Source: a virus
IMG/VR virus record: IMGVR_UViG_3300045988_092566
Coordinates: 1 to 40,436 of that record
Direction: 5' to 3' (one strand)
Length of the DNA: 40,436 bases
Part shown: positions 1-40,436 of the stretch, in pieces
Position numbering within the stretch: position 1 is the first letter of the stretch
How the letters are laid out: every line of letters begins with the position of its first letter
Program-made: the position numbers and the translations under genes
The notes under the pieces: generated by a model
What the model was told of the DNA's origin: nothing
Databases searched by the model: none
What the model saw: only the letters and a program-made list of their open reading frames with translations

Positions 1-76
1 AAAAAATAAGCCCTTGAAAACCTAATGTTTCCAAGGGCTCCGGTCGGGCTGACAGGATTTGAACCTGCGACATTCT
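1..76. repeat. attL: 76-bp direct repeat holding a duplicated tRNA 3' segment plus terminator, not an intact tRNA
   Basis: Bases 1-76 are identical to 40361-40436. The reverse complement contains a T-arm (GCAGGTTCAAATCCTGT) and the acceptor 3' strand. Sequence after 76 diverges into phage DNA. Confidence 0.95.
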
Positions 77-206
77 GTCATATCTGGTGGTTTTTAGGTT
101 TGGTTTGACAGAATGTTTGGAGATTGGGAAACGTTGGTATTTCAACGCTTTTACCATCCTGTAAGTTGTGACTGGTTATGACTGTATGGAACGCAACGTG
201 ACGGTC

Positions 207-228
207 TTTGTATGCGGTTTGTATGCGG
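207..228 (+). promoter_or_regulatory. Tandem TTTGTATGCGG x2, candidate integrase arm-type binding sites (P' arm)
   Basis: This is an exact 11-bp tandem duplication. A near-identical tandem pair lies at 40326-40346 next to attR in the same orientation. Confidence 0.45.
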
Positions 229-347
229 AATGAGGAAAAAGCCCCTCCCCCAGCAATGCTGAGAGAGGGGCGACTCGTACTCAATGTACGAGTAGGTCAT
301 AGTATTCTTACACTTCTCCAACATGATGTTAGAGAAATGAAAGGTTT

Positions 348-575
348 CTACTCGGAATACTGGGCCTTCAACTCGCTGACGCCGATCAACGCGCCAACCA
401 GCACGGCCAGAGCATTCAACGTGGTCACGATCTGGTCAACGCATGGAAGGTTCCATGCGGGGCCGACCACATGCACGAACACGGCCAAAGCGGGCAACGC
501 GATCAACGCGACCCATTTCAACGCCTTGTACGCCTTGTCCGGCAGCAGGTAGCCATTGGTATTGGATTCGTCCAT
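348..575 (-). CDS. Holin, Dp-1-like family (75 aa, 2 TM)
   Basis: A strong RBS (TTAAGGAGGTGTGGA) precedes the ATG at 575. The sequence KALKWVALIALPALAVF...LNALAVLVGALIGVS resembles Dp-1 type holins. The gene lies directly downstream of the endolysin. Confidence 0.7.
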   Translation of the reverse strand: MDESNTNGYLLPDKAYKALKWVALIALPALAVFVHVVGPAWNLPCVDQIVTTLNALAVLVGALIGVSELKAQYSE

Positions 576-603
576 TCCACACCTCCTTAAAATTCGAGGC
601 CGG

Positions 604-1845
604 TCAGTGCAAGACCTGACCGGGATAAATCGTGTACGGGGCACGCAACCCGTTGCGTTGGGCCGCGGCCGGCCAGCTGGAACCGTAGATCTTCCACAGG
701 CTCTCGCCCGCGGTGACCACGTGCGAGGTGGTTACGACATGGGCACCGACGCTGGAAGCGACCGAACCGCCGTAGCAGACTTGCTGCCCGGGCCAGATGC
801 GGTTGATGTTGCCGCTGGGCACGCTCCACGCGCTGGCCGGCGTGCGGCCGGTACGGCTGGCGATCGCGCCCATGGTGTCGCCGCTGGACACAACGACGCA
901 ATACGAGCCGGCATTGCCAGATGGCGTCGTGACGCCACTGCCGGACAGTCGCCGGTTAACTATGTCCATGACCGCCGCATAGTTGGATCCGAGCGCCTGT
1001 CGTCGTGCGGGATCGTTGCCGAAGTCGCCGCGGATGGTGCGCGTGGCCAGGGCATTCAGATCGACCGTCGGAGCTGTCGTGGGCTGTGGCGTCGGCTTGA
1101 CGTTCGGCAGGCTCGCCGTGCCCTTGTCGTCGGGGTTCGCGTACTTGCGCCAAGCCGCACGGTCGCCGCGGAACCTGTTCAGGTCGAGGCGCCCGGACCA
1201 GCCGCTGAGACTGCCGTTGCTCGTGTACTGACGCATGACCTCGCCGCGTGCGCCGAGGTTCCACGGTGCGGTCTGGTATCCGGTGACCATGTTCGTGGCG
1301 TACTGTGCGATCCAGATGCCGCAGTTCAGCTCGGTCTCCATGCCGGCGACCTGCCAGTACCCGGAGTCCATCGTGTAGATGATGGGGTTCACCCCGGTCA
1401 GGCGTTTGACCTCGCGCGCCCAGCGGCGCGGCCACTGCTTGTCGCCCCAGGCCGTGTTGTCCTGCGCCTCCCAGTCGAGGATCAGGACGCTCTTGTGCAC
1501 GTATCCGCGCACGTTATCGACGAAGAACCGGGCCTCAGCCTTCGGGTTGTCGCCGCGCGCGTAATGGTAGACGCCCGTCTCCTTGCCGCTGTTGATGGCA
1601 CCGGCGAGCTGACGGTTAGCGTCGGTGTTAACGCCGTTGGACAGGCATCCGCCGTACACGCCGCCGGAACCCCACGTGGTGCCGACGATGACGAAATCGG
1701 CCGGCACGCTCGCGGTGTCGATGCCGCACTGCCAGTTCGAAATGTCGTATCCGTCCATGTCGGCCATCGCCGCCGGGGCGAACGCCATGGAGGCTGCGAC
1801 GGCGAGCGCGGTCAGCGGCGTGCGCCAGCGTCGGCGGGGTTTCAT
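604..1845 (-). CDS. Endolysin: GH25 muramidase with N-terminal Sec-type signal peptide and C-terminal LysM-like repeats
   Basis: It carries the DGYDISNWQ GH25 motif. The N-terminus is MKPRRRWRTPLTALAVAASMAFAPAAMA. The C-terminus has two LysM-like units (GDTMGAIA..., GESLWKIY...). An alternative TTG start at 1878 would add 11 aa. Confidence 0.85.
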   Translation of the reverse strand: MKPRRRWRTPLTALAVAASMAFAPAAMADMDGYDISNWQCGIDTASVPADFVIVGTTWGSGGVYGGCLSNGVNTDANRQLAGAINSGKETGVYHYARGDNPKAEARFFVDNVRGYVHKSVLILDWEAQDNTAWGDKQWPRRWAREVKRLTGVNPIIYTMDSGYWQVAGMETELNCGIWIAQYATNMVTGYQTAPWNLGARGEVMRQYTSNGSLSGWSGRLDLNRFRGDRAAWRKYANPDDKGTASLPNVKPTPQPTTAPTVDLNALATRTIRGDFGNDPARRQALGSNYAAVMDIVNRRLSGSGVTTPSGNAGSYCVVVSSGDTMGAIASRTGRTPASAWSVPSGNINRIWPGQQVCYGGSVASSVGAHVVTTSHVVTAGESLWKIYGSSWPAAAQRNGLRAPYTIYPGQVLH

Positions 1846-1855
1846 GTGCTTCGGT

Positions 1856-1890
1856 TTGCCTTTGTTGAGGATACTCAAATTCCTCTCCTT
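1856..1890 (-). repeat. 35-bp conserved element, copy 1 (SD plus TTGAG-N4-CTCAA mini-palindrome) upstream of the endolysin
   Basis: TTGCCTTTGTTGAGGATACTCAAATTCCTCTCCTT differs at 1 position from 2425-2459. Confidence 0.8.
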
Positions 1891-1916
1891 CCTGCCCCAA
1901 GTCAGGGGCAAATAGA

Positions 1917-1942
1917 AAGGCCACCCCGTGGGGGGTGGCCTT
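1917..1942. terminator. GC-rich hairpin (AAGGCCACCCC/GGGGTGGCCTT), possible intrinsic terminator
   Basis: An 11-bp perfect stem with a 4-nt loop has T-rich flanks on both strands. It lies between the small TM ORF and the endolysin. Confidence 0.5.
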
Positions 1943-1961
1943 GGTTTTGAAAAAATCGATG

Positions 1962-2048
1962 TCAGCGCATGTGCGCGCCGTGATTGAACATGAGGATGAG
2001 CGCAAGCAATACCAGGTACGCTACGATTGCGATCATGAGACGTGTCAT
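1962..2048 (-). CDS. 28-aa hydrophobic peptide (MTRLMIAIVAYLVLLALILMFNHGAHMR), possible lysis accessory
   Basis: A GGAGG lies 7 nt upstream of the ATG at 2048. An ATGA overlap links it to the stop of the upstream TM protein gene. It has a single TM helix. Confidence 0.4.
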   Translation of the reverse strand: MTRLMIAIVAYLVLLALILMFNHGAHMR

Positions 2049-2359
2049 TGCTGGTCCTCCTGTATGTGCGCGTCGAGGATGTCGTTGCGCATTTCCGTGC
2101 CGACGCCATTGCCTCCCAGACCGCTGTAGGCGCGGTATATGCGTTCAGCGGTCCGTTTCGCCTCGACGGTGCATACGCCGCCGTTGTCCACCATCTGCCG
2201 ATGCAACAGTTCAAGCTTGCAGAACAGCAGCTCCTTCACGCCCTCGTACAGCGGGTCGCGCCTGTTGTCGATTTTGTCGAGCACCCACGGCACGAAAGCC
2301 CCGAAACCACCGGAACCGATGATGGCGACGACAATCGTGATGAGATATTCCTCATTCAT
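2045..2359 (-). CDS. Holin-like or lysis-associated membrane protein (104 aa, one N-terminal TM)
   Basis: The RBS GGGAGGAATCGAAAGG precedes the ATG at 2359. A TM segment (YLITIVVAIIGSGGFGAFVPWVL) is followed by a charged soluble tail. The gene sits at the head of the lysis cassette. Confidence 0.5.
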   Translation of the reverse strand: MNEEYLITIVVAIIGSGGFGAFVPWVLDKIDNRRDPLYEGVKELLFCKLELLHRQMVDNGGVCTVEAKRTAERIYRAYSGLGGNGVGTEMRNDILDAHIQEDQQ

Positions 2360-2424
2360 CCTTTCGATTCCTCCCATGGATTGACGCATCGGTCAGACCG
2401 CGCCGAAACCAACACGTCAACGGC

Positions 2425-2459
2425 TTGCCTTTGTTGAGGATGCTCAAATTCCTCTCCTT
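2425..2459 (-). repeat. 35-bp conserved element, copy 2, upstream of the holin-like gene
   Basis: TTGCCTTTGTTGAGGATGCTCAAATTCCTCTCCTT matches 1856-1890 at 34 of 35 positions. Confidence 0.8.
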
Positions 2460-2468
2460 TCTATATAA

Positions 2469-2494
2469 AAAAGCCACCCGTTTGGGTGGCTTTT
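2469..2494. terminator. Bidirectional intrinsic terminator hairpin (AAAAGCCACCC/GGGTGGCTTTT)
   Basis: A perfect stem with a 4-nt loop has A and T runs on both sides. Confidence 0.6.
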
Positions 2495-2511
2495 GTGGTT
2501 GGTGAAAAATA

Positions 2512-2883
2512 TCAGTAGGGACGGTCGGTGGCGGCGAACACGAGCGGCAATCCGGCATTCTGCAGCAGGGTCACGAGTGAACGGTCATCGAAACCACACA
2601 GGCGGGTCAGCACCGTCACGCCCGCATAAAACCGTACAGTCAAATTATTATTGTCGCTGATGAGATACGAGCCGTCCTTTAGCTGCCACACGACGTTCAC
2701 CAGTCCATCAGGCTTTGGTCTTGGCGGATTCAGCCAGCAGCCCTGCTCCACGTCGCCGGTGACGGTTATCTCACACCCCTCGTCGGTGGTCTTCGACGAG
2801 GCGGTCATGCCAGCAGGAGCCCACGGGGTGACCGCCTCACGGTCCTTCATGGTCGGCGGATTGTAAAGATTCCTGATTCTCAT
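2512..2883 (-). CDS. Hypothetical protein (123 aa)
   Basis: The ORF has an ATG at 2883 and high third-position GC in this frame. It lies downstream of the fibre genes. Confidence 0.55.
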   Translation of the reverse strand: MRIRNLYNPPTMKDREAVTPWAPAGMTASSKTTDEGCEITVTGDVEQGCWLNPPRPKPDGLVNVVWQLKDGSYLISDNNNLTVRFYAGVTVLTRLCGFDDRSLVTLLQNAGLPLVFAATDRPY

Positions 2884-2902
2884 GCCGCCACCCCCAATCC
2901 GC

Positions 2903-3226
2903 TTAGTAGGGTGCGGTGTCGGCGGTGAAGAAGCCCGGAAGCCCCCCCCCCACGACGTAAATGTCGTATGCGGGTTTCGATTCAATGGCGATATCACGGC
3001 AGGTGGTCTTGTCCTGCACCTGCACCAGCATGCTCGTGGTCTTGTCCAAATGGAATTCCGCCTCATTCAGCGTCTCGCCTAATGTGGCGGAACAGTTCCA
3101 GTCGGTGTCGCCCACGAAGAGTATGCCGCCCGTCTTGCTGACATGCCAGTCACCCTTCGGGAGCATGCCGAACCGGCGCACCGTATCCGTCAGCACAGGG
3201 TTCGAATAGGCGAGTTTCCGTCTCAT
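2903..3226 (-). CDS. Hypothetical protein (107 aa) containing a G10 tract near its 3' end
   Basis: An ATGA overlap links it to the stop of the 550-aa fibre gene. The homopolymer at 2942-2951 encodes the GGG in ...YVVGGGLPGFF. Confidence 0.55.
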   Translation of the reverse strand: MRRKLAYSNPVLTDTVRRFGMLPKGDWHVSKTGGILFVGDTDWNCSATLGETLNEAEFHLDKTTSMLVQVQDKTTCRDIAIESKPAYDIYVVGGGLPGFFTADTAPY

Positions 3227-4875
3227 TCCAATTCCTTTCCGGTCAATAGTGTCCAGCTGTCTATGGTTTTCCGCCAGATTTCGCGTGGCCTGTCCACGAG
3301 GAAGAACATCGAATTGGCGTCCGCGGCGGCCGTACCGTACGCGCCGGTGTAATATCGCAGGCCATTGTGGAGTTTTTCGGTGCGCACCCACAGGTCGCCG
3401 ACCACTCCGTCCGGCTGGTCGGCCTGAAGGTATACGTGCTTGGTGACAGTGGTGCCACCGGCTTTGATGGTGACTTCCGCTGGATGGTAGCAGTCCGATT
3501 TGAGCGCGGCCAATAGCGTGGTCGTATTGCTCACCCACGTCAGGGTCTGGCCGGCCAACGTGGCAACCGTGGTGTCCCGTGACGCCATGGACGCGTCCAC
3601 GTCCGACGTGTGCCCGTCCAGGTACGCGGCCACCGGTTTGAGCCTGATGGTCGGCTGGTCGGGAATCTCATACGGGCCGGCCACGACGAAGTCCACGGGT
3701 TCCATCCACAGGTCCGTCCGCATCGTGGCCGCGGGGAACCATTTGCGTAATTGCTCAAGGGTCTTTGCGGCTTCGCTGGCGGCGGCCGAAGCGGTATCGG
3801 CATGTTCCGCGCTGACCGTCTCAGACGTTTTCGCCGCGGTCTCGCTGGCCTTGGCCTTATCGGCCGATGTGGCCGCATCATGCGCTTTGCCGGTGGCCGT
3901 GCTGGCGGAGGTATTGGCTGATTGGGCGGCCGTCTCCGCGTTGGCCGCGCTGGCATTGGCCGCGGCCTCGCTGTCTTTTGCCTTCGCCGCCGAATCGGAT
4001 GCCGCCGTCGCCGACCGTGCCGCCGCGCTCTCGGATGCCGATGCCGCCGACTTGGATTGTCCGGCGCTCTCGGCCGACTTCGCGGAGGCGGATTCGCTCG
4101 CCTGCGCCGCAGTGGCGGATCGCCCCGCCGCCTGGGCCTTGTCGGCGGCCGTCCGCATGGCGTCTTCGGCGGCCTGCCTTGCCGCCTCGGCCCTGGCCTG
4201 CGCGTCGATCGCGGCGTCGGCCTTGCCGCCCGCTGTCTTGGCCGCGGTGTCGGCGGTAGCCGCGTCACGCCCGACCTGTGCGGCTGTCTCCGTGATCCGC
4301 GCCGCAATGGTCTTGGCCTCGCCGATCAGCCCCTGCGCCGTGGTCTCGGCTTCGTGCGCGAGACTGGCGCTGGACGCCGCCGCCGTCTGCGATGCGAGTG
4401 CCCTCACGGCCGCATCCGCCGCCTTCGCACTCTCCTGCCCCGCCACTCCTTCGCTGGCCTTCGCCGCCTGCGCGGACCGTTCGTCGCGGGCCACCTTGTC
4501 GTCGATCGAATCGATCTGATCCAGAGCGGACTGGGCGGCTCGGGTCACGGTCTCCCACGCGGCCACCGTCTCCGAGCTCGGATCGAGCGTGGCGGGATCC
4601 ACATCCGCCAGCCCTGAGTACTCCGCCGACTCCTTGTCGGGCACCTCGACGTATCGCACGATTCCGCCCGCCACCAGCTCGCTCACCCTCCACACCCACT
4701 GGGTGGTCGAGGGCATCACCTCCGCGGTGGCCTCGCCTTTGTCGAGCTTGACGGTCTGCGCGACCGGCAGGCGGATCGCGTCACGCACCGTCACGCGTCT
4801 TGTGGGCACGAGGCTCACGCTGCCGTCCAGACCGCACCCCTCGGCGTCGGTCAGGTGGAAATGCACCAATGTCAT
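3223..4875 (-). CDS. Tail fibre or minor tail protein with a long Ala-rich coiled-coil stalk (550 aa)
   Basis: It has a globular N-terminus, about 270 aa of A/S/T/E/K-rich repeats, and a globular C-terminus. Other frames in this region are shadow ORFs. Confidence 0.7.
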   Translation of the reverse strand: MTLVHFHLTDAEGCGLDGSVSLVPTRRVTVRDAIRLPVAQTVKLDKGEATAEVMPSTTQWVWRVSELVAGGIVRYVEVPDKESAEYSGLADVDPATLDPSSETVAAWETVTRAAQSALDQIDSIDDKVARDERSAQAAKASEGVAGQESAKAADAAVRALASQTAAASSASLAHEAETTAQGLIGEAKTIAARITETAAQVGRDAATADTAAKTAGGKADAAIDAQARAEAARQAAEDAMRTAADKAQAAGRSATAAQASESASAKSAESAGQSKSAASASESAAARSATAASDSAAKAKDSEAAANASAANAETAAQSANTSASTATGKAHDAATSADKAKASETAAKTSETVSAEHADTASAAASEAAKTLEQLRKWFPAATMRTDLWMEPVDFVVAGPYEIPDQPTIRLKPVAAYLDGHTSDVDASMASRDTTVATLAGQTLTWVSNTTTLLAALKSDCYHPAEVTIKAGGTTVTKHVYLQADQPDGVVGDLWVRTEKLHNGLRYYTGAYGTAAADANSMFFLVDRPREIWRKTIDSWTLLTGKELE

Positions 4876-5099
4876 GAGTACTCCTTCCTTAATTCCGTGC
4901 TTGACAAGAGATCAAGCGGCGACATCGGCTCCCCCATGGGTCAAGCCTCTTCGACTGCCGTCCCTGAACCATCCGGTTGGAATCACGCGCACGGTGGCGT
5001 TGGACAGGTCGACGATGCCGCCTGCACTGGGTTTGCCGAAGTCGAAATTGATCTTGTCATCCGTGTCCTCCTTTAGAACAGTGGTTTGAAAAACGGGTG

Positions 5100-5152
5100 G
5101 AAAACCCACAGGTCGGAACGTTTCGCCGGAACGATGCCGACTGTGGGTTTTC
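5100..5152. promoter_or_regulatory. Long inverted repeat (about 16-bp stem) immediately upstream of the recombinase RBS
   Basis: GAAAACCCACAGGTCGG ... CCGACTGTGGGTTTTC, with T-rich flanks on both strands. Confidence 0.5.
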
Positions 5153-5173
5153 ACAAGGTGAAAGGTAAGAAGA

Positions 5174-6046
5174 ATGCTGTTGGGAACGTTCGTGGATGAT
5201 GTCTGGTGGCCGTCCTGCGCGAGGCTCCGTGAATGTACAAGAGTGGGCTACGAATCGGCCTACCGTTGTCATATCCAGTCGAAGTGGGGTGGTGTCGATA
5301 TGGAGTCGATCACTGCATCAGATATCGAGGAATGGCTAGGCTCGTTCAAGCGGGCTGGCGCCGCACGGAAGGCTTGGGCCGTTCTGCGGGCGATACTGAG
5401 GCTCGCCTACCGGCGTGGCGTCACGGACAATGACGTGACCAGAAGGGAGATCCGTTTGCCGCATCTCCGCCGTTACGAGCCGCGGGTATTGGACGCACGC
5501 CAGGTGCGCCGCCTGCTGAAAGGCTTCTATGGCCACGCGTTGGAGGCGTGGCTGCTGGTCTCCGTATGCGCCGGATTGAGACGATGCGAGTCCGTCGGCA
5601 TCGAATGGTCCGATCTGGACTTGAAGCGAGGCACGGTCACCGTCAAACGTTCCGTGCAATGGGTCGCCGGCCATGAGACGGTCACCGACCCGAAAACCGA
5701 CCAGAGCAGACGAACCGTGGCACTTCCCCGATTCGCAGTCAAAAGGCTCGCGCAGTTGAAACACGGCAGGAGCGGACGGCTGGTAGGAGACCTGAACGCT
5801 AACCAGGTCGCCTCACACTACATGGCATGGTGCCGGCGGATGAAACTCCCCTGCGTGCCGCCACGCAACCTGCGCCACACCTTCGGAACACTGGCGATTG
5901 CCGCCGGCGCCGACATCTCAGTGGTCGCACGCCAGCTCGGACACAGCGACATCAAGACCACGGCCCGCTACTATCTGCGCCCGGATCTGTCGGTGCTGAA
6001 GAGTCTGCAGCGGGCATGGGAGCGGCTCATTATCGGGGTCGCATAG
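5174..6046 (+). CDS. Tyrosine recombinase, shufflon-type invertase (Rci/Rin-like), 290 aa
   Basis: Catalytic-type motifs are present: AGLRRCE, LRHTFGT, GHSDIKTTARYY. It is the only plus-strand gene in the late region. Its TAG stop is the first 3 nt of the inverted recombination site. Confidence 0.85.
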   Translation: MLLGTFVDDVWWPSCARLRECTRVGYESAYRCHIQSKWGGVDMESITASDIEEWLGSFKRAGAARKAWAVLRAILRLAYRRGVTDNDVTRREIRLPHLRRYEPRVLDARQVRRLLKGFYGHALEAWLLVSVCAGLRRCESVGIEWSDLDLKRGTVTVKRSVQWVAGHETVTDPKTDQSRRTVALPRFAVKRLAQLKHGRSGRLVGDLNANQVASHYMAWCRRMKLPCVPPRNLRHTFGTLAIAAGADISVVARQLGHSDIKTTARYYLRPDLSVLKSLQRAWERLIIGVA

Positions 6047-6059
6047 CTTTCCGTAGCCC
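6044..6059 (-). repeat. Recombination site S6, the only copy in inverted orientation
   Basis: TAGCTTTCCGTAGCCC is the reverse complement of GGGCTACGGAAAGCTA, with one mismatch to the core of the other six sites. Confidence 0.85.
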
Positions 6060-6406
6060 TCACTGCTACCTTTAAGTTTCAGGACACAGGATCGTTTGTT
6101 GGCGCCCTATATGGTGGATCCAACACGATTACCGTCAAGGGCAACATGCTGTATGTCGATTTGAGCTCTTTCAAATCAACCGTCGAAATCTCGAACTACC
6201 GTGTCTGGTTATATCAGTCAGGGATACGTCCATCGGCCACAATTGGACTGGGATGTGTTGGATCAAGTCTTGCGGATCCGCGCTACAACAAGCAAGCGAA
6301 TTGGAATCCGGATGGCAGTATTACGTTACTTGGCGGAATTGGCAGGGAGAACATTCTGATGCAGCGTTTTTCCATGCCGATTCCTAGTGGAGTGACGTTC
6401 TCCTAG
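6060..6406 (+). other. Silent RBP C-terminal cassette A (plus orientation, about 116 aa)
   Basis: The open frame continues directly from the TCC GTA GCC junction of S6 (LSVALTATFKF...GVTFS*). It has no start codon or RBS of its own at the junction. Confidence 0.8.
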
Positions 6407-6728
6407 ACAAGTGGCACCGTGATACAGCCTTCGACCCATCCCCCGTTTGCGCTTACTGTCATCTTTCCCGAGGAACGCAAGGCGATGGTGTGCTGCGCCA
6501 CCTGCACTTCGACGCCATGCAATCCGATGCTCGAATTGGATACTGCGGCGCAATGCACCTCGAAAGCCGCCTCCAAACCGGCTGGGAGTGTGAAAAGCGG
6601 GGATGTCTCCCATTCTTTCGCCGCATTCCAGTCGCTACCGACTCGGATTGCGTGGAATGCGACGATCAACAGCTTGCCTACCAGCGCGGTACGGTAATTC
6701 ACGTTCCAATTCTGGTTCGATCTGGTGA
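6403..6728 (-). other. Silent RBP C-terminal cassette C5 (about 109 aa)
   Basis: The frame runs from the S5 junction as SVTLTRSNQNWNVNYRTALVGK...VPLV*. Its stop shares the CTAG at 6403-6406 with cassette A. Confidence 0.8.
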
Positions 6729-6744
6729 GGGTTACGGAAAGCTA
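6729..6744 (+). repeat. Recombination site S5
   Basis: GGGTTACGGAAAGCTA. Confidence 0.85.
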
Positions 6745-6745
6745 T

Positions 6746-7041
6746 TCAGGCGAGAATGTAGGTCATCGTCCCGTAGAACGTGCCGCTGTTCTGCACCGCG
6801 CCACAATTGGCATAACGGAAATTGCCATTCGTTTCCAGAATGAAATCACGCTGGCTGCCACCATCACGCCCCGACCACGTACCATGCGTGACGACCGCAG
6901 GCCTCCAACCCTTCGGAATTGTACCGAACTGTCCACTGCCCCACGAGTCAGTGCTCGCGCTTTTCCAGTTGATGCTAATCTGCGCGATCTTGCCAGACTT
7001 CACGCCGGTCACGGTGCCATACTGCGATTTAATCAAAGTCT
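6746..7041 (-). other. Silent RBP C-terminal cassette C4 (about 99 aa)
   Basis: In frame from the S4 junction: SVTQTLIKSQYGTVTG...TMTYILA*. Confidence 0.8.
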
Positions 7042-7057
7042 GGGTTACGGAATGCTA
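7042..7057 (+). repeat. Recombination site S4
   Basis: GGGTTACGGAATGCTA. The CTA provides the TAG stop of cassette C3. Confidence 0.85.
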
Positions 7058-7353
7058 TTTCACCGACCAGCAGCCGCAGATGCGGAAATAGTATCCACGG
7101 TTCATGCTGCCGTTGATCGTGACCTTGCCGTCAGAGTCAAAGTACAAGGCTCCATGCTGCCCGTTCACGCCTTCCAGCAGTATCGTGCCTTCATCCTCCG
7201 GCAGGAAACCGGCGACCATCGTCTCATTCACGATCTGGCCGTTGGTATTGATGTCGGAGGAGAAGGACGTGTTGCCAAAAGCGAACGCCATCCTGCCGAC
7301 TTTGGCGAGACGCACCGTCATGCCGTAAGGCCCATGCCAGATCTGCCGTTCAA
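7055..7353 (-). other. Silent RBP C-terminal cassette C3 (about 100 aa)
   Basis: In frame from the S3 junction: SVTLERQIWHGPYGMTVRLAK...CGCWSVK*. Confidence 0.8.
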
Positions 7354-7369
7354 GGGTTACGGAAAGCTA
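7354..7369 (+). repeat. Recombination site S3
   Basis: GGGTTACGGAAAGCTA. Confidence 0.85.
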
Positions 7370-7373
7370 GAAA

Positions 7374-7657
7374 TCATGGGATTGGGAAACAAAGCGTGCC
7401 GACGCAATCCTGATTGCTGCCAACGTTTCCCATGTTCGCCACTCGGATAGTTCCATCAGCTCTGGCCGTGAGGCTTCGCGCCGTTTGCCCATTTGATACA
7501 AGGCAGACAGTCGACAAGTCAACGATGGGACGATACCAGGACGCGAGCTTTACCGGACATTCAACAGCATCCCAACTGCCCGAACCGATTTTCCCACTGA
7601 ACTTGATCAAAATCATCCTGCCGTTACGCATGATGATCCAATTGGAATCCTGGTACA
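7374..7657 (-). other. Silent RBP C-terminal cassette C2 (about 95 aa), paralogous to C1
   Basis: In frame from the S2 junction: SVTLYQDSNWIIMRNGRMILIKFSGKIGSGSWD...CFPIP*. Confidence 0.8.
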
Positions 7658-7673
7658 GGGTTACGGAAAACTA
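7658..7673 (+). repeat. Recombination site S2
   Basis: GGGTTACGGAAAACTA. Confidence 0.85.
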
Positions 7674-7676
7674 TCC

Positions 7677-7960
7677 TCATGGGATCGGATAGCAGAGCGA
7701 GCCGACGCAACCCTGATTGCTGCCAGCGGCTCCCATGTTCGCGCATCGGATGGTTCCGTTCGGGTTGACGACAAGCATTCTCGCCGTCTGCCCGTTCGAC
7801 ACGCACACCATCGCATTGACCTCGATAGGCGGGCGCAGTTCGGCGGGCAACACGTATTCGCATTGCACTGAATCCCAACTGCCACTACCGATATTGCCGG
7901 AATACTTGACGAGCATCATCATGCCGGTGCGGACGACCGCGAAGCCCTTCGCGTTATACA
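7677..7960 (-). other. Silent RBP C-terminal cassette C1 (about 95 aa)
   Basis: In frame from the S1 junction: SVTLYNAKGFAVVRTGMMMLVKYSGNIGSGSWD...CYPIP*. Confidence 0.8.
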
Positions 7961-7976
7961 GGGTTACGGAAAACTA
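7961..7976 (+). repeat. Recombination site S1
   Basis: GGGTTACGGAAAACTA. The CTA is the TAG stop of the currently expressed RBP. Confidence 0.85.
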
Positions 7977-8801
7977 CTGCTTCGCGTCGAAGACGTGGAC
8001 AGTCACGGCGATGCGATAGCTCAGCGATGTGCCGCTGGCGTTCCATGCGACAATCTGAAATCCTTTTGCCGAATGACTGTTCGTAATCATCGAGATGTTG
8101 TTGAACGACGGCACTTTGTTTTTAGCGTCATTCATCAACTGTAATTCGACGGAGTATGAATCCCAGTTTGCCGCTTCGATCGGCAGCTTGATGTCTATTG
8201 ACGTGTTCGTGTTCGGCTTGAAGATCATGGACGCGACGCGGTAGGCGTCATAGCCTCTAGGCCGCGCGACCACGACCCATTCACCCGACTGGGTTACGGA
8301 ATCCCACAGCTTCGACATGGGAGGCAGCTGTTTGATGAGCATGACCGGCGTGCCGGGCGTGATCCCGCTGATCGGGATGCGGGCGATCGGGATCCACACC
8401 GTGCCGGAGGCCGAGTGGATGCTGCCCGACGGGACGGTCGGATCGGCGGCCGTTCCGGTGTTTGGCGTGCCTTTGAGTACGGCGATGGCAGCGGTCTCGA
8501 TGTTCTGACCGTTCCGTGTGTATTTGAGGCAGACGAGGTCGTTGCGGTTCCGGCCGCTCACGCCGCTTTCGATGGTCGCGGTCTCGGCCTCGGTGACGCG
8601 CGCGTATCGTCCTTCGACCACGAGGTTGAGGACGGGGATCAGCGCGTGATTCGCATCCTGCATGGTCACCGTAGGGAAAGTGCCGTCGCTGCCCTGCAGC
8701 AGGTAGCTTCCGTTGCCGATGATTCCGGCTTGCATGGCGCCCATGTCGCCGCTGGTGATGTGCGGTGTGCCGCCCTTGCCTGTGATGAGCGTGGTGGTCA
8801 T
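7974..8801 (-). CDS. Tail receptor-binding protein: constant N-terminal 168 aa fused at site S0 to the currently active C-terminal cassette C0
   Basis: The 275-aa ORF lies directly after the Tal gene and a small Zn-ribbon gene. The internal site at 8291-8306 encodes WDSVTQ. The C-terminal 105 aa occupies the same position as the silent cassettes. Confidence 0.8.
   Translation of the reverse strand: MTTTLITGKGGTPHITSGDMGAMQAGIIGNGSYLLQGSDGTFPTVTMQDANHALIPVLNLVVEGRYARVTEAETATIESGVSGRNRNDLVCLKYTRNGQNIETAAIAVLKGTPNTGTAADPTVPSGSIHSASGTVWIPIARIPISGITPGTPVMLIKQLPPMSKLWDSVTQSGEWVVVARPRGYDAYRVASMIFKPNTNTSIDIKLPIEAANWDSYSVELQLMNDAKNKVPSFNNISMITNSHSAKGFQIVAWNASGTSLSYRIAVTVHVFDAKQ
8291..8306 (+). repeat. 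Recombination site S0, inside the expressed RBP gene
   Basis: GGGTTACGGAATCCCA shares the 11-bp core GGGTTACGGAA with S1-S5. Confidence 0.85.
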
Positions 8802-8802
8802 G

Positions 8803-9036
8803 TCAGTCCTTTCCCTCGGTAAGCCATGCCGTGTAGGCCGCGTCCTGCGTGGCGGCGAGTTTCTTGAATTCCTGCTGGCATGAGGTGCATGCCAGCGCCT
8901 CCTGCGTCACTCCGTCCGCGGTGGTGTGTTTGATCTGGTGCCAGTCGCTCGACGTGCGCGGATCTCCGTCGGTGAGGTATGCGCTGTCGTGGCAGCGGTC
9001 GCATGTGTATTTGGTGATGTTCGTGGTTTTTGCCAT
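8803..9036 (-). CDS. Small Zn-ribbon protein (77 aa; CDRC...CTSC)
   Basis: The RBS GAAAGGAACATC precedes the ATG at 9036. Two CxxC pairs are present. Confidence 0.6.
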   Translation of the reverse strand: MAKTTNITKYTCDRCHDSAYLTDGDPRTSSDWHQIKHTTADGVTQEALACTSCQQEFKKLAATQDAAYTAWLTEGKD

Positions 9037-9046
9037 GATGTTCCTT

Positions 9047-10675
9047 TCAGGCGAGTCTTTGCCAGACGTGTCCGCCGATGATGGTGTGGATTTCCTTCCA
9101 TGTGCCGCCATGGTCGTTGGGGTCTCCGGCGACGCACCAGTAGAGCGAGCCGATTGGGTGTGCGGCGAGGAAGGATGCCGCTGTCGCGCTGGATTGTGCG
9201 GTGATGGTGCCGTCCTGGCCGATGGTGATGGTCTTGCCATCGGGTTTGACGCCGCCGAGGGTGGCGGTGGATGCCACTGGCAGCGTGTACTTGTTCGCGC
9301 CGGACTGGATGCCGTCGAGCTTCTTCTTGTCTGCGGCGGCCATGAGCCCGTCCGCCGATGATGTGGCCTGTGCGACGGTGATGGCAGCCGTCTCGTCGGT
9401 GCGGGTCACTGTGACGGGAGCCGATGCAGTGATGTCCAAGATTCGCGCCTGCGCCGCGGCCAACGCGTTCTGCGCCGTGGTGGTGGCCGTGTCGGCTTTT
9501 ACGCCGGCCTGTTTGGCGAGGTCTCTGGCGCCTCCGATTTCGGCCGCGGCGTCGCTTGCGGCCTTGTTGGCTTCGGTGGCGGTTTTGCGGACCGTTTCGA
9601 GGTCGGCGGCGGTCACATCGGCGCTGAACGTCCAGTTGGAGAGGGTGAGGCCGCTGCCGGCGTAGTAGGCGTGGCCGTCTCCGGAGCTTGATCCACCGCC
9701 GCCGGTCTCGCCGGTCGATTCCGTGGATGCGGTGGTCGCATCGTAGGTTACGGTCGGGATGCCGTCTTCGATTTTGATGATTTTTTTGGTGATTTCGGCG
9801 GTGACCTTGATGCCGGTGGTGTTGTCGCGGCCGGTCACGGTGTCGCCCACGTCGAGGTCGATGCCGTCGGATTCCACATCCACGTCGATGCTGCCTGTAT
9901 CTCGCAGCTCCTGGAGCTTTGTCTTGCCTTTGGTCTCGAGTTCGGCGGCGTCGGCGTTGCTGAGCTCGTAGACGCTTGTGCGCTCGTCCGCGCCTTTGAT
10001 GGTCTGCGTGTGGCTGAGCGTGCCTTTCTGGTCGGCGTACCAGTGGACGACGATCCTGTCCTTGAGGTCGCCCTTGCCGAGGCAGATCAGGTGGTTGACC
10101 GGATGCGAGGCGAGGGTCGCGTCGAAGTCGATGAGGTCGGAGTCGATGAGGTCGCCGGCGGCCGTGATCGGCGGCGCGTCGACTGTCACGCCGTTCTGCG
10201 CTGCGGTGATGCGCAGCCGCAGTCCTGATGCGCGCAGCATCTTGGACAGGCCGCTCCACGCGTCGCAGTACCGGTCGAACTGCCAGTTTGCGGTTTTGGA
10301 TGTGCCTTCCGTGACGGTGAGGATGTCCTGCAGTCCGATACGGGAGATGACGGTGCGCAGGAGCGTGCCGATCGTGCCGCTCATGGTCAGGTAGTCCTTG
10401 CCCTTGTCGGGTTCGAGGATCTTCGAGGCGAGCAGGCCGTGCCAGTCGCGACCGTGGTAGGTGAGCTCGCCCTCGCCGCCGGTGACGCTGGTCTTCACGT
10501 CGTCGACGATGCCGCCCCAGCCGGTGCCGTCGACCCACCATCGGCAGCCTGGTTTCAGGCATGCCGGGCATTGGAGGTCGAAGTCGTTCTCCCCCGACCC
10601 GTATGCCAGGTCGAGCGTCCATGAGGCGTACGAGCCGGACGGCGTGCCGTTCGTGTCGGTGACGATCAGGTCCAT
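9047..10675 (-). CDS. Tal-like tail tip or baseplate hub protein with C-terminal fibre extension (542 aa)
   Basis: It follows Dit. The size and the C-terminal fibre-type repeats (LGGVKPDGKTITIGQDGTITAQ) fit this call. Confidence 0.75.
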   Translation of the reverse strand: MDLIVTDTNGTPSGSYASWTLDLAYGSGENDFDLQCPACLKPGCRWWVDGTGWGGIVDDVKTSVTGGEGELTYHGRDWHGLLASKILEPDKGKDYLTMSGTIGTLLRTVISRIGLQDILTVTEGTSKTANWQFDRYCDAWSGLSKMLRASGLRLRITAAQNGVTVDAPPITAAGDLIDSDLIDFDATLASHPVNHLICLGKGDLKDRIVVHWYADQKGTLSHTQTIKGADERTSVYELSNADAAELETKGKTKLQELRDTGSIDVDVESDGIDLDVGDTVTGRDNTTGIKVTAEITKKIIKIEDGIPTVTYDATTASTESTGETGGGGSSSGDGHAYYAGSGLTLSNWTFSADVTAADLETVRKTATEANKAASDAAAEIGGARDLAKQAGVKADTATTTAQNALAAAQARILDITASAPVTVTRTDETAAITVAQATSSADGLMAAADKKKLDGIQSGANKYTLPVASTATLGGVKPDGKTITIGQDGTITAQSSATAASFLAAHPIGSLYWCVAGDPNDHGGTWKEIHTIIGGHVWQRLA

Positions 10676-11493
10676 GGCGGTTCGCTCCTCTCTTCGATGG
10701 CGGTCAGGTCGAATTTGAATCCGCCAGCCCAGCTGATCGTGCTCATGCCGGGCGGCAGCGGTTCAAAGATGTAGGTTCCGGATCCGCGTCCGGTGCCTCG
10801 CACGGCTTTGCCGAAGAGGTTGGTGCGCAGGCCGGTGTCCGAGATCATCGTGACGGTTCTGCTATCGGAGGCCGCGTCGATTTCAAGTCTGCTGCCAGCC
10901 GGTATGGTCGCGTCGACCTCGTACCGGTTCGTGCCGATGATGATGTACGGGTTGACGCACGGGCCGAAGATCGTGAGCTTCACCGGCTGCGGCATGCCGG
11001 TCGCGTTGGTCACGGTGTCGAGGATGCTCATGCCGGCGTAGTCGTGCGGGTAGTCGTACGGGTAGTCGAGGTCGCCGCCGGCCTTGTCGGCTCGCGGATC
11101 GTGGTGTTCGGTGGTCCCGCGCCGCCACACGCCGTCTGCAAGCACGATGGTCAGCTGCGTCTCGACCATCGTGGGCGTGATGGACTGCGGCTCGCTCTTC
11201 GCGATCCACGCCCTGGTCTCCCATTCGCCGTCGGCCACGAGGGTGCCTGGCGTGCCGGCGGCCATGTCGGCGTCGGCGAGGCGGCGCAGCAGGTCGAGCG
11301 TGGCCGGAGAATCGTGGATCTTCACGGTGACTGTCGCCTCGCGTGCCTTGCGGGTGATGCCCGTCATGCCACGTGAGGCGAGGCTGTAGTCCCAGACGCG
11401 GGCTCGCAGTCCCGTGAGCGTTTCGCCGTACAGAGGCCCTTCGAAGCCGATTCGCTCACCTGTGGCGGCGCACGCGTATTCAAGCGATTGCAC
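10666..11493 (-). CDS. Distal tail protein (Dit-like), 275 aa
   Basis: It lies immediately downstream of the tape measure gene and overlaps its end. The size is typical for Dit. Confidence 0.7.
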   Translation of the reverse strand: MQSLEYACAATGERIGFEGPLYGETLTGLRARVWDYSLASRGMTGITRKAREATVTVKIHDSPATLDLLRRLADADMAAGTPGTLVADGEWETRAWIAKSEPQSITPTMVETQLTIVLADGVWRRGTTEHHDPRADKAGGDLDYPYDYPHDYAGMSILDTVTNATGMPQPVKLTIFGPCVNPYIIIGTNRYEVDATIPAGSRLEIDAASDSRTVTMISDTGLRTNLFGKAVRGTGRGSGTYIFEPLPPGMSTISWAGGFKFDLTAIEERSEPPWT

Positions 11494-14242
11494 TTCTCAC
11501 CTTCCTTGCGAAGTCGCGGTCCCCTATCGTCGGCGTGTATCGGGCGATGATCGATCCGAGGTCGTCGTGCAGCGATTCGACGGCCGCGATGAGTTCCCGC
11601 AGATCGCCGTCGCCGGCATTGGCGCCGGTGCCGGCCGTGACGTTCAGCCTGCCGGTCTTCGACCAGTCCGCGTCGGAGAGGCTCATCGTGGAGACGAGCG
11701 AATCCATGGAACGGCTGACCACATGCGCGGAATCGTCGATGCCCAATGCCATGCCACGTCCGACCATCACGCCGACCTCGTCGCGGAACACACGCGACGG
11801 CGAGTGGATGCCCAAAGCGTTCTTGGCCTTGTCCACCAAGCCCGACAACGCGTTGGTGATGCTGGAATACAACGAGCCGACCATTCCTGTGATGCCGTTG
11901 ATCAATCCCTGGATGATGTTGCGTCCCGCGCTGACGAGCCAGCTTCCCGCGCCGGACACCGCGCTCCGGACGGTTCCGCCGATCCCGCTCACGACGCTCC
12001 CGACACGGCCAACCATGTTGCTTACGGTGCCGACGATGCCGCCCCAGACGCTCGACACAATGCTTCCGACGCCATTCCACAACGCGGCCCACACGCTCCG
12101 GATTGTCGAGCATGCGGCGGATACCACTCCGCTGACCATGCCGATGCCGGCGGAGACGACGCCTTGGATGCCGCCCCACACTGCCGACACGATGCCCTGG
12201 ATGGCCGACCACGCGGCGCTCCAGTTCCCGTTGACGACCGCGAGCGCCAGTTGGATGATGCCTTGGATGACGGCGAGTGCGGTGCTGATGACTGTGGCGA
12301 TGATGGTCCATGCGCCTTGTACGACGGTGGATATGGTGTTCCAGAGTCCGTTCCAGACCGTGCTGATGATTGTGACGGCGGTTTGGAAGATGGTTTGGAT
12401 GTTCTGTATTCCTGCTTGCAGGAGTGGTGTGATGGTGGCGGTGAATGTTTGGATGCCGGTGATGATCGCGGTGAGCGCGGTCATGATGATGGGGCCGATC
12501 GTGTTCCAGACGTTTTGGAGGACGGTGGTGATGAGTGTCCATCCGGTTTGCCAGATTTGCTGGATTTGGCTCATGGTCTGGGTGATGAATATGGCGATGG
12601 CTTGCAGGATTGGCTGGCATGCGGTGCTGATCTGGTTCCAGATTCCCATGAACCATGTGGCGAAGCTGTTCCAGAGTCGTTTGCCCGTTTCGGTTTGGGT
12701 GAAGAACCATGTCAGTGCGGCCACGACCGCGGTGATGCCTGCGATGACGAGGACGAATGGGTTCGCGGCGAGGAGTCCTGTGAACAGTCCCCATGTGGTT
12801 CGCGCCGCGGTGGCGACTGTTTTGAACGTTCCGACGGCTGTCTGCACGATGCCGAAGTTGCCTGCGGTGGCTTTCAATGCCGGGCCGATGCCGCCGAGGT
12901 CGGTGGCAAGGTTGACGAATCCTGAGATGCCTTTTGCCGCTGTGGTGATTCCAGTGGCGCTTCTGCTGATGCCGTCCAATGCGGCTGGCAATGCTTTGAA
13001 GCCGGCTGATGCCGCGCCGATGCCTTTGCTGGCGAGGACGAACGCGGTGATTCCCTTGGCCAGCGGGATGATGCTGTCCGCGTGGGCCGACACGTAGTCG
13101 AGAAGACCTGACACGGCATGCAGGAGTGTTTTGAATCCGTCAGCGATTGCGGGCAATTGTCCTTTCGCCTGATTGTAGAGTTCGGAGAGCGGTCCGGAGA
13201 TGACGTTCCAGACGGCTCCGGCAGCTCCCGACAGGGATGAGCCGAGTTCCTTCAGATCGTCCTTGAGGGAAGCGAGATAGGAGGCGAACTGCTGGACGGT
13301 CTGGCTTTTACCGAGCTTGTCGAAGAAGGCGGTGACCGTGGGGATGGCCTGTTCCAATCCCTTCTGCAATCCCGCGCCGACCTTCTCCAGCGTCGGTTTC
13401 ACGGCGGCGGTGAACGTGTCGATGAGCGGAATGGCCTGGTTGAACAGTCCGCGCAGTCCGTTGAGGACGGGCGTGGCTGCGGTCTCGCCGAGTCGGCTCA
13501 ACGCGGCCTTCACGTTGGCCAGGGCGCCGGCGAACGTGGTGCCGGCGCTCTGGGCGGCACCGCCCAATCCTTCCTTCATGGCGTCGGCGAAGGTCTGGAA
13601 GTCGATCTTGCCGTCCGAGACCATGTCGGACACTTCGGCGCTGGTCTTGTTCAGGTGCTTGCCGAGCATCTGGAGGACCGGAATGCCGCTCGACATGAGC
13701 TGGAGCATGTCGTCGCCCTGGAGCTTGCCTCGCGCGGCGACCGATCCGAAGATCGTGCCGATGTCGGTGAGGCTTCTGCCGCTGATCTGCGCGGTGTCGG
13801 CGACGGTCTTGAGGACCTGTGTGAGCTCGCCGCCCTCCTTGACGCCGGAGGCCGAGAGGCTGGCCGCGACGGTCGCGGCGTCGCCCAGTCCGAACGCGGT
13901 GCCCTTGACGGATGCGAGCGCGTCGTTCATGATTTCGGTGACGCTTGCGCTGTCGTGGCCGAGGCCCTTGAGCTTGGCCTGCGCGTTCTCGATGTTGAGG
14001 GCGCGCGTGAAGCCGCCCTTGGCCGCGAGGGCGGTGATGCCGCCTGCGATGGTGGCGATCGCGCCTGTGCCGACCTTGCCGATCTTGCCGAACGCGCCGC
14101 CGATTTTCGAGATGAGAGTGTTGGAGCCTTTCCTGGAGGCTTTGCTGACGGCGTCGCCGATGTCGCCTTCGATGCTTTTGCCGAATCCTTTGCCGGATGG
14201 TTCGACGTGGACGTATACGACGCCGATGTCCTGTGCTGCCAT
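11480..14242 (-). CDS. Tape measure protein (920 aa)
   Basis: This is the longest ORF in the window. It has Gly/Ala/Ile-rich repeated TM-like segments and lies after the G/GT chaperones. Confidence 0.9.
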   Translation of the reverse strand: MAAQDIGVVYVHVEPSGKGFGKSIEGDIGDAVSKASRKGSNTLISKIGGAFGKIGKVGTGAIATIAGGITALAAKGGFTRALNIENAQAKLKGLGHDSASVTEIMNDALASVKGTAFGLGDAATVAASLSASGVKEGGELTQVLKTVADTAQISGRSLTDIGTIFGSVAARGKLQGDDMLQLMSSGIPVLQMLGKHLNKTSAEVSDMVSDGKIDFQTFADAMKEGLGGAAQSAGTTFAGALANVKAALSRLGETAATPVLNGLRGLFNQAIPLIDTFTAAVKPTLEKVGAGLQKGLEQAIPTVTAFFDKLGKSQTVQQFASYLASLKDDLKELGSSLSGAAGAVWNVISGPLSELYNQAKGQLPAIADGFKTLLHAVSGLLDYVSAHADSIIPLAKGITAFVLASKGIGAASAGFKALPAALDGISRSATGITTAAKGISGFVNLATDLGGIGPALKATAGNFGIVQTAVGTFKTVATAARTTWGLFTGLLAANPFVLVIAGITAVVAALTWFFTQTETGKRLWNSFATWFMGIWNQISTACQPILQAIAIFITQTMSQIQQIWQTGWTLITTVLQNVWNTIGPIIMTALTAIITGIQTFTATITPLLQAGIQNIQTIFQTAVTIISTVWNGLWNTISTVVQGAWTIIATVISTALAVIQGIIQLALAVVNGNWSAAWSAIQGIVSAVWGGIQGVVSAGIGMVSGVVSAACSTIRSVWAALWNGVGSIVSSVWGGIVGTVSNMVGRVGSVVSGIGGTVRSAVSGAGSWLVSAGRNIIQGLINGITGMVGSLYSSITNALSGLVDKAKNALGIHSPSRVFRDEVGVMVGRGMALGIDDSAHVVSRSMDSLVSTMSLSDADWSKTGRLNVTAGTGANAGDGDLRELIAAVESLHDDLGSIIARYTPTIGDRDFARKVRSAIA

Positions 14243-14284
14243 CGTGTTCCTTGCTGTGTGTCGGGATTCCGATGGCGGTCGGGA

Positions 14285-15015
14285 TCAGAGGTCGTCGTTG
14301 ATGTGGAAGTAGGCTTTGAGCCGTTCCCTGTCCTCGCGCTGCCGACGGGTGAGGCTGTGCGTCGGTGTCGGCTGGCGGAGGGGATCGTGCCCGTGGTTGA
14401 ACCATGGGCGTTTCTTTTGCTCGGGAGCGGTCAGCCATGCGGCCTGTTCGGCTCCGTCTGGCACGTAGACGGCGTTCTGCAACGCCATCCACGAGTGGCT
14501 CGTGTGGTCTTTGAGGATCTCGCGGGTCAATGCCCATGCGAGTCCCCAGTCGGTTCGCGGGCGGGCTCCCGCGATCCATTCCTGGAAGCGTACGGGCCTG
14601 TAGACCTGCCCGTACGCTTGGATCCAGTCGTAGGCTAACGCCGCGCGGTGGTTGTTCCAGAGGTGGGCGAGGTAAACGCTTTTGGGTCCAGTCCGGATTC
14701 GTCGGCCCACGCCTTCACCGTGGCGGTGAGGTAGGCCATCGGGCGTTTGGTCTTACGCAGCGCGGTCCAGAAGTTCGGCTGCGCGTTCTCGAAGTATGCG
14801 AGGAAGGCGGCCATGCACGCGCTGGTCTCCTCGTCGGAGAGCGTCGGCCTGCTCTTGACCAGGAGGATGGCCTGCACGAGTTCGATGGGCAGTTCCGCGT
14901 TGTTGAGGTTCGGCAGGTCGAGTTTCGCTCCGGCGACCTCGAGGTGCACGTCGGGCTTGAGCTCCTCCGCGTCGGTCAGGTCCACGTCCACGACATGGTA
15001 GGTGTTGTCGCTCAT
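14285..15015 (-). CDS. Tail assembly chaperone GT fusion, made by -1 frameshift at 14680-14686
   Basis: The downstream ORF 14285-14710 is in the -1 frame relative to the G ORF. It has no convincing start of its own. Confidence 0.7.
14635..15015 (-). CDS. Tail assembly chaperone G (126 aa)
   Basis: It lies between the major tail and tape measure genes. The protein is acidic. Confidence 0.8.
   Translation of the reverse strand: MSDNTYHVVDVDLTDAEELKPDVHLEVAGAKLDLPNLNNAELPIELVQAILLVKSRPTLSDEETSACMAAFLAYFENAQPNFWTALRKTKRPMAYLTATVKAWADESGLDPKAFTSPTSGTTTARR
14680..14686 (-). promoter_or_regulatory. Slippery heptamer C CCA AAA for programmed -1 frameshift
   Basis: Minus-strand CCCAAAA lies in X XXY YYZ register with the G frame, 45 nt before the G stop. 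Confidence 0.7.
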
Positions 15016-15102
15016 TTCGTCTCCGTTTCATGGTTATCGGCGGTTATGGGTAATGGTCCCGTGCGGTCGACCGCCATCGGCCGCACGGGAAGAATCAATG
15101 GG

Positions 15103-15750
15103 TCACTTGGCGTCTTCGGTGACGAGGCCCCACGCGTGGAACTGTTCGCCGTTAGTGCCCTTGAGCATCTTGAACGTCATGCTGAAGTTCATGATCTCGC
15201 TGGATTTCAGGCTCACGTCGTCACGGTCGGACACCTTCGCGTTGGTGCCGTACAGGAGGAAGGGACGGTCCTGCTGGTCGAGCGCGACCAATACGAGGAT
15301 CCATTCCTTCTTCAGGCCGGCTCCCTTGATGCTGATGCCGCCGTCGGATTCCACGTCCACGTCGAAGTAGGCGGACACCACGTCCTTGCGTCCCTCCATC
15401 GCGGCGAGCTGGAGCGTCCAGTAGCCCGGGTCCGTGTCGGACAGGACGATGTCGCCGTTGTGCGCCTTGTAGTCGGTGCTGTCGCCCGGCTCCGGATGCA
15501 GGACGGCGCCGTCCTCGGTGGAATAGCCGATCGGCTTCTTGTTGGACGGCGGCGTCCAGTTCACTCCGGTCGGGGCTACGAACGTGCTGTCGCCCTTGGG
15601 GAACAGGAACAGCGCGTAGTTCTTGATCAGGCGCACGTTGCCGGCGGTATTGCCGTTGGACACGTACCCATAGTCGGTCGATCCGTCCTGCAGGCTGGTT
15701 TCGGATGCCGTCTGTTCGACGGCGGTGGTTTCTTCGTTGTTGTCGGACAT
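15103..15750 (-). CDS. Major tail protein (215 aa)
   Basis: It lies upstream of the chaperones. The ATG is at 15750. The composition is typical of siphovirus tail tube proteins. Confidence 0.75.
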   Translation of the reverse strand: MSDNNEETTAVEQTASETSLQDGSTDYGYVSNGNTAGNVRLIKNYALFLFPKGDSTFVAPTGVNWTPPSNKKPIGYSTEDGAVLHPEPGDSTDYKAHNGDIVLSDTDPGYWTLQLAAMEGRKDVVSAYFDVDVESDGGISIKGAGLKKEWILVLVALDQQDRPFLLYGTNAKVSDRDDVSLKSSEIMNFSMTFKMLKGTNGEQFHAWGLVTEDAK

Positions 15751-15800
15751 TCGCCCATACCTTTCGTTCTTGCCCGTGTGGCGGCACGTCTTGTTGTGTT

Positions 15801-16199
15801 TCAGTTGACGGAGACCTCGAGCAGGAGCACGCCGTACGCGCACACCAGTCTCTTGTCCTCGTCGGTCATGCGTACCGGTCCGGATTCCAGTGACGCGCTG
15901 ATGAGCGGCGCGACGGTTCCGAGCCTGATGATCTCCCTCGCGATTGCGGCCCACAGGCGGGCGGCCTTGTCCCAGTCGCCCGTATGGTCCTCTTTCATGC
16001 AGCGCACGCCCAGCCGCAGTCGCACGTATTGGGAGATGGGAGTGCTCATGCCTTGCATGGAGTCGGCCAATGTGGCTTCCGTATAGGGCGGTTCGAGGTC
16101 GGATCGTTCGATGGTGTCGAACGTCACGTCCGGGAACAGCTCCCGCAGCCTGGGCAGGAGCAGCGGCTCCGTGCGCCGTGGGGTGACGGGGATGCTCAT
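15801..16199 (-). CDS. Tail terminator or tail completion protein (132 aa)
   Basis: Assigned by gene order. An ATGA overlap links it to the upstream gene. Confidence 0.5.
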   Translation of the reverse strand: MSIPVTPRRTEPLLLPRLRELFPDVTFDTIERSDLEPPYTEATLADSMQGMSTPISQYVRLRLGVRCMKEDHTGDWDKAARLWAAIAREIIRLGTVAPLISASLESGPVRMTDEDKRLVCAYGVLLLEVSVN

Positions 16200-16432
16200 A
16201 TGTGCATCCTCCCGAGCGTGTCCTCCAACGTGCCGTGCGCCTTCTCCACGGGTGCGGGGCAGAGGATGGCCACGCCGTTGCGGTTCGCGCCGTTATGGTC
16301 GCGCACCATGCAGCGGCTGTCGGTGACGGCCTCGTTGGCGGCGTCGCGCATGCGGTCCCGCAGGGTCTCGTTCTTCAATACCTGTTGGCTGAACGCCTTG
16401 CGGTTGAACACGAATCTGCATCGTTTGGCCAT
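16196..16432 (-). CDS. Head-tail joining or neck protein (78 aa)
   Basis: Assigned by gene order. The ATG is at 16432. Confidence 0.45.
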   Translation of the reverse strand: MAKRCRFVFNRKAFSQQVLKNETLRDRMRDAANEAVTDSRCMVRDHNGANRNGVAILCPAPVEKAHGTLEDTLGRMHI

Positions 16433-16434
16433 GT

Positions 16435-16758
16435 TTATCCTTTTCGTTCTCCGACGGCGATGACGTCGCCGATGTGGCGTCCGTGGAGGTTGTTCCATAC
16501 TTGCGGTTTTCCTTTGACGGGCAGGAGGATGCCTCTGACTTTGATCAGGTCGGCTGGCTGGATGCCTGTCGGTTGGCTGCCGCGGATGTGGATCGTGTAT
16601 TCGATGGTCCGTGGATTGGCGTTCTCCTCGACCTGGTCGGTGGTGGAGGACGGGGCTACCACCGCCTGAAATGCGCCGACACGGACGGGCTTGCCTTGGA
16701 TTGGATTGCCGTCCGTGTCGGTCGTGGGTTGGCCGCGCCATACTTCGATGGTTTCCAT
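16435..16758 (-). CDS. Head closure protein (107 aa)
   Basis: Assigned by gene order and size. Confidence 0.5.
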   Translation of the reverse strand: METIEVWRGQPTTDTDGNPIQGKPVRVGAFQAVVAPSSTTDQVEENANPRTIEYTIHIRGSQPTGIQPADLIKVRGILLPVKGKPQVWNNLHGRHIGDVIAVGERKG

Positions 16759-17156
16759 TAGGACACCTCACCTGTGGCCATGTCGACGCTGAACGCGCGT
16801 TGGGCGTTGATGCCGAGGATGCGTTTCTCGTCGCCGCGCAGCCACAGGTCGCCGGTTGGTGCTCCGAAACTGTATTGTTCGCTGAAGCTGCCGGTGGTCT
16901 GGTTCATCTGGGTGACGCCGCCGGGGATGTCGAGCGGGTCGGCCTGCATGATCCTGCGGACGATGTCGCAGGTGATCTTCGTCAGCAGGCGTGGCCGTTC
17001 TTTTTGGAGACGTTGCCAGTTCGGGGAACGTTCCTTGATGTAGTCGGTCACGTCCATGAGATGCGTGTCGGCCTTCTCGCGTTCCTCGTCGGTGAGCTTG
17101 TGCCATCTCCGTTCGAGGTCGTCGGAGGTGGCGAACACGTCGGGTTCGACGGTCAT
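16758..17156 (-). CDS. Head-tail connector or adaptor protein (132 aa)
   Basis: It lies directly after the capsid gene. The ATG is at 17156. Confidence 0.55.
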   Translation of the reverse strand: MTVEPDVFATSDDLERRWHKLTDEEREKADTHLMDVTDYIKERSPNWQRLQKERPRLLTKITCDIVRRIMQADPLDIPGGVTQMNQTTGSFSEQYSFGAPTGDLWLRGDEKRILGINAQRAFSVDMATGEVS

Positions 17157-17167
17157 GTCGGTCTCCG

Positions 17168-18049
17168 TCAGGCGGTGAGCAGGACGAAGCGGTTGATGTC
17201 GCGGATGCGGAAGCCGACCTCGATTTCGATTCGCACTGCGAACATGTTGTGTTCCCACAGGTTGATCTGCTTGCCGTCGATGGTGACGGTGGCCTGGTCG
17301 GAGATGCTGGTCTGCAGGCCCTCGACGCTGCCCCATGCGGCGGATGCGAATTCGCCGCCGACGCCGATGATCTCCTTGGCGGGGGTTTCTCCGGTGACCG
17401 CGGGGACGTGCACGCCCTTGGAGATCTGCACAGGATTGCCGAGGATGGTGGACACGTCGGACGAGCCGGTGCCGTCGAGGAACAGTGGTCGTCCGTTGTT
17501 GTCGGTGGCCTGTCGCAGGAGGCTTCGGCCCTGGGTGGACATTGCCCATCCGTCGAGGGTGCCATCCGCCGCGGATACGGAGTCGTCGGCCGCGTTCAGG
17601 TTCTTCCACACGTCTTGACCGAGGCTGATCTTCTTTGCGGTCTTCAATGTGTCGAAGTCCGAGCCCGGAGCGTCAACCAATCCCATGATGGTCTTGTCGA
17701 AGGTGCGCGCGATAGCGCCCGGCCCCTTGGCGACCACTTGGTCGTAGAGGGCGCCGAAGTCGCGCTTGAACTGGTTGGAGAACGGCATGATGACCGCGAT
17801 GGTGTACGGCAGCATGTCCTTCTTGCCAAAGCCGACGCCGCTCTTGGGTTTCTCCGCTCCTTCATCGACCCACGCGGCCTCGGGGTCGCCGGTGATGATC
17901 GGCACGCGTGCGCCGTTGCCTGGAAGCTTCATCTCGGGTACGAGCTGCATGAACGCGCTCTGGTATTTCGCGGTCTGCCAGATCTCCGCCTGGGTTTCTG
18001 GAGTGAGGTCGAGGCCATTGCTTTTTCGGGTCATTGACGGATCTGCCAT
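17168..18049 (-). CDS. Major capsid protein, HK97-fold type (293 aa)
   Basis: It follows the scaffold gene. The size and sequence character fit (…GDPEAAWVDEGAEKP…). Confidence 0.85.
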   Translation of the reverse strand: MADPSMTRKSNGLDLTPETQAEIWQTAKYQSAFMQLVPEMKLPGNGARVPIITGDPEAAWVDEGAEKPKSGVGFGKKDMLPYTIAVIMPFSNQFKRDFGALYDQVVAKGPGAIARTFDKTIMGLVDAPGSDFDTLKTAKKISLGQDVWKNLNAADDSVSAADGTLDGWAMSTQGRSLLRQATDNNGRPLFLDGTGSSDVSTILGNPVQISKGVHVPAVTGETPAKEIIGVGGEFASAAWGSVEGLQTSISDQATVTIDGKQINLWEHNMFAVRIEIEVGFRIRDINRFVLLTA

Positions 18050-18083
18050 GACTCATCCTTTCATTAAGTGGCTGATGGTTGGG

Positions 18084-18602
18084 TTACAGGAGCGTGTTCT
18101 TCATGGCGTTGGCGAAGTCCTCGCGGCCGGAATGTTTCGGCTTGGCCTGTCCGGTGCGGGCGCTCTGCTCCGCGACGATTCCGCGGGATCTCATGCCGGC
18201 GAACACCTTCATGAGTCTTTCGGCGTAGTCGCCGATCTGCTTCTCATCGTCGCCGACGAGGACGCTTGGATCGCTGATGCCGTGTTTGGCCGCGACCTCG
18301 GCACGGATTGCGGAGAGCTCTTTCTCATGTTCGGCCTGTTTGGCTTCGTTTTTAAGCTTCTCGTTCTCTTCGAGCGCTTTGGAGAGCTTCGATTCGAGGT
18401 CGGCGGTGTGACCGGCCTTCTCCTTGAGTTCCTCATAGTCGCTTTTCCTGCCGCGTTCCCTGCCGAGGCGTTCGTTGATGATGCGGTCGACTTCCTCCTG
18501 CGTGAAGGTCTTCGGCTTCGCGTCGTTCACGTCCTTCGTGGTCGGAGCGTGCTGTCCCGGCTCCTGCTGGCCGTCAGCGTCGGTCTGATTGTCTTCTGCC
18601 AT
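18084..18602 (-). CDS. Scaffolding protein (172 aa)
   Basis: The protein is highly charged and coiled-coil-like (EELKEKAGHTADLESKLSKALEENEKLKNEAKQ). The RBS AAAAGGAGC is present. The gene lies upstream of the capsid gene. Confidence 0.75.
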   Translation of the reverse strand: MAEDNQTDADGQQEPGQHAPTTKDVNDAKPKTFTQEEVDRIINERLGRERGRKSDYEELKEKAGHTADLESKLSKALEENEKLKNEAKQAEHEKELSAIRAEVAAKHGISDPSVLVGDDEKQIGDYAERLMKVFAGMRSRGIVAEQSARTGQAKPKHSGREDFANAMKNTLL

Positions 18603-18724
18603 GATTGGTAGCTCCTTTTGTTTGGTTTTCCACGCCTGACGCCGGCGAGTGGGCGGCCATTCTTGTTGGTTTCGCGCATGGCTGCGCCCCGCCCCATCGC
18701 TGGGGTGTGAAAGGTAAAAGAAAA

Positions 18725-18749
18725 GCCACCACGTTTTCGACGTGATGGC
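18725..18749 (-). terminator. Intrinsic terminator after the MuF-ART and small ORF pair
   Basis: On the minus strand the hairpin GCCATCACGT-CGAAA-ACGTGGTGGC is followed by CTTTTCTTTT. Confidence 0.6.
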
Positions 18750-18759
18750 TTTCTGGGAT

Positions 18760-18999
18760 TCAGAGATTTCCAAGCGCTTTTCTTCGCGCGTATTCGGACC
18801 TGAGTTCGTCGGTCGACACATAGTCGCCGACGGACCAGCGCTTCTTTCCTTCGTTCCTGACCCATTCATATTCGTCCTGCGGCATGGAGATGTCGCCATA
18901 CTTGCGTTTGATTTCCGCAAGATGGCGCTCATCGGTGACTTCCTTCAAATCACCGGGCATAAACGTGAAACGGTCGGAACGATCCATAGGCTCAATCAT
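18760..18999 (-). CDS. Small protein (79 aa), candidate immunity partner of the ART domain
   Basis: An ATGA start/stop overlap links it to the MuF-ART gene. It lies in a visibly lower-GC patch shared with the ART domain. Confidence 0.55.
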   Translation of the reverse strand: MIEPMDRSDRFTFMPGDLKEVTDERHLAEIKRKYGDISMPQDEYEWVRNEGKKRWSVGDYVSTDELRSEYARRKALGNL

Positions 19000-20411
19000 A
19001 GCAGTCTCAGATAAACAATCGGCCTGCCGTCGGATGCTCCAAGCCCTTCGAAACGAAGAGTCCTTCCTCTCGGCAGAAGAATTTCGTATTCTCCCGGATG
19101 CTGAGTGATCGGCTCCACATACACGCCGGCGCTTCCCGGCGGTACCAGGATTCTTGTGGCGATGCGGTCTTCCCCATCAACGTCAATGCCTCCCTCCTTG
19201 ATGCTGGTGGCCATGTAGCCGATGTGTTCGAAGGTGCGACCGGTATTCAAATCGAAAAGCGACTCCATGTCGTTGACGTGGAACGTCGACAACCGCATCT
19301 GCCTGTCGACCGTGAAACGTTCTCGGGTGATATGGTCGGATATCGCTTCGTCGATGCATTCGACCTGATGGATGACGGCTTTTGACGGGTTTCGTCCGCT
19401 GAACAGGTAGCCGTTGATACTTTTATAGCTGTCTCCGGTCCAATCCATCAAAGCCGCGATCTTCTCGTCGTTGGAGAATCTATCTCCAGGCATCCTGACG
19501 CTGTAATCCGACAATCTCGATAGTTCGGAAGCACTGATCGGAATCGATTTGCCGCTCCATCGAATCGTCGGTTGGGCAGTCACGCCATCATTGACCTCAT
19601 CGTGATAGATGCGTCTCAATTGGGCTAGCGTGTCACGCCAGTCGCCGTCATCGCCGGCCGCGGCCTTGGCTGCCTGGTACATTTCACGATACTTGTCCGG
19701 ATCGTATCCTTTGAGTTTGCTGCTGCCCCAGCTTGGCACGATGTCGCAATCGCAGTCCGCATGGTATTGCATCTGCCGTCCGGCGGTGTCCCCGCTCAGG
19801 TAGGCGAATCCACGCGAGGCGAGCATAAGGCAGAACGCGCATGTCTTAGCCCCTCGTGGGACGCGAGCCCAGCGAGGCTTGGTGGGGTCGTTGGCCACGG
19901 CCCTCTGCATGGTCAGCCGTCCGACCGTCTGAATCAGATTCTGCACGTATTCCAGCGCCTGCTCCTCGTCGGCGAACGTTGGCCACAGGTCGTCGATGGT
20001 TCTTCCGGCGTTATTGTGCACGACGCCGTTCTCATCTGGAATGACGTCCTTGTAATGCAATCCCATGAAGTCGGTGTTGTTGAAACCGCCTTCCATCTGC
20101 CAGACCGCACGGTCGGCGGTGATGGTCGGCGGATCGTATTCCGGCATATCGATTCCGCCGTATTGCGCCCATAGGTCGCGCACATGGCTGTAGTAGTCGG
20201 ACGCGAGTTTGTTGGCCGCGTCAGCATACCGGTTGATCTCCGCTTTGATGAGTTCCTGGCTTTCACCGTCCCAGACAAGTCCTGAAACGCTGTTGCCTGC
20301 CTCCTTCTGCAAGCGGCTCATGGTGTCCGTGTAATCCTCGTACAGGTCGTTGAGGTCGAGTTCAAGCCTTCTGTGTTGTTCCGGAGGCAGGTTCAGACTG
20401 TTCAGGCTCAT
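18996..20411 (-). CDS. MuF/SPP1 gp7-like head morphogenesis protein fused to a C-terminal ADP-ribosyltransferase toxin domain (471 aa)
   Basis: The N-terminal part has the MuF-type Cys/His cluster (CAFCLMLASRGF...YHADCDCDIVP). The C-terminal part has ART motifs: YKSINGYLF, GYMATS (an STS variant) and GEYEILLPRG (ExE). Confidence 0.8.
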   Translation of the reverse strand: MSLNSLNLPPEQHRRLELDLNDLYEDYTDTMSRLQKEAGNSVSGLVWDGESQELIKAEINRYADAANKLASDYYSHVRDLWAQYGGIDMPEYDPPTITADRAVWQMEGGFNNTDFMGLHYKDVIPDENGVVHNNAGRTIDDLWPTFADEEQALEYVQNLIQTVGRLTMQRAVANDPTKPRWARVPRGAKTCAFCLMLASRGFAYLSGDTAGRQMQYHADCDCDIVPSWGSSKLKGYDPDKYREMYQAAKAAAGDDGDWRDTLAQLRRIYHDEVNDGVTAQPTIRWSGKSIPISASELSRLSDYSVRMPGDRFSNDEKIAALMDWTGDSYKSINGYLFSGRNPSKAVIHQVECIDEAISDHITRERFTVDRQMRLSTFHVNDMESLFDLNTGRTFEHIGYMATSIKEGGIDVDGEDRIATRILVPPGSAGVYVEPITQHPGEYEILLPRGRTLRFEGLGASDGRPIVYLRLL

Positions 20412-22056
20412 TTCCGCCGCCTTCCGGTAGTTTGAGGCTGACCGGCGTCATGCCGGTGAATTCAATGCCTTTCAGTCCAAGCATCGATGCCGCGGATTCC
20501 GGTGTCACCCCGGCTCTGATCGCTACTCCCAGTGCGTCGAAGCTGTCCTTCAGCCCCCCCCCCGCAACAGTTGATTGCGTGGAAGCGTCGGTCTGGCGTT
20601 CCCCGTCGTCCTGCGTCTGCTCAGTCTGTTGGCGCATGCCGCGAATCTGGTCGAGGACCTGTCCGGCTTGAGCCTTGCGCTGGTCGGCCTTCAAGCGGAC
20701 GATCTCGCTTCTGCTCAATCCGGCGCGGGTCATGCCGACCTCGCTGTTGGCGAACGAGTCGATGCTGCCGGCGAGTTTGCTGAACGCGTCGGCGCTCATG
20801 GAGCTTGACGGAGTGTTGGGGTTCTTCCAGTCGACCTGCAGTTTCATCAGATCATCGTCTGACACCGATGGATCCTGTATGCGCGCCACGAGGCGTGCCG
20901 CCTGCAGGATCGATTCGCCGAAATCACGGTCGCAGTGGCGAGCCTCGATAATCAGGTCCTCGCGTTGCGCCTCGGTCGCGTCCGCTGACGTCGGATTCGC
21001 GTCCGATACGATGCCGAGCGAGCTGGCGGGAATGTTCATCGCGCTGGCGAACATGGCGGCCCAGCTTTTCAGCATCGTCAGGTGCGGATCCATGCTGGAT
21101 GCGGCCAGTTGGGTCACTGTCGGCGAATCACCGTCCGCGTCCTTGCTGATCATGTTGTAGCGGCCCATGTAGAGTTTGAGCGCGGCGTCCGCGCTCAAGG
21201 ACGCGAGCTCGTCGCTGGTGCCCATGAGCAGGATTTTCGGGAATGCGTAGAATTCGGCGTTCGCCTCGGCGCGCACGATGGTGCGGTTCGCGCCGTCGAT
21301 GATGTTCATCGCGTCATGGCTGATGCGGGAGCGTCCGAATGGTTTGACTTCGGTGGCTTTGTAGGCGAGGCGGAACACGCTGCATTCGCCGTTCACGGTG
21401 GGTTGTGATCCTTGCACGTACCATGTGCCGAGACTGCGGGACACGCTGATGTTGCGCGTCGGCATGTAGAGCACGAGTCCGATGGCCTCGTTGTCGTTGT
21501 TCACGTCGGTTATGGCCATGCATGCCTTGACGCGTCGGTTCGGGTAGTCCCAGATCGCTGCCGAGCTTTCCGCGGTGTGGGTGCGGATGAGAGGCCTGTT
21601 CTCCGCATCTTGGATGACGCTGAGGAACGAGCAGCCGTGAATGAGTGCCGTCTGTATGGCCTGCTGAAGGACGCTGGTGAAGCCGATTCTGCTCATGAAG
21701 TCCTGTAGTTGGAACGGATCATCGACACCAGGCGAGACGAATCCCTCGAATACGCAAAGCTCGGCGAGCATGTCCACCGCCTTGCGTGCCCATCCCAATG
21801 GCGTGTAGTGGTCCTTGATGGACTGTGGAACCATGAGACCGAAGTCGACCAGCGGCTCTTTCGATTCGTAGTATGCGGTGAGTTTCCGATTGCGGCTCGC
21901 ATGACGTGTCCACACTTCGGCGAGCTCTGCGAGCAGTTCGTTCTCTTGGTTTGTAAGCCCGTCGATGCTGGTGGGCACAACCAGTTTCGTCAGCGCCACC
22001 GATCCTCCGGACGGCCGCCAGCTATCCGGAACGTTTGTCATCTGGATGTCACCCAT
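20362..22056 (-). CDS. Portal protein (564 aa)
   Basis: It lies immediately after TerL. The RBS GGAGGAATCTAA precedes the ATG. The size is typical. It contains a G10 tract at 20554-20563. Confidence 0.85.
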   Translation of the reverse strand: MGDIQMTNVPDSWRPSGGSVALTKLVVPTSIDGLTNQENELLAELAEVWTRHASRNRKLTAYYESKEPLVDFGLMVPQSIKDHYTPLGWARKAVDMLAELCVFEGFVSPGVDDPFQLQDFMSRIGFTSVLQQAIQTALIHGCSFLSVIQDAENRPLIRTHTAESSAAIWDYPNRRVKACMAITDVNNDNEAIGLVLYMPTRNISVSRSLGTWYVQGSQPTVNGECSVFRLAYKATEVKPFGRSRISHDAMNIIDGANRTIVRAEANAEFYAFPKILLMGTSDELASLSADAALKLYMGRYNMISKDADGDSPTVTQLAASSMDPHLTMLKSWAAMFASAMNIPASSLGIVSDANPTSADATEAQREDLIIEARHCDRDFGESILQAARLVARIQDPSVSDDDLMKLQVDWKNPNTPSSSMSADAFSKLAGSIDSFANSEVGMTRAGLSRSEIVRLKADQRKAQAGQVLDQIRGMRQQTEQTQDDGERQTDASTQSTVAGGGLKDSFDALGVAIRAGVTPESAASMLGLKGIEFTGMTPVSLKLPEGGGNEPEQSEPASGTTQKA

Positions 22057-23496
22057 TTAGATTCCTCCGATGGTCTGTCGTCTTCCGGGATGTCGTTTTG
22101 TCGTGCACGCCCCGTACAGGGCGATCGTGGTTGATACGAGCGGCGTTATGTCGATATCCGAGCCGAGCTTGTTCCATGCGATCGCGCCGGACTGTCCCAA
22201 TGGACGCGTGGTCGCGCCCTTGACGGCTGCGGCCAGCTGCGGCTGGTATTCGTCCGGCGGGTGCTTGAGCGTTCCGGCTTTGAGCATGTCGAGGAATCGG
22301 CCGCATGCGCGGCCCATCTCCTGCATGTTCGTCACGGTGACCTTCACGTGCGCGGCCTTCAGTTCGGGCAGCAGGCTCATTGCCGGGGACTGCGCGTCGA
22401 TGACCACGCTGGCGGTCTTCGGCCAGCGTTCGGCAAGCCAGTCCACGGCCCACATGGTTCCCGCCTGCCGCGCGTCCTTGATGTTCGCCATCTGGATGAC
22501 GGCCGACCCGTCCTCGTACCGCAATGCGGCGCCGATGGTCAGCACGCTCCTGTCGGGCGGCATGTCGATGCCGAAGCTCACCGTGCCGCCTTCGGGCACG
22601 TCGTCGGTCTCGGCGGCCTTCCACAGGTCGGGGCTGATGGCGTACGCGGTGGCGGTCTCATCCCAGATGCCGAGCGCCTCACGGCGGAACGAATCATCGG
22701 CGAGGAGATTGCGCATGCGCAGTATCGCCTGCTCGCTGGTGCGTTTCGGATACGACGGGTTCGCTTTCGCCCACGCGTTCCGGTCGTCCGGATCGCAGTC
22801 TCGGTCCGCGCCGAGCTCCACGTAGAGCATGTCGTCCGACTTGCCGGACAACGCGGTGGAACGTTTCTCCTCGAACGCCTCGCACTGGTCGCCCGGCTTC
22901 GGCGGGTTGCCCATGAACACGATCAACGGGTTCGGACTCGTGTTCACGATCGGAATCAGGTTGTCCAAAGCCTTGATGGTGAGGATTTGAGCCTCGTCGA
23001 ACACCTCGATGTCTGCGGAGTGCAGTCCTCGGCCGAAACCGTTCTCGCGGGCGCCGAACATGATGCGGCTGCCGTTGGTGAAACGGATCTCCTGCTGGCC
23101 GTTCGCTCGACGCACGTTCCGCACGTACCTGGACAGTTTCGGATTGCGTGTCAGGTCGCACATGTCGGCGAACGTCTCGTCGGAGGTGCGCGTGTGGTGC
23201 GCGGTCCAGATGACCAATGTCCCGGCGCGTCCGGCGCACAGGATGAACATCGCGGTGCCGACCGTGAACGTCTTGCCGATCTGCCTGCAGCTGGACAGTA
23301 CCGCCCCACCGGAGCCACAGGCGTATTTGCCGTCCGCGCGTTTGGCGAACAGCAGGTAGAGGAAGCCCTTCTGCCACAGGTCGTAGTGGATTCCGGCCTT
23401 GGCCGCCGCGTTGTTGATCAGGTTGAAGTCGCTCGACGTGACGTCTTCCGGCTGCACGAGCCGTTGGGCGATCTCAGACAATCGACGCTCCGACAT
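22057..23496 (-). CDS. terL: Terminase large subunit (479 aa)
   Basis: A Walker A-like motif (SCRQIGKTF), a Walker B motif (IEVFDEAQ) and a C-terminal nuclease region are present. Confidence 0.9.
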   Translation of the reverse strand: MSERRLSEIAQRLVQPEDVTSSDFNLINNAAAKAGIHYDLWQKGFLYLLFAKRADGKYACGSGGAVLSSCRQIGKTFTVGTAMFILCAGRAGTLVIWTAHHTRTSDETFADMCDLTRNPKLSRYVRNVRRANGQQEIRFTNGSRIMFGARENGFGRGLHSADIEVFDEAQILTIKALDNLIPIVNTSPNPLIVFMGNPPKPGDQCEAFEEKRSTALSGKSDDMLYVELGADRDCDPDDRNAWAKANPSYPKRTSEQAILRMRNLLADDSFRREALGIWDETATAYAISPDLWKAAETDDVPEGGTVSFGIDMPPDRSVLTIGAALRYEDGSAVIQMANIKDARQAGTMWAVDWLAERWPKTASVVIDAQSPAMSLLPELKAAHVKVTVTNMQEMGRACGRFLDMLKAGTLKHPPDEYQPQLAAAVKGATTRPLGQSGAIAWNKLGSDIDITPLVSTTIALYGACTTKRHPGRRQTIGGI

Positions 23497-23890
23497 CCTC
23501 CGCCACCTCCGTCACGTCATCATTCGCATCGAACAGGCTGCCGGATTCCTCGGCCATGCGCATCCGTTCGTCGAATTCGGCGAGCTTGCTGCTGATCGAC
23601 GGCAACGCGCTGGCCGGCGTCGAGGGGTCATGCAGAGCCTCGCGCAGTCTGCCGACGATTTCGCGGAGCGTGTCCTCATGGGAGCCGTCCATCATCCGTT
23701 CGAAGTTCCGTCTGTCGAGTTCCCGCTCCGGTTTTCTCTTCGCCTCAACAGGTTTGCTCTTCCTCGCCTGAGCGGGATTGTTCTTTTTCCGACGATAATC
23801 CGCTTTCTGACGGCAGGATTTGGAACAGTACTTCTGAGGCCTCCCGTGGCCGGATGGCTGGAATTCCTTGCCGCAGAGTTCGCACTTCAT
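23474..23890 (-). CDS. terS: Putative terminase small subunit with N-terminal Zn-ribbon (138 aa; alternative start 23947)
   Basis: It lies upstream of and overlaps TerL. It has CELCG...CSKSC and a basic DNA-binding-like region. The RBS GAGGGA precedes the ATG at 23890. Confidence 0.6.
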   Translation of the reverse strand: MKCELCGKEFQPSGHGRPQKYCSKSCRQKADYRRKKNNPAQARKSKPVEAKRKPERELDRRNFERMMDGSHEDTLREIVGRLREALHDPSTPASALPSISSKLAEFDERMRMAEESGSLFDANDDVTEVAEDVGASIV

Positions 23891-24022
23891 CGGCGCTTCC
23901 CTCGCTTTCCGACCTTTCGTTGTTTTCCCTGTTTCCGACGTTTGCATTCCGGGAGGGATATCGGCACTGCACCCGAGGCTACCCCAAGGGGGTATGACCG
24001 GGTACCCTGCCCTGGTATCGGG

Positions 24023-24352
24023 TCAGATGCCGAACGTTTTGAACGGCATCGAGCTTGATTTCACTTCCTGTCTGCCAGCCAGCAGCGCTCGTGCGTGTTC
24101 GTCTGTCTTGTCGCTCTTCATCCTGTTGCAGATGCGGTGCGTGAGCCTGCAGTTAGTGAAGCTGTATGGATCACCGCCGCGTGAGACCGGTATGAGCTCA
24201 TCCACTTCGGCGCTCATCGGATGTGGTGTCTTCAATGTCTTGTCGACTGGCTTGCCGCAGATGGCGCACACATCGTATGCGGCCAGCACTCTTTGTCTGA
24301 GCATGCGCCGCCGGTATCCGTTGCTGACCCGCTCGTTGCGTCGCTTGCTCAT
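24023..24352 (-). CDS. HNH endonuclease associated with the packaging module (109 aa)
   Basis: Motifs CAICGKP...EVDELIPVSRGG...NCRLTHRICN are present. The gene lies immediately upstream of the terminase genes. Confidence 0.85.
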   Translation of the reverse strand: MSKRRNERVSNGYRRRMLRQRVLAAYDVCAICGKPVDKTLKTPHPMSAEVDELIPVSRGGDPYSFTNCRLTHRICNRMKSDKTDEHARALLAGRQEVKSSSMPFKTFGI

Positions 24353-24448
24353 GGTTATTCCTTCGTATGAAGTCCTAGCATGGCCGACCACGTGTCGACT
24401 AGGGATCCCGTCATCTGCGGATATCCCCTCACGAGGTTATTCATGGAG

Positions 24449-24548
24449 CGCCTTCGGCGGGAGTCGAACCCGCGCATACACGCGGCCGCAAGGAAGAGGA
24501 TCCGAAGATCTGCGACCGGTGTGATCTGCCACTGATTCCTACGAAGGC
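24449..24548 (-). ncRNA. 100-nt tRNA-like element (perfect 7-bp acceptor stem plus canonical T-arm) lacking a recognisable anticodon arm
   Basis: On the minus strand GCCTTCG...GCGGG-TTCGACT-CCCGC-CGAAGGC-G. The interior shows no 5-bp stem with a 7-nt loop. Confidence 0.3.
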
Positions 24549-24715
24549 ATGGACAGGCGGTTTGAGCATCACCGCATCACGTAAGCGCGGGATTGGCTTG
24601 CCTGCCACTGTTGGTGTATGCCCACTCTGACGTGAGTGGGCGGAGCGTGTCCGATATGCCGTTCGGACAGGACGGTGTTACGTAGCCCAAGGAGTTAGGA
24701 GAATCCATGGCGGAT

Positions 24716-24754
24716 ATGAAAAGGGTTCAAACCAAGTCGCCTCGGTTTGAACCC
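24716..24754 (-). terminator. Intrinsic terminator closing the early/middle operon
   Basis: An 11-bp stem (GGGTTCAAACC/GGTTTGAACCC) is followed on the minus strand by TTTTCAT. Confidence 0.7.
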
Positions 24755-24794
24755 TCTAATCCACTGACAATTGTGCGTTGCACTTTCGATTTTG

Positions 24795-25652
24795 TCAAAT
24801 CGAGTCGCGTCGCACGACCTGTCCATGCACGTCGGAAAGCCTGTACAACGGCTGCCCCTTCACGTTTTCACCAACCGGTTGGAGCCTGCCGCGCTTGCGC
24901 CATGAGCGAATCGTGTTCGCGTTGCACTGGAATCCGCATTCGCGCAGCAGTTCCGCGCACTCACCAGCCGTGAACGCGCGTCCCGACCGGAGGCATTCCC
25001 TCAGGAACCCCAACCGCACATCCTCCACAAGGTAAGTGTTGCCGCACACGGGGCATGCAACGCTTGCCGTGCCGACCGCCGCGGTCAATTCGACTCCGCA
25101 CAGCGGGTTCGGGCATCTTCCGATGCCATGTTTCGCAGGCGGCACGTCGATGATGTCCAGCGTCTTTCGAACCATCGACTCCCACTCATGGTAGAAGTCG
25201 GCGATGTCAGGCATGCGGCGCAGTCGAGGACTGCCGGCGCAGACACGCAGCATGTCCACCAGCGGCGGATGCACGCCATAGGTAGCCCAAGGCATGGCGG
25301 GCGGAGCGTACAACCGGCGCCAGAGTGCGATTGCGGCATCCTCGATGGCCTGCATGTGGTCGAGCACCGGCAATCGGATTGGCGTCGGCGCGGATGGAAG
25401 GTTGACGCGTCCAGGCTGGTGGCCTCCGTAGTGCGCGGTCGAGTCCAGGAACTCATGTAGCGAATCCAACCATGATGGATATTCCCGCAGCCAGCCGCGC
25501 ATCAGCCCATCGCATCTCGTGCACATGGTGTCGCCGACAGCGCATTCTCCGCCGCAGACGAGGCACACGCCGGCGAGCGCTGGTGTTGTTTGGCTGGTGT
25601 TTGTTGTGGTGTTGGTGGTGGTTGGTTGGGATTCGTTGGTTGGTTCGTACAT
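24795..25652 (-). CDS. Zn-ribbon plus C-terminal MerR/Xis-type HTH DNA-binding protein (285 aa), possible late-gene regulator
   Basis: Motifs CLVCGGEC...CTRC and CPNPLCG...CPVCG are present. The C-terminus reads ECAELLRECGFQCNANTIRSWRKRGRL. It is the last gene before the terminator and the late operon. Confidence 0.6.
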   Translation of the reverse strand: MYEPTNESQPTTTNTTTNTSQTTPALAGVCLVCGGECAVGDTMCTRCDGLMRGWLREYPSWLDSLHEFLDSTAHYGGHQPGRVNLPSAPTPIRLPVLDHMQAIEDAAIALWRRLYAPPAMPWATYGVHPPLVDMLRVCAGSPRLRRMPDIADFYHEWESMVRKTLDIIDVPPAKHGIGRCPNPLCGVELTAAVGTASVACPVCGNTYLVEDVRLGFLRECLRSGRAFTAGECAELLRECGFQCNANTIRSWRKRGRLQPVGENVKGQPLYRLSDVHGQVVRRDSI

Positions 25653-25727
25653 TTGTTCGATTCCCTCCGGCGTGGTAGTCTGGTTTGTGGTAATGCCAGA
25701 GCCCGGCCGGAAGGTCGGGTTCTTTGT

Positions 25728-26186
25728 TTATTCGGTGGCGGAGTCCTGTTTTTCAAGGTTGACGTGTTCGATCTTGGCTCTGCAGCGGAGCAGATTGGCA
25801 TATGCGTCCATGACGTCGAGCTGCCTGCTCAACAGGCTGATCGGACAGACGGGCTCGAAGTCAAGCGTGCCATCCGCATACCGCTGCAGCATGCCCCTGA
25901 GCCCGCCGGCACGAGCGGTCAACTCACGGTATTCGACGCGCATCCGCTCCTCATAATCGCCACCGTCGGCGCTCGCGGGTTGCGCTTGGTCGGCGGTGGC
26001 GAGCACTTCGATGGCTTGGCGCAGGTATCCGTCGTGGATCCAGTCGGCCGCATGCTCCCATTCGTCGTGGATGTGTTTCGGATCGTCCTTGCGGAGTGCA
26101 AATTTGAGTCCGAACAGGCGTTCGGCGACGGCTTCGGTGCGCGCGTCGATCGGTGGCAGTGGCGGGTCGAGTGTTTCCTTGCTCAT
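25728..26186 (-). CDS. Hypothetical protein (152 aa)
   Basis: The ORF has the RBS GAAAGGAAAC and high GC3. Confidence 0.6.
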   Translation of the reverse strand: MSKETLDPPLPPIDARTEAVAERLFGLKFALRKDDPKHIHDEWEHAADWIHDGYLRQAIEVLATADQAQPASADGGDYEERMRVEYRELTARAGGLRGMLQRYADGTLDFEPVCPISLLSRQLDVMDAYANLLRCRAKIEHVNLEKQDSATE

Positions 26187-26202
26187 CTTTTCGTGTTTCC
26201 TT

Positions 26203-26490
26203 TCAGTTGGTGGTTCTTTTCGTCAAGGCGTATCTCATTTCCCGGCACATGTCGGCGAGCGCGTTTTTGACTGTTATGTGGGTGATGTCCTGTCTTATAA
26301 GCGCGTTGTTGTTGAGGTAGCGTAGGGCGGCGTCTATTTCGATTTCGGTCGGTGGTTTGAGTCGTCCTGCGATGAAGCCCTGCACGTAGGCGTCGGAGGC
26401 GATCTGCGTGATGGTCTTGTCTGTGGAGACCGGGATGGATTCGCCTTGAATGTATTTGGTTTCGAAGTCAAGCTGGCTTTCACCGATCAT
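26203..26490 (-). CDS. Hypothetical protein (95 aa)
   Basis: The ATG is at 26490, with a purine-rich tract upstream. Confidence 0.5.
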   Translation of the reverse strand: MIGESQLDFETKYIQGESIPVSTDKTITQIASDAYVQGFIAGRLKPPTEIEIDAALRYLNNNALIRQDITHITVKNALADMCREMRYALTKRTTN

Positions 26491-26953
26491 AACGTCCTCT
26501 TGTTTCTTCTTCAGCTTCTGATCGAGATAGAAGCCACTGCTCGAAAAGACGGTAGCTGTCCAGTGGGATGGTTTTGACCGGCTGGAATTTGAGACGCCAC
26601 ATGCAGTCGGCGCACACCTCGGTGACTGTCTTCGCCTGGCCGCCGTAGATGAGGCCCACGGAATGGACGGGACTTGAACACCACCGGCCGCACAAGTCGC
26701 AGGTGTGCATATCCTGCGTGACCAGCTCGTCACGCTGCGGCAGGAACGGATTCCCTGCATCCCTTTCCTCCACGGCATCGGCGAGCGCCTTCGTGATCTC
26801 ATCCTTGGCGGTGAGGTAGGCATGATACCTGGTCGACGAAATCTCATAGAGCGGCCGGTTGCCGTCGCGGGATGCGGCGCGCACTGCCGCGAGTTCCTGG
26901 TCGGCGAGTTTGCCGAGCATGCTGATGGCGATGTCTGCGCCCGTGTTGTTCAT
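26480..26953 (-). CDS. Hypothetical Cys-cluster protein (157 aa; CDLCGRW...CADC)
   Basis: An ATGA overlap links it to the upstream ORF. It contains a putative Zn-binding motif. Confidence 0.55.
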   Translation of the reverse strand: MNNTGADIAISMLGKLADQELAAVRAASRDGNRPLYEISSTRYHAYLTAKDEITKALADAVEERDAGNPFLPQRDELVTQDMHTCDLCGRWCSSPVHSVGLIYGGQAKTVTEVCADCMWRLKFQPVKTIPLDSYRLFEQWLLSRSEAEEETRGRYDR

Positions 26954-27084
26954 TGCTGTCTCTTTTCCTTGTCGTGTTCCGCCACCCATCTGAGCAGGGT
27001 GTTGATGGTGATTTCGGTCGCTTGGCGTTCCTCGTCGTCTTCCGGCGCGATGTATATGGCGCCGTCCTGGATTCTGATTTTCAC
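26950..27084 (-). CDS. Small acidic protein (44 aa)
   Basis: A GTGA overlap links it to the lipoprotein stop, and it shares an ATGA overlap with the next gene. Confidence 0.35.
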   Translation of the reverse strand: MKIRIQDGAIYIAPEDDEERQATEITINTLLRWVAEHDKEKRQQ

Positions 27085-27356
27085 CGTGGTTCCTTGTCCG
27101 CTCCGCTCACATGACTCCAGTCGCATGACAGGCCGCCCTTCTTGTAGCCCGAGTAGACGACGCAGTCCACTTTCCTTGTGTCGGTCAGGGTGATGACGCA
27201 TTCCGTGAATACGTCGGCCCCGGCGGAGCACTGCGAGTCGACGGACCTGACCGCATGCGCTGGCATGGAAGGCTCCGACGCGCTCCCGCATCCTGCGAGC
27301 GCGGTGCAGAGGGTGAGGGTGATGGCGGTAAGTGTGGCACAGATGGTGTTTCTCAT
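27081..27356 (-). CDS. Small lipoprotein (91 aa)
   Basis: It has a signal peptide with the lipobox LAGC (MRNTICATLTAITLTLCTALAGCGS). An ATGA overlap links it to the upstream gene. Confidence 0.6.
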   Translation of the reverse strand: MRNTICATLTAITLTLCTALAGCGSASEPSMPAHAVRSVDSQCSAGADVFTECVITLTDTRKVDCVVYSGYKKGGLSCDWSHVSGADKEPR

Positions 27357-27625
27357 TGTTCGTTCCTTTGATGGTGGCTGGCGTGGTGGTTCCAGAGGCG
27401 GATGGCTTTTTTGAGGTTTTTGCCGTCGACGTGGAGGATGCATCTGTGCCGGCAGTTGGGACAGATGCAGCCGTAGATGGTGTTGACCGGTTTGCGGGTT
27501 CGGAGTTTGTAGATGGTGCCGAGGGTCAGGATGAGCGGCCGGGACTTGCGGCATGCCGGGCAGGGTGCAGGTCTGCGCCATTTGCGTGGGTTGGTGGCGA
27601 TTCTGACGGTGTCTGTGTGGTGCAT
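27353..27625 (-). CDS. Basic Zn-ribbon protein (90 aa; CPAC...CPNC)
   Basis: Two CxxC pairs are present. The frame has C-rich third positions. Confidence 0.5.
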   Translation of the reverse strand: MHHTDTVRIATNPRKWRRPAPCPACRKSRPLILTLGTIYKLRTRKPVNTIYGCICPNCRHRCILHVDGKNLKKAIRLWNHHASHHQRNEQ

Positions 27626-27626
27626 T

Positions 27627-27878
27627 TCATTCCTTTCCGTAGATGGCGAGGCTTCGGATGCCGTCGCCCATGCTGTTGGAACATGTGTTCGGATCGTGGT
27701 CGATGATGTCGTTCCCGATGCCCTGGAAGCGGAGGCTGGCGGTGCCGTCCGGATGTCGGATGAGTTCGAGTCGCCCGTCGATGATGACGTCCTGGTCGGT
27801 TTGGGCGATGCAGCGGCGGCCGATCAGGATTGTCGGGTCGGCCGACCGCCATTTATGCAGCGGGACGTTGACGCTCAC
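27627..27878 (-). CDS. Hypothetical protein (83 aa)
   Basis: The GTG start at 27878 shares a GTGA overlap with the upstream stop. Confidence 0.45.
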   Translation of the reverse strand: MSVNVPLHKWRSADPTILIGRRCIAQTDQDVIIDGRLELIRHPDGTASLRFQGIGNDIIDHDPNTCSNSMGDGIRSLAIYGKE

Positions 27879-28156
27879 CGCGGCTTCTCGCCTTCGTTTT
27901 CGCCTTGGGCGTCCTTTTCGGCCGCCTCGTAGCCTTCGTCGTACACGTCGTCGAGCAGCGTCTGGAACTCGGGAGAGGCGAAGAACGTTCTGATGGCGTC
28001 CTTGGCCACGCGCCTCCATGGCTCTTTGTCCTCCATGGGCATCTCGTTCCATGGGCGTGGATGGCGGGCCCCGTTGCTGTACCAGCGCAGGTAGATGGCC
28101 TCGGCCACCTTGTTCTGCGTCTCCAGACCGATCGGAATGGTTTCCTGGTCTGCCAT
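27875..28156 (-). CDS. Hypothetical acidic protein (93 aa)
   Basis: The RBS GAAAGGAGCC precedes the ATG at 28156. Confidence 0.6.
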   Translation of the reverse strand: MADQETIPIGLETQNKVAEAIYLRWYSNGARHPRPWNEMPMEDKEPWRRVAKDAIRTFFASPEFQTLLDDVYDEGYEAAEKDAQGENEGEKPR

Positions 28157-28167
28157 GATGGCTCCTT

Positions 28168-28449
28168 TCAGTATGTTTCCGGCGGTTCCACGGCGGTGCG
28201 GTCCGCGATGATGTAGGCGGCGAGCGCGATGCATAGGGTGAGGATGATGAGCAGGATATGCAGGGCGAGCCATTGGATGGGGATCCAGTGGTGGAGGCCG
28301 TAGCCGATGATCGGCCGGATGATGGCGTGCGGCACGAGCAGCATCGCGGTGATGGAGAACAGCGTGGCGAACCAGTCGCCGACGCGGTTGGAGATGCGGT
28401 TGATGGTCTGTTTCATTCCGAGGTTCCTTTCGTTGTTGGTACGGTTCAT
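28168..28449 (-). CDS. Membrane protein (93 aa, 2-3 TM)
   Basis: An ATGA overlap links it to the upstream micro-ORF. Hydrophobic helices are present. An alternative start lies at 28416. Confidence 0.55.
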   Translation of the reverse strand: MNRTNNERNLGMKQTINRISNRVGDWFATLFSITAMLLVPHAIIRPIIGYGLHHWIPIQWLALHILLIILTLCIALAAYIIADRTAVEPPETY

Positions 28450-28514
28450 GGCCTGTTGGCCATCCAGCCGATCAGGATGGCGGCGCATAGGAGGATCACT
28501 GCCGCGATGTCCAT
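28446..28514 (-). CDS. 22-aa TM micro-protein (MDIAAVILLCAAILIGWMANRP)
   Basis: ATGA overlaps occur at both ends. Confidence 0.3.
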   Translation of the reverse strand: MDIAAVILLCAAILIGWMANRP

Positions 28515-29101
28515 CACCTTGCTGCTTCCGTGGCGACGTATCGGACCGGATGTTCGGAGAGGTGGCGGATGATGCGCGCGTATTGACGGATGTCGCGGTC
28601 GAGGCATGTGCCGGTGCGGTGGGCGCAGGCTGCAGGCGTCTCCCCTTCCGGCTTCACGTCCCATCCGGCGGCTTCGAGACTGTCGCGGATGGTGGCCATG
28701 TCGATGCGGTGGTAGTGCAGCGGGAGGTTCGGGCAGAGGCGGCCGATGAAGTCGAGGTCGAACTGCGGGTTGCTGCCTGCCGGATGGAGGGTGAACGATT
28801 GCGCGAGGCTGTCGACATATTCCTCGAGTCCGTTTGCCGTCGCCGCTTCCGTGTATCCGGCATCGAATGCGTCCTCGAGCAGTCCGTTGGCGCAGTGCAT
28901 GCGCCACGCCTTGATGTTCCCGTCCGTAACGGACGCCTTGCGGCCTTCCAGCCCGATGACGCGGCGGAAACCGCCGACGCACCGCACGCCTCTCACGTCG
29001 GTGCAACGCAGTTCCACCTCGAGGATCCTGTCACGGTCCGGGTCAAGCCCCGTGGTCTCCACGTCCATCCACAGCAGCATGTCGGTCTTGTCAATGGTCA
29101 T
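28514..29101 (-). CDS. Oligoribonuclease-like DEDDh 3'-5' exonuclease (195 aa)
   Basis: LLWMDVETTGLDPDRDRILEV matches the Orn ExoI motif. PAGSNPQFDLDFI matches ExoII. AHRTGTCLDRD matches ExoIII. Confidence 0.8.
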   Translation of the reverse strand: MTIDKTDMLLWMDVETTGLDPDRDRILEVELRCTDVRGVRCVGGFRRVIGLEGRKASVTDGNIKAWRMHCANGLLEDAFDAGYTEAATANGLEEYVDSLAQSFTLHPAGSNPQFDLDFIGRLCPNLPLHYHRIDMATIRDSLEAAGWDVKPEGETPAACAHRTGTCLDRDIRQYARIIRHLSEHPVRYVATEAAR

Positions 29102-29496
29102 TCCGTTTCCCTCCCATCGATGTCGAGTGTGGCGACCTCCATGGCTGTCAGACGGGTCGCGGTGCCATCCTGGTTGAGGCGGAGCCATATCCCCTGCCAG
29201 TCGCGCACCGGGGTGGTGCGCGGATCCCTGCCGAGCGGGACTATCAGCCCGAGGCGTTCGGCCTCCTTCACATGCTGGTGGACCCAGCCATGGCAGCCGG
29301 TCGTGCCCGAACCGCACAGCTCGACGATGTTGGCCGGACTATGCCTCACATCCGGATCCGCCGCACGCCGCAGTTGACGGTGATGGCCGGAGCGCCCAGG
29401 CCAGCATGACGGGTCATGGATGTTCGTCCCGCAACGCAGGCAATGCCAACCCTGCCGCTCCAAGGCGGCACGCTTCGAATCATCGAACTCACTCAC
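29098..29496 (-). CDS. HNH endonuclease (132 aa)
   Basis: Motifs CLRCG...GHHRQLR...NIVELC...CHGWVH are present. Confidence 0.8.
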   Translation of the reverse strand: MSEFDDSKRAALERQGWHCLRCGTNIHDPSCWPGRSGHHRQLRRAADPDVRHSPANIVELCGSGTTGCHGWVHQHVKEAERLGLIVPLGRDPRTTPVRDWQGIWLRLNQDGTATRLTAMEVATLDIDGRETE

Positions 29497-29689
29497 AACG
29501 CACCCCCTCCTGCATCAGACCGTCGACCAGCACCAAACACGCAGTGCAGTCGGCCCTCAGCCCGGCCGCCATCGCCACGATGCCGTCATCCGCCTTGCCA
29601 CCGGCGAGCGCTCGCAGTTCGATTGTGCTGGCGGTCTGGGCGGTGTCGGTGAGGAGTCGGGCGAGTCTTTCGAGTTGTTTCATGGTCAT
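29489..29689 (-). CDS. Hypothetical protein (66 aa)
   Basis: An ATGA overlap links it to the ParB-like gene stop. Confidence 0.45.
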   Translation of the reverse strand: MTMKQLERLARLLTDTAQTASTIELRALAGGKADDGIVAMAAGLRADCTACLVLVDGLMQEGVRCE

Positions 29690-31065
29690 TGGTTGTTCTC
29701 CTCGTTTTCGTCGGAGTCGGCTTCGCTGATGGCGGCGGTGAGCTGGTCGAGGTGGCTGGTTTCGTCGTCGGTGGGCGTGTAGCCGAGGTCTTGGAGGATC
29801 TGGTAGTAGCCGGGGATGCGTCTGCTGGTGTCGTTGACGGTGGTCCAGTCGGTCGGGTCGATGAACCATTCGATGCGTGCGGCGAGGATTTGCACCGCCC
29901 AGACCGCCCAGTCGGGTTCGTCGAGGTGGTAGCGGAGTTCGGCGAGTGCCCGTTCCGGTTCGATGCCGCTGATGGTGGCGAATTGTTCGCCACCGCATGC
30001 GGCGTCGTTCCATGTGCTCAGCGCCAGCGTGTAGCCCTGCGGGTCCGGGTCGATGATCTGCAGGAGTCCGAGCTGGGCCGTGGTTTCGATGAGCTTGTCG
30101 CGTTTGATGCCGTGGAGGTTGGCGTGGAGCCATGCCATGCGCTTGTCTGCGGATGCGGCGGCGTATTCCTCGAGCGCGTGCCGGCGGGCGTCGCGTTCGG
30201 CTTGTTCGGCGGCGCGTCGGGCTTCCTTTTCGGCGTCGGCGGTCTTGTCGCGGCGGGTCCAGAGGTAGACCTGCTGCGTGTGGATGGATACGGCTGCGGG
30301 GTTCTGTTCGCGGATCCTTTCGATGGCTTCTTCGGGGGTGCCGGTGGATGGGAACATGCAGCCGGAGTATCGCCATTCCGGGTTGCTGTAGGGTGGGTCG
30401 GGGATGAGGTTGATGCCGTCGGCGTTCTTGAGGAGCGCGGCGACCGATTCGATCCATTGCCGGTCGCGGTCATCGCGTTCGATGTTGCGGAGGATGTAGT
30501 CGAAGTTCGAGGTGCCGGCCGCCTGCGCGAGCTTCTTCTGCCTGTCCGGCTGGCCGTCATATCGCGCTATGGCCACGAGCTGGCCGATGGTGAGCTGGCC
30601 GAAATCGTCGCGGGTCGCTCTGACCTCGGTCTTGATCCCGGCGACCTTGGCACGGTCACGCACGTAGTCGCCGCTTCGGCCGAGCCTGTGCGCGACGCCG
30701 GCGGTGGTAGCCCCCAGATCAAGCATGCCCTGGATGGCGTCAGCCTCCTCCAACACGGTGAGCTGTTCGCGCTGGCAGTTCTCGGTGATCATCGCCTCGA
30801 GCTGCTGCAACGGGTCGAGGTCAAGCACGAAGCATGGGACGGCTCCAGTTCCGGCCTGTTTGCATGCGGCGAGACGGCGGTGTCCGGCGATGACGCGGTA
30901 GCGGATGCCGTTGGGCACGACACTGAGGGGTGTGAGGAGGCCGTTGGCTTTGATGCTGGCGGCGAGGTCGGTCACGTCGCCGATGTTTTTGCGTGGATTG
31001 TCCGGGTGCGGGTCGATCAGGCTCGTGTTGATGAGCTTGATTTCGTTGCTTTGGTAGTTGCTCAC
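29686..31065 (-). CDS. ParB N-terminal (ParB/Srx nuclease-like) domain protein (459 aa)
   Basis: The motif GLLTPLSVVPNGIRYRVIAGHRRLAA is present. The GTG start at 31065 lies 5 nt after AAGGAG. Confidence 0.8.
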   Translation of the reverse strand: MSNYQSNEIKLINTSLIDPHPDNPRKNIGDVTDLAASIKANGLLTPLSVVPNGIRYRVIAGHRRLAACKQAGTGAVPCFVLDLDPLQQLEAMITENCQREQLTVLEEADAIQGMLDLGATTAGVAHRLGRSGDYVRDRAKVAGIKTEVRATRDDFGQLTIGQLVAIARYDGQPDRQKKLAQAAGTSNFDYILRNIERDDRDRQWIESVAALLKNADGINLIPDPPYSNPEWRYSGCMFPSTGTPEEAIERIREQNPAAVSIHTQQVYLWTRRDKTADAEKEARRAAEQAERDARRHALEEYAAASADKRMAWLHANLHGIKRDKLIETTAQLGLLQIIDPDPQGYTLALSTWNDAACGGEQFATISGIEPERALAELRYHLDEPDWAVWAVQILAARIEWFIDPTDWTTVNDTSRRIPGYYQILQDLGYTPTDDETSHLDQLTAAISEADSDENEENNQ

Positions 31066-32054
31066 TGCTTCTCCTTGCTGGTTTCTTGGTTGTTGAGTTC
31101 GTCTGCGCACGCCTGGCATGCCTTCCACCATTCGCTTGGATTGCCGTTGCGGAGGCTTCCGGTGTGGTCGTATTCGTCCTCATGCGGATCCATGAGCCGG
31201 TGGACGTGTTCGCAGTTCCAGGTGTGCTTGTGACGTGGTGTTGGCGTGACTGGTTCGGGCGCCCATGTCTCCCATTGGTCGCGGAGCCATGTGTTGAGCC
31301 GTGGGATGTGGCCGCCGCGGATTTGACCGTCGTTGACGGCGCGCTTGTAGCGGCGGAGCGCGGTTTGGAGTCGGCCGAGTTCGACGGGGTTTCCGGCGAT
31401 GGCCGCGTACAGGGCTCTGGCTTCGACTTCGGTCTTGCGGCCTTTCGCGCCGACGGATCCGGGATAGGCTTCGGCGAAACGGTCGAAGCCGGCGTCCGGC
31501 GTATCGGTTTGCTTCGAGGTGCTGGCGGGAGGGGTCGGAGAGGGTATATCGGTATAGGTATCGGTTTTATGCCATGTTTTTGCTTGGCTGTCCTCTAGCA
31601 AGTTGCTGGACGTTTCGCTACCTGTCTCGCTACTGTTTTGCTCTCCGTTCGCTTGGCTGTTTGCTAGCAAGTTGCTAGACGGTTGCTTGGCCTTTTGGTT
31701 GGCGGCCTTACGCCGTCCGCCCTTGCTTCCGGCTTTGCGCCGGGCCTCGCGCTGTTCCTCGGTGAGCGTCTTGGGTTCCTTGCAGATGCCTTCGGTGTAG
31801 ACGGGCCTCCAGCCGCCGCCGCGCTCCTCCATGAGCCCCATGTCGATGAGCTGCTGGAGTTGTTTCATGGTGCCGCCGGCGTCCTTGAGGTCGAGCTTGT
31901 CGAAGTATCCTGGATACGCGGCCGGGTCCTTGGCCTGCATCGAGATGCCCTTGGAGTGGATGACGCAGAGTTTGACCCACAGTCCCACGGTGGCGAGAGG
32001 CAGGCGGCGGATGCGCCTGTCGTCGGCCATCTGGTCGTCGATGATGAACCACAT
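31062..32054 (-). CDS. Putative replication initiation or replisome-organiser protein (330 aa)
   Basis: It lies in the replication module. The RBS AAGGAG is present. It has a low-complexity linker containing internal DNA iterons. The function is assigned by context only. Confidence 0.45.
   Translation of the reverse strand: MWFIIDDQMADDRRIRRLPLATVGLWVKLCVIHSKGISMQAKDPAAYPGYFDKLDLKDAGGTMKQLQQLIDMGLMEERGGGWRPVYTEGICKEPKTLTEEQREARRKAGSKGGRRKAANQKAKQPSSNLLANSQANGEQNSSETGSETSSNLLEDSQAKTWHKTDTYTDIPSPTPPASTSKQTDTPDAGFDRFAEAYPGSVGAKGRKTEVEARALYAAIAGNPVELGRLQTALRRYKRAVNDGQIRGGHIPRLNTWLRDQWETWAPEPVTPTPRHKHTWNCEHVHRLMDPHEDEYDHTGSLRNGNPSEWWKACQACADELNNQETSKEKQ
31582..31681. repeat. Two about 30-bp imperfect direct repeats with the palindromic core CTAGCAAGTTGCTRGAC, a candidate origin
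   Basis: The copies are at 31582-31612 and 31651-31681. The core AGCAA-G-TTGCT is a palindrome. Confidence 0.45.
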
Positions 32055-32077
32055 ATCTCTCTTGCTCCTTCCGTGGT

Positions 32078-32455
32078 TCAGTCGATCTCGCCGGTGTCCG
32101 GATCGACGGTCGCCTCCACGTCGCCGTCGTCCATGTCGAGGCTGCGGCGCAGATCGTCGATGAGGATCATCTGCCGTGACGTGGCGGGCTTCGCACACAT
32201 GTTCTCCATGGCCAGTCCCGCGTCGAGAATGCGCTGCGCGAGGTCTGCGCAGTCGTACACGGCTTCGGTGATGGCGTGGATGCCGCCCCACTTGTCGATG
32301 TGCTCCTTCTTGGTGCGGGTGTCCATGACGGTGCGGCATGCCTTGAGCACGACGGCCGCCGCCTTGGTGACCTGCTGGGTCTTGCCGATGAGGTCGATGA
32401 GCGTGTCGGGCGTGGCTTCCTGCGGGATGAGCGCCTGTTGTTCGCTGGCTTTCAT
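32078..32455 (-). CDS. Hypothetical protein (125 aa)
   Basis: A clean ORF with high GC3, lying between SSB and the replication gene. Confidence 0.6.
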   Translation of the reverse strand: MKASEQQALIPQEATPDTLIDLIGKTQQVTKAAAVVLKACRTVMDTRTKKEHIDKWGGIHAITEAVYDCADLAQRILDAGLAMENMCAKPATSRQMILIDDLRRSLDMDDGDVEATVDPDTGEID

Positions 32456-32464
32456 TGCTACTCC

Positions 32465-33028
32465 TTAGAAATCCGGTTCCGGATCTGGTTTGCCGAAACC
32501 TCCGAATGATGACCGGTCGTCCGACGGAGCGCCCCACGGATCATCGGCAGGTGCGGCCGGTTGCGTGGACTGGGCCGGCTGTTGGCTCCAGCCGCCCGCT
32601 CCGGTGTTGACGGTCGGCGTTTGCGCGGCGGGATTGCCGTAGACGGGACCTTGCGGCCGTCGGTCGATGCGGCTGACCTGCGCGGTGGCGTAGCGCAGGC
32701 TCGGGCCGATCTCGTCGACCTGCAGTTCCATGACGGTTCTGTTGGTGCCGTCCTGTGCCTGGTAAGAATGCTGTTGGAGGCGTCCCTGCGCAATTACGCG
32801 CATGCCCTTCGCAAGGCTCTGCGCGCAATGCGAGGCCATGTCACGCCATGCCGAGCAGCGCATGAACAGCGCCGCCCCATCCTCGTACTGGCCGGTCTGC
32901 TTGTTGTATACGCGCGCGGTGTTTGCGATGGTGAAGCTGGCGACCTGCGCGCCCTGGCCGGTGGTTCTCAGTTCCGGATCCGCGGTGAGGTTGCCGACGA
33001 TGGTGATGACGGTCTCCCCTATGGCCAT
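32465..33028 (-). CDS. ssb: Single-stranded DNA-binding protein (187 aa)
   Basis: It has an OB-fold N-terminus (VITIVGNLTADPELR...), a Gly/Pro/Gln-rich linker and an acidic tip ending PDPEPDF. Confidence 0.9.
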   Translation of the reverse strand: MAIGETVITIVGNLTADPELRTTGQGAQVASFTIANTARVYNKQTGQYEDGAALFMRCSAWRDMASHCAQSLAKGMRVIAQGRLQQHSYQAQDGTNRTVMELQVDEIGPSLRYATAQVSRIDRRPQGPVYGNPAAQTPTVNTGAGGWSQQPAQSTQPAAPADDPWGAPSDDRSSFGGFGKPDPEPDF

Positions 33029-33029
33029 G

Positions 33030-33317
33030 TCAGGCTCCCTTCACATATCCAGCCGGTTCCGGGCCGAGCTGGCTTGGATCCTTGGCCTTCCACGCGCATT
33101 TCGCGCGCAGGCATCCGGCCTCGCGGTCGATGACGATCTCGCCGAAGCGCGCCGGCGCGACCATGGTGAGGTTCCAGCCACGGTCGCGGTTGAGCGCGCT
33201 GATGGTCTCGTACAGTTCGCCGATCAGCTCGGCGGACGTCATGCCGACGCTGGCGGGCGTGAGCGGCCATTCGAACCACTTCTCGCCCTCCGGCCTGCTT
33301 GGTGTTTTGCTTGGCAA
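33030..33317 (-). CDS. Hypothetical protein (96 aa, TTG start)
   Basis: The strong RBS AAAGGAGG lies 6 nt upstream of the TTG at 33317. Confidence 0.55.
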   Translation of the reverse strand: MPSKTPSRPEGEKWFEWPLTPASVGMTSAELIGELYETISALNRDRGWNLTMVAPARFGEIVIDREAGCLRAKCAWKAKDPSQLGPEPAGYVKGA

Positions 33318-33343
33318 CGTTTGCCTCCTTTGGATTGATGTCG

Positions 33344-33435
33344 TGCCGGGACGCGGATTCGAACCGCGCATCCATCCGCCGACGTGACCTCAACACGCCG
33401 ATCCATGGCGCCCGCATCCTGTCGCGGGTCCCGGC
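33344..33435 (-). tRNA. 92-nt tRNA-like gene, non-canonical, with competing Leu(GAG)-like and Ser(GGA)-like anticodon arms
   Basis: The acceptor stem is GCCGGGA/TCCCGGC (7 bp). The T-arm is CGCGG-TTCGAAT-CCGCG. The D-arm is CGC-GACAGGAT-GCG. The stem-loop GGCGTG-TTGAGGT-CACGTC has U33 and G37. Confidence 0.45.
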
Positions 33436-33578
33436 GAAGGCCGGACGGGAGGAGAAGAGAGAAGATGACCCGTCCGGCTGGTTTTAACGTCTTTTCCTTG
33501 ACGCGCGGGCGGTTCCGGCATGGCCGCGCATGACGAACCACGTCCATGCCGCAATGTGTGCGGAACCGTCCAAGTCCT

Positions 33579-33791
33579 TCACTGCCGTTGCTCGTCCAGC
33601 CAGCGTGCGAAGCGGGGGTCGGAGCACAGGCGACGCATGATGACGGCCGTCGGGATGAGCACCGCGAACGGCACGGCGATGAGATGTTCGATCGGGTGAG
33701 TACAGGCCGGCGTGCAGTACAGCACCCACATGGCCAGCAACCACACCGCGAACAGCAGCTGGTGCAGGATGACGTGGGCAAGAACCTTCAT
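33579..33791 (-). CDS. Small membrane protein (70 aa, 2 TM)
   Basis: The frame has high GC3 and two hydrophobic helices. Confidence 0.6.
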   Translation of the reverse strand: MKVLAHVILHQLLFAVWLLAMWVLYCTPACTHPIEHLIAVPFAVLIPTAVIMRRLCSDPRFARWLDEQRQ

Positions 33792-33820
33792 CGTTCGCCT
33801 CCGTCCGTAGAATCGATGGA

Positions 33821-34444
33821 ATGGACATCAATGCGATCACCGGCGTCGTTGGCGCCATCACGGGATTGGTTGGCGGTGTCTCCGGATGTGTCGCCTTGTT
33901 CCAGGCGCGCCATGGCAACAAGCTCTCGGAGCAGGCGAACGGCTCGGCTGAGGAAGCCAACCGGATCGCCGTCGAATCGAAGCGTGCCGCCGAGCAGGCC
34001 AACTGCCTTGCAGGAAAGGCGAACGAGATAGCTGCAGACGCGAACTCGATCAGCCAGCGGGCGTTGTCCGTCACCGCCGACCAGACGGTCCACAAGTGGC
34101 GGGTCGAATACGATGGAGAAACCTCGACCGTATTCCTTGTCAACGATTGCCCCGACATGGCACGAGACGTGTCCGTGTTCGTCCGTTTCAAAGACCAGAC
34201 CGTTGCGCAACGGCACGTCGACGAGGTTGCGCCGTTCGGAGAGGTCGCGCTCGAAAGCGAGTTCTTCTCCAAGCAGATATTCGAAGACCAGGCCGGTATC
34301 GACCGCCTGAACGCCCAACCAGGCTTCACCTACTTCGGACGTGGATCCTGTCGTGTGACGGTCCACGTCACTTACACTACGGAGCTCGGCGCCAGACGCA
34401 ACGACGAAGTCGAGCAGTGCCTGACCAACAGCCAGAGGCATTGA
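33821..34444 (+). CDS. Counter-oriented membrane-anchored protein (207 aa): N-terminal TM, coiled coil, beta-rich domain
   Basis: The plus frame has strongly G/C-biased third positions. The overlapping minus ORF 33788-34453 looks like a shadow. Confidence 0.65.
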   Translation: MDINAITGVVGAITGLVGGVSGCVALFQARHGNKLSEQANGSAEEANRIAVESKRAAEQANCLAGKANEIAADANSISQRALSVTADQTVHKWRVEYDGETSTVFLVNDCPDMARDVSVFVRFKDQTVAQRHVDEVAPFGEVALESEFFSKQIFEDQAGIDRLNAQPGFTYFGRGSCRVTVHVTYTTELGARRNDEVEQCLTNSQRH

Positions 34445-34449
34445 TTCCA

Positions 34450-34650
34450 TCACAGCTCCTTGTTGATGGTGTCGATGACGATGTCCACGAGGTCGACCAC
34501 GTCGAGGTCAACGCATCCGACGATGTGACCGAGCGAACGCCTTGCTTCGATTTCGTCCCACCCGTCGCCGCAGGCCGGACGGATGGCGTCGCCCTCGTCC
34601 TCAAATTCCCTGAATATCGCTTCGACACAGGCTTTGCGGATGTCGCTCAT
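34450..34650 (-). CDS. Small acidic protein (66 aa)
   Basis: The RBS AAGGAGCATTGC precedes the ATG at 34650. Confidence 0.55.
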   Translation of the reverse strand: MSDIRKACVEAIFREFEDEGDAIRPACGDGWDEIEARRSLGHIVGCVDLDVVDLVDIVIDTINKEL

Positions 34651-34868
34651 GCAATGCTCCTTGTGCAATTCGTCTCGCCTTCCCTGAGCCATTCGGCCAC
34701 GAAAAGCCTCGCCACCTGTGTGGTGGTCATCATCTGCTGCAAGACCATCACGCGCCTCCTTTGCGTGTGTGATGCCGGGCGGCGTTAGGAGAACCGCCCG
34801 ACCCCCTCCTAAAATCGGTGTCATCCCGCATTTCCGACGTGCGGGCCGAACAGTTAGGAGAAGCATCA

Positions 34869-35549
34869 ATGTCGAATGCAGCCGAATACCTACTGCAGTT
34901 TTTTGAGGTCGAGCAGCAGCCCGACGGATTCCGGAAGGACGTGCTGCCCGCATACACGGCCATGTGCAGCACCGAAAGAACGCTTGATACGCTGATCGCC
35001 CGTGGCGTGAAACGTCTCGACATGGCGAAATCACAGATGCCCGGTATTTGGAAAGCCTTGTGGGAATCATTCTCCGACGATGCCATGGACGGACATCGTC
35101 GGAACTTCAGCACGTTGGCCGGTTCGACCAATAGGTTGGATGCCGCGGCGGTTCTGGCTTTGCAGACCATCGCCGACAGGTGGGTAGAGCTGGATGTGCG
35201 GATGGAGGACAAGGACAGGGAGAACATCTCCGGCTTCCTTTCTGAAATCGAGCAGTGCCTGAAAGAGGATGTGAGCATGCCGGCGGCGTTGAAGTCGTAT
35301 GTGCTTAATCTCACGACCGAGGTTCGCCGATGCGTCAACGATTGGGAGAGCTGCGGCTCGTTCGAGCTCAATGACGCCATGCAGCGTCTGCTTGGAGCCT
35401 TGTACATCGCCGAATCGCACGCCAAGGACCAATCCCGCTGGCAGAAGATCAAGGAGAAATACATGGGTGGGATGTTCGCTGATTTCATCGTTCAGATTCC
35501 CGCTCTTGCTCTCGCGGCGGTTCCGTACATAGCCCAGATAGGCGCATGA
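34869..35549 (+). CDS. Counter-oriented hypothetical protein (226 aa) with a hydrophobic C-terminal segment
   Basis: The RBS TTAGGAGAAGC precedes the ATG at 34869. The region is visibly lower in GC. Hairpins lie upstream. Confidence 0.65.
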   Translation: MSNAAEYLLQFFEVEQQPDGFRKDVLPAYTAMCSTERTLDTLIARGVKRLDMAKSQMPGIWKALWESFSDDAMDGHRRNFSTLAGSTNRLDAAAVLALQTIADRWVELDVRMEDKDRENISGFLSEIEQCLKEDVSMPAALKSYVLNLTTEVRRCVNDWESCGSFELNDAMQRLLGALYIAESHAKDQSRWQKIKEKYMGGMFADFIVQIPALALAAVPYIAQIGA

Positions 35550-35751
35550 GCAGGTAGTTCCTGTTCAGTTCCCGCAGCATCACCCATCTAGCGCCAATCT
35601 GCAATCCGTTGAGCAGAAGGGAGCAGCCAAGAAGAATCTGGAATTGATTCAGAGATTTGAGTCCACAGGCAAACATCCAGATTCCGGATATCGCGCAGAT
35701 GATGGACGCCACCACGCTAAGAGCGCTTGGCTTGGTTGTAACAATCATCAC
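35485..35751 (-). CDS. Membrane protein (88 aa, 2 TM)
   Basis: An ATGA overlap links it to the upstream gene. Its 3' end overlaps the convergent plus-strand gene by 65 nt, so the C-terminal extent is uncertain. Confidence 0.4.
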   Translation of the reverse strand: MMIVTTKPSALSVVASIICAISGIWMFACGLKSLNQFQILLGCSLLLNGLQIGARWVMLRELNRNYLLMRLSGLCTEPPREQERESER

Positions 35752-35951
35752 TCATCCCCCAACATCGTCATGAATTCCCTCGAGTCCACTTCCGCGACCG
35801 CGGGGAAGATTACGAACGCCTTCCCGTCGCCTAAAAACTCGGCTCTGATCGGGTCGTCCGTTATCCATTTGCCGGAATGCGCGAAGAGATAGTCACTGAT
35901 ACGCTTCGCTTTTTTCTGCGGAATGTTGTTGATTTCAAGGCACGCGCTCAT
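35748..35951 (-). CDS. Hypothetical protein (67 aa)
   Basis: An ATGA overlap links it to the Xis-like gene stop. Confidence 0.45.
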   Translation of the reverse strand: MSACLEINNIPQKKAKRISDYLFAHSGKWITDDPIRAEFLGDGKAFVIFPAVAEVDSREFMTMLGDE

Positions 35952-36196
35952 CACGCACCCACCTCTTCCTCGTATTCGGCCGTGCACTGGTACAGGTGTT
36001 GCGCGAAATAGGCGATCATCTGCTCCTTCGGATACATGACGATTCGTCCCACCTTCACGAACTTCGGGCCGATGCCCGCGCTACGCCAGTACGCCAGGGT
36101 GCCTTCCTTGATGCCGCAGTTGTCCGCGATGTCCTTCGTTGTGTTCATCGGCTTCAACGCCGCCGCCAATGCGGCGAACACCTCTTTGTCATCCAT
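35951..36196 (-). CDS. Xis/AlpA/MerR-type HTH DNA-binding protein (81 aa), candidate excisionase
   Basis: The sequence TKDIADNCGIKEGTLAYWRSAGIGPKFVKVGRIVMYPKEQM fits the HTH_17 pattern. Confidence 0.65.
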   Translation of the reverse strand: MDDKEVFAALAAALKPMNTTKDIADNCGIKEGTLAYWRSAGIGPKFVKVGRIVMYPKEQMIAYFAQHLYQCTAEYEEEVGA

Positions 36197-36339
36197 CACG
36201 CGCCCGCTTCCAACGACGGCTGGAGGCAGTACCGGCGGATGAAGTACGTCTGGCCCTTGGCGACGAACCACGGCTCCCCCGCCTCGTCGGTCAAGGTGCG
36301 CAATGACGCGCCCTTGAACTTCTGGATTTCATTGTTCAT
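36196..36339 (-). pseudogene. Truncated Bro-N (antirepressor N-terminal) domain ORF (47 aa)
   Basis: MNNEIQKFKGASLRTLTDEAGEPWFVAKG matches the start of Bro-N domains and then departs from the family pattern. A strong RBS (AAGGAG) is retained. Confidence 0.45.
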
Positions 36340-36447
36340 TGGATTCTCCTTAGAATCGTTTTCATTAGTGGTTATGCATTCCCATGACGCGTTGCTGCTG
36401 TATCGTTGTGCACGTTGACCGTGTTCCACTGATTGCGGAGTGAATTT

Positions 36448-37131
36448 ATGAGCACCGATCCCTTATGGCTGACATTGCTGTCCCCTGCCTTGTCTTTTCT
36501 GGCATTGGCTGTCAATGTGTGGATTACATTCCGCAATTGGCAGCGCAGGGCAGCTGCGCATTGGACCTGCATCCCCATACATGGCAAGGAGGGACGCGCT
36601 GATTTCAATCGGTTTCTGAAAGACGCGAATGACGATCTTGAGAAATTCGATGGGATCGGTCACATGTTTGCGTTGACGAACAACGGCGAGATGCAGGCAG
36701 TCGGAGTTAAACTGTTCGCTTTTGGGTGCTCTGTGCAGGCAATCCAATACCTGGACACGCCGCACGGCCAAGCGAAAGACATAGGCACCGAATTCGCGTT
36801 CGTGGAACCGCGTGGAACCGTCTACGCATCGCTCGACGATCCGGAATCCAAGCTTTTCCTGGATGGTACTACTCCGGCGAAAAGCGGCTGGTTCCGCGTC
36901 TATTGGATGGATTCCCCGACCCGCAAGCCCCAATATCTCAAGCAGGATTTCCGATGGGACGTCGTCGATGGGCAACGTCTCGTGGATCAGCTCGTTCCAC
37001 TCGGCAAACCCACCAGAGTGACCCAAAAGGAGTATGATGCAGGGACTCCAATCGTCGATAACCTTGAGATACATGGTTTCGTCCAATCCACTAGAAGAGA
37101 ACGTATGGCGCGATTCCTGTTGCGCCGTTAG
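36448..37131 (+). CDS. Counter-oriented membrane-anchored protein (227 aa), N-terminal TM
   Basis: GGAG lies 7 nt before the ATG at 36448. The TM segment is LWLTLLSPALSFLALAVNVWITF. The region is low in GC. Confidence 0.7.
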   Translation: MSTDPLWLTLLSPALSFLALAVNVWITFRNWQRRAAAHWTCIPIHGKEGRADFNRFLKDANDDLEKFDGIGHMFALTNNGEMQAVGVKLFAFGCSVQAIQYLDTPHGQAKDIGTEFAFVEPRGTVYASLDDPESKLFLDGTTPAKSGWFRVYWMDSPTRKPQYLKQDFRWDVVDGQRLVDQLVPLGKPTRVTQKEYDAGTPIVDNLEIHGFVQSTRRERMARFLLRR

Positions 37132-37214
37132 CCGTTGAGCCACATATTGATGCAGACAGTGATGATGCTCGCCACCGCGCAGACGATGGAGAACCAGGTC
37201 GCTATCGTTTCCAT
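37128..37214 (-). CDS. 28-aa TM peptide (METIATWFSIVCAVASIITVCINMWLNG)
   Basis: The RBS AAAGGAAGG lies 8 nt upstream. Its stop overlaps the stop of the convergent plus-strand gene. Confidence 0.35.
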   Translation of the reverse strand: METIATWFSIVCAVASIITVCINMWLNG

Positions 37215-37236
37215 GTGAGAACACCTTCCTTTCGAT

Positions 37237-37533
37237 TCATTCGTCGGCGAGCGCCTGATTCTGTTCTTCGATCGCTTCCATCGGCGAGCGCTTAACAAAT
37301 TCACTCTTTTTTTCTTTGACAAAGAAGTCGCTGACGTCACATCCAACGACTTCTGAAATTTGATGCAATTCACGAACTGTGAATGGCGATGACGCTGGAT
37401 ACTTGAGCCTCCTTGTCAATGTGACTCGTGGAATTCCTGATTTCTCCGATGCTTCGGAAATGCTGAATTTTGCGCGGGAAAGAGCTTTGCCAACTCGTCT
37501 TGCGACTGTTGCTGAGTACTTCATGCTGTCCAT
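37237..37533 (-). CDS. Cro-like XRE-family HTH regulator (98 aa from the ATG at 37533; alternative starts at 37524 and 37542)
   Basis: The HTH is FSISEASEKSGIPRVTLTRRLK. It is divergent from the CI-like gene and is the first gene of the minus-strand early operon. Confidence 0.7.
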   Translation of the reverse strand: MDSMKYSATVARRVGKALSRAKFSISEASEKSGIPRVTLTRRLKYPASSPFTVRELHQISEVVGCDVSDFFVKEKKSEFVKRSPMEAIEEQNQALADE

Positions 37534-37540
37534 GCTTTGC

Positions 37541-37569
37541 ATAGTAGTGCCCATTTGGGCAGTATGCAA
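37541..37569 (-). promoter_or_regulatory. Predicted early lytic promoter (TTGCAT-17-TACTAT) with operator O1 in the spacer
   Basis: On the minus strand, -35 is at 37569-37564 and -10 at 37546-37541. The ATG at 37533 lies about 7 nt downstream, giving a leaderless or very short leader. Confidence 0.45.
37548..37561. promoter_or_regulatory. Operator O1, TGCCCATTTGGGCA
   Basis: A perfect 6+2+6 palindrome. Confidence 0.6.
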
Positions 37570-37577
37570 GTACAACA

Positions 37578-37591
37578 CGCCCAAATGGGCA
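37578..37591. promoter_or_regulatory. Operator O2, CGCCCAAATGGGCA
   Basis: Same half-sites as O1, with one outer mismatch. Its centre lies 30 bp from O1. Confidence 0.55.
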
Positions 37592-37592
37592 G

Positions 37593-37620
37593 TTGATAGC
37601 AGAATTTCAGTCGCTATACT
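37593..37620 (+). promoter_or_regulatory. Predicted repressor promoter (TTGATA-16-TATACT) giving a leaderless CI mRNA
   Basis: The -10 element ends 6 nt before the ATG at 37627. Confidence 0.45.
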
Positions 37621-37633
37621 GTCCATATGGACA
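37620..37633. promoter_or_regulatory. Operator O3, TGTCCATATGGACA, overlapping the CI start codon
   Basis: A perfect palindrome. Its centre lies 42 bp from O2. Confidence 0.55.
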
Positions 37634-37995
37634 TTAATGAAGCGACTGCAAAGGCAATTGCCGCAGAACGATCTGCAGCAGGATTAACCATTAAAGATCT
37701 TTCGGAGAAATCTGGCGTGCCGGAGCGCACTCTAATCAGAATGCTGAAAAATGAGCGCGACATAAAGGTGACGCAAATCGCTCAACTTTCAGAAGTCTTC
37801 GGAATCAATCCACATGAACTCATTGAAGAGGCTGAAAAATTTGTCGACCGTGCTAACCGCGCAAAGGCCCGCGAGCGCGAGTTTCGGGTCACGGATGAGC
37901 TGGTTGACCGTATCGCTTCCCGTCCGGAGGATTTCGGCGTGGCTGCCAACGACGATCCGAACAAGACACTTGAAGCCGAAACGCCAAGAGATTGA
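37627..37995 (+). CDS. CI-like XRE-family repressor (122 aa)
   Basis: The HTH is LTIKDLSEKSGVPERTLIRMLKNERDIKVTQIAQLSEVFG. It is the first gene of the plus-strand lysogeny operon, and an ImmA-like protease lies downstream. Confidence 0.75.
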   Translation: MDINEATAKAIAAERSAAGLTIKDLSEKSGVPERTLIRMLKNERDIKVTQIAQLSEVFGINPHELIEEAEKFVDRANRAKAREREFRVTDELVDRIASRPEDFGVAANDDPNKTLEAETPRD

Positions 37996-38032
37996 ATTTT
38001 TAATGCAAATCAACCAAGGAAAGAAGGAAACC

Positions 38033-38518
38033 ATGTACAGGAAGACAATCGCAACGGCCGTTGCCGGTCTGCTCATTCTCGGGCTTGGCGCATGCGGCAA
38101 CGCCAGTGACGCCAAAACCGCCGACGCCGGCAGCACGAGCCAATCGCAGACGACAAAGAAGCCAGCAGAGAAGAAGCCGGTAGAACAGCCTGCGGATCTG
38201 ACCGGCACGTGGAAGCAGACCAACTCCGGCAGCACGGATTCCTGGATGGAGGCCGAGATCACGGCCGACACGATCACCGTCCAGTGGGTCAGCGACAACG
38301 GCGATACGAAGAGCCTGTACTGGAAGGGCTCCTACAATGCGCCAGACAAGGCCGGCGACTGGAAGTGGACGAGCCAGGGAGACACCGCGGCGATGCAGGC
38401 GTCCCTGCTCGGCTCGCAGGACGCCACCAAGGACTTCACCTACACCAAGGCGGACGGCGTCAGCTGGGAGACCACCGCGATGGGCACCACCACAGTGGTG
38501 AAGACCGCCAAGCAGTGA
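38033..38518 (+). CDS. Lysogeny-operon lipoprotein (161 aa), candidate superinfection exclusion factor
   Basis: The signal peptide has the lipobox LGAC (MYRKTIATAVAGLLILGLGACGN). The RBS AAGGAAAGAAGGAAA is present. The gene lies between the repressor and the ImmA-like gene. Confidence 0.75.
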   Translation: MYRKTIATAVAGLLILGLGACGNASDAKTADAGSTSQSQTTKKPAEKKPVEQPADLTGTWKQTNSGSTDSWMEAEITADTITVQWVSDNGDTKSLYWKGSYNAPDKAGDWKWTSQGDTAAMQASLLGSQDATKDFTYTKADGVSWETTAMGTTTVVKTAKQ

Positions 38519-38913
38519 ACGACGCCACATTGACGTCCTGGTCGAAAACACTGGGCGTGCGAGTGGAGGAACGCCGGCTGGCCGGAGACAGGTGCGGGAT
38601 CTACTACGATCCGCTCCGCCTCATCATCCTCGACGAACGGCTGGCCGGATTCCAACGCCGCTGCACCTTGTGCCACGAGCTCATCCATGCCAGACACCAC
38701 GACCCCGGCTGTGGCAGCCAATACGGGGTCAAATGCGAGCGCCGTTGCCGTAGGGAGACCGCGCTGGCGTTGATCAGTCCGGTGGATTACGGCATGGCCG
38801 AGGAGATTTATGAGGGCGCGGCGTGGCCGATGGCGGTCGAATTGGGTGTGACGGTGCAGGTGCTGATGGACTACCGGCAGCTGCTTCATGATTCCGGCGT
38901 GTGCATGCAATAG
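38515..38913 (+). CDS. ImmA/IrrE-family Zn metallopeptidase (132 aa)
   Basis: The HEXXH motif (CHELIHARHH) is present. The GTG start overlaps the lipoprotein TGA as GTGA. Confidence 0.75.
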   Translation: MNDATLTSWSKTLGVRVEERRLAGDRCGIYYDPLRLIILDERLAGFQRRCTLCHELIHARHHDPGCGSQYGVKCERRCRRETALALISPVDYGMAEEIYEGAAWPMAVELGVTVQVLMDYRQLLHDSGVCMQ

Positions 38914-38967
38914 TTATACGCCTTTATACGTGCTTATAGAGCCTTATACCCCTTCGGATTCCTTATA
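38914..38967 (+). repeat. Five YTTATA motifs, four phased exactly 10 bp apart, upstream of int
   Basis: TTATA occurs at 38914, 38924, 38934, 38944 and 38963. This AT-rich block sits in a high-GC genome. Confidence 0.6.
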
Positions 38968-39017
38968 AAAAATGACCCCGGCCACCCGCATACCGCGAGC
39001 GCCGGGGTGAAAAACAT

Positions 39018-40301
39018 GTGGGAAGAAGCGCCATGAAAGTGACCATTGATGATCTGTGGCTCAAGAATGACGATGATGGCAATCCGCCGAGTCGCGCGGC
39101 CAAACGCTCTTTGGCGAACTCACGCGATCCGATGAAGGCCAATGTGCCTGAGAAGTGGCGTAAAAGCCGTTATGGGGTCGGGATGCGCTGGCGTTGTCAT
39201 TGGACCATCGTCAAGGACGGTAGACGTGTGCAGAGGGTGAAGCAGTTCGCCAGGCTCGCCGAAGCGCAGGAATATGCCGCGGCCATGGAGGACGACATCA
39301 GGCGGGGACGCTACCGCGATCCTCGTCAGGAGCTTCGTGTCCTGGATGATGTGGCCGGCGAATGGCTCGCGTCGAAGGTTGATTTGAAACCCGGCACCGC
39401 GGGCCGGTATGCGAGGGAGCTGCGCCTGTACATCCTGCCCAAATGGGGTGGCATGACGTTGCGTGAGCTGCGCCCTGACATGCTGCAGGAGTGGGTCGGC
39501 CAGCTCATGGACGGTGGTTATCCGGCCGCGTTGCCGGACGGGCGTGATTCGAAGCCGCTGAGTGCGAGAAGCATCCGCAATATCATGAAAGTCGTCCTCA
39601 AGGGCATCTTTGACTACGCCGTCTCGAACGGGTGGATCGGTGAGAATCCTGTGGACAGGGTCACCGTGCCGAAGATCGTCTCCGACGACGACATGGTGTT
39701 CCTCTCGGTCCGCGAGGTCGAGTTGCTCGCGGACGAGGCGGAGAAGATCGGGAAGCCGGTGGACGGTCTGCTGGTCAGATGGCAGGCCTATACGGGATGC
39801 CGCATAGGCGAATCGCTTGCCCTTAAGGTCGGTGACGTGGATGTGGACAGGCGGCGCGCCAGGATAGGCCGCACATGGACTGACGACGGGCACGGCGGCA
39901 GCATGCTCGGCACCCCGAAGAACGGCAAGGCCCGCAACATCGCGATACCACGGTTCCTTATGCCGCAGATCAAGGCGCAGATGGATGGCATGGGTGATGA
40001 CGACTGGCTGTTCCGTGCCACCCGTGGCGGGAACGTCTGGACGAACACGTGGCGGACAAGGATATGGAACAAGGCCGTCAAAGCGGCCGGCATGGAGGAC
40101 GCGGGCGTGACCATACACAGTCTGCGCCACACATACGCGAGCTTCGCGATCGCCCAGGGCGCGGACGTGAAGACCCTGCAGATGCAGCTCGGCCACTCCT
40201 CTCCCAGCATCACATTGAACACCTACACGGCGCTCTGGCCGGAACGATTGGACGACGTGGCCGACGCGATCGGAGCCCTCCGCGAGCGCGAACTCGTGTG
40301 A
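39018..40301 (+). CDS. int: Tyrosine integrase (427 aa from the GTG at 39018; 422 aa from the ATG at 39033)
   Basis: It has an N-terminal SAM-like/arm-binding region and the catalytic motifs TGCRIGE, HSLRHTYAS and GHSSPSITLNTY. It is adjacent to attR and the tRNA. Confidence 0.9.
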   Translation: MGRSAMKVTIDDLWLKNDDDGNPPSRAAKRSLANSRDPMKANVPEKWRKSRYGVGMRWRCHWTIVKDGRRVQRVKQFARLAEAQEYAAAMEDDIRRGRYRDPRQELRVLDDVAGEWLASKVDLKPGTAGRYARELRLYILPKWGGMTLRELRPDMLQEWVGQLMDGGYPAALPDGRDSKPLSARSIRNIMKVVLKGIFDYAVSNGWIGENPVDRVTVPKIVSDDDMVFLSVREVELLADEAEKIGKPVDGLLVRWQAYTGCRIGESLALKVGDVDVDRRRARIGRTWTDDGHGGSMLGTPKNGKARNIAIPRFLMPQIKAQMDGMGDDDWLFRATRGGNVWTNTWRTRIWNKAVKAAGMEDAGVTIHSLRHTYASFAIAQGADVKTLQMQLGHSSPSITLNTYTALWPERLDDVADAIGALRERELV

Positions 40302-40325
40302 ATCGGGCATGGAGGTACCGCGGCG

Positions 40326-40346
40326 TTTGTATGCATTTGTATGCGG
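40326..40346 (+). promoter_or_regulatory. Tandem TTTGTATGCA/TTTGTATGCGG, candidate arm-type integrase sites (P arm)
   Basis: The motif matches 207-228. It lies 15 bp from the att core repeat. Confidence 0.45.
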
Positions 40347-40360
40347 ATTGTTTTCGACTG

Positions 40361-40399
40361 AAAAAATAAGCCCTTGAAAACCTAATGTTTCCAAGGGCT
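40361..40399 (-). terminator. Intrinsic terminator of the host tRNA gene (duplicated at 1-39)
   Basis: On the minus strand AGCCCTTG-N15-CAAGGGCT is followed by TATTTTTT. Confidence 0.6.
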
Positions 40400-40401
40400 C
40401 C

Positions 40402-40436
40402 GGTCGGGCTGACAGGATTTGAACCTGCGACATTCT
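40402..40436 (-). tRNA. 3' part of the host tRNA gene used as attB; the gene continues beyond the window and its identity is unresolved
   Basis: On the minus strand ...GCAGG-TTCAAAT-CCTGT-CAGCCCG-A-CC. The anticodon is not in the window. Confidence 0.7.

Follow-up and report, generated by a model that had tools for sequence, protein, structure and literature searches.

The window, the whole 40,436-bp stretch of viral DNA analysed here, has as its nearest named relatives phage PMBT6 of Bifidobacterium thermophilum and prophages of B. adolescentis, B. pseudocatenulatum and B. catenulatum. Its tail module lies on the minus strand and has PHROG matches throughout (8803..14242; phrog_58, phrog_33, phrog_538 and phrog_28750), comprising a tape measure protein (TMP, 11480-14242), a Dit (10666-11493), a Tal or minor tail protein (9047-10675) and a small CxxC protein (8803-9036). 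The next gene on that strand (7974..8801) is expressed and encodes a 275-aa product of a constant part, Rc (8801 to 8301), and a head, C0; the TMP-Dit-Tal series upstream places Rc-Rv in the slot of the receptor-binding protein (RBP). Beyond it lie an array of silent cassettes and, on the plus strand, a recombinase gene, rin (5174..6046). A terminator-like hairpin (5100..5152, minus strand; RNA fold -28.2 kcal/mol, z = -4.8), followed by GTTTTTC on the minus strand, occupies the gap separating the rin start from the neighbouring minus-strand gene, and it is uncertain whether it forms part of the switch described below.

The 290-aa product of rin is an XerD-type tyrosine recombinase without an arm-binding domain. 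It matches Pfam Phage_integrase (PF00589, 1.1e-15), with a SAM-like N-domain as the sole other domain, and the PHROG integrase family phrog_1 (1.2e-48), in accord with the earlier note, which had placed a tyrosine recombinase of this length against the array. XerD (1a0p) is the top PDB sequence match, and no serine-recombinase family is found among the Pfam hits. The catalytic residues R136, K174, R234, H257 and Y266/Y267 are present in alignment, and R, K, R, H and Y are kept down to a homologue at 53% identity; where the HxxR motif would have its first His, Rin has R231 and the Collinsella homologue Q. Rin shares 26% identity with the phage's own integrase, Int (39018-40301), which has approximately 105 additional N-terminal residues. 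When Rin was compared with plasmids by tblastn, the top matches listed were all to generic integrases or XerD, 25-31% identical.

Searching the whole window with GGGTTACGGAA, allowing at most one mismatch, gave seven matches to the 11-bp core of the putative recombination site, rix, all within 6049-8301, against a chance expectation of 0.29 matches under dinucleotide shuffling (seven were reached in 0 of 100 shuffles). Six cores are perfect on the plus strand, starting at 6729, 7042, 7354, 7658, 7961 and 8291, and form direct repeats. The seventh (6049-6059) is inverted and is also the imperfect copy, a reverse complement with one mismatch whose plus strand reads TTCCGTAGCCC. The seven copies noted previously are confirmed, with two corrections: six of them are direct repeats, and the single inverted one carries a mismatch. 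This seventh site (6044..6059, plus strand) adjoins rin, is the only one inverted relative to the Rc site and carries G at core position 8; the TAG stop codon of rin falls within the left arm (TAGCT) of the extended site, ATAGCT followed by TTCCGTAGCCC. The rix sites appear to be asymmetric.

Reading the ORF 8801..7974 (minus strand) confirmed that the core at 8291-8301 lies inside the expressed RBP gene and encodes W-D-S-V-T; 167 residues precede the Ser of SVT, giving an Rc of 167-168 aa. From each site the frame reads TCC-GTA-ACC (S-V-T), or S-V-A at the seventh. The expressed head C0 (8300 to 7974, minus strand) has 108 aa. Behind it on the same strand follow the silent cassettes C1 (7677..7970, 97 aa, rix core 7961-7971), C2 (7374..7667, 97 aa, core 7658-7668), C3 (7055..7363, 102 aa, core 7354-7364), C4 (6746..7051, 101 aa, core 7042-7052) and C5 (6403..6738, 111 aa, core 6729-6739), and the silent cassette A lies on the plus strand beside rin (6050..6406, 118 aa, starting SVA). 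C1 and C2 are paralogues, and C4 is a remote homologue of both (hhalign). Cassettes A and C5 stand tail to tail with no rix between them, their stops overlapping in a CTAG palindrome (6403..6406). All seven frames are open and each ends in a stop, as the earlier note had described, although the segments count 97-118 aa and not 95-116 aa. Its statement that the silent segments lack a start and ribosome-binding site of their own also holds: in none of the silent cassettes does a suitably placed Shine-Dalgarno-like motif stand ahead of the first start codon in frame, the nearest approach being an AGGA approximately 15 nt upstream in C2 only, and an in-frame TAG stands two codons ahead of TCC at all six silent sites of the window, as at 280 of 282 silent sites when window and relatives are taken together. 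The dN/dS ratios range from 0.08 to 0.45 across cassette families (A, 0.31; C5, 0.34; C3, 0.32), even though most copies are silent.

As modelled with AF2, Rc shares its fold with the shoulder domain of lactococcal phage RBPs. Residues 31-160 of the model have a pLDDT of 62-93, and Foldseek matched it in the PDB to the RBP of phage p2 (2bsd/1zru; a marginal E of 5.5e-3, prob 1.0) and to that of 1358 (4l92, E 0.37), with a further 43 matches at E<=1e-3 in BFVD, many of them named Receptor Binding Protein. The head cassettes gave no Pfam or PDB sequence match and their AF2 models have pLDDT values below 50; their position and the HHpred results published for B. breve cassettes suggest a receptor-binding role (PMC6109161).

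For each of the seven cassette families there is at least one relative in which it is fused to Rc, which upholds the view that one constant part can be followed by seven different C-terminal domains. C1 is joined to Rc in phage PMBT6 and five more relatives, C2 in L108, L131 and L140, C3 in L110, C4 in 18 relatives, C5 in seven, and family A, with 33 members, in L077, L096 and L111. Copies of Rc at 100% identity carry different heads, and the alignment identity stops exactly after WDSV(T). The complete related loci have 59 distinct cassette arrangements, and 59 of 60 share one convergent topology, in which plus-strand cassettes beside rin are followed by minus-strand cassettes up to Rc, as exchange by inversion alone predicts. 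Such exchange also requires that a tail-to-tail pair stay together, and A and C5 are tail-to-tail neighbours in all 33 loci that have both. Some loci with the same Rin, recovered from separate samples, are just one or two inversions apart (L151/L154, L149/L150 and L152/L153). Of the 24 contigs that stop inside the array, 22 do so no more than 104 bp beyond a rix core, and 12 either within a site or at most 3 bp from a core. Together, the rearrangements among relatives support inversion at rix; the differences among relatives and the metagenome contig breaks could also come from co-existing strains and not from ongoing switching.

The relatives also allow the crossover to be mapped within the site. 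In 32 of 33 instances the G at core position 8 accompanies cassette A, irrespective of the left neighbour, and the left flank of rix remains with the preceding unit, from which we infer that strand exchange is limited to the 7 bp TTCCGTA. This bears on a different account of the locus, in which phages infecting the same cell exchange heads chiefly through general or short-homology recombination and the recombinase has another job. Distant Rc homologues in Ruminococcus lactaris prophages would fit such an account, having a constant N-terminus and a C-terminus swapped at about 62% of the length in loci with neither recombinase nor cassettes, as would the differing cassette content of loci with the same Rin. 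The breakpoints, however, are confined to 7 bp within a site of 16-17 bp, a length insufficient for RecA-type exchange, rin stands at the array end in all related loci, and site-specific inversion predicts both the convergent topology and the unvarying tail-to-tail pairing. As inversions have moreover been reported within a single lysogen culture (PMC6109161), we regard general recombination as a highly improbable source of the head swaps.

A second question is whether the array still switches. It might be a frozen relic, built by past shuffling and leaving Rc-C0 as a fixed RBP, and the mismatch in the sole remaining inverted partner site would agree with this, as would the decay seen in the related locus L091, with its broken cassettes, and in PMBT6, where the site beside rin is degenerate (TTCCGTAATCA) and the partner cassette truncated. 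Against this, Rin is intact, the identical protein being listed in 1,324 blocks of the assembly collection, none of the seven frames is interrupted, and the mismatch of the A site lies outside the 7-bp exchange region. The G variant of this site is moreover found in relatives in every context, adjoining rin, internal and fused to Rc, and is therefore able to undergo exchange. We consider a relic unlikely, and this copy of the switch is probably active.

In the mechanism that we propose, Rin, which is probably the enzyme that recombines rix, would pair two sites in opposite orientation, exchange strands within TTCCGTA and invert the DNA between them. The rix in the RBP gene lies where the constant shoulder/neck part, Rc, meets the head domain, and an inversion at this site would replace the head-coding segment by another cassette in frame, because the core always encodes S-V-T. 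Inversions between silent rix would only change the cassette order. The silent cassettes, having no start codon context, are closed upstream by the in-frame TAG in the left arm of the site. In the state as sequenced Rc-C0 is expressed; one inversion between the sites at 8291 and 6049 would yield Rc-A and turn C0-C5 round, after which a second could bring in any of C1-C5. From the present state only cassette A is within one inversion, and C1-C5 need two.

This mechanism would restrict recombination to inverted rix pairs; recombination between the six direct rix would mean cassette deletion and not switching. Rin might nevertheless also, or mainly, delete, fusing Rc irreversibly to a downstream cassette and releasing a cassette circle. 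The 11-bp core is the same at all six direct sites, and the published account gives no answer on how an armless recombinase avoids deleting (PMC6109161). The relatives, too, carry from two to eight cassettes, so that losses and gains must occur, and minimal loci such as L127 retain just one tail-to-tail pair (A and C5). On the other hand, large arrays are widespread (at least six cassettes in 27 of 60 complete loci) and the rix sites appear asymmetric, as are those of R64. In the Rci/sfx literature, it is the asymmetry of the R64 sites that prevents recombination between direct sites. Deletion as a regular or principal activity of Rin thus seems to us very unlikely. As 10 of the 60 complete relatives carry seven or eight cassettes, the seven present here are at the upper end of the range and not unique; the repertoire is large, as the earlier note had said, but not exceptional.

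What is observed here comprises the rix sites and their reading frames, the family of the recombinase, a fold of Rc like that of RBPs, and rearrangements among relatives that have rix as their end points. From this we conclude with considerable confidence that the locus is a multiple-inversion system, or shufflon, of the Rin type, located among the tail genes of a Bifidobacterium siphophage or prophage. The sequence data support a switch by which a single tail receptor-binding protein could be fitted with any one of seven alternative tips. Systems of this kind have been known since 2018 (PMC6109161), and the mechanism is not new. The Rin shufflon was described in the dnaJ2-integrated B. breve/longum prophages Bb423phi1, Bl157phi1 and Bl30698phi1, where inversions were seen at the level of reads both in a B. 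breve lysogen and in virions (PMC6109161), and is also reported from Eggerthella lenta clade 1 prophages (PMC8778435); the mention in the earlier note of Rin-type shufflons in Bifidobacterium prophages agrees with this literature. Both systems have an armless tyrosine recombinase at one end of the array and a constant 168-aa RBP N-terminus resembling lactococcal phage RBPs at the other, promoterless cassettes of about 100 aa (here 97-118), each preceded by an in-frame, asymmetric 11-bp rix, a place among the tail genes of a Bifidobacterium siphophage, here after TMP-Dit-Tal, and a separate lambda-type integrase, here at 39018-40301. The rix cores, TTCCGTAACCC here and TTCCCTAACCC in the published system, are equal at 10 of 11 positions and differ at position 5, within the proposed exchange region; the exact published variant is found beside rin in the Collinsella homologue L006. 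There are seven cassettes here versus five in Bb423phi1. The lineage differs from that of the published prophages. No locus from B. breve or B. longum was among those that one scan of genome contigs recovered, and Rin is likened to its namesake by architecture and site. We interpret the locus as probably the same Rin shufflon and a large new example of it (PMC6109161).

The likeness to the R64/IncI shufflon (Rci, sfx, pilV) that had been proposed is one of architecture; the sequence relationship seen between Rin and Rci extends to membership of PF00589. In both, a tyrosine recombinase encoded beside the array would carry out multiple inversion, and the constant N-terminus of a surface adhesin is followed by alternative C-terminal segments. 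The sites of R64 are asymmetric and exchange strands in a short central stretch, the sfx spacer being 7 bp, and those of the window probably resemble them, the relatives suggesting a region of 7 bp here too. R64, in contrast, varies a conjugative pilus tip and not a phage receptor-binding protein, the host here is an actinobacterium, and we take the rix sequence to be unrelated to sfx. Gin of Mu, Cin of P1 and Min of p15B, the last a multi-cassette shufflon, likewise swap the receptor-recognising C-terminus of a phage tail protein by inversion, but are serine invertases, whereas Rin is a tyrosine recombinase (PF00589). In hsdS shufflons such as Streptococcus pneumoniae ivr, a tyrosine recombinase gene lies beside silent partial coding cassettes, and short inverted repeats within the expressed gene permit in-frame domain replacement, as here; the product in that case is a DNA-specificity subunit and not a virion protein, and the repeats and cassettes are unrelated. 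The RBPs of lactococcal phages p2, 1358 and TP901-1 also combine a shoulder/neck with an exchangeable head of about 100 aa, but their heads have been swapped over evolutionary time, without a built-in switch.

In this Bifidobacterium phage the heads presumably bind different host receptors, and inversion would then switch the host range. More tentatively, as we think it rather doubtful, the rix cassettes may constitute a shared, exchangeable pool in the manner of an integron, Rin inverting and occasionally excising and capturing cassettes at rix. If true, such a pool would explain why phages with identical Rin carry differing sets of two to eight heads that belong to at least 21 families. The exchange sequence peculiar to this lineage, TTCCGTA as opposed to the published TTCCCTA, would then separate its pool from that of the B. 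breve/longum phages.

Seven copies of the 11-bp core GGGTTACGGAA of the rix recombination site, each with at most one mismatch, lie within positions 6049-8301 of the window, compared with a mean chance expectation of 0.29; dinucleotide-preserving shuffles never reached seven. Six cores are perfect on the plus strand (6729, 7042, 7354, 7658, 7961, and 8291) and the seventh (6049-6059) is inverted and one base off, reading TTCCGTAGCCC on the plus strand, giving six direct repeats and one inverted. In the reading TCC-GTA-ACC, each copy begins an open frame of 97-118 codons closed by a stop, and these frames define the cassettes C0 (8300 to 7974), C1 (7970 to 7677), C2 (7667 to 7374), C3 (7363 to 7055), C4 (7051 to 6746), and C5 (6738 to 6403) on the minus strand and cassette A (6050 to 6406) on the plus strand. 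The copy at 8291 encodes WDSVT inside the 275-aa ORF 8801..7974, which is the expressed receptor-binding protein (RBP) gene, Rc-C0, consisting of a constant N-terminus (Rc) and one alternative head. The sites, the in-frame segments, and the position of this copy are thus as an earlier note, made from the sequence alone, had described them.

Conservation of rix extends beyond the 11-bp core. Immediately to its left, silent sites have the five bases TAG(C/T)(T/A), and the expressed gene has TGGGA. The TAG is in frame with the downstream cassette at each of the window's six silent sites and at 280 of 282 silent sites counted across the window and its relatives. In the silent frames, no Shine–Dalgarno-like motif is well placed ahead of the first in-frame start codon, in line with the earlier claim that they lack ribosome-binding sites of their own. 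We therefore rejected the possibility that each cassette is a small gene in its own right, based on the missing motif, the in-frame TAG upstream of silent sites, and the fusion of the same segments to Rc in relatives. The convergent cassettes A and C5 end in overlapping stop codons within the palindrome CTAG (6403-6406). The G+C content of the cassette region (6000-8000) is 54-55%, as against 60-65% in the adjoining tail genes.

The array adjoins rin (5174-6046, plus strand), which encodes a tyrosine recombinase (PF00589 at 1.1e-15; phrog_1) with XerD as its best solved relative by sequence. Residues R136, K174, R234, H257, and Y266/Y267 are kept down to a Collinsella homologue (53% identity), and HxxR has its first His replaced by Arg in the window's Rin and by Gln in the Collinsella homologue. 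The lambda-type integrase of the element (427 aa; 39018-40301, plus strand; PF00589 at 4.6e-25) shares 26% identity with Rin and is extended at the N-terminus by about 105 residues. A tblastn search with Rin, performed to gauge kinship with Rci, gave only generic integrases and XerD among the plasmid matches listed. From the lysis module to int at its right end, the window appears to span a complete temperate phage genome, and it carries a tRNA-Leu(GAG) gene (33345-33427, minus strand). The minus strand encodes the tape measure protein (11480-14242), Dit (10666-11493), Tal/minor tail protein (9047-10675), and a 77-aa protein with two CxxC pairs (8803-9036; phrog_28750; weak zf-CHY), followed by Rc-C0, the silent cassettes, and rin, which is antisense to the late genes; just past rin is a very Ala-rich, 550-aa minor-tail-like protein (3223-4875, minus strand; phrog_6614), and the endolysin (604-2214, minus strand) comes after it. 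A gene of like size occupies the slot of the CxxC protein in the phages PMBT6 and ctl617 and in loci with an identical Rin. These identical-Rin loci encode a 250-274-aa protein in place of the minor-tail-like protein, indicating that the region adjoining the shufflon is mosaic. A strong hairpin with 26-nt arms (5100-5152; minus-strand RNA -28.2 kcal/mol, z = -4.8) has GTTTTTC downstream of it on the minus strand and looks like a terminator. Given its location between the rin start and the late gene that comes next, late transcripts passing through the silent cassettes, antisense to rin, may end there.

In 2018, Mavrich et al. (PMC6109161) described the Rin shufflon, in which rin is a predicted armless tyrosine invertase, the Rv cassettes encoding alternative heads are 95-100 residues long, and rix is an asymmetric 11-bp site, TTCCCTAACCC. 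The same authors reported inversions at rix on comparing prophages with one another, and also in virion DNA and lysogen reads (PMC6109161), and a 2022 paper reported Eggerthella lenta prophages with a Rin shufflon (PMC8778435). The earlier note's statement on Rin-type shufflons was therefore right, as was its interpretation of the locus, which belongs to this known system and has relatives rearranged at rix. The window core differs from the published core at position 5, and neither this site variant nor the lineage of the window is described in the literature examined. We conclude that this locus represents a new and large example of an already described system.

Sequence comparison provided no meaningful Pfam or PDB match for Rc-C0 (PDB searched with the single sequence and a profile), and Pfam found nothing exceeding noise in the seven cassettes. 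AlphaFold2 modeled Rc-C0 with a mean pLDDT of 35.6 from an alignment of close relatives; addition of Firmicutes homologues gave a pLDDT of 62-93 at residues 31-160 only, the head staying below 50. A Foldseek search with the Rc model identified the RBP of lactococcal phage p2 (2bsd, 1zru; E 5.5e-3, prob 1.0) and, lower in the list, that of phage 1358 (4l92, E 0.37), and 43 BFVD models matched at E<=1e-3, many of them named Receptor Binding Protein or RBP sandwich domain. Based on these matches, Rc is predicted to be an RBP shoulder domain. RBPs of the p2 type consist of a shoulder/neck and a head domain, and the rix position is the shoulder/neck-to-head junction of such proteins. The seven heads of the window fall into at least five groups without profile-level kinship, namely {C1, C2, C4}, C3, C0, C5, and A.

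For comparison we used the phage records of PMBT6 of B. thermophilum and gut phage ctl617, loci from B. angulatum, uncultured Bifidobacterium, and Collinsella added by a genome scan, 80 of 217 IMG/VR relatives, and ten contigs with an identical Rin protein, for which the assembly collection lists 1,324 blocks. Named Rc-Rv homologues came from B. adolescentis, B. pseudocatenulatum, and B. catenulatum. All loci were scanned for rix and the cassettes clustered into 21 families. The 60 complete loci have 59 distinct arrangements of two to eight cassettes; seven or eight are present in ten of them, so the large repertoire noted earlier is at the high end and is not unique to the window. In 59 of the 60, plus-oriented cassettes lie beside rin, followed by minus-oriented cassettes up to Rc, which fits inversion between oppositely oriented sites, as this keeps exactly such a convergent topology. 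Cassettes A and C5 are adjacent, in either order, in all 33 loci holding both, as expected of a convergent pair with no site between its members, which should never part. For each of the seven window families, at least one relative has a fusion to Rc, and 100% identical Rc sequences carry different heads, identity stopping exactly past WDSV(T). Among the identical-Rin loci, L151 and L154 are one inversion apart, and L149/L150 and L152/L153 two apart; another pair of loci, L143 and L144, likewise differs by two inversions. Most cassette copies are silent, yet the frames have stayed open in related prophages, as the check proposed in the earlier note required, with a dN/dS of 0.08-0.45 per family and broken frames in one locus only (L091). 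Of 24 contigs ending inside the array, 22 end no more than 104 bp beyond a rix core, and 12 no more than 3 bp from the core or within the site. As a 17-bp repeat is not enough by itself to break an assembly, these samples probably contain alternative junctions side by side, although mixed strains would look alike.

Core position 8 is G on cassette A in 32 of 33 cases regardless of its left neighbor (rin end, Rc, or another cassette's tail), a G never seen on any other cassette family in the rix scan, while the six bases left of the core always travel with the preceding unit. These patterns suggest that the exchange is confined to TTCCGTA, 7 bp being a usual length for the overlap region of a tyrosine recombinase. 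The one mismatched base of the window's sole inverted site falls outside this stretch and is not expected to prevent recombination. The position 5 difference falls inside it, and the lineages of the window and of the published rix would probably not recombine with one another. Among rare core variants, L083 has T at position 8 (7197 and 7855) and L119 has C at position 2 (3484 and 4791). Each of these variants occurs at two opposite-orientation sites of its locus, the same cassettes being standard elsewhere, and might have arisen through heteroduplex repair or through conversion as sites were exchanged.

PMBT6 (L002, MK932884) is the sole complete locus without an intact inverted site and may be locked on Rc-C1; its rin-side rix is degenerate (TTCCGTAATCA; 4290-4400), with an open stretch of only about 25 codons after it. 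L066 (IMGVR_UViG_3300045988_081409; 1766-4233) has two C3 copies in opposite orientation, and its array ends not in Rc but in a left flank resembling the 3' end of a PMBT6-type rin, making it either an assembly chimera at rix or an array between two rin genes. L130 (5766-5797) has two rix cores 21 bp apart with only a copy of the Rc left arm between them, AGCTGTGGGA, an odd mini-unit that might be left over from an aberrant exchange. In the slot after TMP-Dit-Tal, [Ruminococcus] lactaris prophages (L158-L161; 5001-5873) and Clostridium scindens phage phiCs5676-1 (L146; 4992-5804) have distant Rc homologues (26-28% identity). A shufflon was ruled out for the distant Firmicutes homologues (L146, L147, and L158-L161) because they have no repeated sites. 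No cassettes or recombinase adjoin the RBP gene in the R. lactaris prophages, where small genes, holin, and lysin come next; in the C. scindens phage a gene annotated as transposase lies about 450 bp from the Rc homologue. Identity within the R. lactaris Rc family (82-95%) ends at 62-73% of length, indicating that heads have been swapped near the same boundary without a shufflon.

We propose that in the present state, with Rc-C0 expressed, the only inversion partner of the Rc site would be the rin-adjacent site. Inversion between the two would produce Rc-A and turn C0-C5 round, after which the Rc site could recombine with any of C0-C5, placing every head within at most two steps. Cassette number varies among relatives, indicating that losses and gains also happen over time. 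How deletion is avoided was a question raised by Mavrich et al. (PMC6109161), and the window copy, with six direct sites and one inverted, is a natural substrate for studying the choice of an armless tyrosine recombinase between inversion and deletion. To a system already described, the window and its relatives contribute scale (1,324 identical-Rin blocks, at least 21 head families, and arrays of up to eight cassettes) and detail, in the form of a clear topological invariant and an exchange mapped to 7 bp. As predicted from sequence, the shufflon would be a built-in head switch giving one temperate phage several adsorption specificities and thereby affecting its host range, which is relevant both to the phage–host dynamics of human-gut bifidobacteria and to the difficulty of finding permissive hosts for bifidobacterial phages.

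Follow-up and report, generated by a model that had tools for sequence, protein, structure and literature searches.

The window analyzed here (the entire stretch of 40,436 nucleotides) is a complete circular metagenome-style assembly with a 76-nt terminal overlap, and its nearest record is Bifidobacterium phage PMBT6 (83% nucleotide identity). Its tail module is ordered TMP, Dit, minor tail protein, a 77-aa protein, and RBP, and a separate 427-aa canonical integrase is encoded at 39018-40301. Between 5174 and 8801 we observe a tyrosine recombinase gene (rin), seven cassettes, and the constant 5' part of the RBP gene (Rc), with a copy of the short site rix at each cassette start (Table 1). The RBP gene is read through S0 (core 8291-8301), which lies inside a 275-aa minus-strand ORF and is translated there as W-D-S-V-T-Q.

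Table 1. Features of the rin-RBP region, with the strand of each rix site given in the TTCCGTA direction
Feature	Position	Strand	Remarks
Hairpin	5097-5155	-	Strong hairpin plus T-run, separating rin from the next tail gene; MFE -28.2 kcal/mol, z = -4.0
rin	5174-6046	+	290-aa tyrosine recombinase (invertase); PF00589 (E = 1e-15) plus SAM-like N-terminal domain
rix S6	6044-6060	+	Core 6049-6059; rin-proximal, sole site in its orientation; TAGCT-TTCCGTA-GCCCT, TAG being the rin stop codon (6044-6046) within the left arm
Cassette A	6050-6406	+	118 aa, begins SVA; pivot head; open frame; Rc-A fusions
Cassette c6	6403-6738	-	111 aa; other pivot head; open frame; Rc-c6 fusions
rix S5	6728-6744	-	Core 6729-6739
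Cassette c5	6746-7051	-	101 aa; open frame; Rc fusion in public proteins
rix S4	7041-7057	-	Core 7042-7052
Cassette c4	7055-7363	-	102 aa; open frame
rix S3	7353-7369	-	Core 7354-7364
Cassette c3	7374-7667	-	97 aa; open frame; repeat D1; Rc fusion in public proteins
rix S2	7657-7673	-	Core 7658-7668
Cassette c2	7677-7970	-	97 aa; open frame; expressed in L167, L170, L171, L172
rix S1	7960-7976	-	Core 7961-7971; TAG terminates the expressed reading frame
Cassette c1	7974-8300	-	108 aa; now fused in frame to Rc (ORF 7974-8801)
rix S0	8290-8306	-	Core 8291-8301; expression site in RBP gene; TGGGA-TTCCGTA-ACCCA, near-palindromic arms
Rc	8301-8801	-	Constant 167-aa N-terminal part of the RBP (tail tip); tail module

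The whole window contains exactly seven copies of the motif GGG[T/C]TACGGAA, six of them on the plus strand (the cores of S0 to S5). The lone minus-strand copy, that of S6, is also the sole GGGCTAC variant. An additional match with one mismatch lies at 24678; when up to one mismatch is allowed, chance alone predicts 0.73 matches, and eight were reached in none of 100 shuffles. The repeat extends to 17 nt (repeat family D3; inverted pairs I1, I3, I4, and I6 with 6043-6063), with the consensus T-R-G-N-W, TTCCGTA, ACCC-W. It comprises an invariant 7-bp spacer, a conserved arm of only ACCC(W), and a semi-conserved opposite arm, and TTCCGTA is unaltered in 343 of the 346 sites compared. The site coordinates, the six-to-one orientation, the S0-S6 distance of about 2.25 kb, and the fusion of S6 to the recombinase stop codon had all been given correctly in the initial annotation.

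All cassettes are open from S-V-T (S-V-A in the plus-strand cassette) to a stop codon. They measure 97 to 118 aa and share a mutual identity of 17 to 33%, with c2 and c3 reaching 55%. All seven cassettes are promoterless C-terminal parts. Across RBP homologues with differing C termini the N-terminal 168 residues are nearly invariant, and public proteins include Rc fused to A, c1, c2, c3, c5, and c6. The Rc-A fusions (P0188 and P0209) are 285 aa long with an LWDSVA junction, so that the SVA junction foreseen from the S6 variant does occur in public proteins; the Rc-c6 fusions are 278 aa long, and cassette A is the expressed one in locus L158. We infer a receptor-binding role for the Rc-cassette protein from its gene position, the name “receptor binding protein” given to homologue P0163 in one public source, and the published homologous system. 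The published Rin loci are described with an RBP fold resembling the RBPs of lactococcal phages 1358 and TP901-1; here, a PDB sequence search with the RBP returned no match, and its predicted structure has a low AF2 pLDDT of 31.5.

Rin consists of two XerD-like domains and has no arm-binding domain. Its closest relatives in PDB and NCBIfam are XerD, XerA, and XerC; its alignments with XerD and XerA are full-length, and its R..K..R..H..Y active-site positions line up with those of XerD. Only 24 aa follow the catalytic tyrosine, a tail of 22 to 25 aa being found in 99 of 100 homologues. Matches to the NCBIfam tyrosine-type DNA invertase models are weak (E = 2e-5 and 6e-3, far below the cut-off). 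Homologues with 85 to 90% identity are recorded, by name, from B. longum, B. adolescentis, and B. pseudocatenulatum. The hairpin at 5097-5155, which was also picked up by a terminator scan, would likely terminate transcription that continues from the RBP operon through the array and onto the strand opposite rin.

A system of this kind is already known from Bifidobacterium prophages as the Rin shufflon (Mavrich et al. 2018, Sci Rep 8:12772; PMC6109161), where the B. breve/B. longum prophages Bb423phi1, Bl157phi1, and Bl30698phi1 carry rin, Rc (168 aa), Rv cassettes (95 to 100 aa), and an 11-bp rix, TTCCCTAACCC; it has been reported from Eggerthella lenta prophages as well (PMC8778435). In the present locus, as in the Bb423phi1 type, an armless XerD-like recombinase gene occupies the distal end of the array and converges with the RBP gene; an asymmetric rix of 11 bp precedes every cassette and recurs within the RBP gene; Rc measures about 167 to 168 aa; the cassettes, of about 100 aa, are mutually dissimilar; and the locus follows TMP and Dit. 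Multistep inversions, including “priming” and whole-array inversion, are likewise common to both, as is the question of what prevents deletion between direct sites. The present locus differs in belonging to another phage lineage, in having seven cassettes and seven sites rather than five Rv cassettes, and in its rix core, TTCCGTAACCC, whose seven TTCCGTA[A/G]CCC copies match the published site at 10 of 11 positions; a Collinsella relative (L004) has a rix identical to the published one. Based on rix, architecture, and gene position as published for these loci, the locus is a seven-cassette copy of the described DNA-inversion switch, and the region 5174-8801 is very probably an active Rin-type shufflon switching the RBP tip of a temperate gut Bifidobacterium phage. 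The finding itself rederives what Mavrich et al. described and asked; the switch concept, the deletion conundrum, and the “priming” inversions were all published there. Three additions come from the comparative work, namely, an orientation rule (one pivot, monotone site runs), the mapping of the crossover, and evidence on inversion bias for an enzyme without the accessory domain of Rci, and they render the published “directionality conundrum” directly testable.

In the proposed mechanism, Rin would recombine the 17-bp rix, and each event would join a “left half” (the end of Rc, of a cassette, or of rin) to a “right half” (a cassette start). Five segments are single-headed, each made up of a cassette start, the cassette itself, its stop codon, and a left arm, and the two-headed c6/A segment, in which the stop codons of A and c6 overlap in CTAG (6403-6406), acts as the pivot of the array. 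With one pivot and otherwise single-headed segments, the sites from Rc to the pivot point one way and those from the pivot to rin the other; every inversion therefore spans the pivot, and all arrangements are interconvertible. A breadth-first search (BFS) of all states returns 1,440 reachable arrangements in six orientation classes of 240 each. The same monotone order (a minus run, one pivot, then a plus run) is found in 61 of 61 complete related loci, and also in L147 to L157. The output would be a phage population whose tail tip bears one of seven unrelated C-terminal domains of about 100 aa, which presumably changes host range.

The window represents the extreme arrangement of this series, with the pivot adjoining rin. 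In this state the sole expression-changing event is S0 x S6; A is one step away and the other five silent cassettes require two inversions, as the initial annotation held, but S0 x S6 need not come first, given that an S1 x S6 inversion and then one between S0 and S6 also lead to a new expressed cassette, c2. The S0 x S6 flip would yield Rc-A with the SVA junction, and after it, or after any silent flip between an internal site and S6, the remaining cassettes would lie one step away. The six-to-one pattern had further been read as forcing nested steps. It is instead one ordinary state, neither a design feature nor rarer than the other classes: all-but-one states account for 17 of 59 related loci observed, against 17.7 expected, and 2:5 and 3:4 states, from which most cassettes can be reached in one step, are known for this very phage.

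For the same phage, with Rc, rin, and all seven cassettes 100% identical, we observe at least eight arrangements in independent assemblies (L160 to L165, L167, and L169 to L171, including the 2:5 and 3:4 states). They are separated by one to six inversions, and the minimum spanning tree (MST) that connects them has 12 to 15 events. One six-cassette set in relatives shows at least nine permutations, and the permuted cassette orders that had been anticipated in relatives are abundant. Such diversity makes it extremely improbable that the array is a fossil or a two-state S0 x S6 switch with passenger pseudo-cassettes: the arrangements of the identical phage require internal sites as partners, which contradicts the single-flip case once named as a refutation, c2 is expressed in four loci, Rc fusions exist for six of the seven cassettes, and open frames are kept in all of them. 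What speaks for a fossil or two-state array is only the state of the window itself, where S0 x S6 alone changes expression.

All these arrangements are read from consensus assemblies, in which chimeric paths through mixed populations are possible in principle. The 6:1 order could accordingly reflect the path of an assembler through a mixed population rather than the dominant molecule in the sample, as the metagenome-style circular origin of the window would allow. Mixed junctions are common, many assemblies of the same phage breaking exactly at rix; of the 26 contigs whose ends fall in the array past a rix, 20 break off no farther than 60 nt from it, which suggests within-population heterogeneity. 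Nonetheless, we judge an assembler path distinctly unlikely, as the window order is also found in L162, other all-direct orders (L160, L163, and L167) were assembled independently, and cassettes of about 300 bp allow paired reads to link adjacent junctions in most cases. Even if true, it would leave the nature of the system unchanged.

Natural polymorphism places the crossover. The position-8 G variant (GGGCTAC on the other strand), initially taken for a feature of the rin-fused site, is coupled to cassette A in all 32 cases, which comprise nine different left partners, and this co-segregation puts the crossover inside TTCCGTA. A c1 allele with TTCCGTATTCC is joined to four left partners, and Rc-type left contexts have the arm GTGGGA in nearly all cases, with one divergent context, GTGGA. 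Strand exchange would fall within the nonpalindromic 7-bp TTCCGTA, and cleavage positions within it are suggested by the flanking polymorphisms.

Of the 21 site pairs, 15 are direct and 6 inverted in the window, and no state has more than 12 inverted. The initial annotation held that the six-to-one orientation demands inversion-only recombination. Such a restriction is not strictly required: 25 loci whose rin and Rc are at least 99% identical form a nested series with 2 to 7 cassettes. In addition, lineages that diverge by 17 to 27% in rin and Rc share cassettes at 97 to 100% identity, and identity switches exactly at rix at 32 junctions. Both observations would fit an orientation-blind enzyme like Cre, which deletes between direct rix as readily as it inverts, with large arrays persisting through selection against deleted phages and reacquisition of cassettes from other phages; the sharing with breaks at rix is the pattern expected from intermolecular rix x rix events. 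Such an enzyme would also fit the absence from Rin of the C-terminal domain that is credited with confining Rci to inversions. We nevertheless regard orientation blindness as unlikely. Despite the many direct pairs, all intact arrays of the same phage keep seven cassettes across the spanning tree, and even with only half as many events (six to eight) the probability of no loss would be at most 0.01 to 0.035 for a blind enzyme; about half of the 61 complete loci, moreover, have arrays of at least five sites.

The retention of seven cassettes in a handful of clone-mates thus points to a strong, though not absolute, preference of Rin for inversion over deletion. Selection for intact arrays could mimic an inversion bias. 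A bolder version, which we put forward tentatively and hold to be possible but doubtful, is that Rin is a minimal 290-aa recombinase with a strong inversion preference that does without an Rci-type C-terminal domain, while rare intermolecular rix x rix events may occur. The preference might stem from the strong-arm/weak-arm structure of rix around the 7-bp overlap. If true, the inversion-only problem would have a second, mechanistically independent answer, and Rin would be a new, compact tool for shuffling sequences in vivo; if the intermolecular events are real, cassettes would be portable modules exchanged between lineages with unrelated Rc.

The likeness to Rci proposed in the initial annotation stands as an analogy only. 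The R64/IncI Rci-sfx shufflon also uses a tyrosine recombinase and multiple inversions to choose an adhesin C-terminal segment, with a 7-bp spacer, unequal arms, and the recombinase gene at the array end. However, the catalytic domains of Rin and Rci share only 22% identity (BLASTP, 183 aa, E = 5e-4), and Rci has 384 aa with 113 aa past the catalytic tyrosine, compared to 290 and 24 in Rin. A reading of Rin as an Rci homologue with the extra C-terminal domain was ruled out, that domain being missing. The sfx site (GTGCCAATCCGGT) is unrelated in sequence to rix and pairs a 12-bp conserved right arm with a free left arm, whereas both rix arms are short. R64 sites alternate (+ - + - + +) around several independently invertible two-headed segments, in contrast to the one pivot and monotone site runs of Rin arrays. 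Min (p15B), Gin (Mu), and Cin (P1) are similar as phage-encoded inversions that swap the C-terminal part of a tail fibre or RBP and change host range, and Min is a multisegment shufflon too, but these are serine invertases whose directionality is under enhancer and Fis control. A serine-invertase switch was rejected here, since only PF00589 tyrosine-recombinase domains were found. The vsa/HvsR system of Mycoplasma pulmonis and the Tsr system of Bacteroides likewise combine a tyrosine recombinase with one expression site and numerous silent 3' cassettes, all with a short recombination site in front, yet they are cellular surface-protein loci and not phage.

The switch creates diversity at the receptor-binding tip of a Bifidobacterium phage that is very common in the gut, and it bears on the dynamics between phages and their hosts in the gut of infants and adults, as well as on the poor propagation of such phages on single hosts. 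The exact Rin protein is present in 1,324 indexed blocks in public assemblies.

The locus is a Rin shufflon of the kind found in Bifidobacterium prophages, described with an armless tyrosine invertase (rin), a constant N-terminal part (Rc, 168 aa) of the receptor-binding tail-tip protein (RBP), variable C-terminal cassettes (Rv, 95-100 aa) and an 11-bp site (rix), TTCCCTAACCC (Mavrich et al. 2018, PMC6109161). In that work, inversions were observed among prophages and in virion DNA, the whole Rv segment included, and "priming" inversions via the site after the expressed gene are noted. Eggerthella lenta prophages are also reported to carry a Rin system (PMC8778435). The published rix is one base off the site found here, and the locus is a larger instance of the known system, with seven cassettes, a one-base variant rix and a very common phage. 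The central ideas are already present in the literature; added here are an orientation rule with a single pivot, a crossover position mapped to TTCCGTA, the reassignment of a site mismatch to one cassette, and an indirect sign of inversion bias without the type of domain seen in Rci, the recombinase of the R64 plasmid shufflon.

The two ends of the window overlap over 76 identical nt, and a related locus, L163, continues through the end-to-start junction; the window is thus a complete phage genome of ~40,360 bp, assembled as a circle, and no chromosomal slice. Its other genes include those for a canonical integrase, a portal protein, ParB and a GH25 lysin. The nearest deposited phage is Bifidobacterium phage PMBT6 (83% nucleotide identity), named Rin homologues come from B. 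adolescentis, B. pseudocatenulatum and B. longum, and an index of public assemblies places the exact Rin protein in 1,324 blocks. On the minus strand, the RBP gene is preceded by genes for a tape-measure protein (TMP), Dit, a minor tail protein and a 77-aa protein, which identifies the locus as a tail-tip module. The putative receptor-binding role of the Rc-bearing protein is drawn from its place among these genes, from a published homologous system and from one database entry named "receptor binding protein" (P0163). Phmmer and profile searches of the RBP against the PDB gave nothing meaningful, Pfam and NCBIfam gave no match, PHROGs returned only families of unknown function, and an AlphaFold2 model from a 40-sequence alignment reached a pLDDT of 31.5.

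Features of the Rin locus and related loci, in window coordinates unless a locus is named
Feature	Position	Strand	Remark
Window ends	1-76; 40361-40436		identical
End-to-start read-through	L163:9380-9713
Hairpin	5097-5155	-	between rin and next tail gene
rin ORF, 290 aa	5174-6046	+	PF00589 tyrosine-recombinase domain
Rin R230 codon	5861-5863		Arg at usual His-II position
rin stop codon, TAG	6044-6046		overlapped by inverted rix
Inverted rix (S6)	6049-6059	-	sole GGGCTAC variant in window
Six rix copies	6729, 7042, 7354, 7658, 7961, 8291	+	pattern search
Cassette A, 118 aa	behind S6	+	first residues S-V-A
CTAG palindrome	6403-6406		stops of A and c6
Cassettes c2-c5 and c6, 97-111 aa	behind S1 to S5	-
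Cassette c1, 108 aa	behind S0	-	expressed in window state
RBP ORF, 275 aa	7974-8801	-	contains rix 8291-8301
Rc, 167 aa	8301-8801	-	currently fused to c1
Near-match to rix	24678-24688		GGGCTACGTAA
tRNA-Leu gene (anticodon GAG)	33345-33427	-	within phage genome
rin deletion junctions	6208 to 2737 (L163); 5507 to 4471 (L164); A nt ~52 to 5362 (L167)		overlaps of 4, 6 and 10 nt
c1 SVF-allele sites	L083:4486, L095:3457, L092:2622, L137:1827, L090:4713
Double-rin array	L064:891-5200		IMG/VR contig
Core position 2 variant	L117:3484, L117:4781		TCCCGTAACCC
Double rix core	L128:5756-5787		cores 21 nt apart
Shortened rin-proximal site	L118:4790-4800		TTCCGTA-CCC

A search of the whole window with the pattern GGG[T/C]TACGGAA returned exactly seven copies, within a repeat of ~17 nt (family D3; inverted pairs with 6043-6063). 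Chance would give 0.73 matches with one mismatch, and the observed count was reached in 0 of 100 shuffles. This search and the ORFs agree with the initial annotation on the seven sites, their orientations and the overlap with the rin stop. Read on the minus strand the sites are TTCCGTAACCC, and the frame (T)TCC GTA ACC C encodes S-V-T. All seven cassettes are open from site to stop codon, with pairwise identities of 17-33% except for c2 and c3 (55%). Cassettes c1 to c5 end in TAG and two bases before the next core, and since rin ends likewise, TAG-N-W is part of the site. The stops of the convergent cassettes A and c6 overlap in a palindrome, which leaves the two-headed pivot (c6/A) without any spacer. 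The only other near-match to rix in the window has its mismatch inside the inferred overlap and was taken as noise, one such match being within chance expectation. Between rin and the next tail gene, a hairpin with a 16-bp stem (-28 kcal/mol, z = -4) is followed by GUUUUUC and resembles a terminator that would stop minus-strand transcripts running through the array and antisense to rin. A promoter scan found no sigma-70-like promoter for rin, such scans being uninformative for Actinobacteria.

We modelled each site as a left half (the end of Rc, a cassette or rin) and a right half (a cassette start), which gives five single-headed segments (right half to left half) and the two-headed pivot in the window. 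In a legal array, single-headed segments must run forward from Rc to the pivot and be reversed from there to rin, and every inversion must span the pivot. Because a legal arrangement fixes segment direction, sites before the pivot share the orientation of the expression site S0 and those after it are inverted. Exhaustive breadth-first search of all states shows that 1,440 can be reached and that they divide into six orientation classes of 240 each, the 6:1 class of the window comprising one sixth of states and ~11% under a random walk. In the window state, S0 x S6 is the sole expression-changing inversion and brings A into expression, and the other five cassettes need two inversions, as initially proposed. 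The further claim that S0 x S6 must come first fails, since c2 is expressed after S1 x S6 and then S0 x S6. One inversion suffices for every cassette in the mirror "fan" state.

The rule (a run of minus sites, one long pivot gap, a run of plus sites) is kept in 61/61 complete related loci, drawn from 80 IMG/VR loci and two phage records with Rin identity of at least 92%, and in ten further loci with an identical Rin protein. Sites were detected with at most one mismatch, by which a few degenerate sites were missed, none of them breaking the rule. Of 59 loci, 17 are in the all-but-one-direct state, for which equally likely classes predict 17.7, and 19 are in the fan state. Class sizes and these frequencies reject the 6:1 state as unusual, and with other states found in the same phage it forces no permanent two-step route; the 6:1 pattern is a transient state and no built-in constraint of the locus.

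The same phage is present in at least eight arrangements in independent assemblies, with Rc, rin and the seven cassettes 100% identical at the nucleotide level; all are consensus assemblies. They are separated by one to six inversions, and the array is therefore neither a fossil nor a simple two-state switch in which S0 x S6 alone ever occurs.

Cassette orders of the same phage, read from Rc (slash, two-headed pivot; tilde, reversed)
Locus	Order
L162 (window)	c1 c2 c3 c4 c5 (c6/A)
L160	c1 c4 c2 c3 c5 (A/c6)
L161 = L169	c1 (c6/A) ~c2 ~c3 ~c4 ~c5
L164	c1 c4 (A/c6) ~c5 ~c3 ~c2
L170	c2 (c6/A) ~c3 ~c1 ~c4 ~c5
L171	c2 c5 (A/c6) ~c1 ...
L163	c1 c5 c4 c3 c2 (A...
L167	c2 c3 c5 c1 c4 (A...

In L158, whose Rc is 98% identical, A is expressed and followed by reversed c6 and c5, the kind of product that S0 x S6 would give. 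Permuted orders, anticipated in the initial annotation, are observed among relatives in at least nine permutations of one six-cassette set, and public protein calls fuse the window-type Rc to A, c1, c2, c3, c5 and c6. Twenty-six of the 29 contigs ending inside an array end after a rix (20 of them at most 60 nt from it) and the other three at the rin stop codon, while three contigs of this same phage terminate at S0; contig ends at rix typically signal that the sequenced population contains alternative junctions. A one-genome-per-species contig set, with few close relatives and useful only as assembly-break evidence, holds close-relative contigs that stop at the rin-proximal rix. Three independent assemblies (L163, L164, L167) carry differing deletions, off rix, that remove or truncate rin, two of which also take c6 and part of A. 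Their arrays are consequently frozen, twice all-direct, and such recurrent invertase loss may be biologically meaningful, giving locked variants.

Flanking polymorphisms locate the crossover. TTCCGTA is intact in 343 of 346 sites. A G at core position 8 (GGGCTAC on the other strand) marks 32 of 32 starts of cassette A and no other cassette. Nine different left partners occur with it, among them rin, Rc and the ends of several cassettes, and in relatives 61 of 67 rin-proximal sites are the ordinary TTCCGTAACCC. Nearly every left context of the Rc type has the arm GTGGGA (GTGGA in one divergent context), and the left arm of rin is almost always TAGCT. A c1 allele with TTCCGTATTCC (right arm ACCC to TTCC, SVF junction) is found with four different left partners, SVF fusion proteins are present (e.g., P0122), and the ACCC arm may not be strictly required. 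Since flanking variants stay with their own half, strand exchange is confined to the 7-bp TTCCGTA, and the mismatch belongs to the arm of cassette A and not to the rin-fused position. Seven base pairs is the usual overlap length for tyrosine recombinases, and the core of sfx, the R64 site, is equally long. The mismatch had been assigned to S6 with an SVA junction as its consequence; the junction does occur (P0188, P0209 and L158), and the idea of a special, weaker rin-proximal site is rejected, the variant moving with cassette A.

With one representative per flank cluster, the site consensus is TRGNW (T at -5), TTCCGTA, ACCCW. The arms of S0 are near-palindromic (TGGGA/TGGGT); at the silent sites and at rin the left arm is weaker, TAGYW (3/5 match). 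The site is asymmetric as described, although less starkly than a conserved arm plus a variable arm, the left arm being semi-conserved. Three relatives carry atypical sites. In L117, S0 and one inverted internal site have a common T-to-C change at core position 2, within the inferred overlap, as expected if the overlap sequence is copied during exchange. The spacer between the two cores in L128, ACCCAGCTGTGGGA, resembles the last 14 nt of Rc and may reflect duplication of S0 or a recombination event at a pseudo-site within Rc. The L118 site, one base short, would put the adjoining cassette out of frame if fused and is either damaged or a sequencing error.

The concern that directly repeated sites expose cassettes to deletion is legitimate, with 15 direct versus 6 inverted site pairs in the window state and at most 12 of 21 inverted in any state. 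An orientation-blind Rin would have had a chance of at most 0.57^6 to 0.57^8 (about 0.01-0.035) of losing nothing, yet all intact arrays of this phage retain all seven cassettes despite a minimum spanning tree of 12 inversions (15 including two rin-deleted orders), a Steiner tree being at least half that length. Among 25 loci with rin and Rc at least 99% identical, cassette number forms a nested series between 2 (pivot only) and 7, and of 306 such pairs only 16 share the cassette set and only 1 the arrangement, evidence that restriction to inversion is not absolute on evolutionary time. A strong preference of Rin for inversion is likely, and strict inversion-only recombination, which the initial annotation demanded, is neither shown nor required.

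The proposed likeness to Rci does not extend to the protein. The inversion-only behavior of Rci is ascribed to sfx asymmetry plus an extra C-terminal domain (PMC11852207). In the R64 sequence (NC_005014), Rci is 22% identical to Rin over 183 aa of the catalytic domain and has 113 aa beyond the catalytic Tyr, whereas Rin has only 24 (22-25 in 99 of 100 homologues); low identity and the short tail led us to reject Rin as an Rci-family member. Unlike in Rin arrays, sfx orientation alternates (+ - + - + +), with several independently invertible segments. We also observe that Rin has Arg (R230) in place of His-II, which is normally conserved in tyrosine recombinases (PPRNLRH versus SPHVLRH in XerD), the motif RNLRH[T/S] being present in 92 of 94 scorable homologues.

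At 32 junctions in relatives (L084-L145, e.g., L084, L109 and L138), identity to the window rises abruptly and exactly at rix, with 73-83% on the rin/Rc side and 97-100% on the cassette side, so cassettes move between lineages as rix-delimited modules. A, c6, c5 and c3 are nearly unchanged across phage lineages with diverged rin and Rc, and in L072 Rc is only 39% identical. Rare intermolecular rix x rix events would fit the pattern. Homologous recombination within shared cassettes and subsequent shuffling could also place jumps at rix, and the jumps were therefore downgraded from proof of Rin-mediated intermolecular exchange to a suggestion of it. In L064, an array without Rc lies between two convergent rin genes (100% and 73% nucleotide identity to that of the window), representing either a chimera assembled from two co-occurring phages or an unusual array with two rin genes. 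Finally, c2, single-headed in the window, is one head of the pivot (c2/r14) in L077, L141 and L142, and cassettes can thus change segment type.

Follow-up and report, generated by a model that had tools for sequence, protein, structure and literature searches.

The window, i.e., the whole 40,436-nucleotide stretch of the IMG/VR virus record IMGVR_UViG_3300045988_092566, carries in its head module a gene for a protein in which a MuF4/VG15 domain is joined to a predicted ADP-ribosyltransferase (ART) domain, here called MuF4-ART (Table 1). The module is ordered TerL, portal, MuF4-ART, orf79, scaffold and capsid, orf79 being a small open reading frame. The fusion gene lies immediately 3' of the portal gene, the context of the MuF superfamily, and this portal-then-MuF order is the context rule applied by Jamet et al. 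2017 (PMC5576092). The same order was found in OY725605.1, in which the counterpart of the scaffolding gene is also annotated, and in the related loci L166–L169.

The phage is temperate, since an integrase and an endolysin are present, and it is of Bifidobacterium type, probably a gut siphovirus of bifidobacteria. MuF4-ART proteins with 97–98% identity were frequent in metagenomes, with 2,920 member sequences in the cluster defined at 90% identity (P0002), and more than 40 IMG/VR contigs carried MuF4-ART at an identity of at least 96%.

Table 1. Features of the MuF4-ART locus, with coordinates in the window.
Feature	Position	Strand	Basis or detail
Portal gene, directly upstream of MuF4-ART	20362..22056	-	SPP1_portal E 5e-28; phrog_104 E 4.5e-103
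MuF4(VG15)-ADP-ribosyltransferase fusion gene	18996..20411	-	ORF, ATG start, 471 aa; VG15 + ADPrib_exo_Tox
N-terminal module, aa 1-277, MuF4/VG15 head-targeting domain (predicted)	19581..20411	-	Pfam VG15 match aa 14-248
Cys/His cluster C191-x2-C194 ... H217-x2-C220-x-C222	19746..19841	-	Only part aligning with a classical MuF1 profile
Linker, aa 278-312, start of the variable tip	19476..19580	-	Inside the non-homologous cassette
ADP-ribosyltransferase domain (predicted), aa 313-471	18999..19475	-	Pfam PF03496
Catalytic residue R370 (predicted)	19302-19304	-	
A401-T-S403, at the STS position	19203-19211	-	
Catalytic residues E441-Y-E443 (predicted)	19083-19091	-	
Toxin-tip and small-ORF cassette, 829 bp	18752..19580	-	blastn borders vs L170, L003
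orf79, 79 aa, candidate cognate immunity protein/inhibitor	18760..18999	-	Start overlaps the toxin stop (ATGA)
Terminator-like hairpin, 3' edge of the cassette	18711..18753	-	14-bp stem + T-run; pattern scan + sequence
Scaffolding protein gene, head module, downstream neighbour	18084..18602	-	DUF4355 + PHROG scaffolding families; ATG at 18602

The two domains of the fusion protein

The original prediction had described a MuF/gp7-type gene after the portal gene, with a CAFC...HADCDC cluster. Both the position and the motifs were confirmed (CAFC at aa 191–194, HADCDC at aa 217–222), whereas the family proved to be a different one. Pfam Phage_Mu_F (PF04233, 'MuF1') gave no match to MuF4-ART even at E<=1, in a test in which SPP1 gp7 scored 114 bits against PF04233, while VG15 (PF25310) matched MuF4-ART with 140 bits (E 1.3e-40). 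Angel gp4, a MuF4 seed of Jamet et al., was matched by the same VG15 model (112 bits, E 5e-32), and BLASTP directly aligned its CxxC...HxxCxC core with that of MuF4-ART. On these sequence matches, the N-domain is placed within the MuF superfamily, in its MuF4/VG15 branch. Across 82 homologues, C191, C194, H217 and C222 were invariant and C220 was conserved in at least 90%, and we infer that the Cys/His cluster binds metal.

A relationship to classical MuF domains was also sought with hhalign. Thirteen VG15 domains gave no signal against the single sequence of SPP1 gp7; when this sequence was replaced by a MuF1 profile built from 28 domains of MuF1-ART proteins, a VG15 profile of 73 sequences aligned with it at E 1.4e-4, but with a probability of only 52% and over 49 columns, limited to the Cys/His core of about 50 residues (query 178–228). 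SPP1 gp7 reaches the procapsid via the portal (PMC6316719). Since the kinship of VG15 with gp7 is, at such a probability, a remote one, portal binding by MuF4-ART is an extrapolation across families, and the portal is its presumed docking partner.

The AlphaFold2 (AF2) model of the N-domain was confident (pLDDT 92, pTM 0.89) and gave no match in the PDB at E<=0.001, proteases included. In BFVD, it matched minor capsid proteins of MuF-like type, the best at E 1.4e-11, one of the matches being named 'ADP-ribosyltransferase domain and MuF-like fusion protein'; by Foldseek, 'Minor capsid protein 2' was matched at E 8e-8, but MuF1-type 'head morphogenesis' proteins only at E 0.02–0.09. In the full-length model, confidence fell after aa 270, and aa 269–312 showed little regular secondary structure except for a short helix at aa 294–300.

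With regard to the C-terminal part, the proposal of a C3/VIP2-type ART was borne out by several searches. YKSINGYLF (aa 329–337) and GEYEILLPRG (aa 440–449) were both present, and ADPrib_exo_Tox (PF03496), the second family named in the original prediction besides the unmatched Phage_Mu_F, covered aa 313–455 and scored 74.6 bits (E 8.7e-21), the curated gathering threshold being 23.4. In a phmmer search of the PDB, VIP2, CDTa, certhrax, iota and C3 were matched at E 1e-7 to 1e-4. The structure prediction agreed, the AF2 model of the ART domain (pLDDT about 85–93) matching both C3-like and VIP2-like ARTs by Foldseek, namely certhrax, Plx2A, C3bot1, CDTa and VIP2, at E of about 3e-11 to 1e-9 and prob 1.0, with TM (target) values of 0.64–0.70 for single-domain targets. 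From sequence and model together, the C-terminal module is predicted to be a mono-ADP-ribosyltransferase of C3/VIP2 fold and R-S-E type, with the Arg and the Glu-x-Glu intact.

At two positions, the catalytic motifs nevertheless depart from the mART signature published for the CT/C2/C3 group, [YFL]-R-x(27,60)-[YF]-x-S-T-[SQT]-x(32,78)-[QE]-x-E (Fieldhouse et al., as given in PMC7764402). An aromatic-Arg region had been read in FTVDRQMR (aa 366–373); this did not hold, as the residue before R370 is Asp (D369) in place of Y, F or L. GYMATS (aa 398–403) had been placed at the STS position, and the alignments with VIP2 did put R370, A401-T-S403 and E441-x-E443 on the VIP2 Arg, STS and ExE, respectively, although the residues are A-T-S and not S-T-S, A401 standing for the first Ser. 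The remaining parts (R370, Y399-x, T402-S403 and E441-x-E443) were found, their spacings being 28 and 37 residues. Since D369 and A401 depart from the pattern, the activity could be weak or altered.

In an alignment of 205 ART domains from remote relatives, the combination R|STS|ExE was by far the most frequent and ATS was rare. Within the family, R370 and E443 were invariant in 20 members, and G398, Y399 and A401 were nearly so across members only 35–50% identical; A-[T/C]-S is a stable trait of this ART family and not a one-off lesion. A QxE variant also occurs among the relatives, e.g., in the B. cuniculi protein P0035. A word-index search for the isolated ART domain retrieved only 4 proteins and was replaced by an exhaustive search of representatives, in which, over 1.84 billion proteins, the nearest ART-domain relatives were phage MuF fusions, both VG15-ART and Phage_Mu_F-ART, with the related ART domains sometimes in tandem.

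The exchangeable cassette and orf79

Homology to relatives with other tips ended at aa 277 (nt 19581). In a blastn comparison with the EndoU-type locus L170, the segments 20425..19581 (84%) and 18751..17614 (80%) aligned with no homology between them, which set the borders of the cassette at 19580/19581 and 18751/18752; locus L003 gave the same 5' limit. Relatives with flanks about 85% identical carried an EndoU tip in place of the ART, and more distant ones carried Gln-deamidase, CdiA_C-like or unknown tips. In line with a mosaic structure, the homologue P0003 was about 97% identical over aa 1–239 and about 50% identical thereafter. The domain swapping that the original prediction had suspected from base composition is thus directly supported by the cassette borders and by this mosaic identity. 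The lower GC content of the C-terminal part is itself real but modest: aa 281–471 had GC 0.538 and GC3 0.644, compared to 0.586 and 0.729 for aa 1–280, and the neighbouring genes had GC 0.60–0.64. The 821-nt stretch 18760–19580, within the cassette, had GC 0.533 against a mean of 0.608 (sd 0.040) for windows of the same size, which places it in the lowest 3.6% of the 40-kb sequence, and the synonymous diversity of the cassette was 4 times below that of the N-module.

Clustering of the tips gave five large groups, i.e., ART, a group including the Gln_amidase type, EndoU_bacteria, CdiA_C-like and an unknown type. A constant N-domain with unrelated alternative C-terminal tips joined at aa 277 is a mark of polymorphic toxins, and a small downstream gene co-varying with the tip is another, here provided by orf79. 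The ART tip and orf79 form a single recombining cassette that alternates with other tips on the same N-domain. The earlier placement of the gene in the known polymorphic MuF-toxin class of temperate phages consequently stands, with at least five tip families and a co-varying small ORF.

No match to orf79 was found in Pfam, PHROG or NCBIfam. The gene was intact in all 34 of the distinct close relatives, with a dN/dS of 0.036, and the ART had a dN/dS of 0.13–0.14; both are under purifying selection. An HMM of the orf79 family matched 3' of 65 of the 67 ART tips and of none of the 79 tips outside the ART group (four groups together), figures that overstate independence because many of the counted loci are near-identical; the orf79 table comprised about 18 distinct sequences from roughly a dozen named species. 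EndoU and tail-cluster-1 tips each had a small-ORF family of their own, and no such family was found for the remaining two tip groups. An orphan copy of orf79 was present in L164, a chromosome, behind a different toxin/small-ORF pair. This orphan adjoins a CRISPR-Cas locus.

Translation of orf79 is probably coupled to that of the toxin gene. A scan for sigma-70-type promoters, looking for one that would serve orf79 from within the ART coding region but not tuned to bifidobacteria, found none in 18000–21000. By analogy with characterised pairs, orf79 would most likely be a stoichiometric inhibitor ('immunity' protein); a role as ADP-ribosylhydrolase is unlikely, given the insufficient size of the protein and the lack of any recognisable domain. 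In the interval of the window that separates orf79 from the scaffold gene, neither ARAGORN nor Rfam detected a tRNA or structured RNA, and the number of terminator-like sites in the region was not above chance in the pattern scan. A tRNA had been suspected 3' of orf79 from T-arm-like translations in related loci; this signal corresponded to a tRNA-Tyr confined to those loci.

Proposed role and alternative explanations

We consider it probable, by analogy with studied systems, that MuF4-ART is a MuF-family polymorphic toxin (effector) that would be delivered by the capsid and paired with orf79 as its inhibitor. As in the case of SPP1 gp7, the MuF4/VG15 domain would bind the portal and thereby bring a few protein copies into the procapsid, and orf79 would silence the enzyme in the virion-producing cell and possibly also in lysogens. 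Like T4 Alt, the enzyme would then enter the new host alongside the DNA, and it would modify host proteins, resulting in takeover, or in killing or kin discrimination; from its Glu-x-Glu, the acceptor is predicted to be an arginine of a target in the bacterial cytoplasm. For MuF toxins, the pairing with immunity proteins encoded downstream has been validated by experiment in the Apk2 type (PMC12226406). The strong terminator-like hairpin between orf79 and the scaffold gene, in a late operon, was counted against this explanation. To our knowledge, no MuF-fused ART has been tested experimentally.

The same packaging mechanism is shared by a rather unlikely alternative, which differs only in biological purpose: a T4 Alt-like host-takeover or anti-defence effector reprogramming RNA polymerase or other machinery, with orf79 as an assembly-stage chaperone or inhibitor. 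This is how MuF-ART fusions are read by Iyer et al. (PMC9503650), and it agrees with the match to the Alt-like PHROG 802, which is weak and only partial (E 1.4e-4), with the closest ART relatives all being phage head fusions and none of them secreted bacterial toxins, and with the consideration that a phage gains nothing by killing a cell it has newly entered. However, the same N-domain alternates with EndoU, CdiA_C-like and Gln-deamidase tips, which belong to the classical toxins used for killing by CDI, T6SS and T7SS and are not takeover factors; several tip types are each accompanied by a small ORF of their own, a toxin/immunity hallmark; and an orphan orf79 is kept in a chromosome. Since the signature is degenerate, the ART might instead be catalytically dead or repurposed, e.g., for NAD binding or as purely structural cargo, an idea for which A401, D369, the unmatched pattern of PMC7764402 and the rarity of ATS among the remote ART domains speak. 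We judge it improbable, given the conservation of R370, E443, G398, Y399 and A401, the stability of A-[T/C]-S across the family, the dN/dS of the ART and a dedicated partner gene under even stronger constraint.

That the protein is a VIP2-, iota- or C3-like exotoxin aimed at eukaryotes, freed by lysing bifidobacteria and acting on actin or Rho in the gut epithelium, is very improbable. The best solved-structure relatives do modify actin and Rho, and the ExE followed by LLPRG, which we take to resemble iota and C3, was counted in the same direction, but the identity to such toxins is only about 20–26%, the nearest relatives among the 1.84 billion proteins are phage MuF fusions, and the ART is fused to an internal head protein. 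Moreover, neither a signal peptide region nor a binding/translocation component was found in the window, and a cytoplasmic immunity-like gene would be needless if the targets were eukaryotic. It is hardly credible that MuF4-ART is a prohead (head maturation) protease, as the label 'head maturation protease' in OY725605.1, phrog_13257 and phrog_193 would have it, even though no separate protease gene is evident between portal and capsid. No protease family was matched in Pfam or NCBIfam, the confident N-domain model was without a significant solved-structure match, and in BFVD this model lies among minor capsid proteins of MuF-like type; the annotation was rejected. The BFVD list mixes the names 'capsid maturation protease' and 'capsid maturation protease and MuF-like fusion protein', which suggests that the label spread from such protease-MuF fusions.

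Returning to the polymorphic toxin, a broader proposal can be put forward, though only tentatively. It holds that orf79 may found an undescribed family of 75–80-aa inhibitors of C3/VIP2-type ARTs, active against both ExE and QxE phage variants, of which bacteria would keep orphans (e.g., in L164, by CRISPR-Cas) against injected toxin. Immunity would then double as anti-phage defence, and MuF-ART would be a kin-discriminating weapon among gut Bifidobacterium lysogens.

Bifidobacteria are key gut commensals, and the MuF4-ART phage lineage is abundant in human metagenomes. The locus offers a compact test case, with one ART, one 79-aa partner, exact borders and relatives bearing other tips on nearly the same backbone, and it may serve questions of packaging and injection, of the modified target, and of takeover versus competition. 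A propagating annotation error is also corrected, that of the 'head maturation protease' in OY725605.1 and the PHROG families.

Comparison with known systems

MuF4-ART is a clear further example of the described 'MuF polymorphic toxin' class (Jamet 2017; Iyer 2022) and not a new type of system; since it fits an established class, its value is that of a well-defined example and not of a discovery. Jamet et al. 2017 (PMC5576092) described the polymorphic MuF toxins that temperate phages carry, with an emphasis on Firmicutes; ART tips account for 14% of 191 toxins in that paper, which also cites a Bifidobacterium bifidum toxin of the MuF4-EndoU type. MuF4-ART shares with them the position after the portal gene, an N-domain of the MuF superfamily (the same Pfam VG15 as Angel gp4), a variable toxin tip followed by a small ORF, and a temperate phage of the human gut. 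An ART on MuF4 in bifidobacterial phages and the orf79 family are not described in the available text of the paper, and neither Bifidobacterium nor PF03496 occurs in the available part of its supplementary text.

The C3 exoenzymes, VIP2, iota Ia, CDTa, C2I, certhrax and Plx2A share with MuF4-ART the fold, PF03496, the catalytic Arg, an ARTT-loop ExE and a 'Y-x-x-I-N-x-Y-L' helix. They differ in sequence (19–26% identity), and MuF4-ART has a non-aromatic residue before the Arg and Ala for the first Ser of STS; it also appears not to be secreted, has no B component, and stands in an intracellular context with an immunity-like gene.

In T4, a virulent phage, Alt is targeted by a capsid-targeting sequence and not through a MuF/portal-binding domain, and it is processed by the prohead protease; we know of no immunity partner for it. 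According to Iyer et al. (PMC9503650), Alt is an R-S-E type ART in the capsid that is delivered at infection, a likeness that for MuF4-ART would depend on its predicted packaging, and MuF4-ART matches the Alt-like PHROG only weakly and partially. The same text notes that Alt/VIP2-family ARTs are often fused to MuF. The ART and MuF-like fusion of Microbacterium phage Percival (A0A2Z4Q6J5) follows the same two-domain logic, with an N-fold similar to that of MuF4-ART (Foldseek E 3e-6). Unlike MuF4-ART, however, the fusions of actinobacteriophages and of Iyer et al. have at least 678 aa, often with several effector domains, and in the available text (PMC9503650) they are read as injected host-modifying enzymes, with no cognate immunity gene mentioned there; MuF4-ART has a single ART, with A-T-S as its motif, and a small ORF of its own.

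A bacterial parallel, in which an immunity protein is dedicated to a C3-like ART, is the ART-ARH pair of Listeria monocytogenes Lmo0066 (PDB 8za7; structural match at E 1.4e-10, TM (target) 0.70), for which a literature search found no paper; its immunity protein is, by the entry title, an ADP-ribosylhydrolase, and the system is neither phage-borne nor MuF-fused. The Apk2-IapK-Aph1 module of a Streptococcus pneumoniae prophage (PMC12226406) likewise has an enzymatic toxin fused to MuF, with immunity gene(s) behind it. It differs in that Apk2 synthesises (p)ppApp, belongs to another MuF subfamily and has a second, enzymatic immunity protein, and in that it has been experimentally tested, MuF4-ART being known from its sequence. 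IapK binds and thereby inhibits its toxin, and its pairing is largely restricted to the cognate one (PMC12226406), which provides the model proposed for orf79.

The MuF-ART gene and its N-terminal domain

The open reading frame of the MuF-ART fusion and its position after the portal gene, as given in the original prediction, were confirmed (see table), with the portal product matching SPP1_portal (E 5e-28) and phrog_104 (E 4.5e-103). The window, which harbors integrase and endolysin genes, is a temperate phage; its closest public phage record, OY725605.1, encodes a 97.9% identical protein and is 94% identical over 8 kb of DNA. The last 50 nt of the portal ORF are shared with the start of the MuF gene (20362-20411). 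Near-identical relatives have their portal stop at +50, -50 or -138, counted from the MuF ATG, and the portal measures 564 aa in the window versus 501 aa in OY725605.1; its C-terminal tail therefore varies via indels or frameshifts.

Features of the window and of related loci
Feature	Location	Strand	Details
GH25/LysM endolysin gene	604..2214
Minor tail protein gene	3223..4875
Second, short tyrosine recombinase gene	5174-6046	+	290 aa
Low-GC island	6001-8232
Repeats of 17-21 nt	6043-6063; 6725-6745; 7353-7369		first at end of recombinase gene; others inverted, 0.7 and 1.3 kb downstream of it
Major capsid gene	17168..18049		downstream, after scaffold gene
Scaffold gene	18084..18602	-	downstream of orf79
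Terminator-like hairpin	18711-18753	-	14-bp stem, 5-nt loop, T-run
Swapped cassette	18752..19580		829 bp
orf79	18760..18999	-	79-aa ORF downstream of MuF-ART gene
MuF-ART fusion gene	18996..20411	-	471 aa, ATG start
VG15 (PF25310)	aa 14-248
CAFC	aa 191-194
HADCDC	aa 217-222
ADPrib_exo_Tox (PF03496)	aa 313-455
YKSINGYLF	aa 329-337
FTVDRQMR	aa 366-373
GYMATS	aa 398-403
GEYEILLPRG	aa 440-449
Portal gene	20362..22056	-	directly upstream of MuF-ART gene
Large terminase gene	22057..23496		upstream of portal gene
tRNA-Leu (anticodon GAG)	33345-33427	-	inside phage genome (ARAGORN)
Lowest-GC island	36261-38352		GC down to 0.47-0.49; upstream of integrase gene
Integrase gene	39018..40301
MuF homolog in OY725605.1	20832-22247		6001-7416 in locus L001
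tRNA-Tyr(GTA), related prophages	L015 6032-6115; L021 5693-5775; L027 5414-5497; L033 5350-5432
Chromosomal remnant L164	2547-4228		JGI contig Ga0565126_000001, 1.15 Mb
Prophage remnant L170	1704-7055		ENA scaffold_94, 79.7 kb

With regard to the N-terminal domain, the proposed MuF/gp7 type held at the level of the superfamily, the branch being MuF4/VG15, but not for the classical Pfam family. In Pfam searches the protein matched VG15 with an E of 1.3e-40, whereas the Phage_Mu_F model (PF04233), on which SPP1 gp7 scores 114 bits, gave no match even at E<=1. Jamet et al. defined four MuF families, MuF1 (PF04233), MuF2 (PF06152), MuF3 and MuF4, joined by HHsearch, with mycobacteriophage Angel gp4 as the MuF4 seed (PMC5576092). 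Angel gp4 matched the VG15 model (E 5e-32), and its CGFC...HDFCRC core aligned by BLASTP with the CAFC...HADCDC core of the MuF-ART protein; VG15 is therefore in effect MuF4. Comparison of the VG15 profile with a MuF1 profile made from 28 MuF1-ART proteins gave an hhalign E of 1.4e-4, at a probability of only 52%, over query residues 178-228, that is, the Cys/His core. This predicted cluster was indeed present, and across 82 homologs C191, C194, H217 and C222 were invariant and C220 was conserved in at least 90%, so that a putative zinc site can reasonably be placed here.

The AF2 model of aa 1-280 was confident (pLDDT 92, pTM 0.89). Among BFVD entries it matched a 'MuF-like domain protein' of Rothia phage Spartoi (E 1.4e-11), a 'Minor capsid protein 2' (E 8e-8), a 'MuF-like minor capsid protein' of Gordonia phage Volt and the 'ADP-ribosyltransferase domain and MuF-like fusion protein' of Microbacterium phage Percival (E 3e-6), a name in use by actinophage annotators, while MuF1-type 'head morphogenesis' proteins were reached only at E 0.02-0.09. 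The 98% identical gene of OY725605.1 is named 'head maturation protease', with the ART domain unmentioned, and the same name occurs in PHROG families 13257 and 193. No protease family was matched in Pfam or NCBIfam, and no significant neighbor of the N-domain model was found among solved structures, which argues against this label.

The C-terminal ADP-ribosyltransferase domain

The ART domain was matched by PF03496 with 74.6 bits (cut-off 23.4; E 8.7e-21, Pfam); as sequence matches, this one and that to VG15 are far beyond chance. A phmmer search of PDB sequences matched VIP2, certhrax, CDTa, iota Ia and C3 (E 1e-7 to 1e-3), with FTVDR placed on TVYR, GYMATS on GYMSTS and GEYEILL on SEKEILL of VIP2. 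In the full-length AF2 model (mean pLDDT 84; ART part about 85-93), Foldseek matched certhrax, Plx2A, C3bot1, CDTa, VIP2, iota Ia and the Listeria ART Lmo0066, which belongs to an ART-ARH effector/immunity pair, all with probability 1.0; TM was 0.64-0.70 on single-domain targets, at 19-26% identity.

All the C3/VIP2-type motifs originally listed were thus present, but two active-site positions depart from the hallmark: Asp precedes the Arg, and Ala occupies the first Ser position. Accordingly, the published mART pattern [YFL]-R-x(27,60)-[YF]-x-S-T-[SQT]-x(32,78)-[QE]-x-E (PMC7764402) is not matched by this domain. Across 20 aligned family members (35-74% identical), R370 and E443 were invariant and G398, Y399 and A401 nearly so. 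The entire bifidobacterial family shares A-[T/C]-S, a minority form in an alignment of 205 ART domains from remote relatives, in which R|STS|ExE prevails. The first ExE position is Glu in the window and Gln in an orthologue set from other Bifidobacterium species. In C2- and C3-type enzymes, the residue found there is associated with whether Arg or Asn serves as acceptor (PMC7764402), and we infer by analogy an arginine acceptor for the window enzyme.

Pooled pairwise dN/dS estimates from 34 distinct close relatives, not phylogeny-corrected, were 0.13-0.14 for the tip (aa 278-471) and 0.087 for the N-module (aa 1-277), indicating that the ART domain is maintained by selection. In a library of 1.84 billion proteins its closest relatives were VG15-ART or Phage_Mu_F-ART fusions, and 27 of the 145 representatives carried a MuF1 domain. 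A representative search also returned three giant proteins (P0153, P0154 and P0162; 3371-3593 aa) with up to eight separate ART-matching stretches, P0153 additionally with a MuF1-like segment; from their domain matches they look like polyvalent, multi-ART head proteins.

An exchangeable cassette in which the tip co-varies with orf79

Similarity among N-domain homologs ends at about aa 277 (...DGV), and five large tip groups occurred among 158 related loci, drawn from both genomes and viral contigs: ART (67 loci), Gln_amidase (papain-fold toxin 1) plus unknown tips (30), an unknown type (23), EndoU_bacteria (15) and CdiA_C-like (11). One homolog, P0003, was about 97% identical to the MuF-ART protein over aa 1-239 and about 50% beyond. 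In nucleotide comparisons with the EndoU-type relatives L003 and L170, whose flanks are 80-86% identical to the window, homology covered 20425..19581 in both and resumed over 18751..17614 with L170, which delimits the swapped unit. It comprises linker, ART domain and orf79, ends 8 nt past the orf79 stop codon, and coincides with a low-GC block. The predicted domain swapping is borne out by these borders and the mosaic identity of P0003; both the fusion architecture and its cassette nature are, in our view, almost certain. Synonymous diversity was four-fold lower in the cassette than in the N-module (pS 0.030 vs 0.124), as expected of a cassette recently spread across diverged backbones.

The claimed lower GC of the C-terminal part was likewise observed, the drop being modest: 0.538 (GC3 0.644) for aa 281-471 versus 0.586 (0.729) for aa 1-280, with 0.521 (0.625) in orf79 and 0.60-0.64 (0.76-0.85) in flanking head genes. 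Positions 18760-19580 (GC 0.533) ranked among the lowest 3.6% when compared with windows of equal size across the 40-kb sequence (mean 0.608, sd 0.040). Elsewhere, the lowest-GC island, whose ORFs had no Pfam match, is a possible moron or lysogeny-region acquisition. The repeats lie in the other low-GC island, and the recombinase gene is about 300 nt from the minor tail protein gene; judging by this layout, recombinase and inverted repeats look like a DNA-inversion (shufflon-type) system for tail/receptor-binding variation.

The ATG of orf79 lies in an ATGA overlap with the toxin stop codon. Its product had no Pfam, PHROG or NCBIfam match, and its homologs are few, small and unannotated. The ORF was intact in all 34 distinct relatives, at a dN/dS of 0.036. 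An HMM of the family found it downstream of 65/67 ART tips and 0/79 tips of the other four groups, loci which are not independent (about 18 distinct orf79 sequences from roughly a dozen named species). The association persists from 34% to 99% tip identity, with ExE and QxE enzymes alike. EndoU tips and tail-cluster-1 tips have small-ORF families of their own; the remaining two groups yielded no conserved small ORF downstream. These tip-specific ORFs and the five tip groups on a shared N-domain agree with the proposed membership of a polymorphic toxin class.

In the chromosomal remnant L164, adjoining cas4-cas1-cas2 and a CRISPR-like repeat array, a MuF gene that carries a non-ART tip and has decayed (truncation and frameshift) is followed by that tip's own 81-aa ORF and then by an intact orf79 homolog (68% identical), which looks like an immunity-type gene retained as an orphan when its cassette was replaced or displaced. 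L170, flanked by host genes, retains an integrase, a few small ORFs, the scaffold gene and part of the capsid gene (truncated), and its MuF-EndoU/82-aa ORF pair survives in this decayed prophage.

The 3' border of the cassette coincides exactly with a strong hairpin that begins 7 nt past the orf79 stop and lies upstream of the scaffold and capsid genes, within what would be expected to be a continuous late operon. In related prophages with non-ART tips (the Gln-deamidase-containing group and one group of unknown type), a tRNA-Tyr(GTA) lies between cassette and scaffold gene; none is present there in the window, and a relation to nuclease-type tips is pure speculation. A gathering-threshold Rfam scan of the window returned no family, not even tRNA.

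Proposed mechanism and comparison with known systems

We consider it fairly probable, by analogy, that, as the procapsid assembles, the MuF4 domain would dock the fusion on the portal, that orf79, probably translationally coupled to the toxin, would bind and silence the ART in the producing cell, and that the enzyme would exit the capsid with the DNA and ADP-ribosylate an arginine of a cytoplasmic bacterial protein. With only 79 aa and no detectable domain, orf79 is unlikely to be a hydrolase.

As for purpose, the enzyme may serve host takeover or anti-defence, the view of Iyer et al., in line with the expectation that a phage does not harm its new host. Alternatively, it may serve killing and kin discrimination, the view of Jamet et al., in keeping with the private small ORFs of several tips and with the fact that this tip alternates with EndoU, CdiA_C-like and deamidase domains, which are classical killing toxins.

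The proposed mechanism draws on three precedents. SPP1 gp7, a MuF1 protein, binds the portal and thereby enters the procapsid in a few copies; virions without it show reduced infectivity, and the same review considers it probable that lysogenic phages use this mode of entry for toxins joined to gp7-like proteins (PMC6316719). T4 Alt, a head-packaged ART injected with DNA, is the model for the predicted delivery of MuF-ART; according to Iyer et al., Alt/VIP2-family ARTs are often MuF-fused (PMC9503650). The Apk2-type MuF toxin has a tip toxic in E. coli and a downstream neutralizer, IapK, which occludes its active site (PMC12226406), and is our proposed model for ART-orf79. The MuF polymorphic toxin class into which MuF-ART fits is already established, and Jamet et al. 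cite a MuF4-EndoU toxin of B. bifidum (PMC5576092); specific here are the pairing of MuF4 with ART in gut bifidobacterial phages that are abundant, an active site whose D-R / A-T-S signature is non-canonical, a partner family (orf79) that lacks annotation, and a cassette with precisely known borders.
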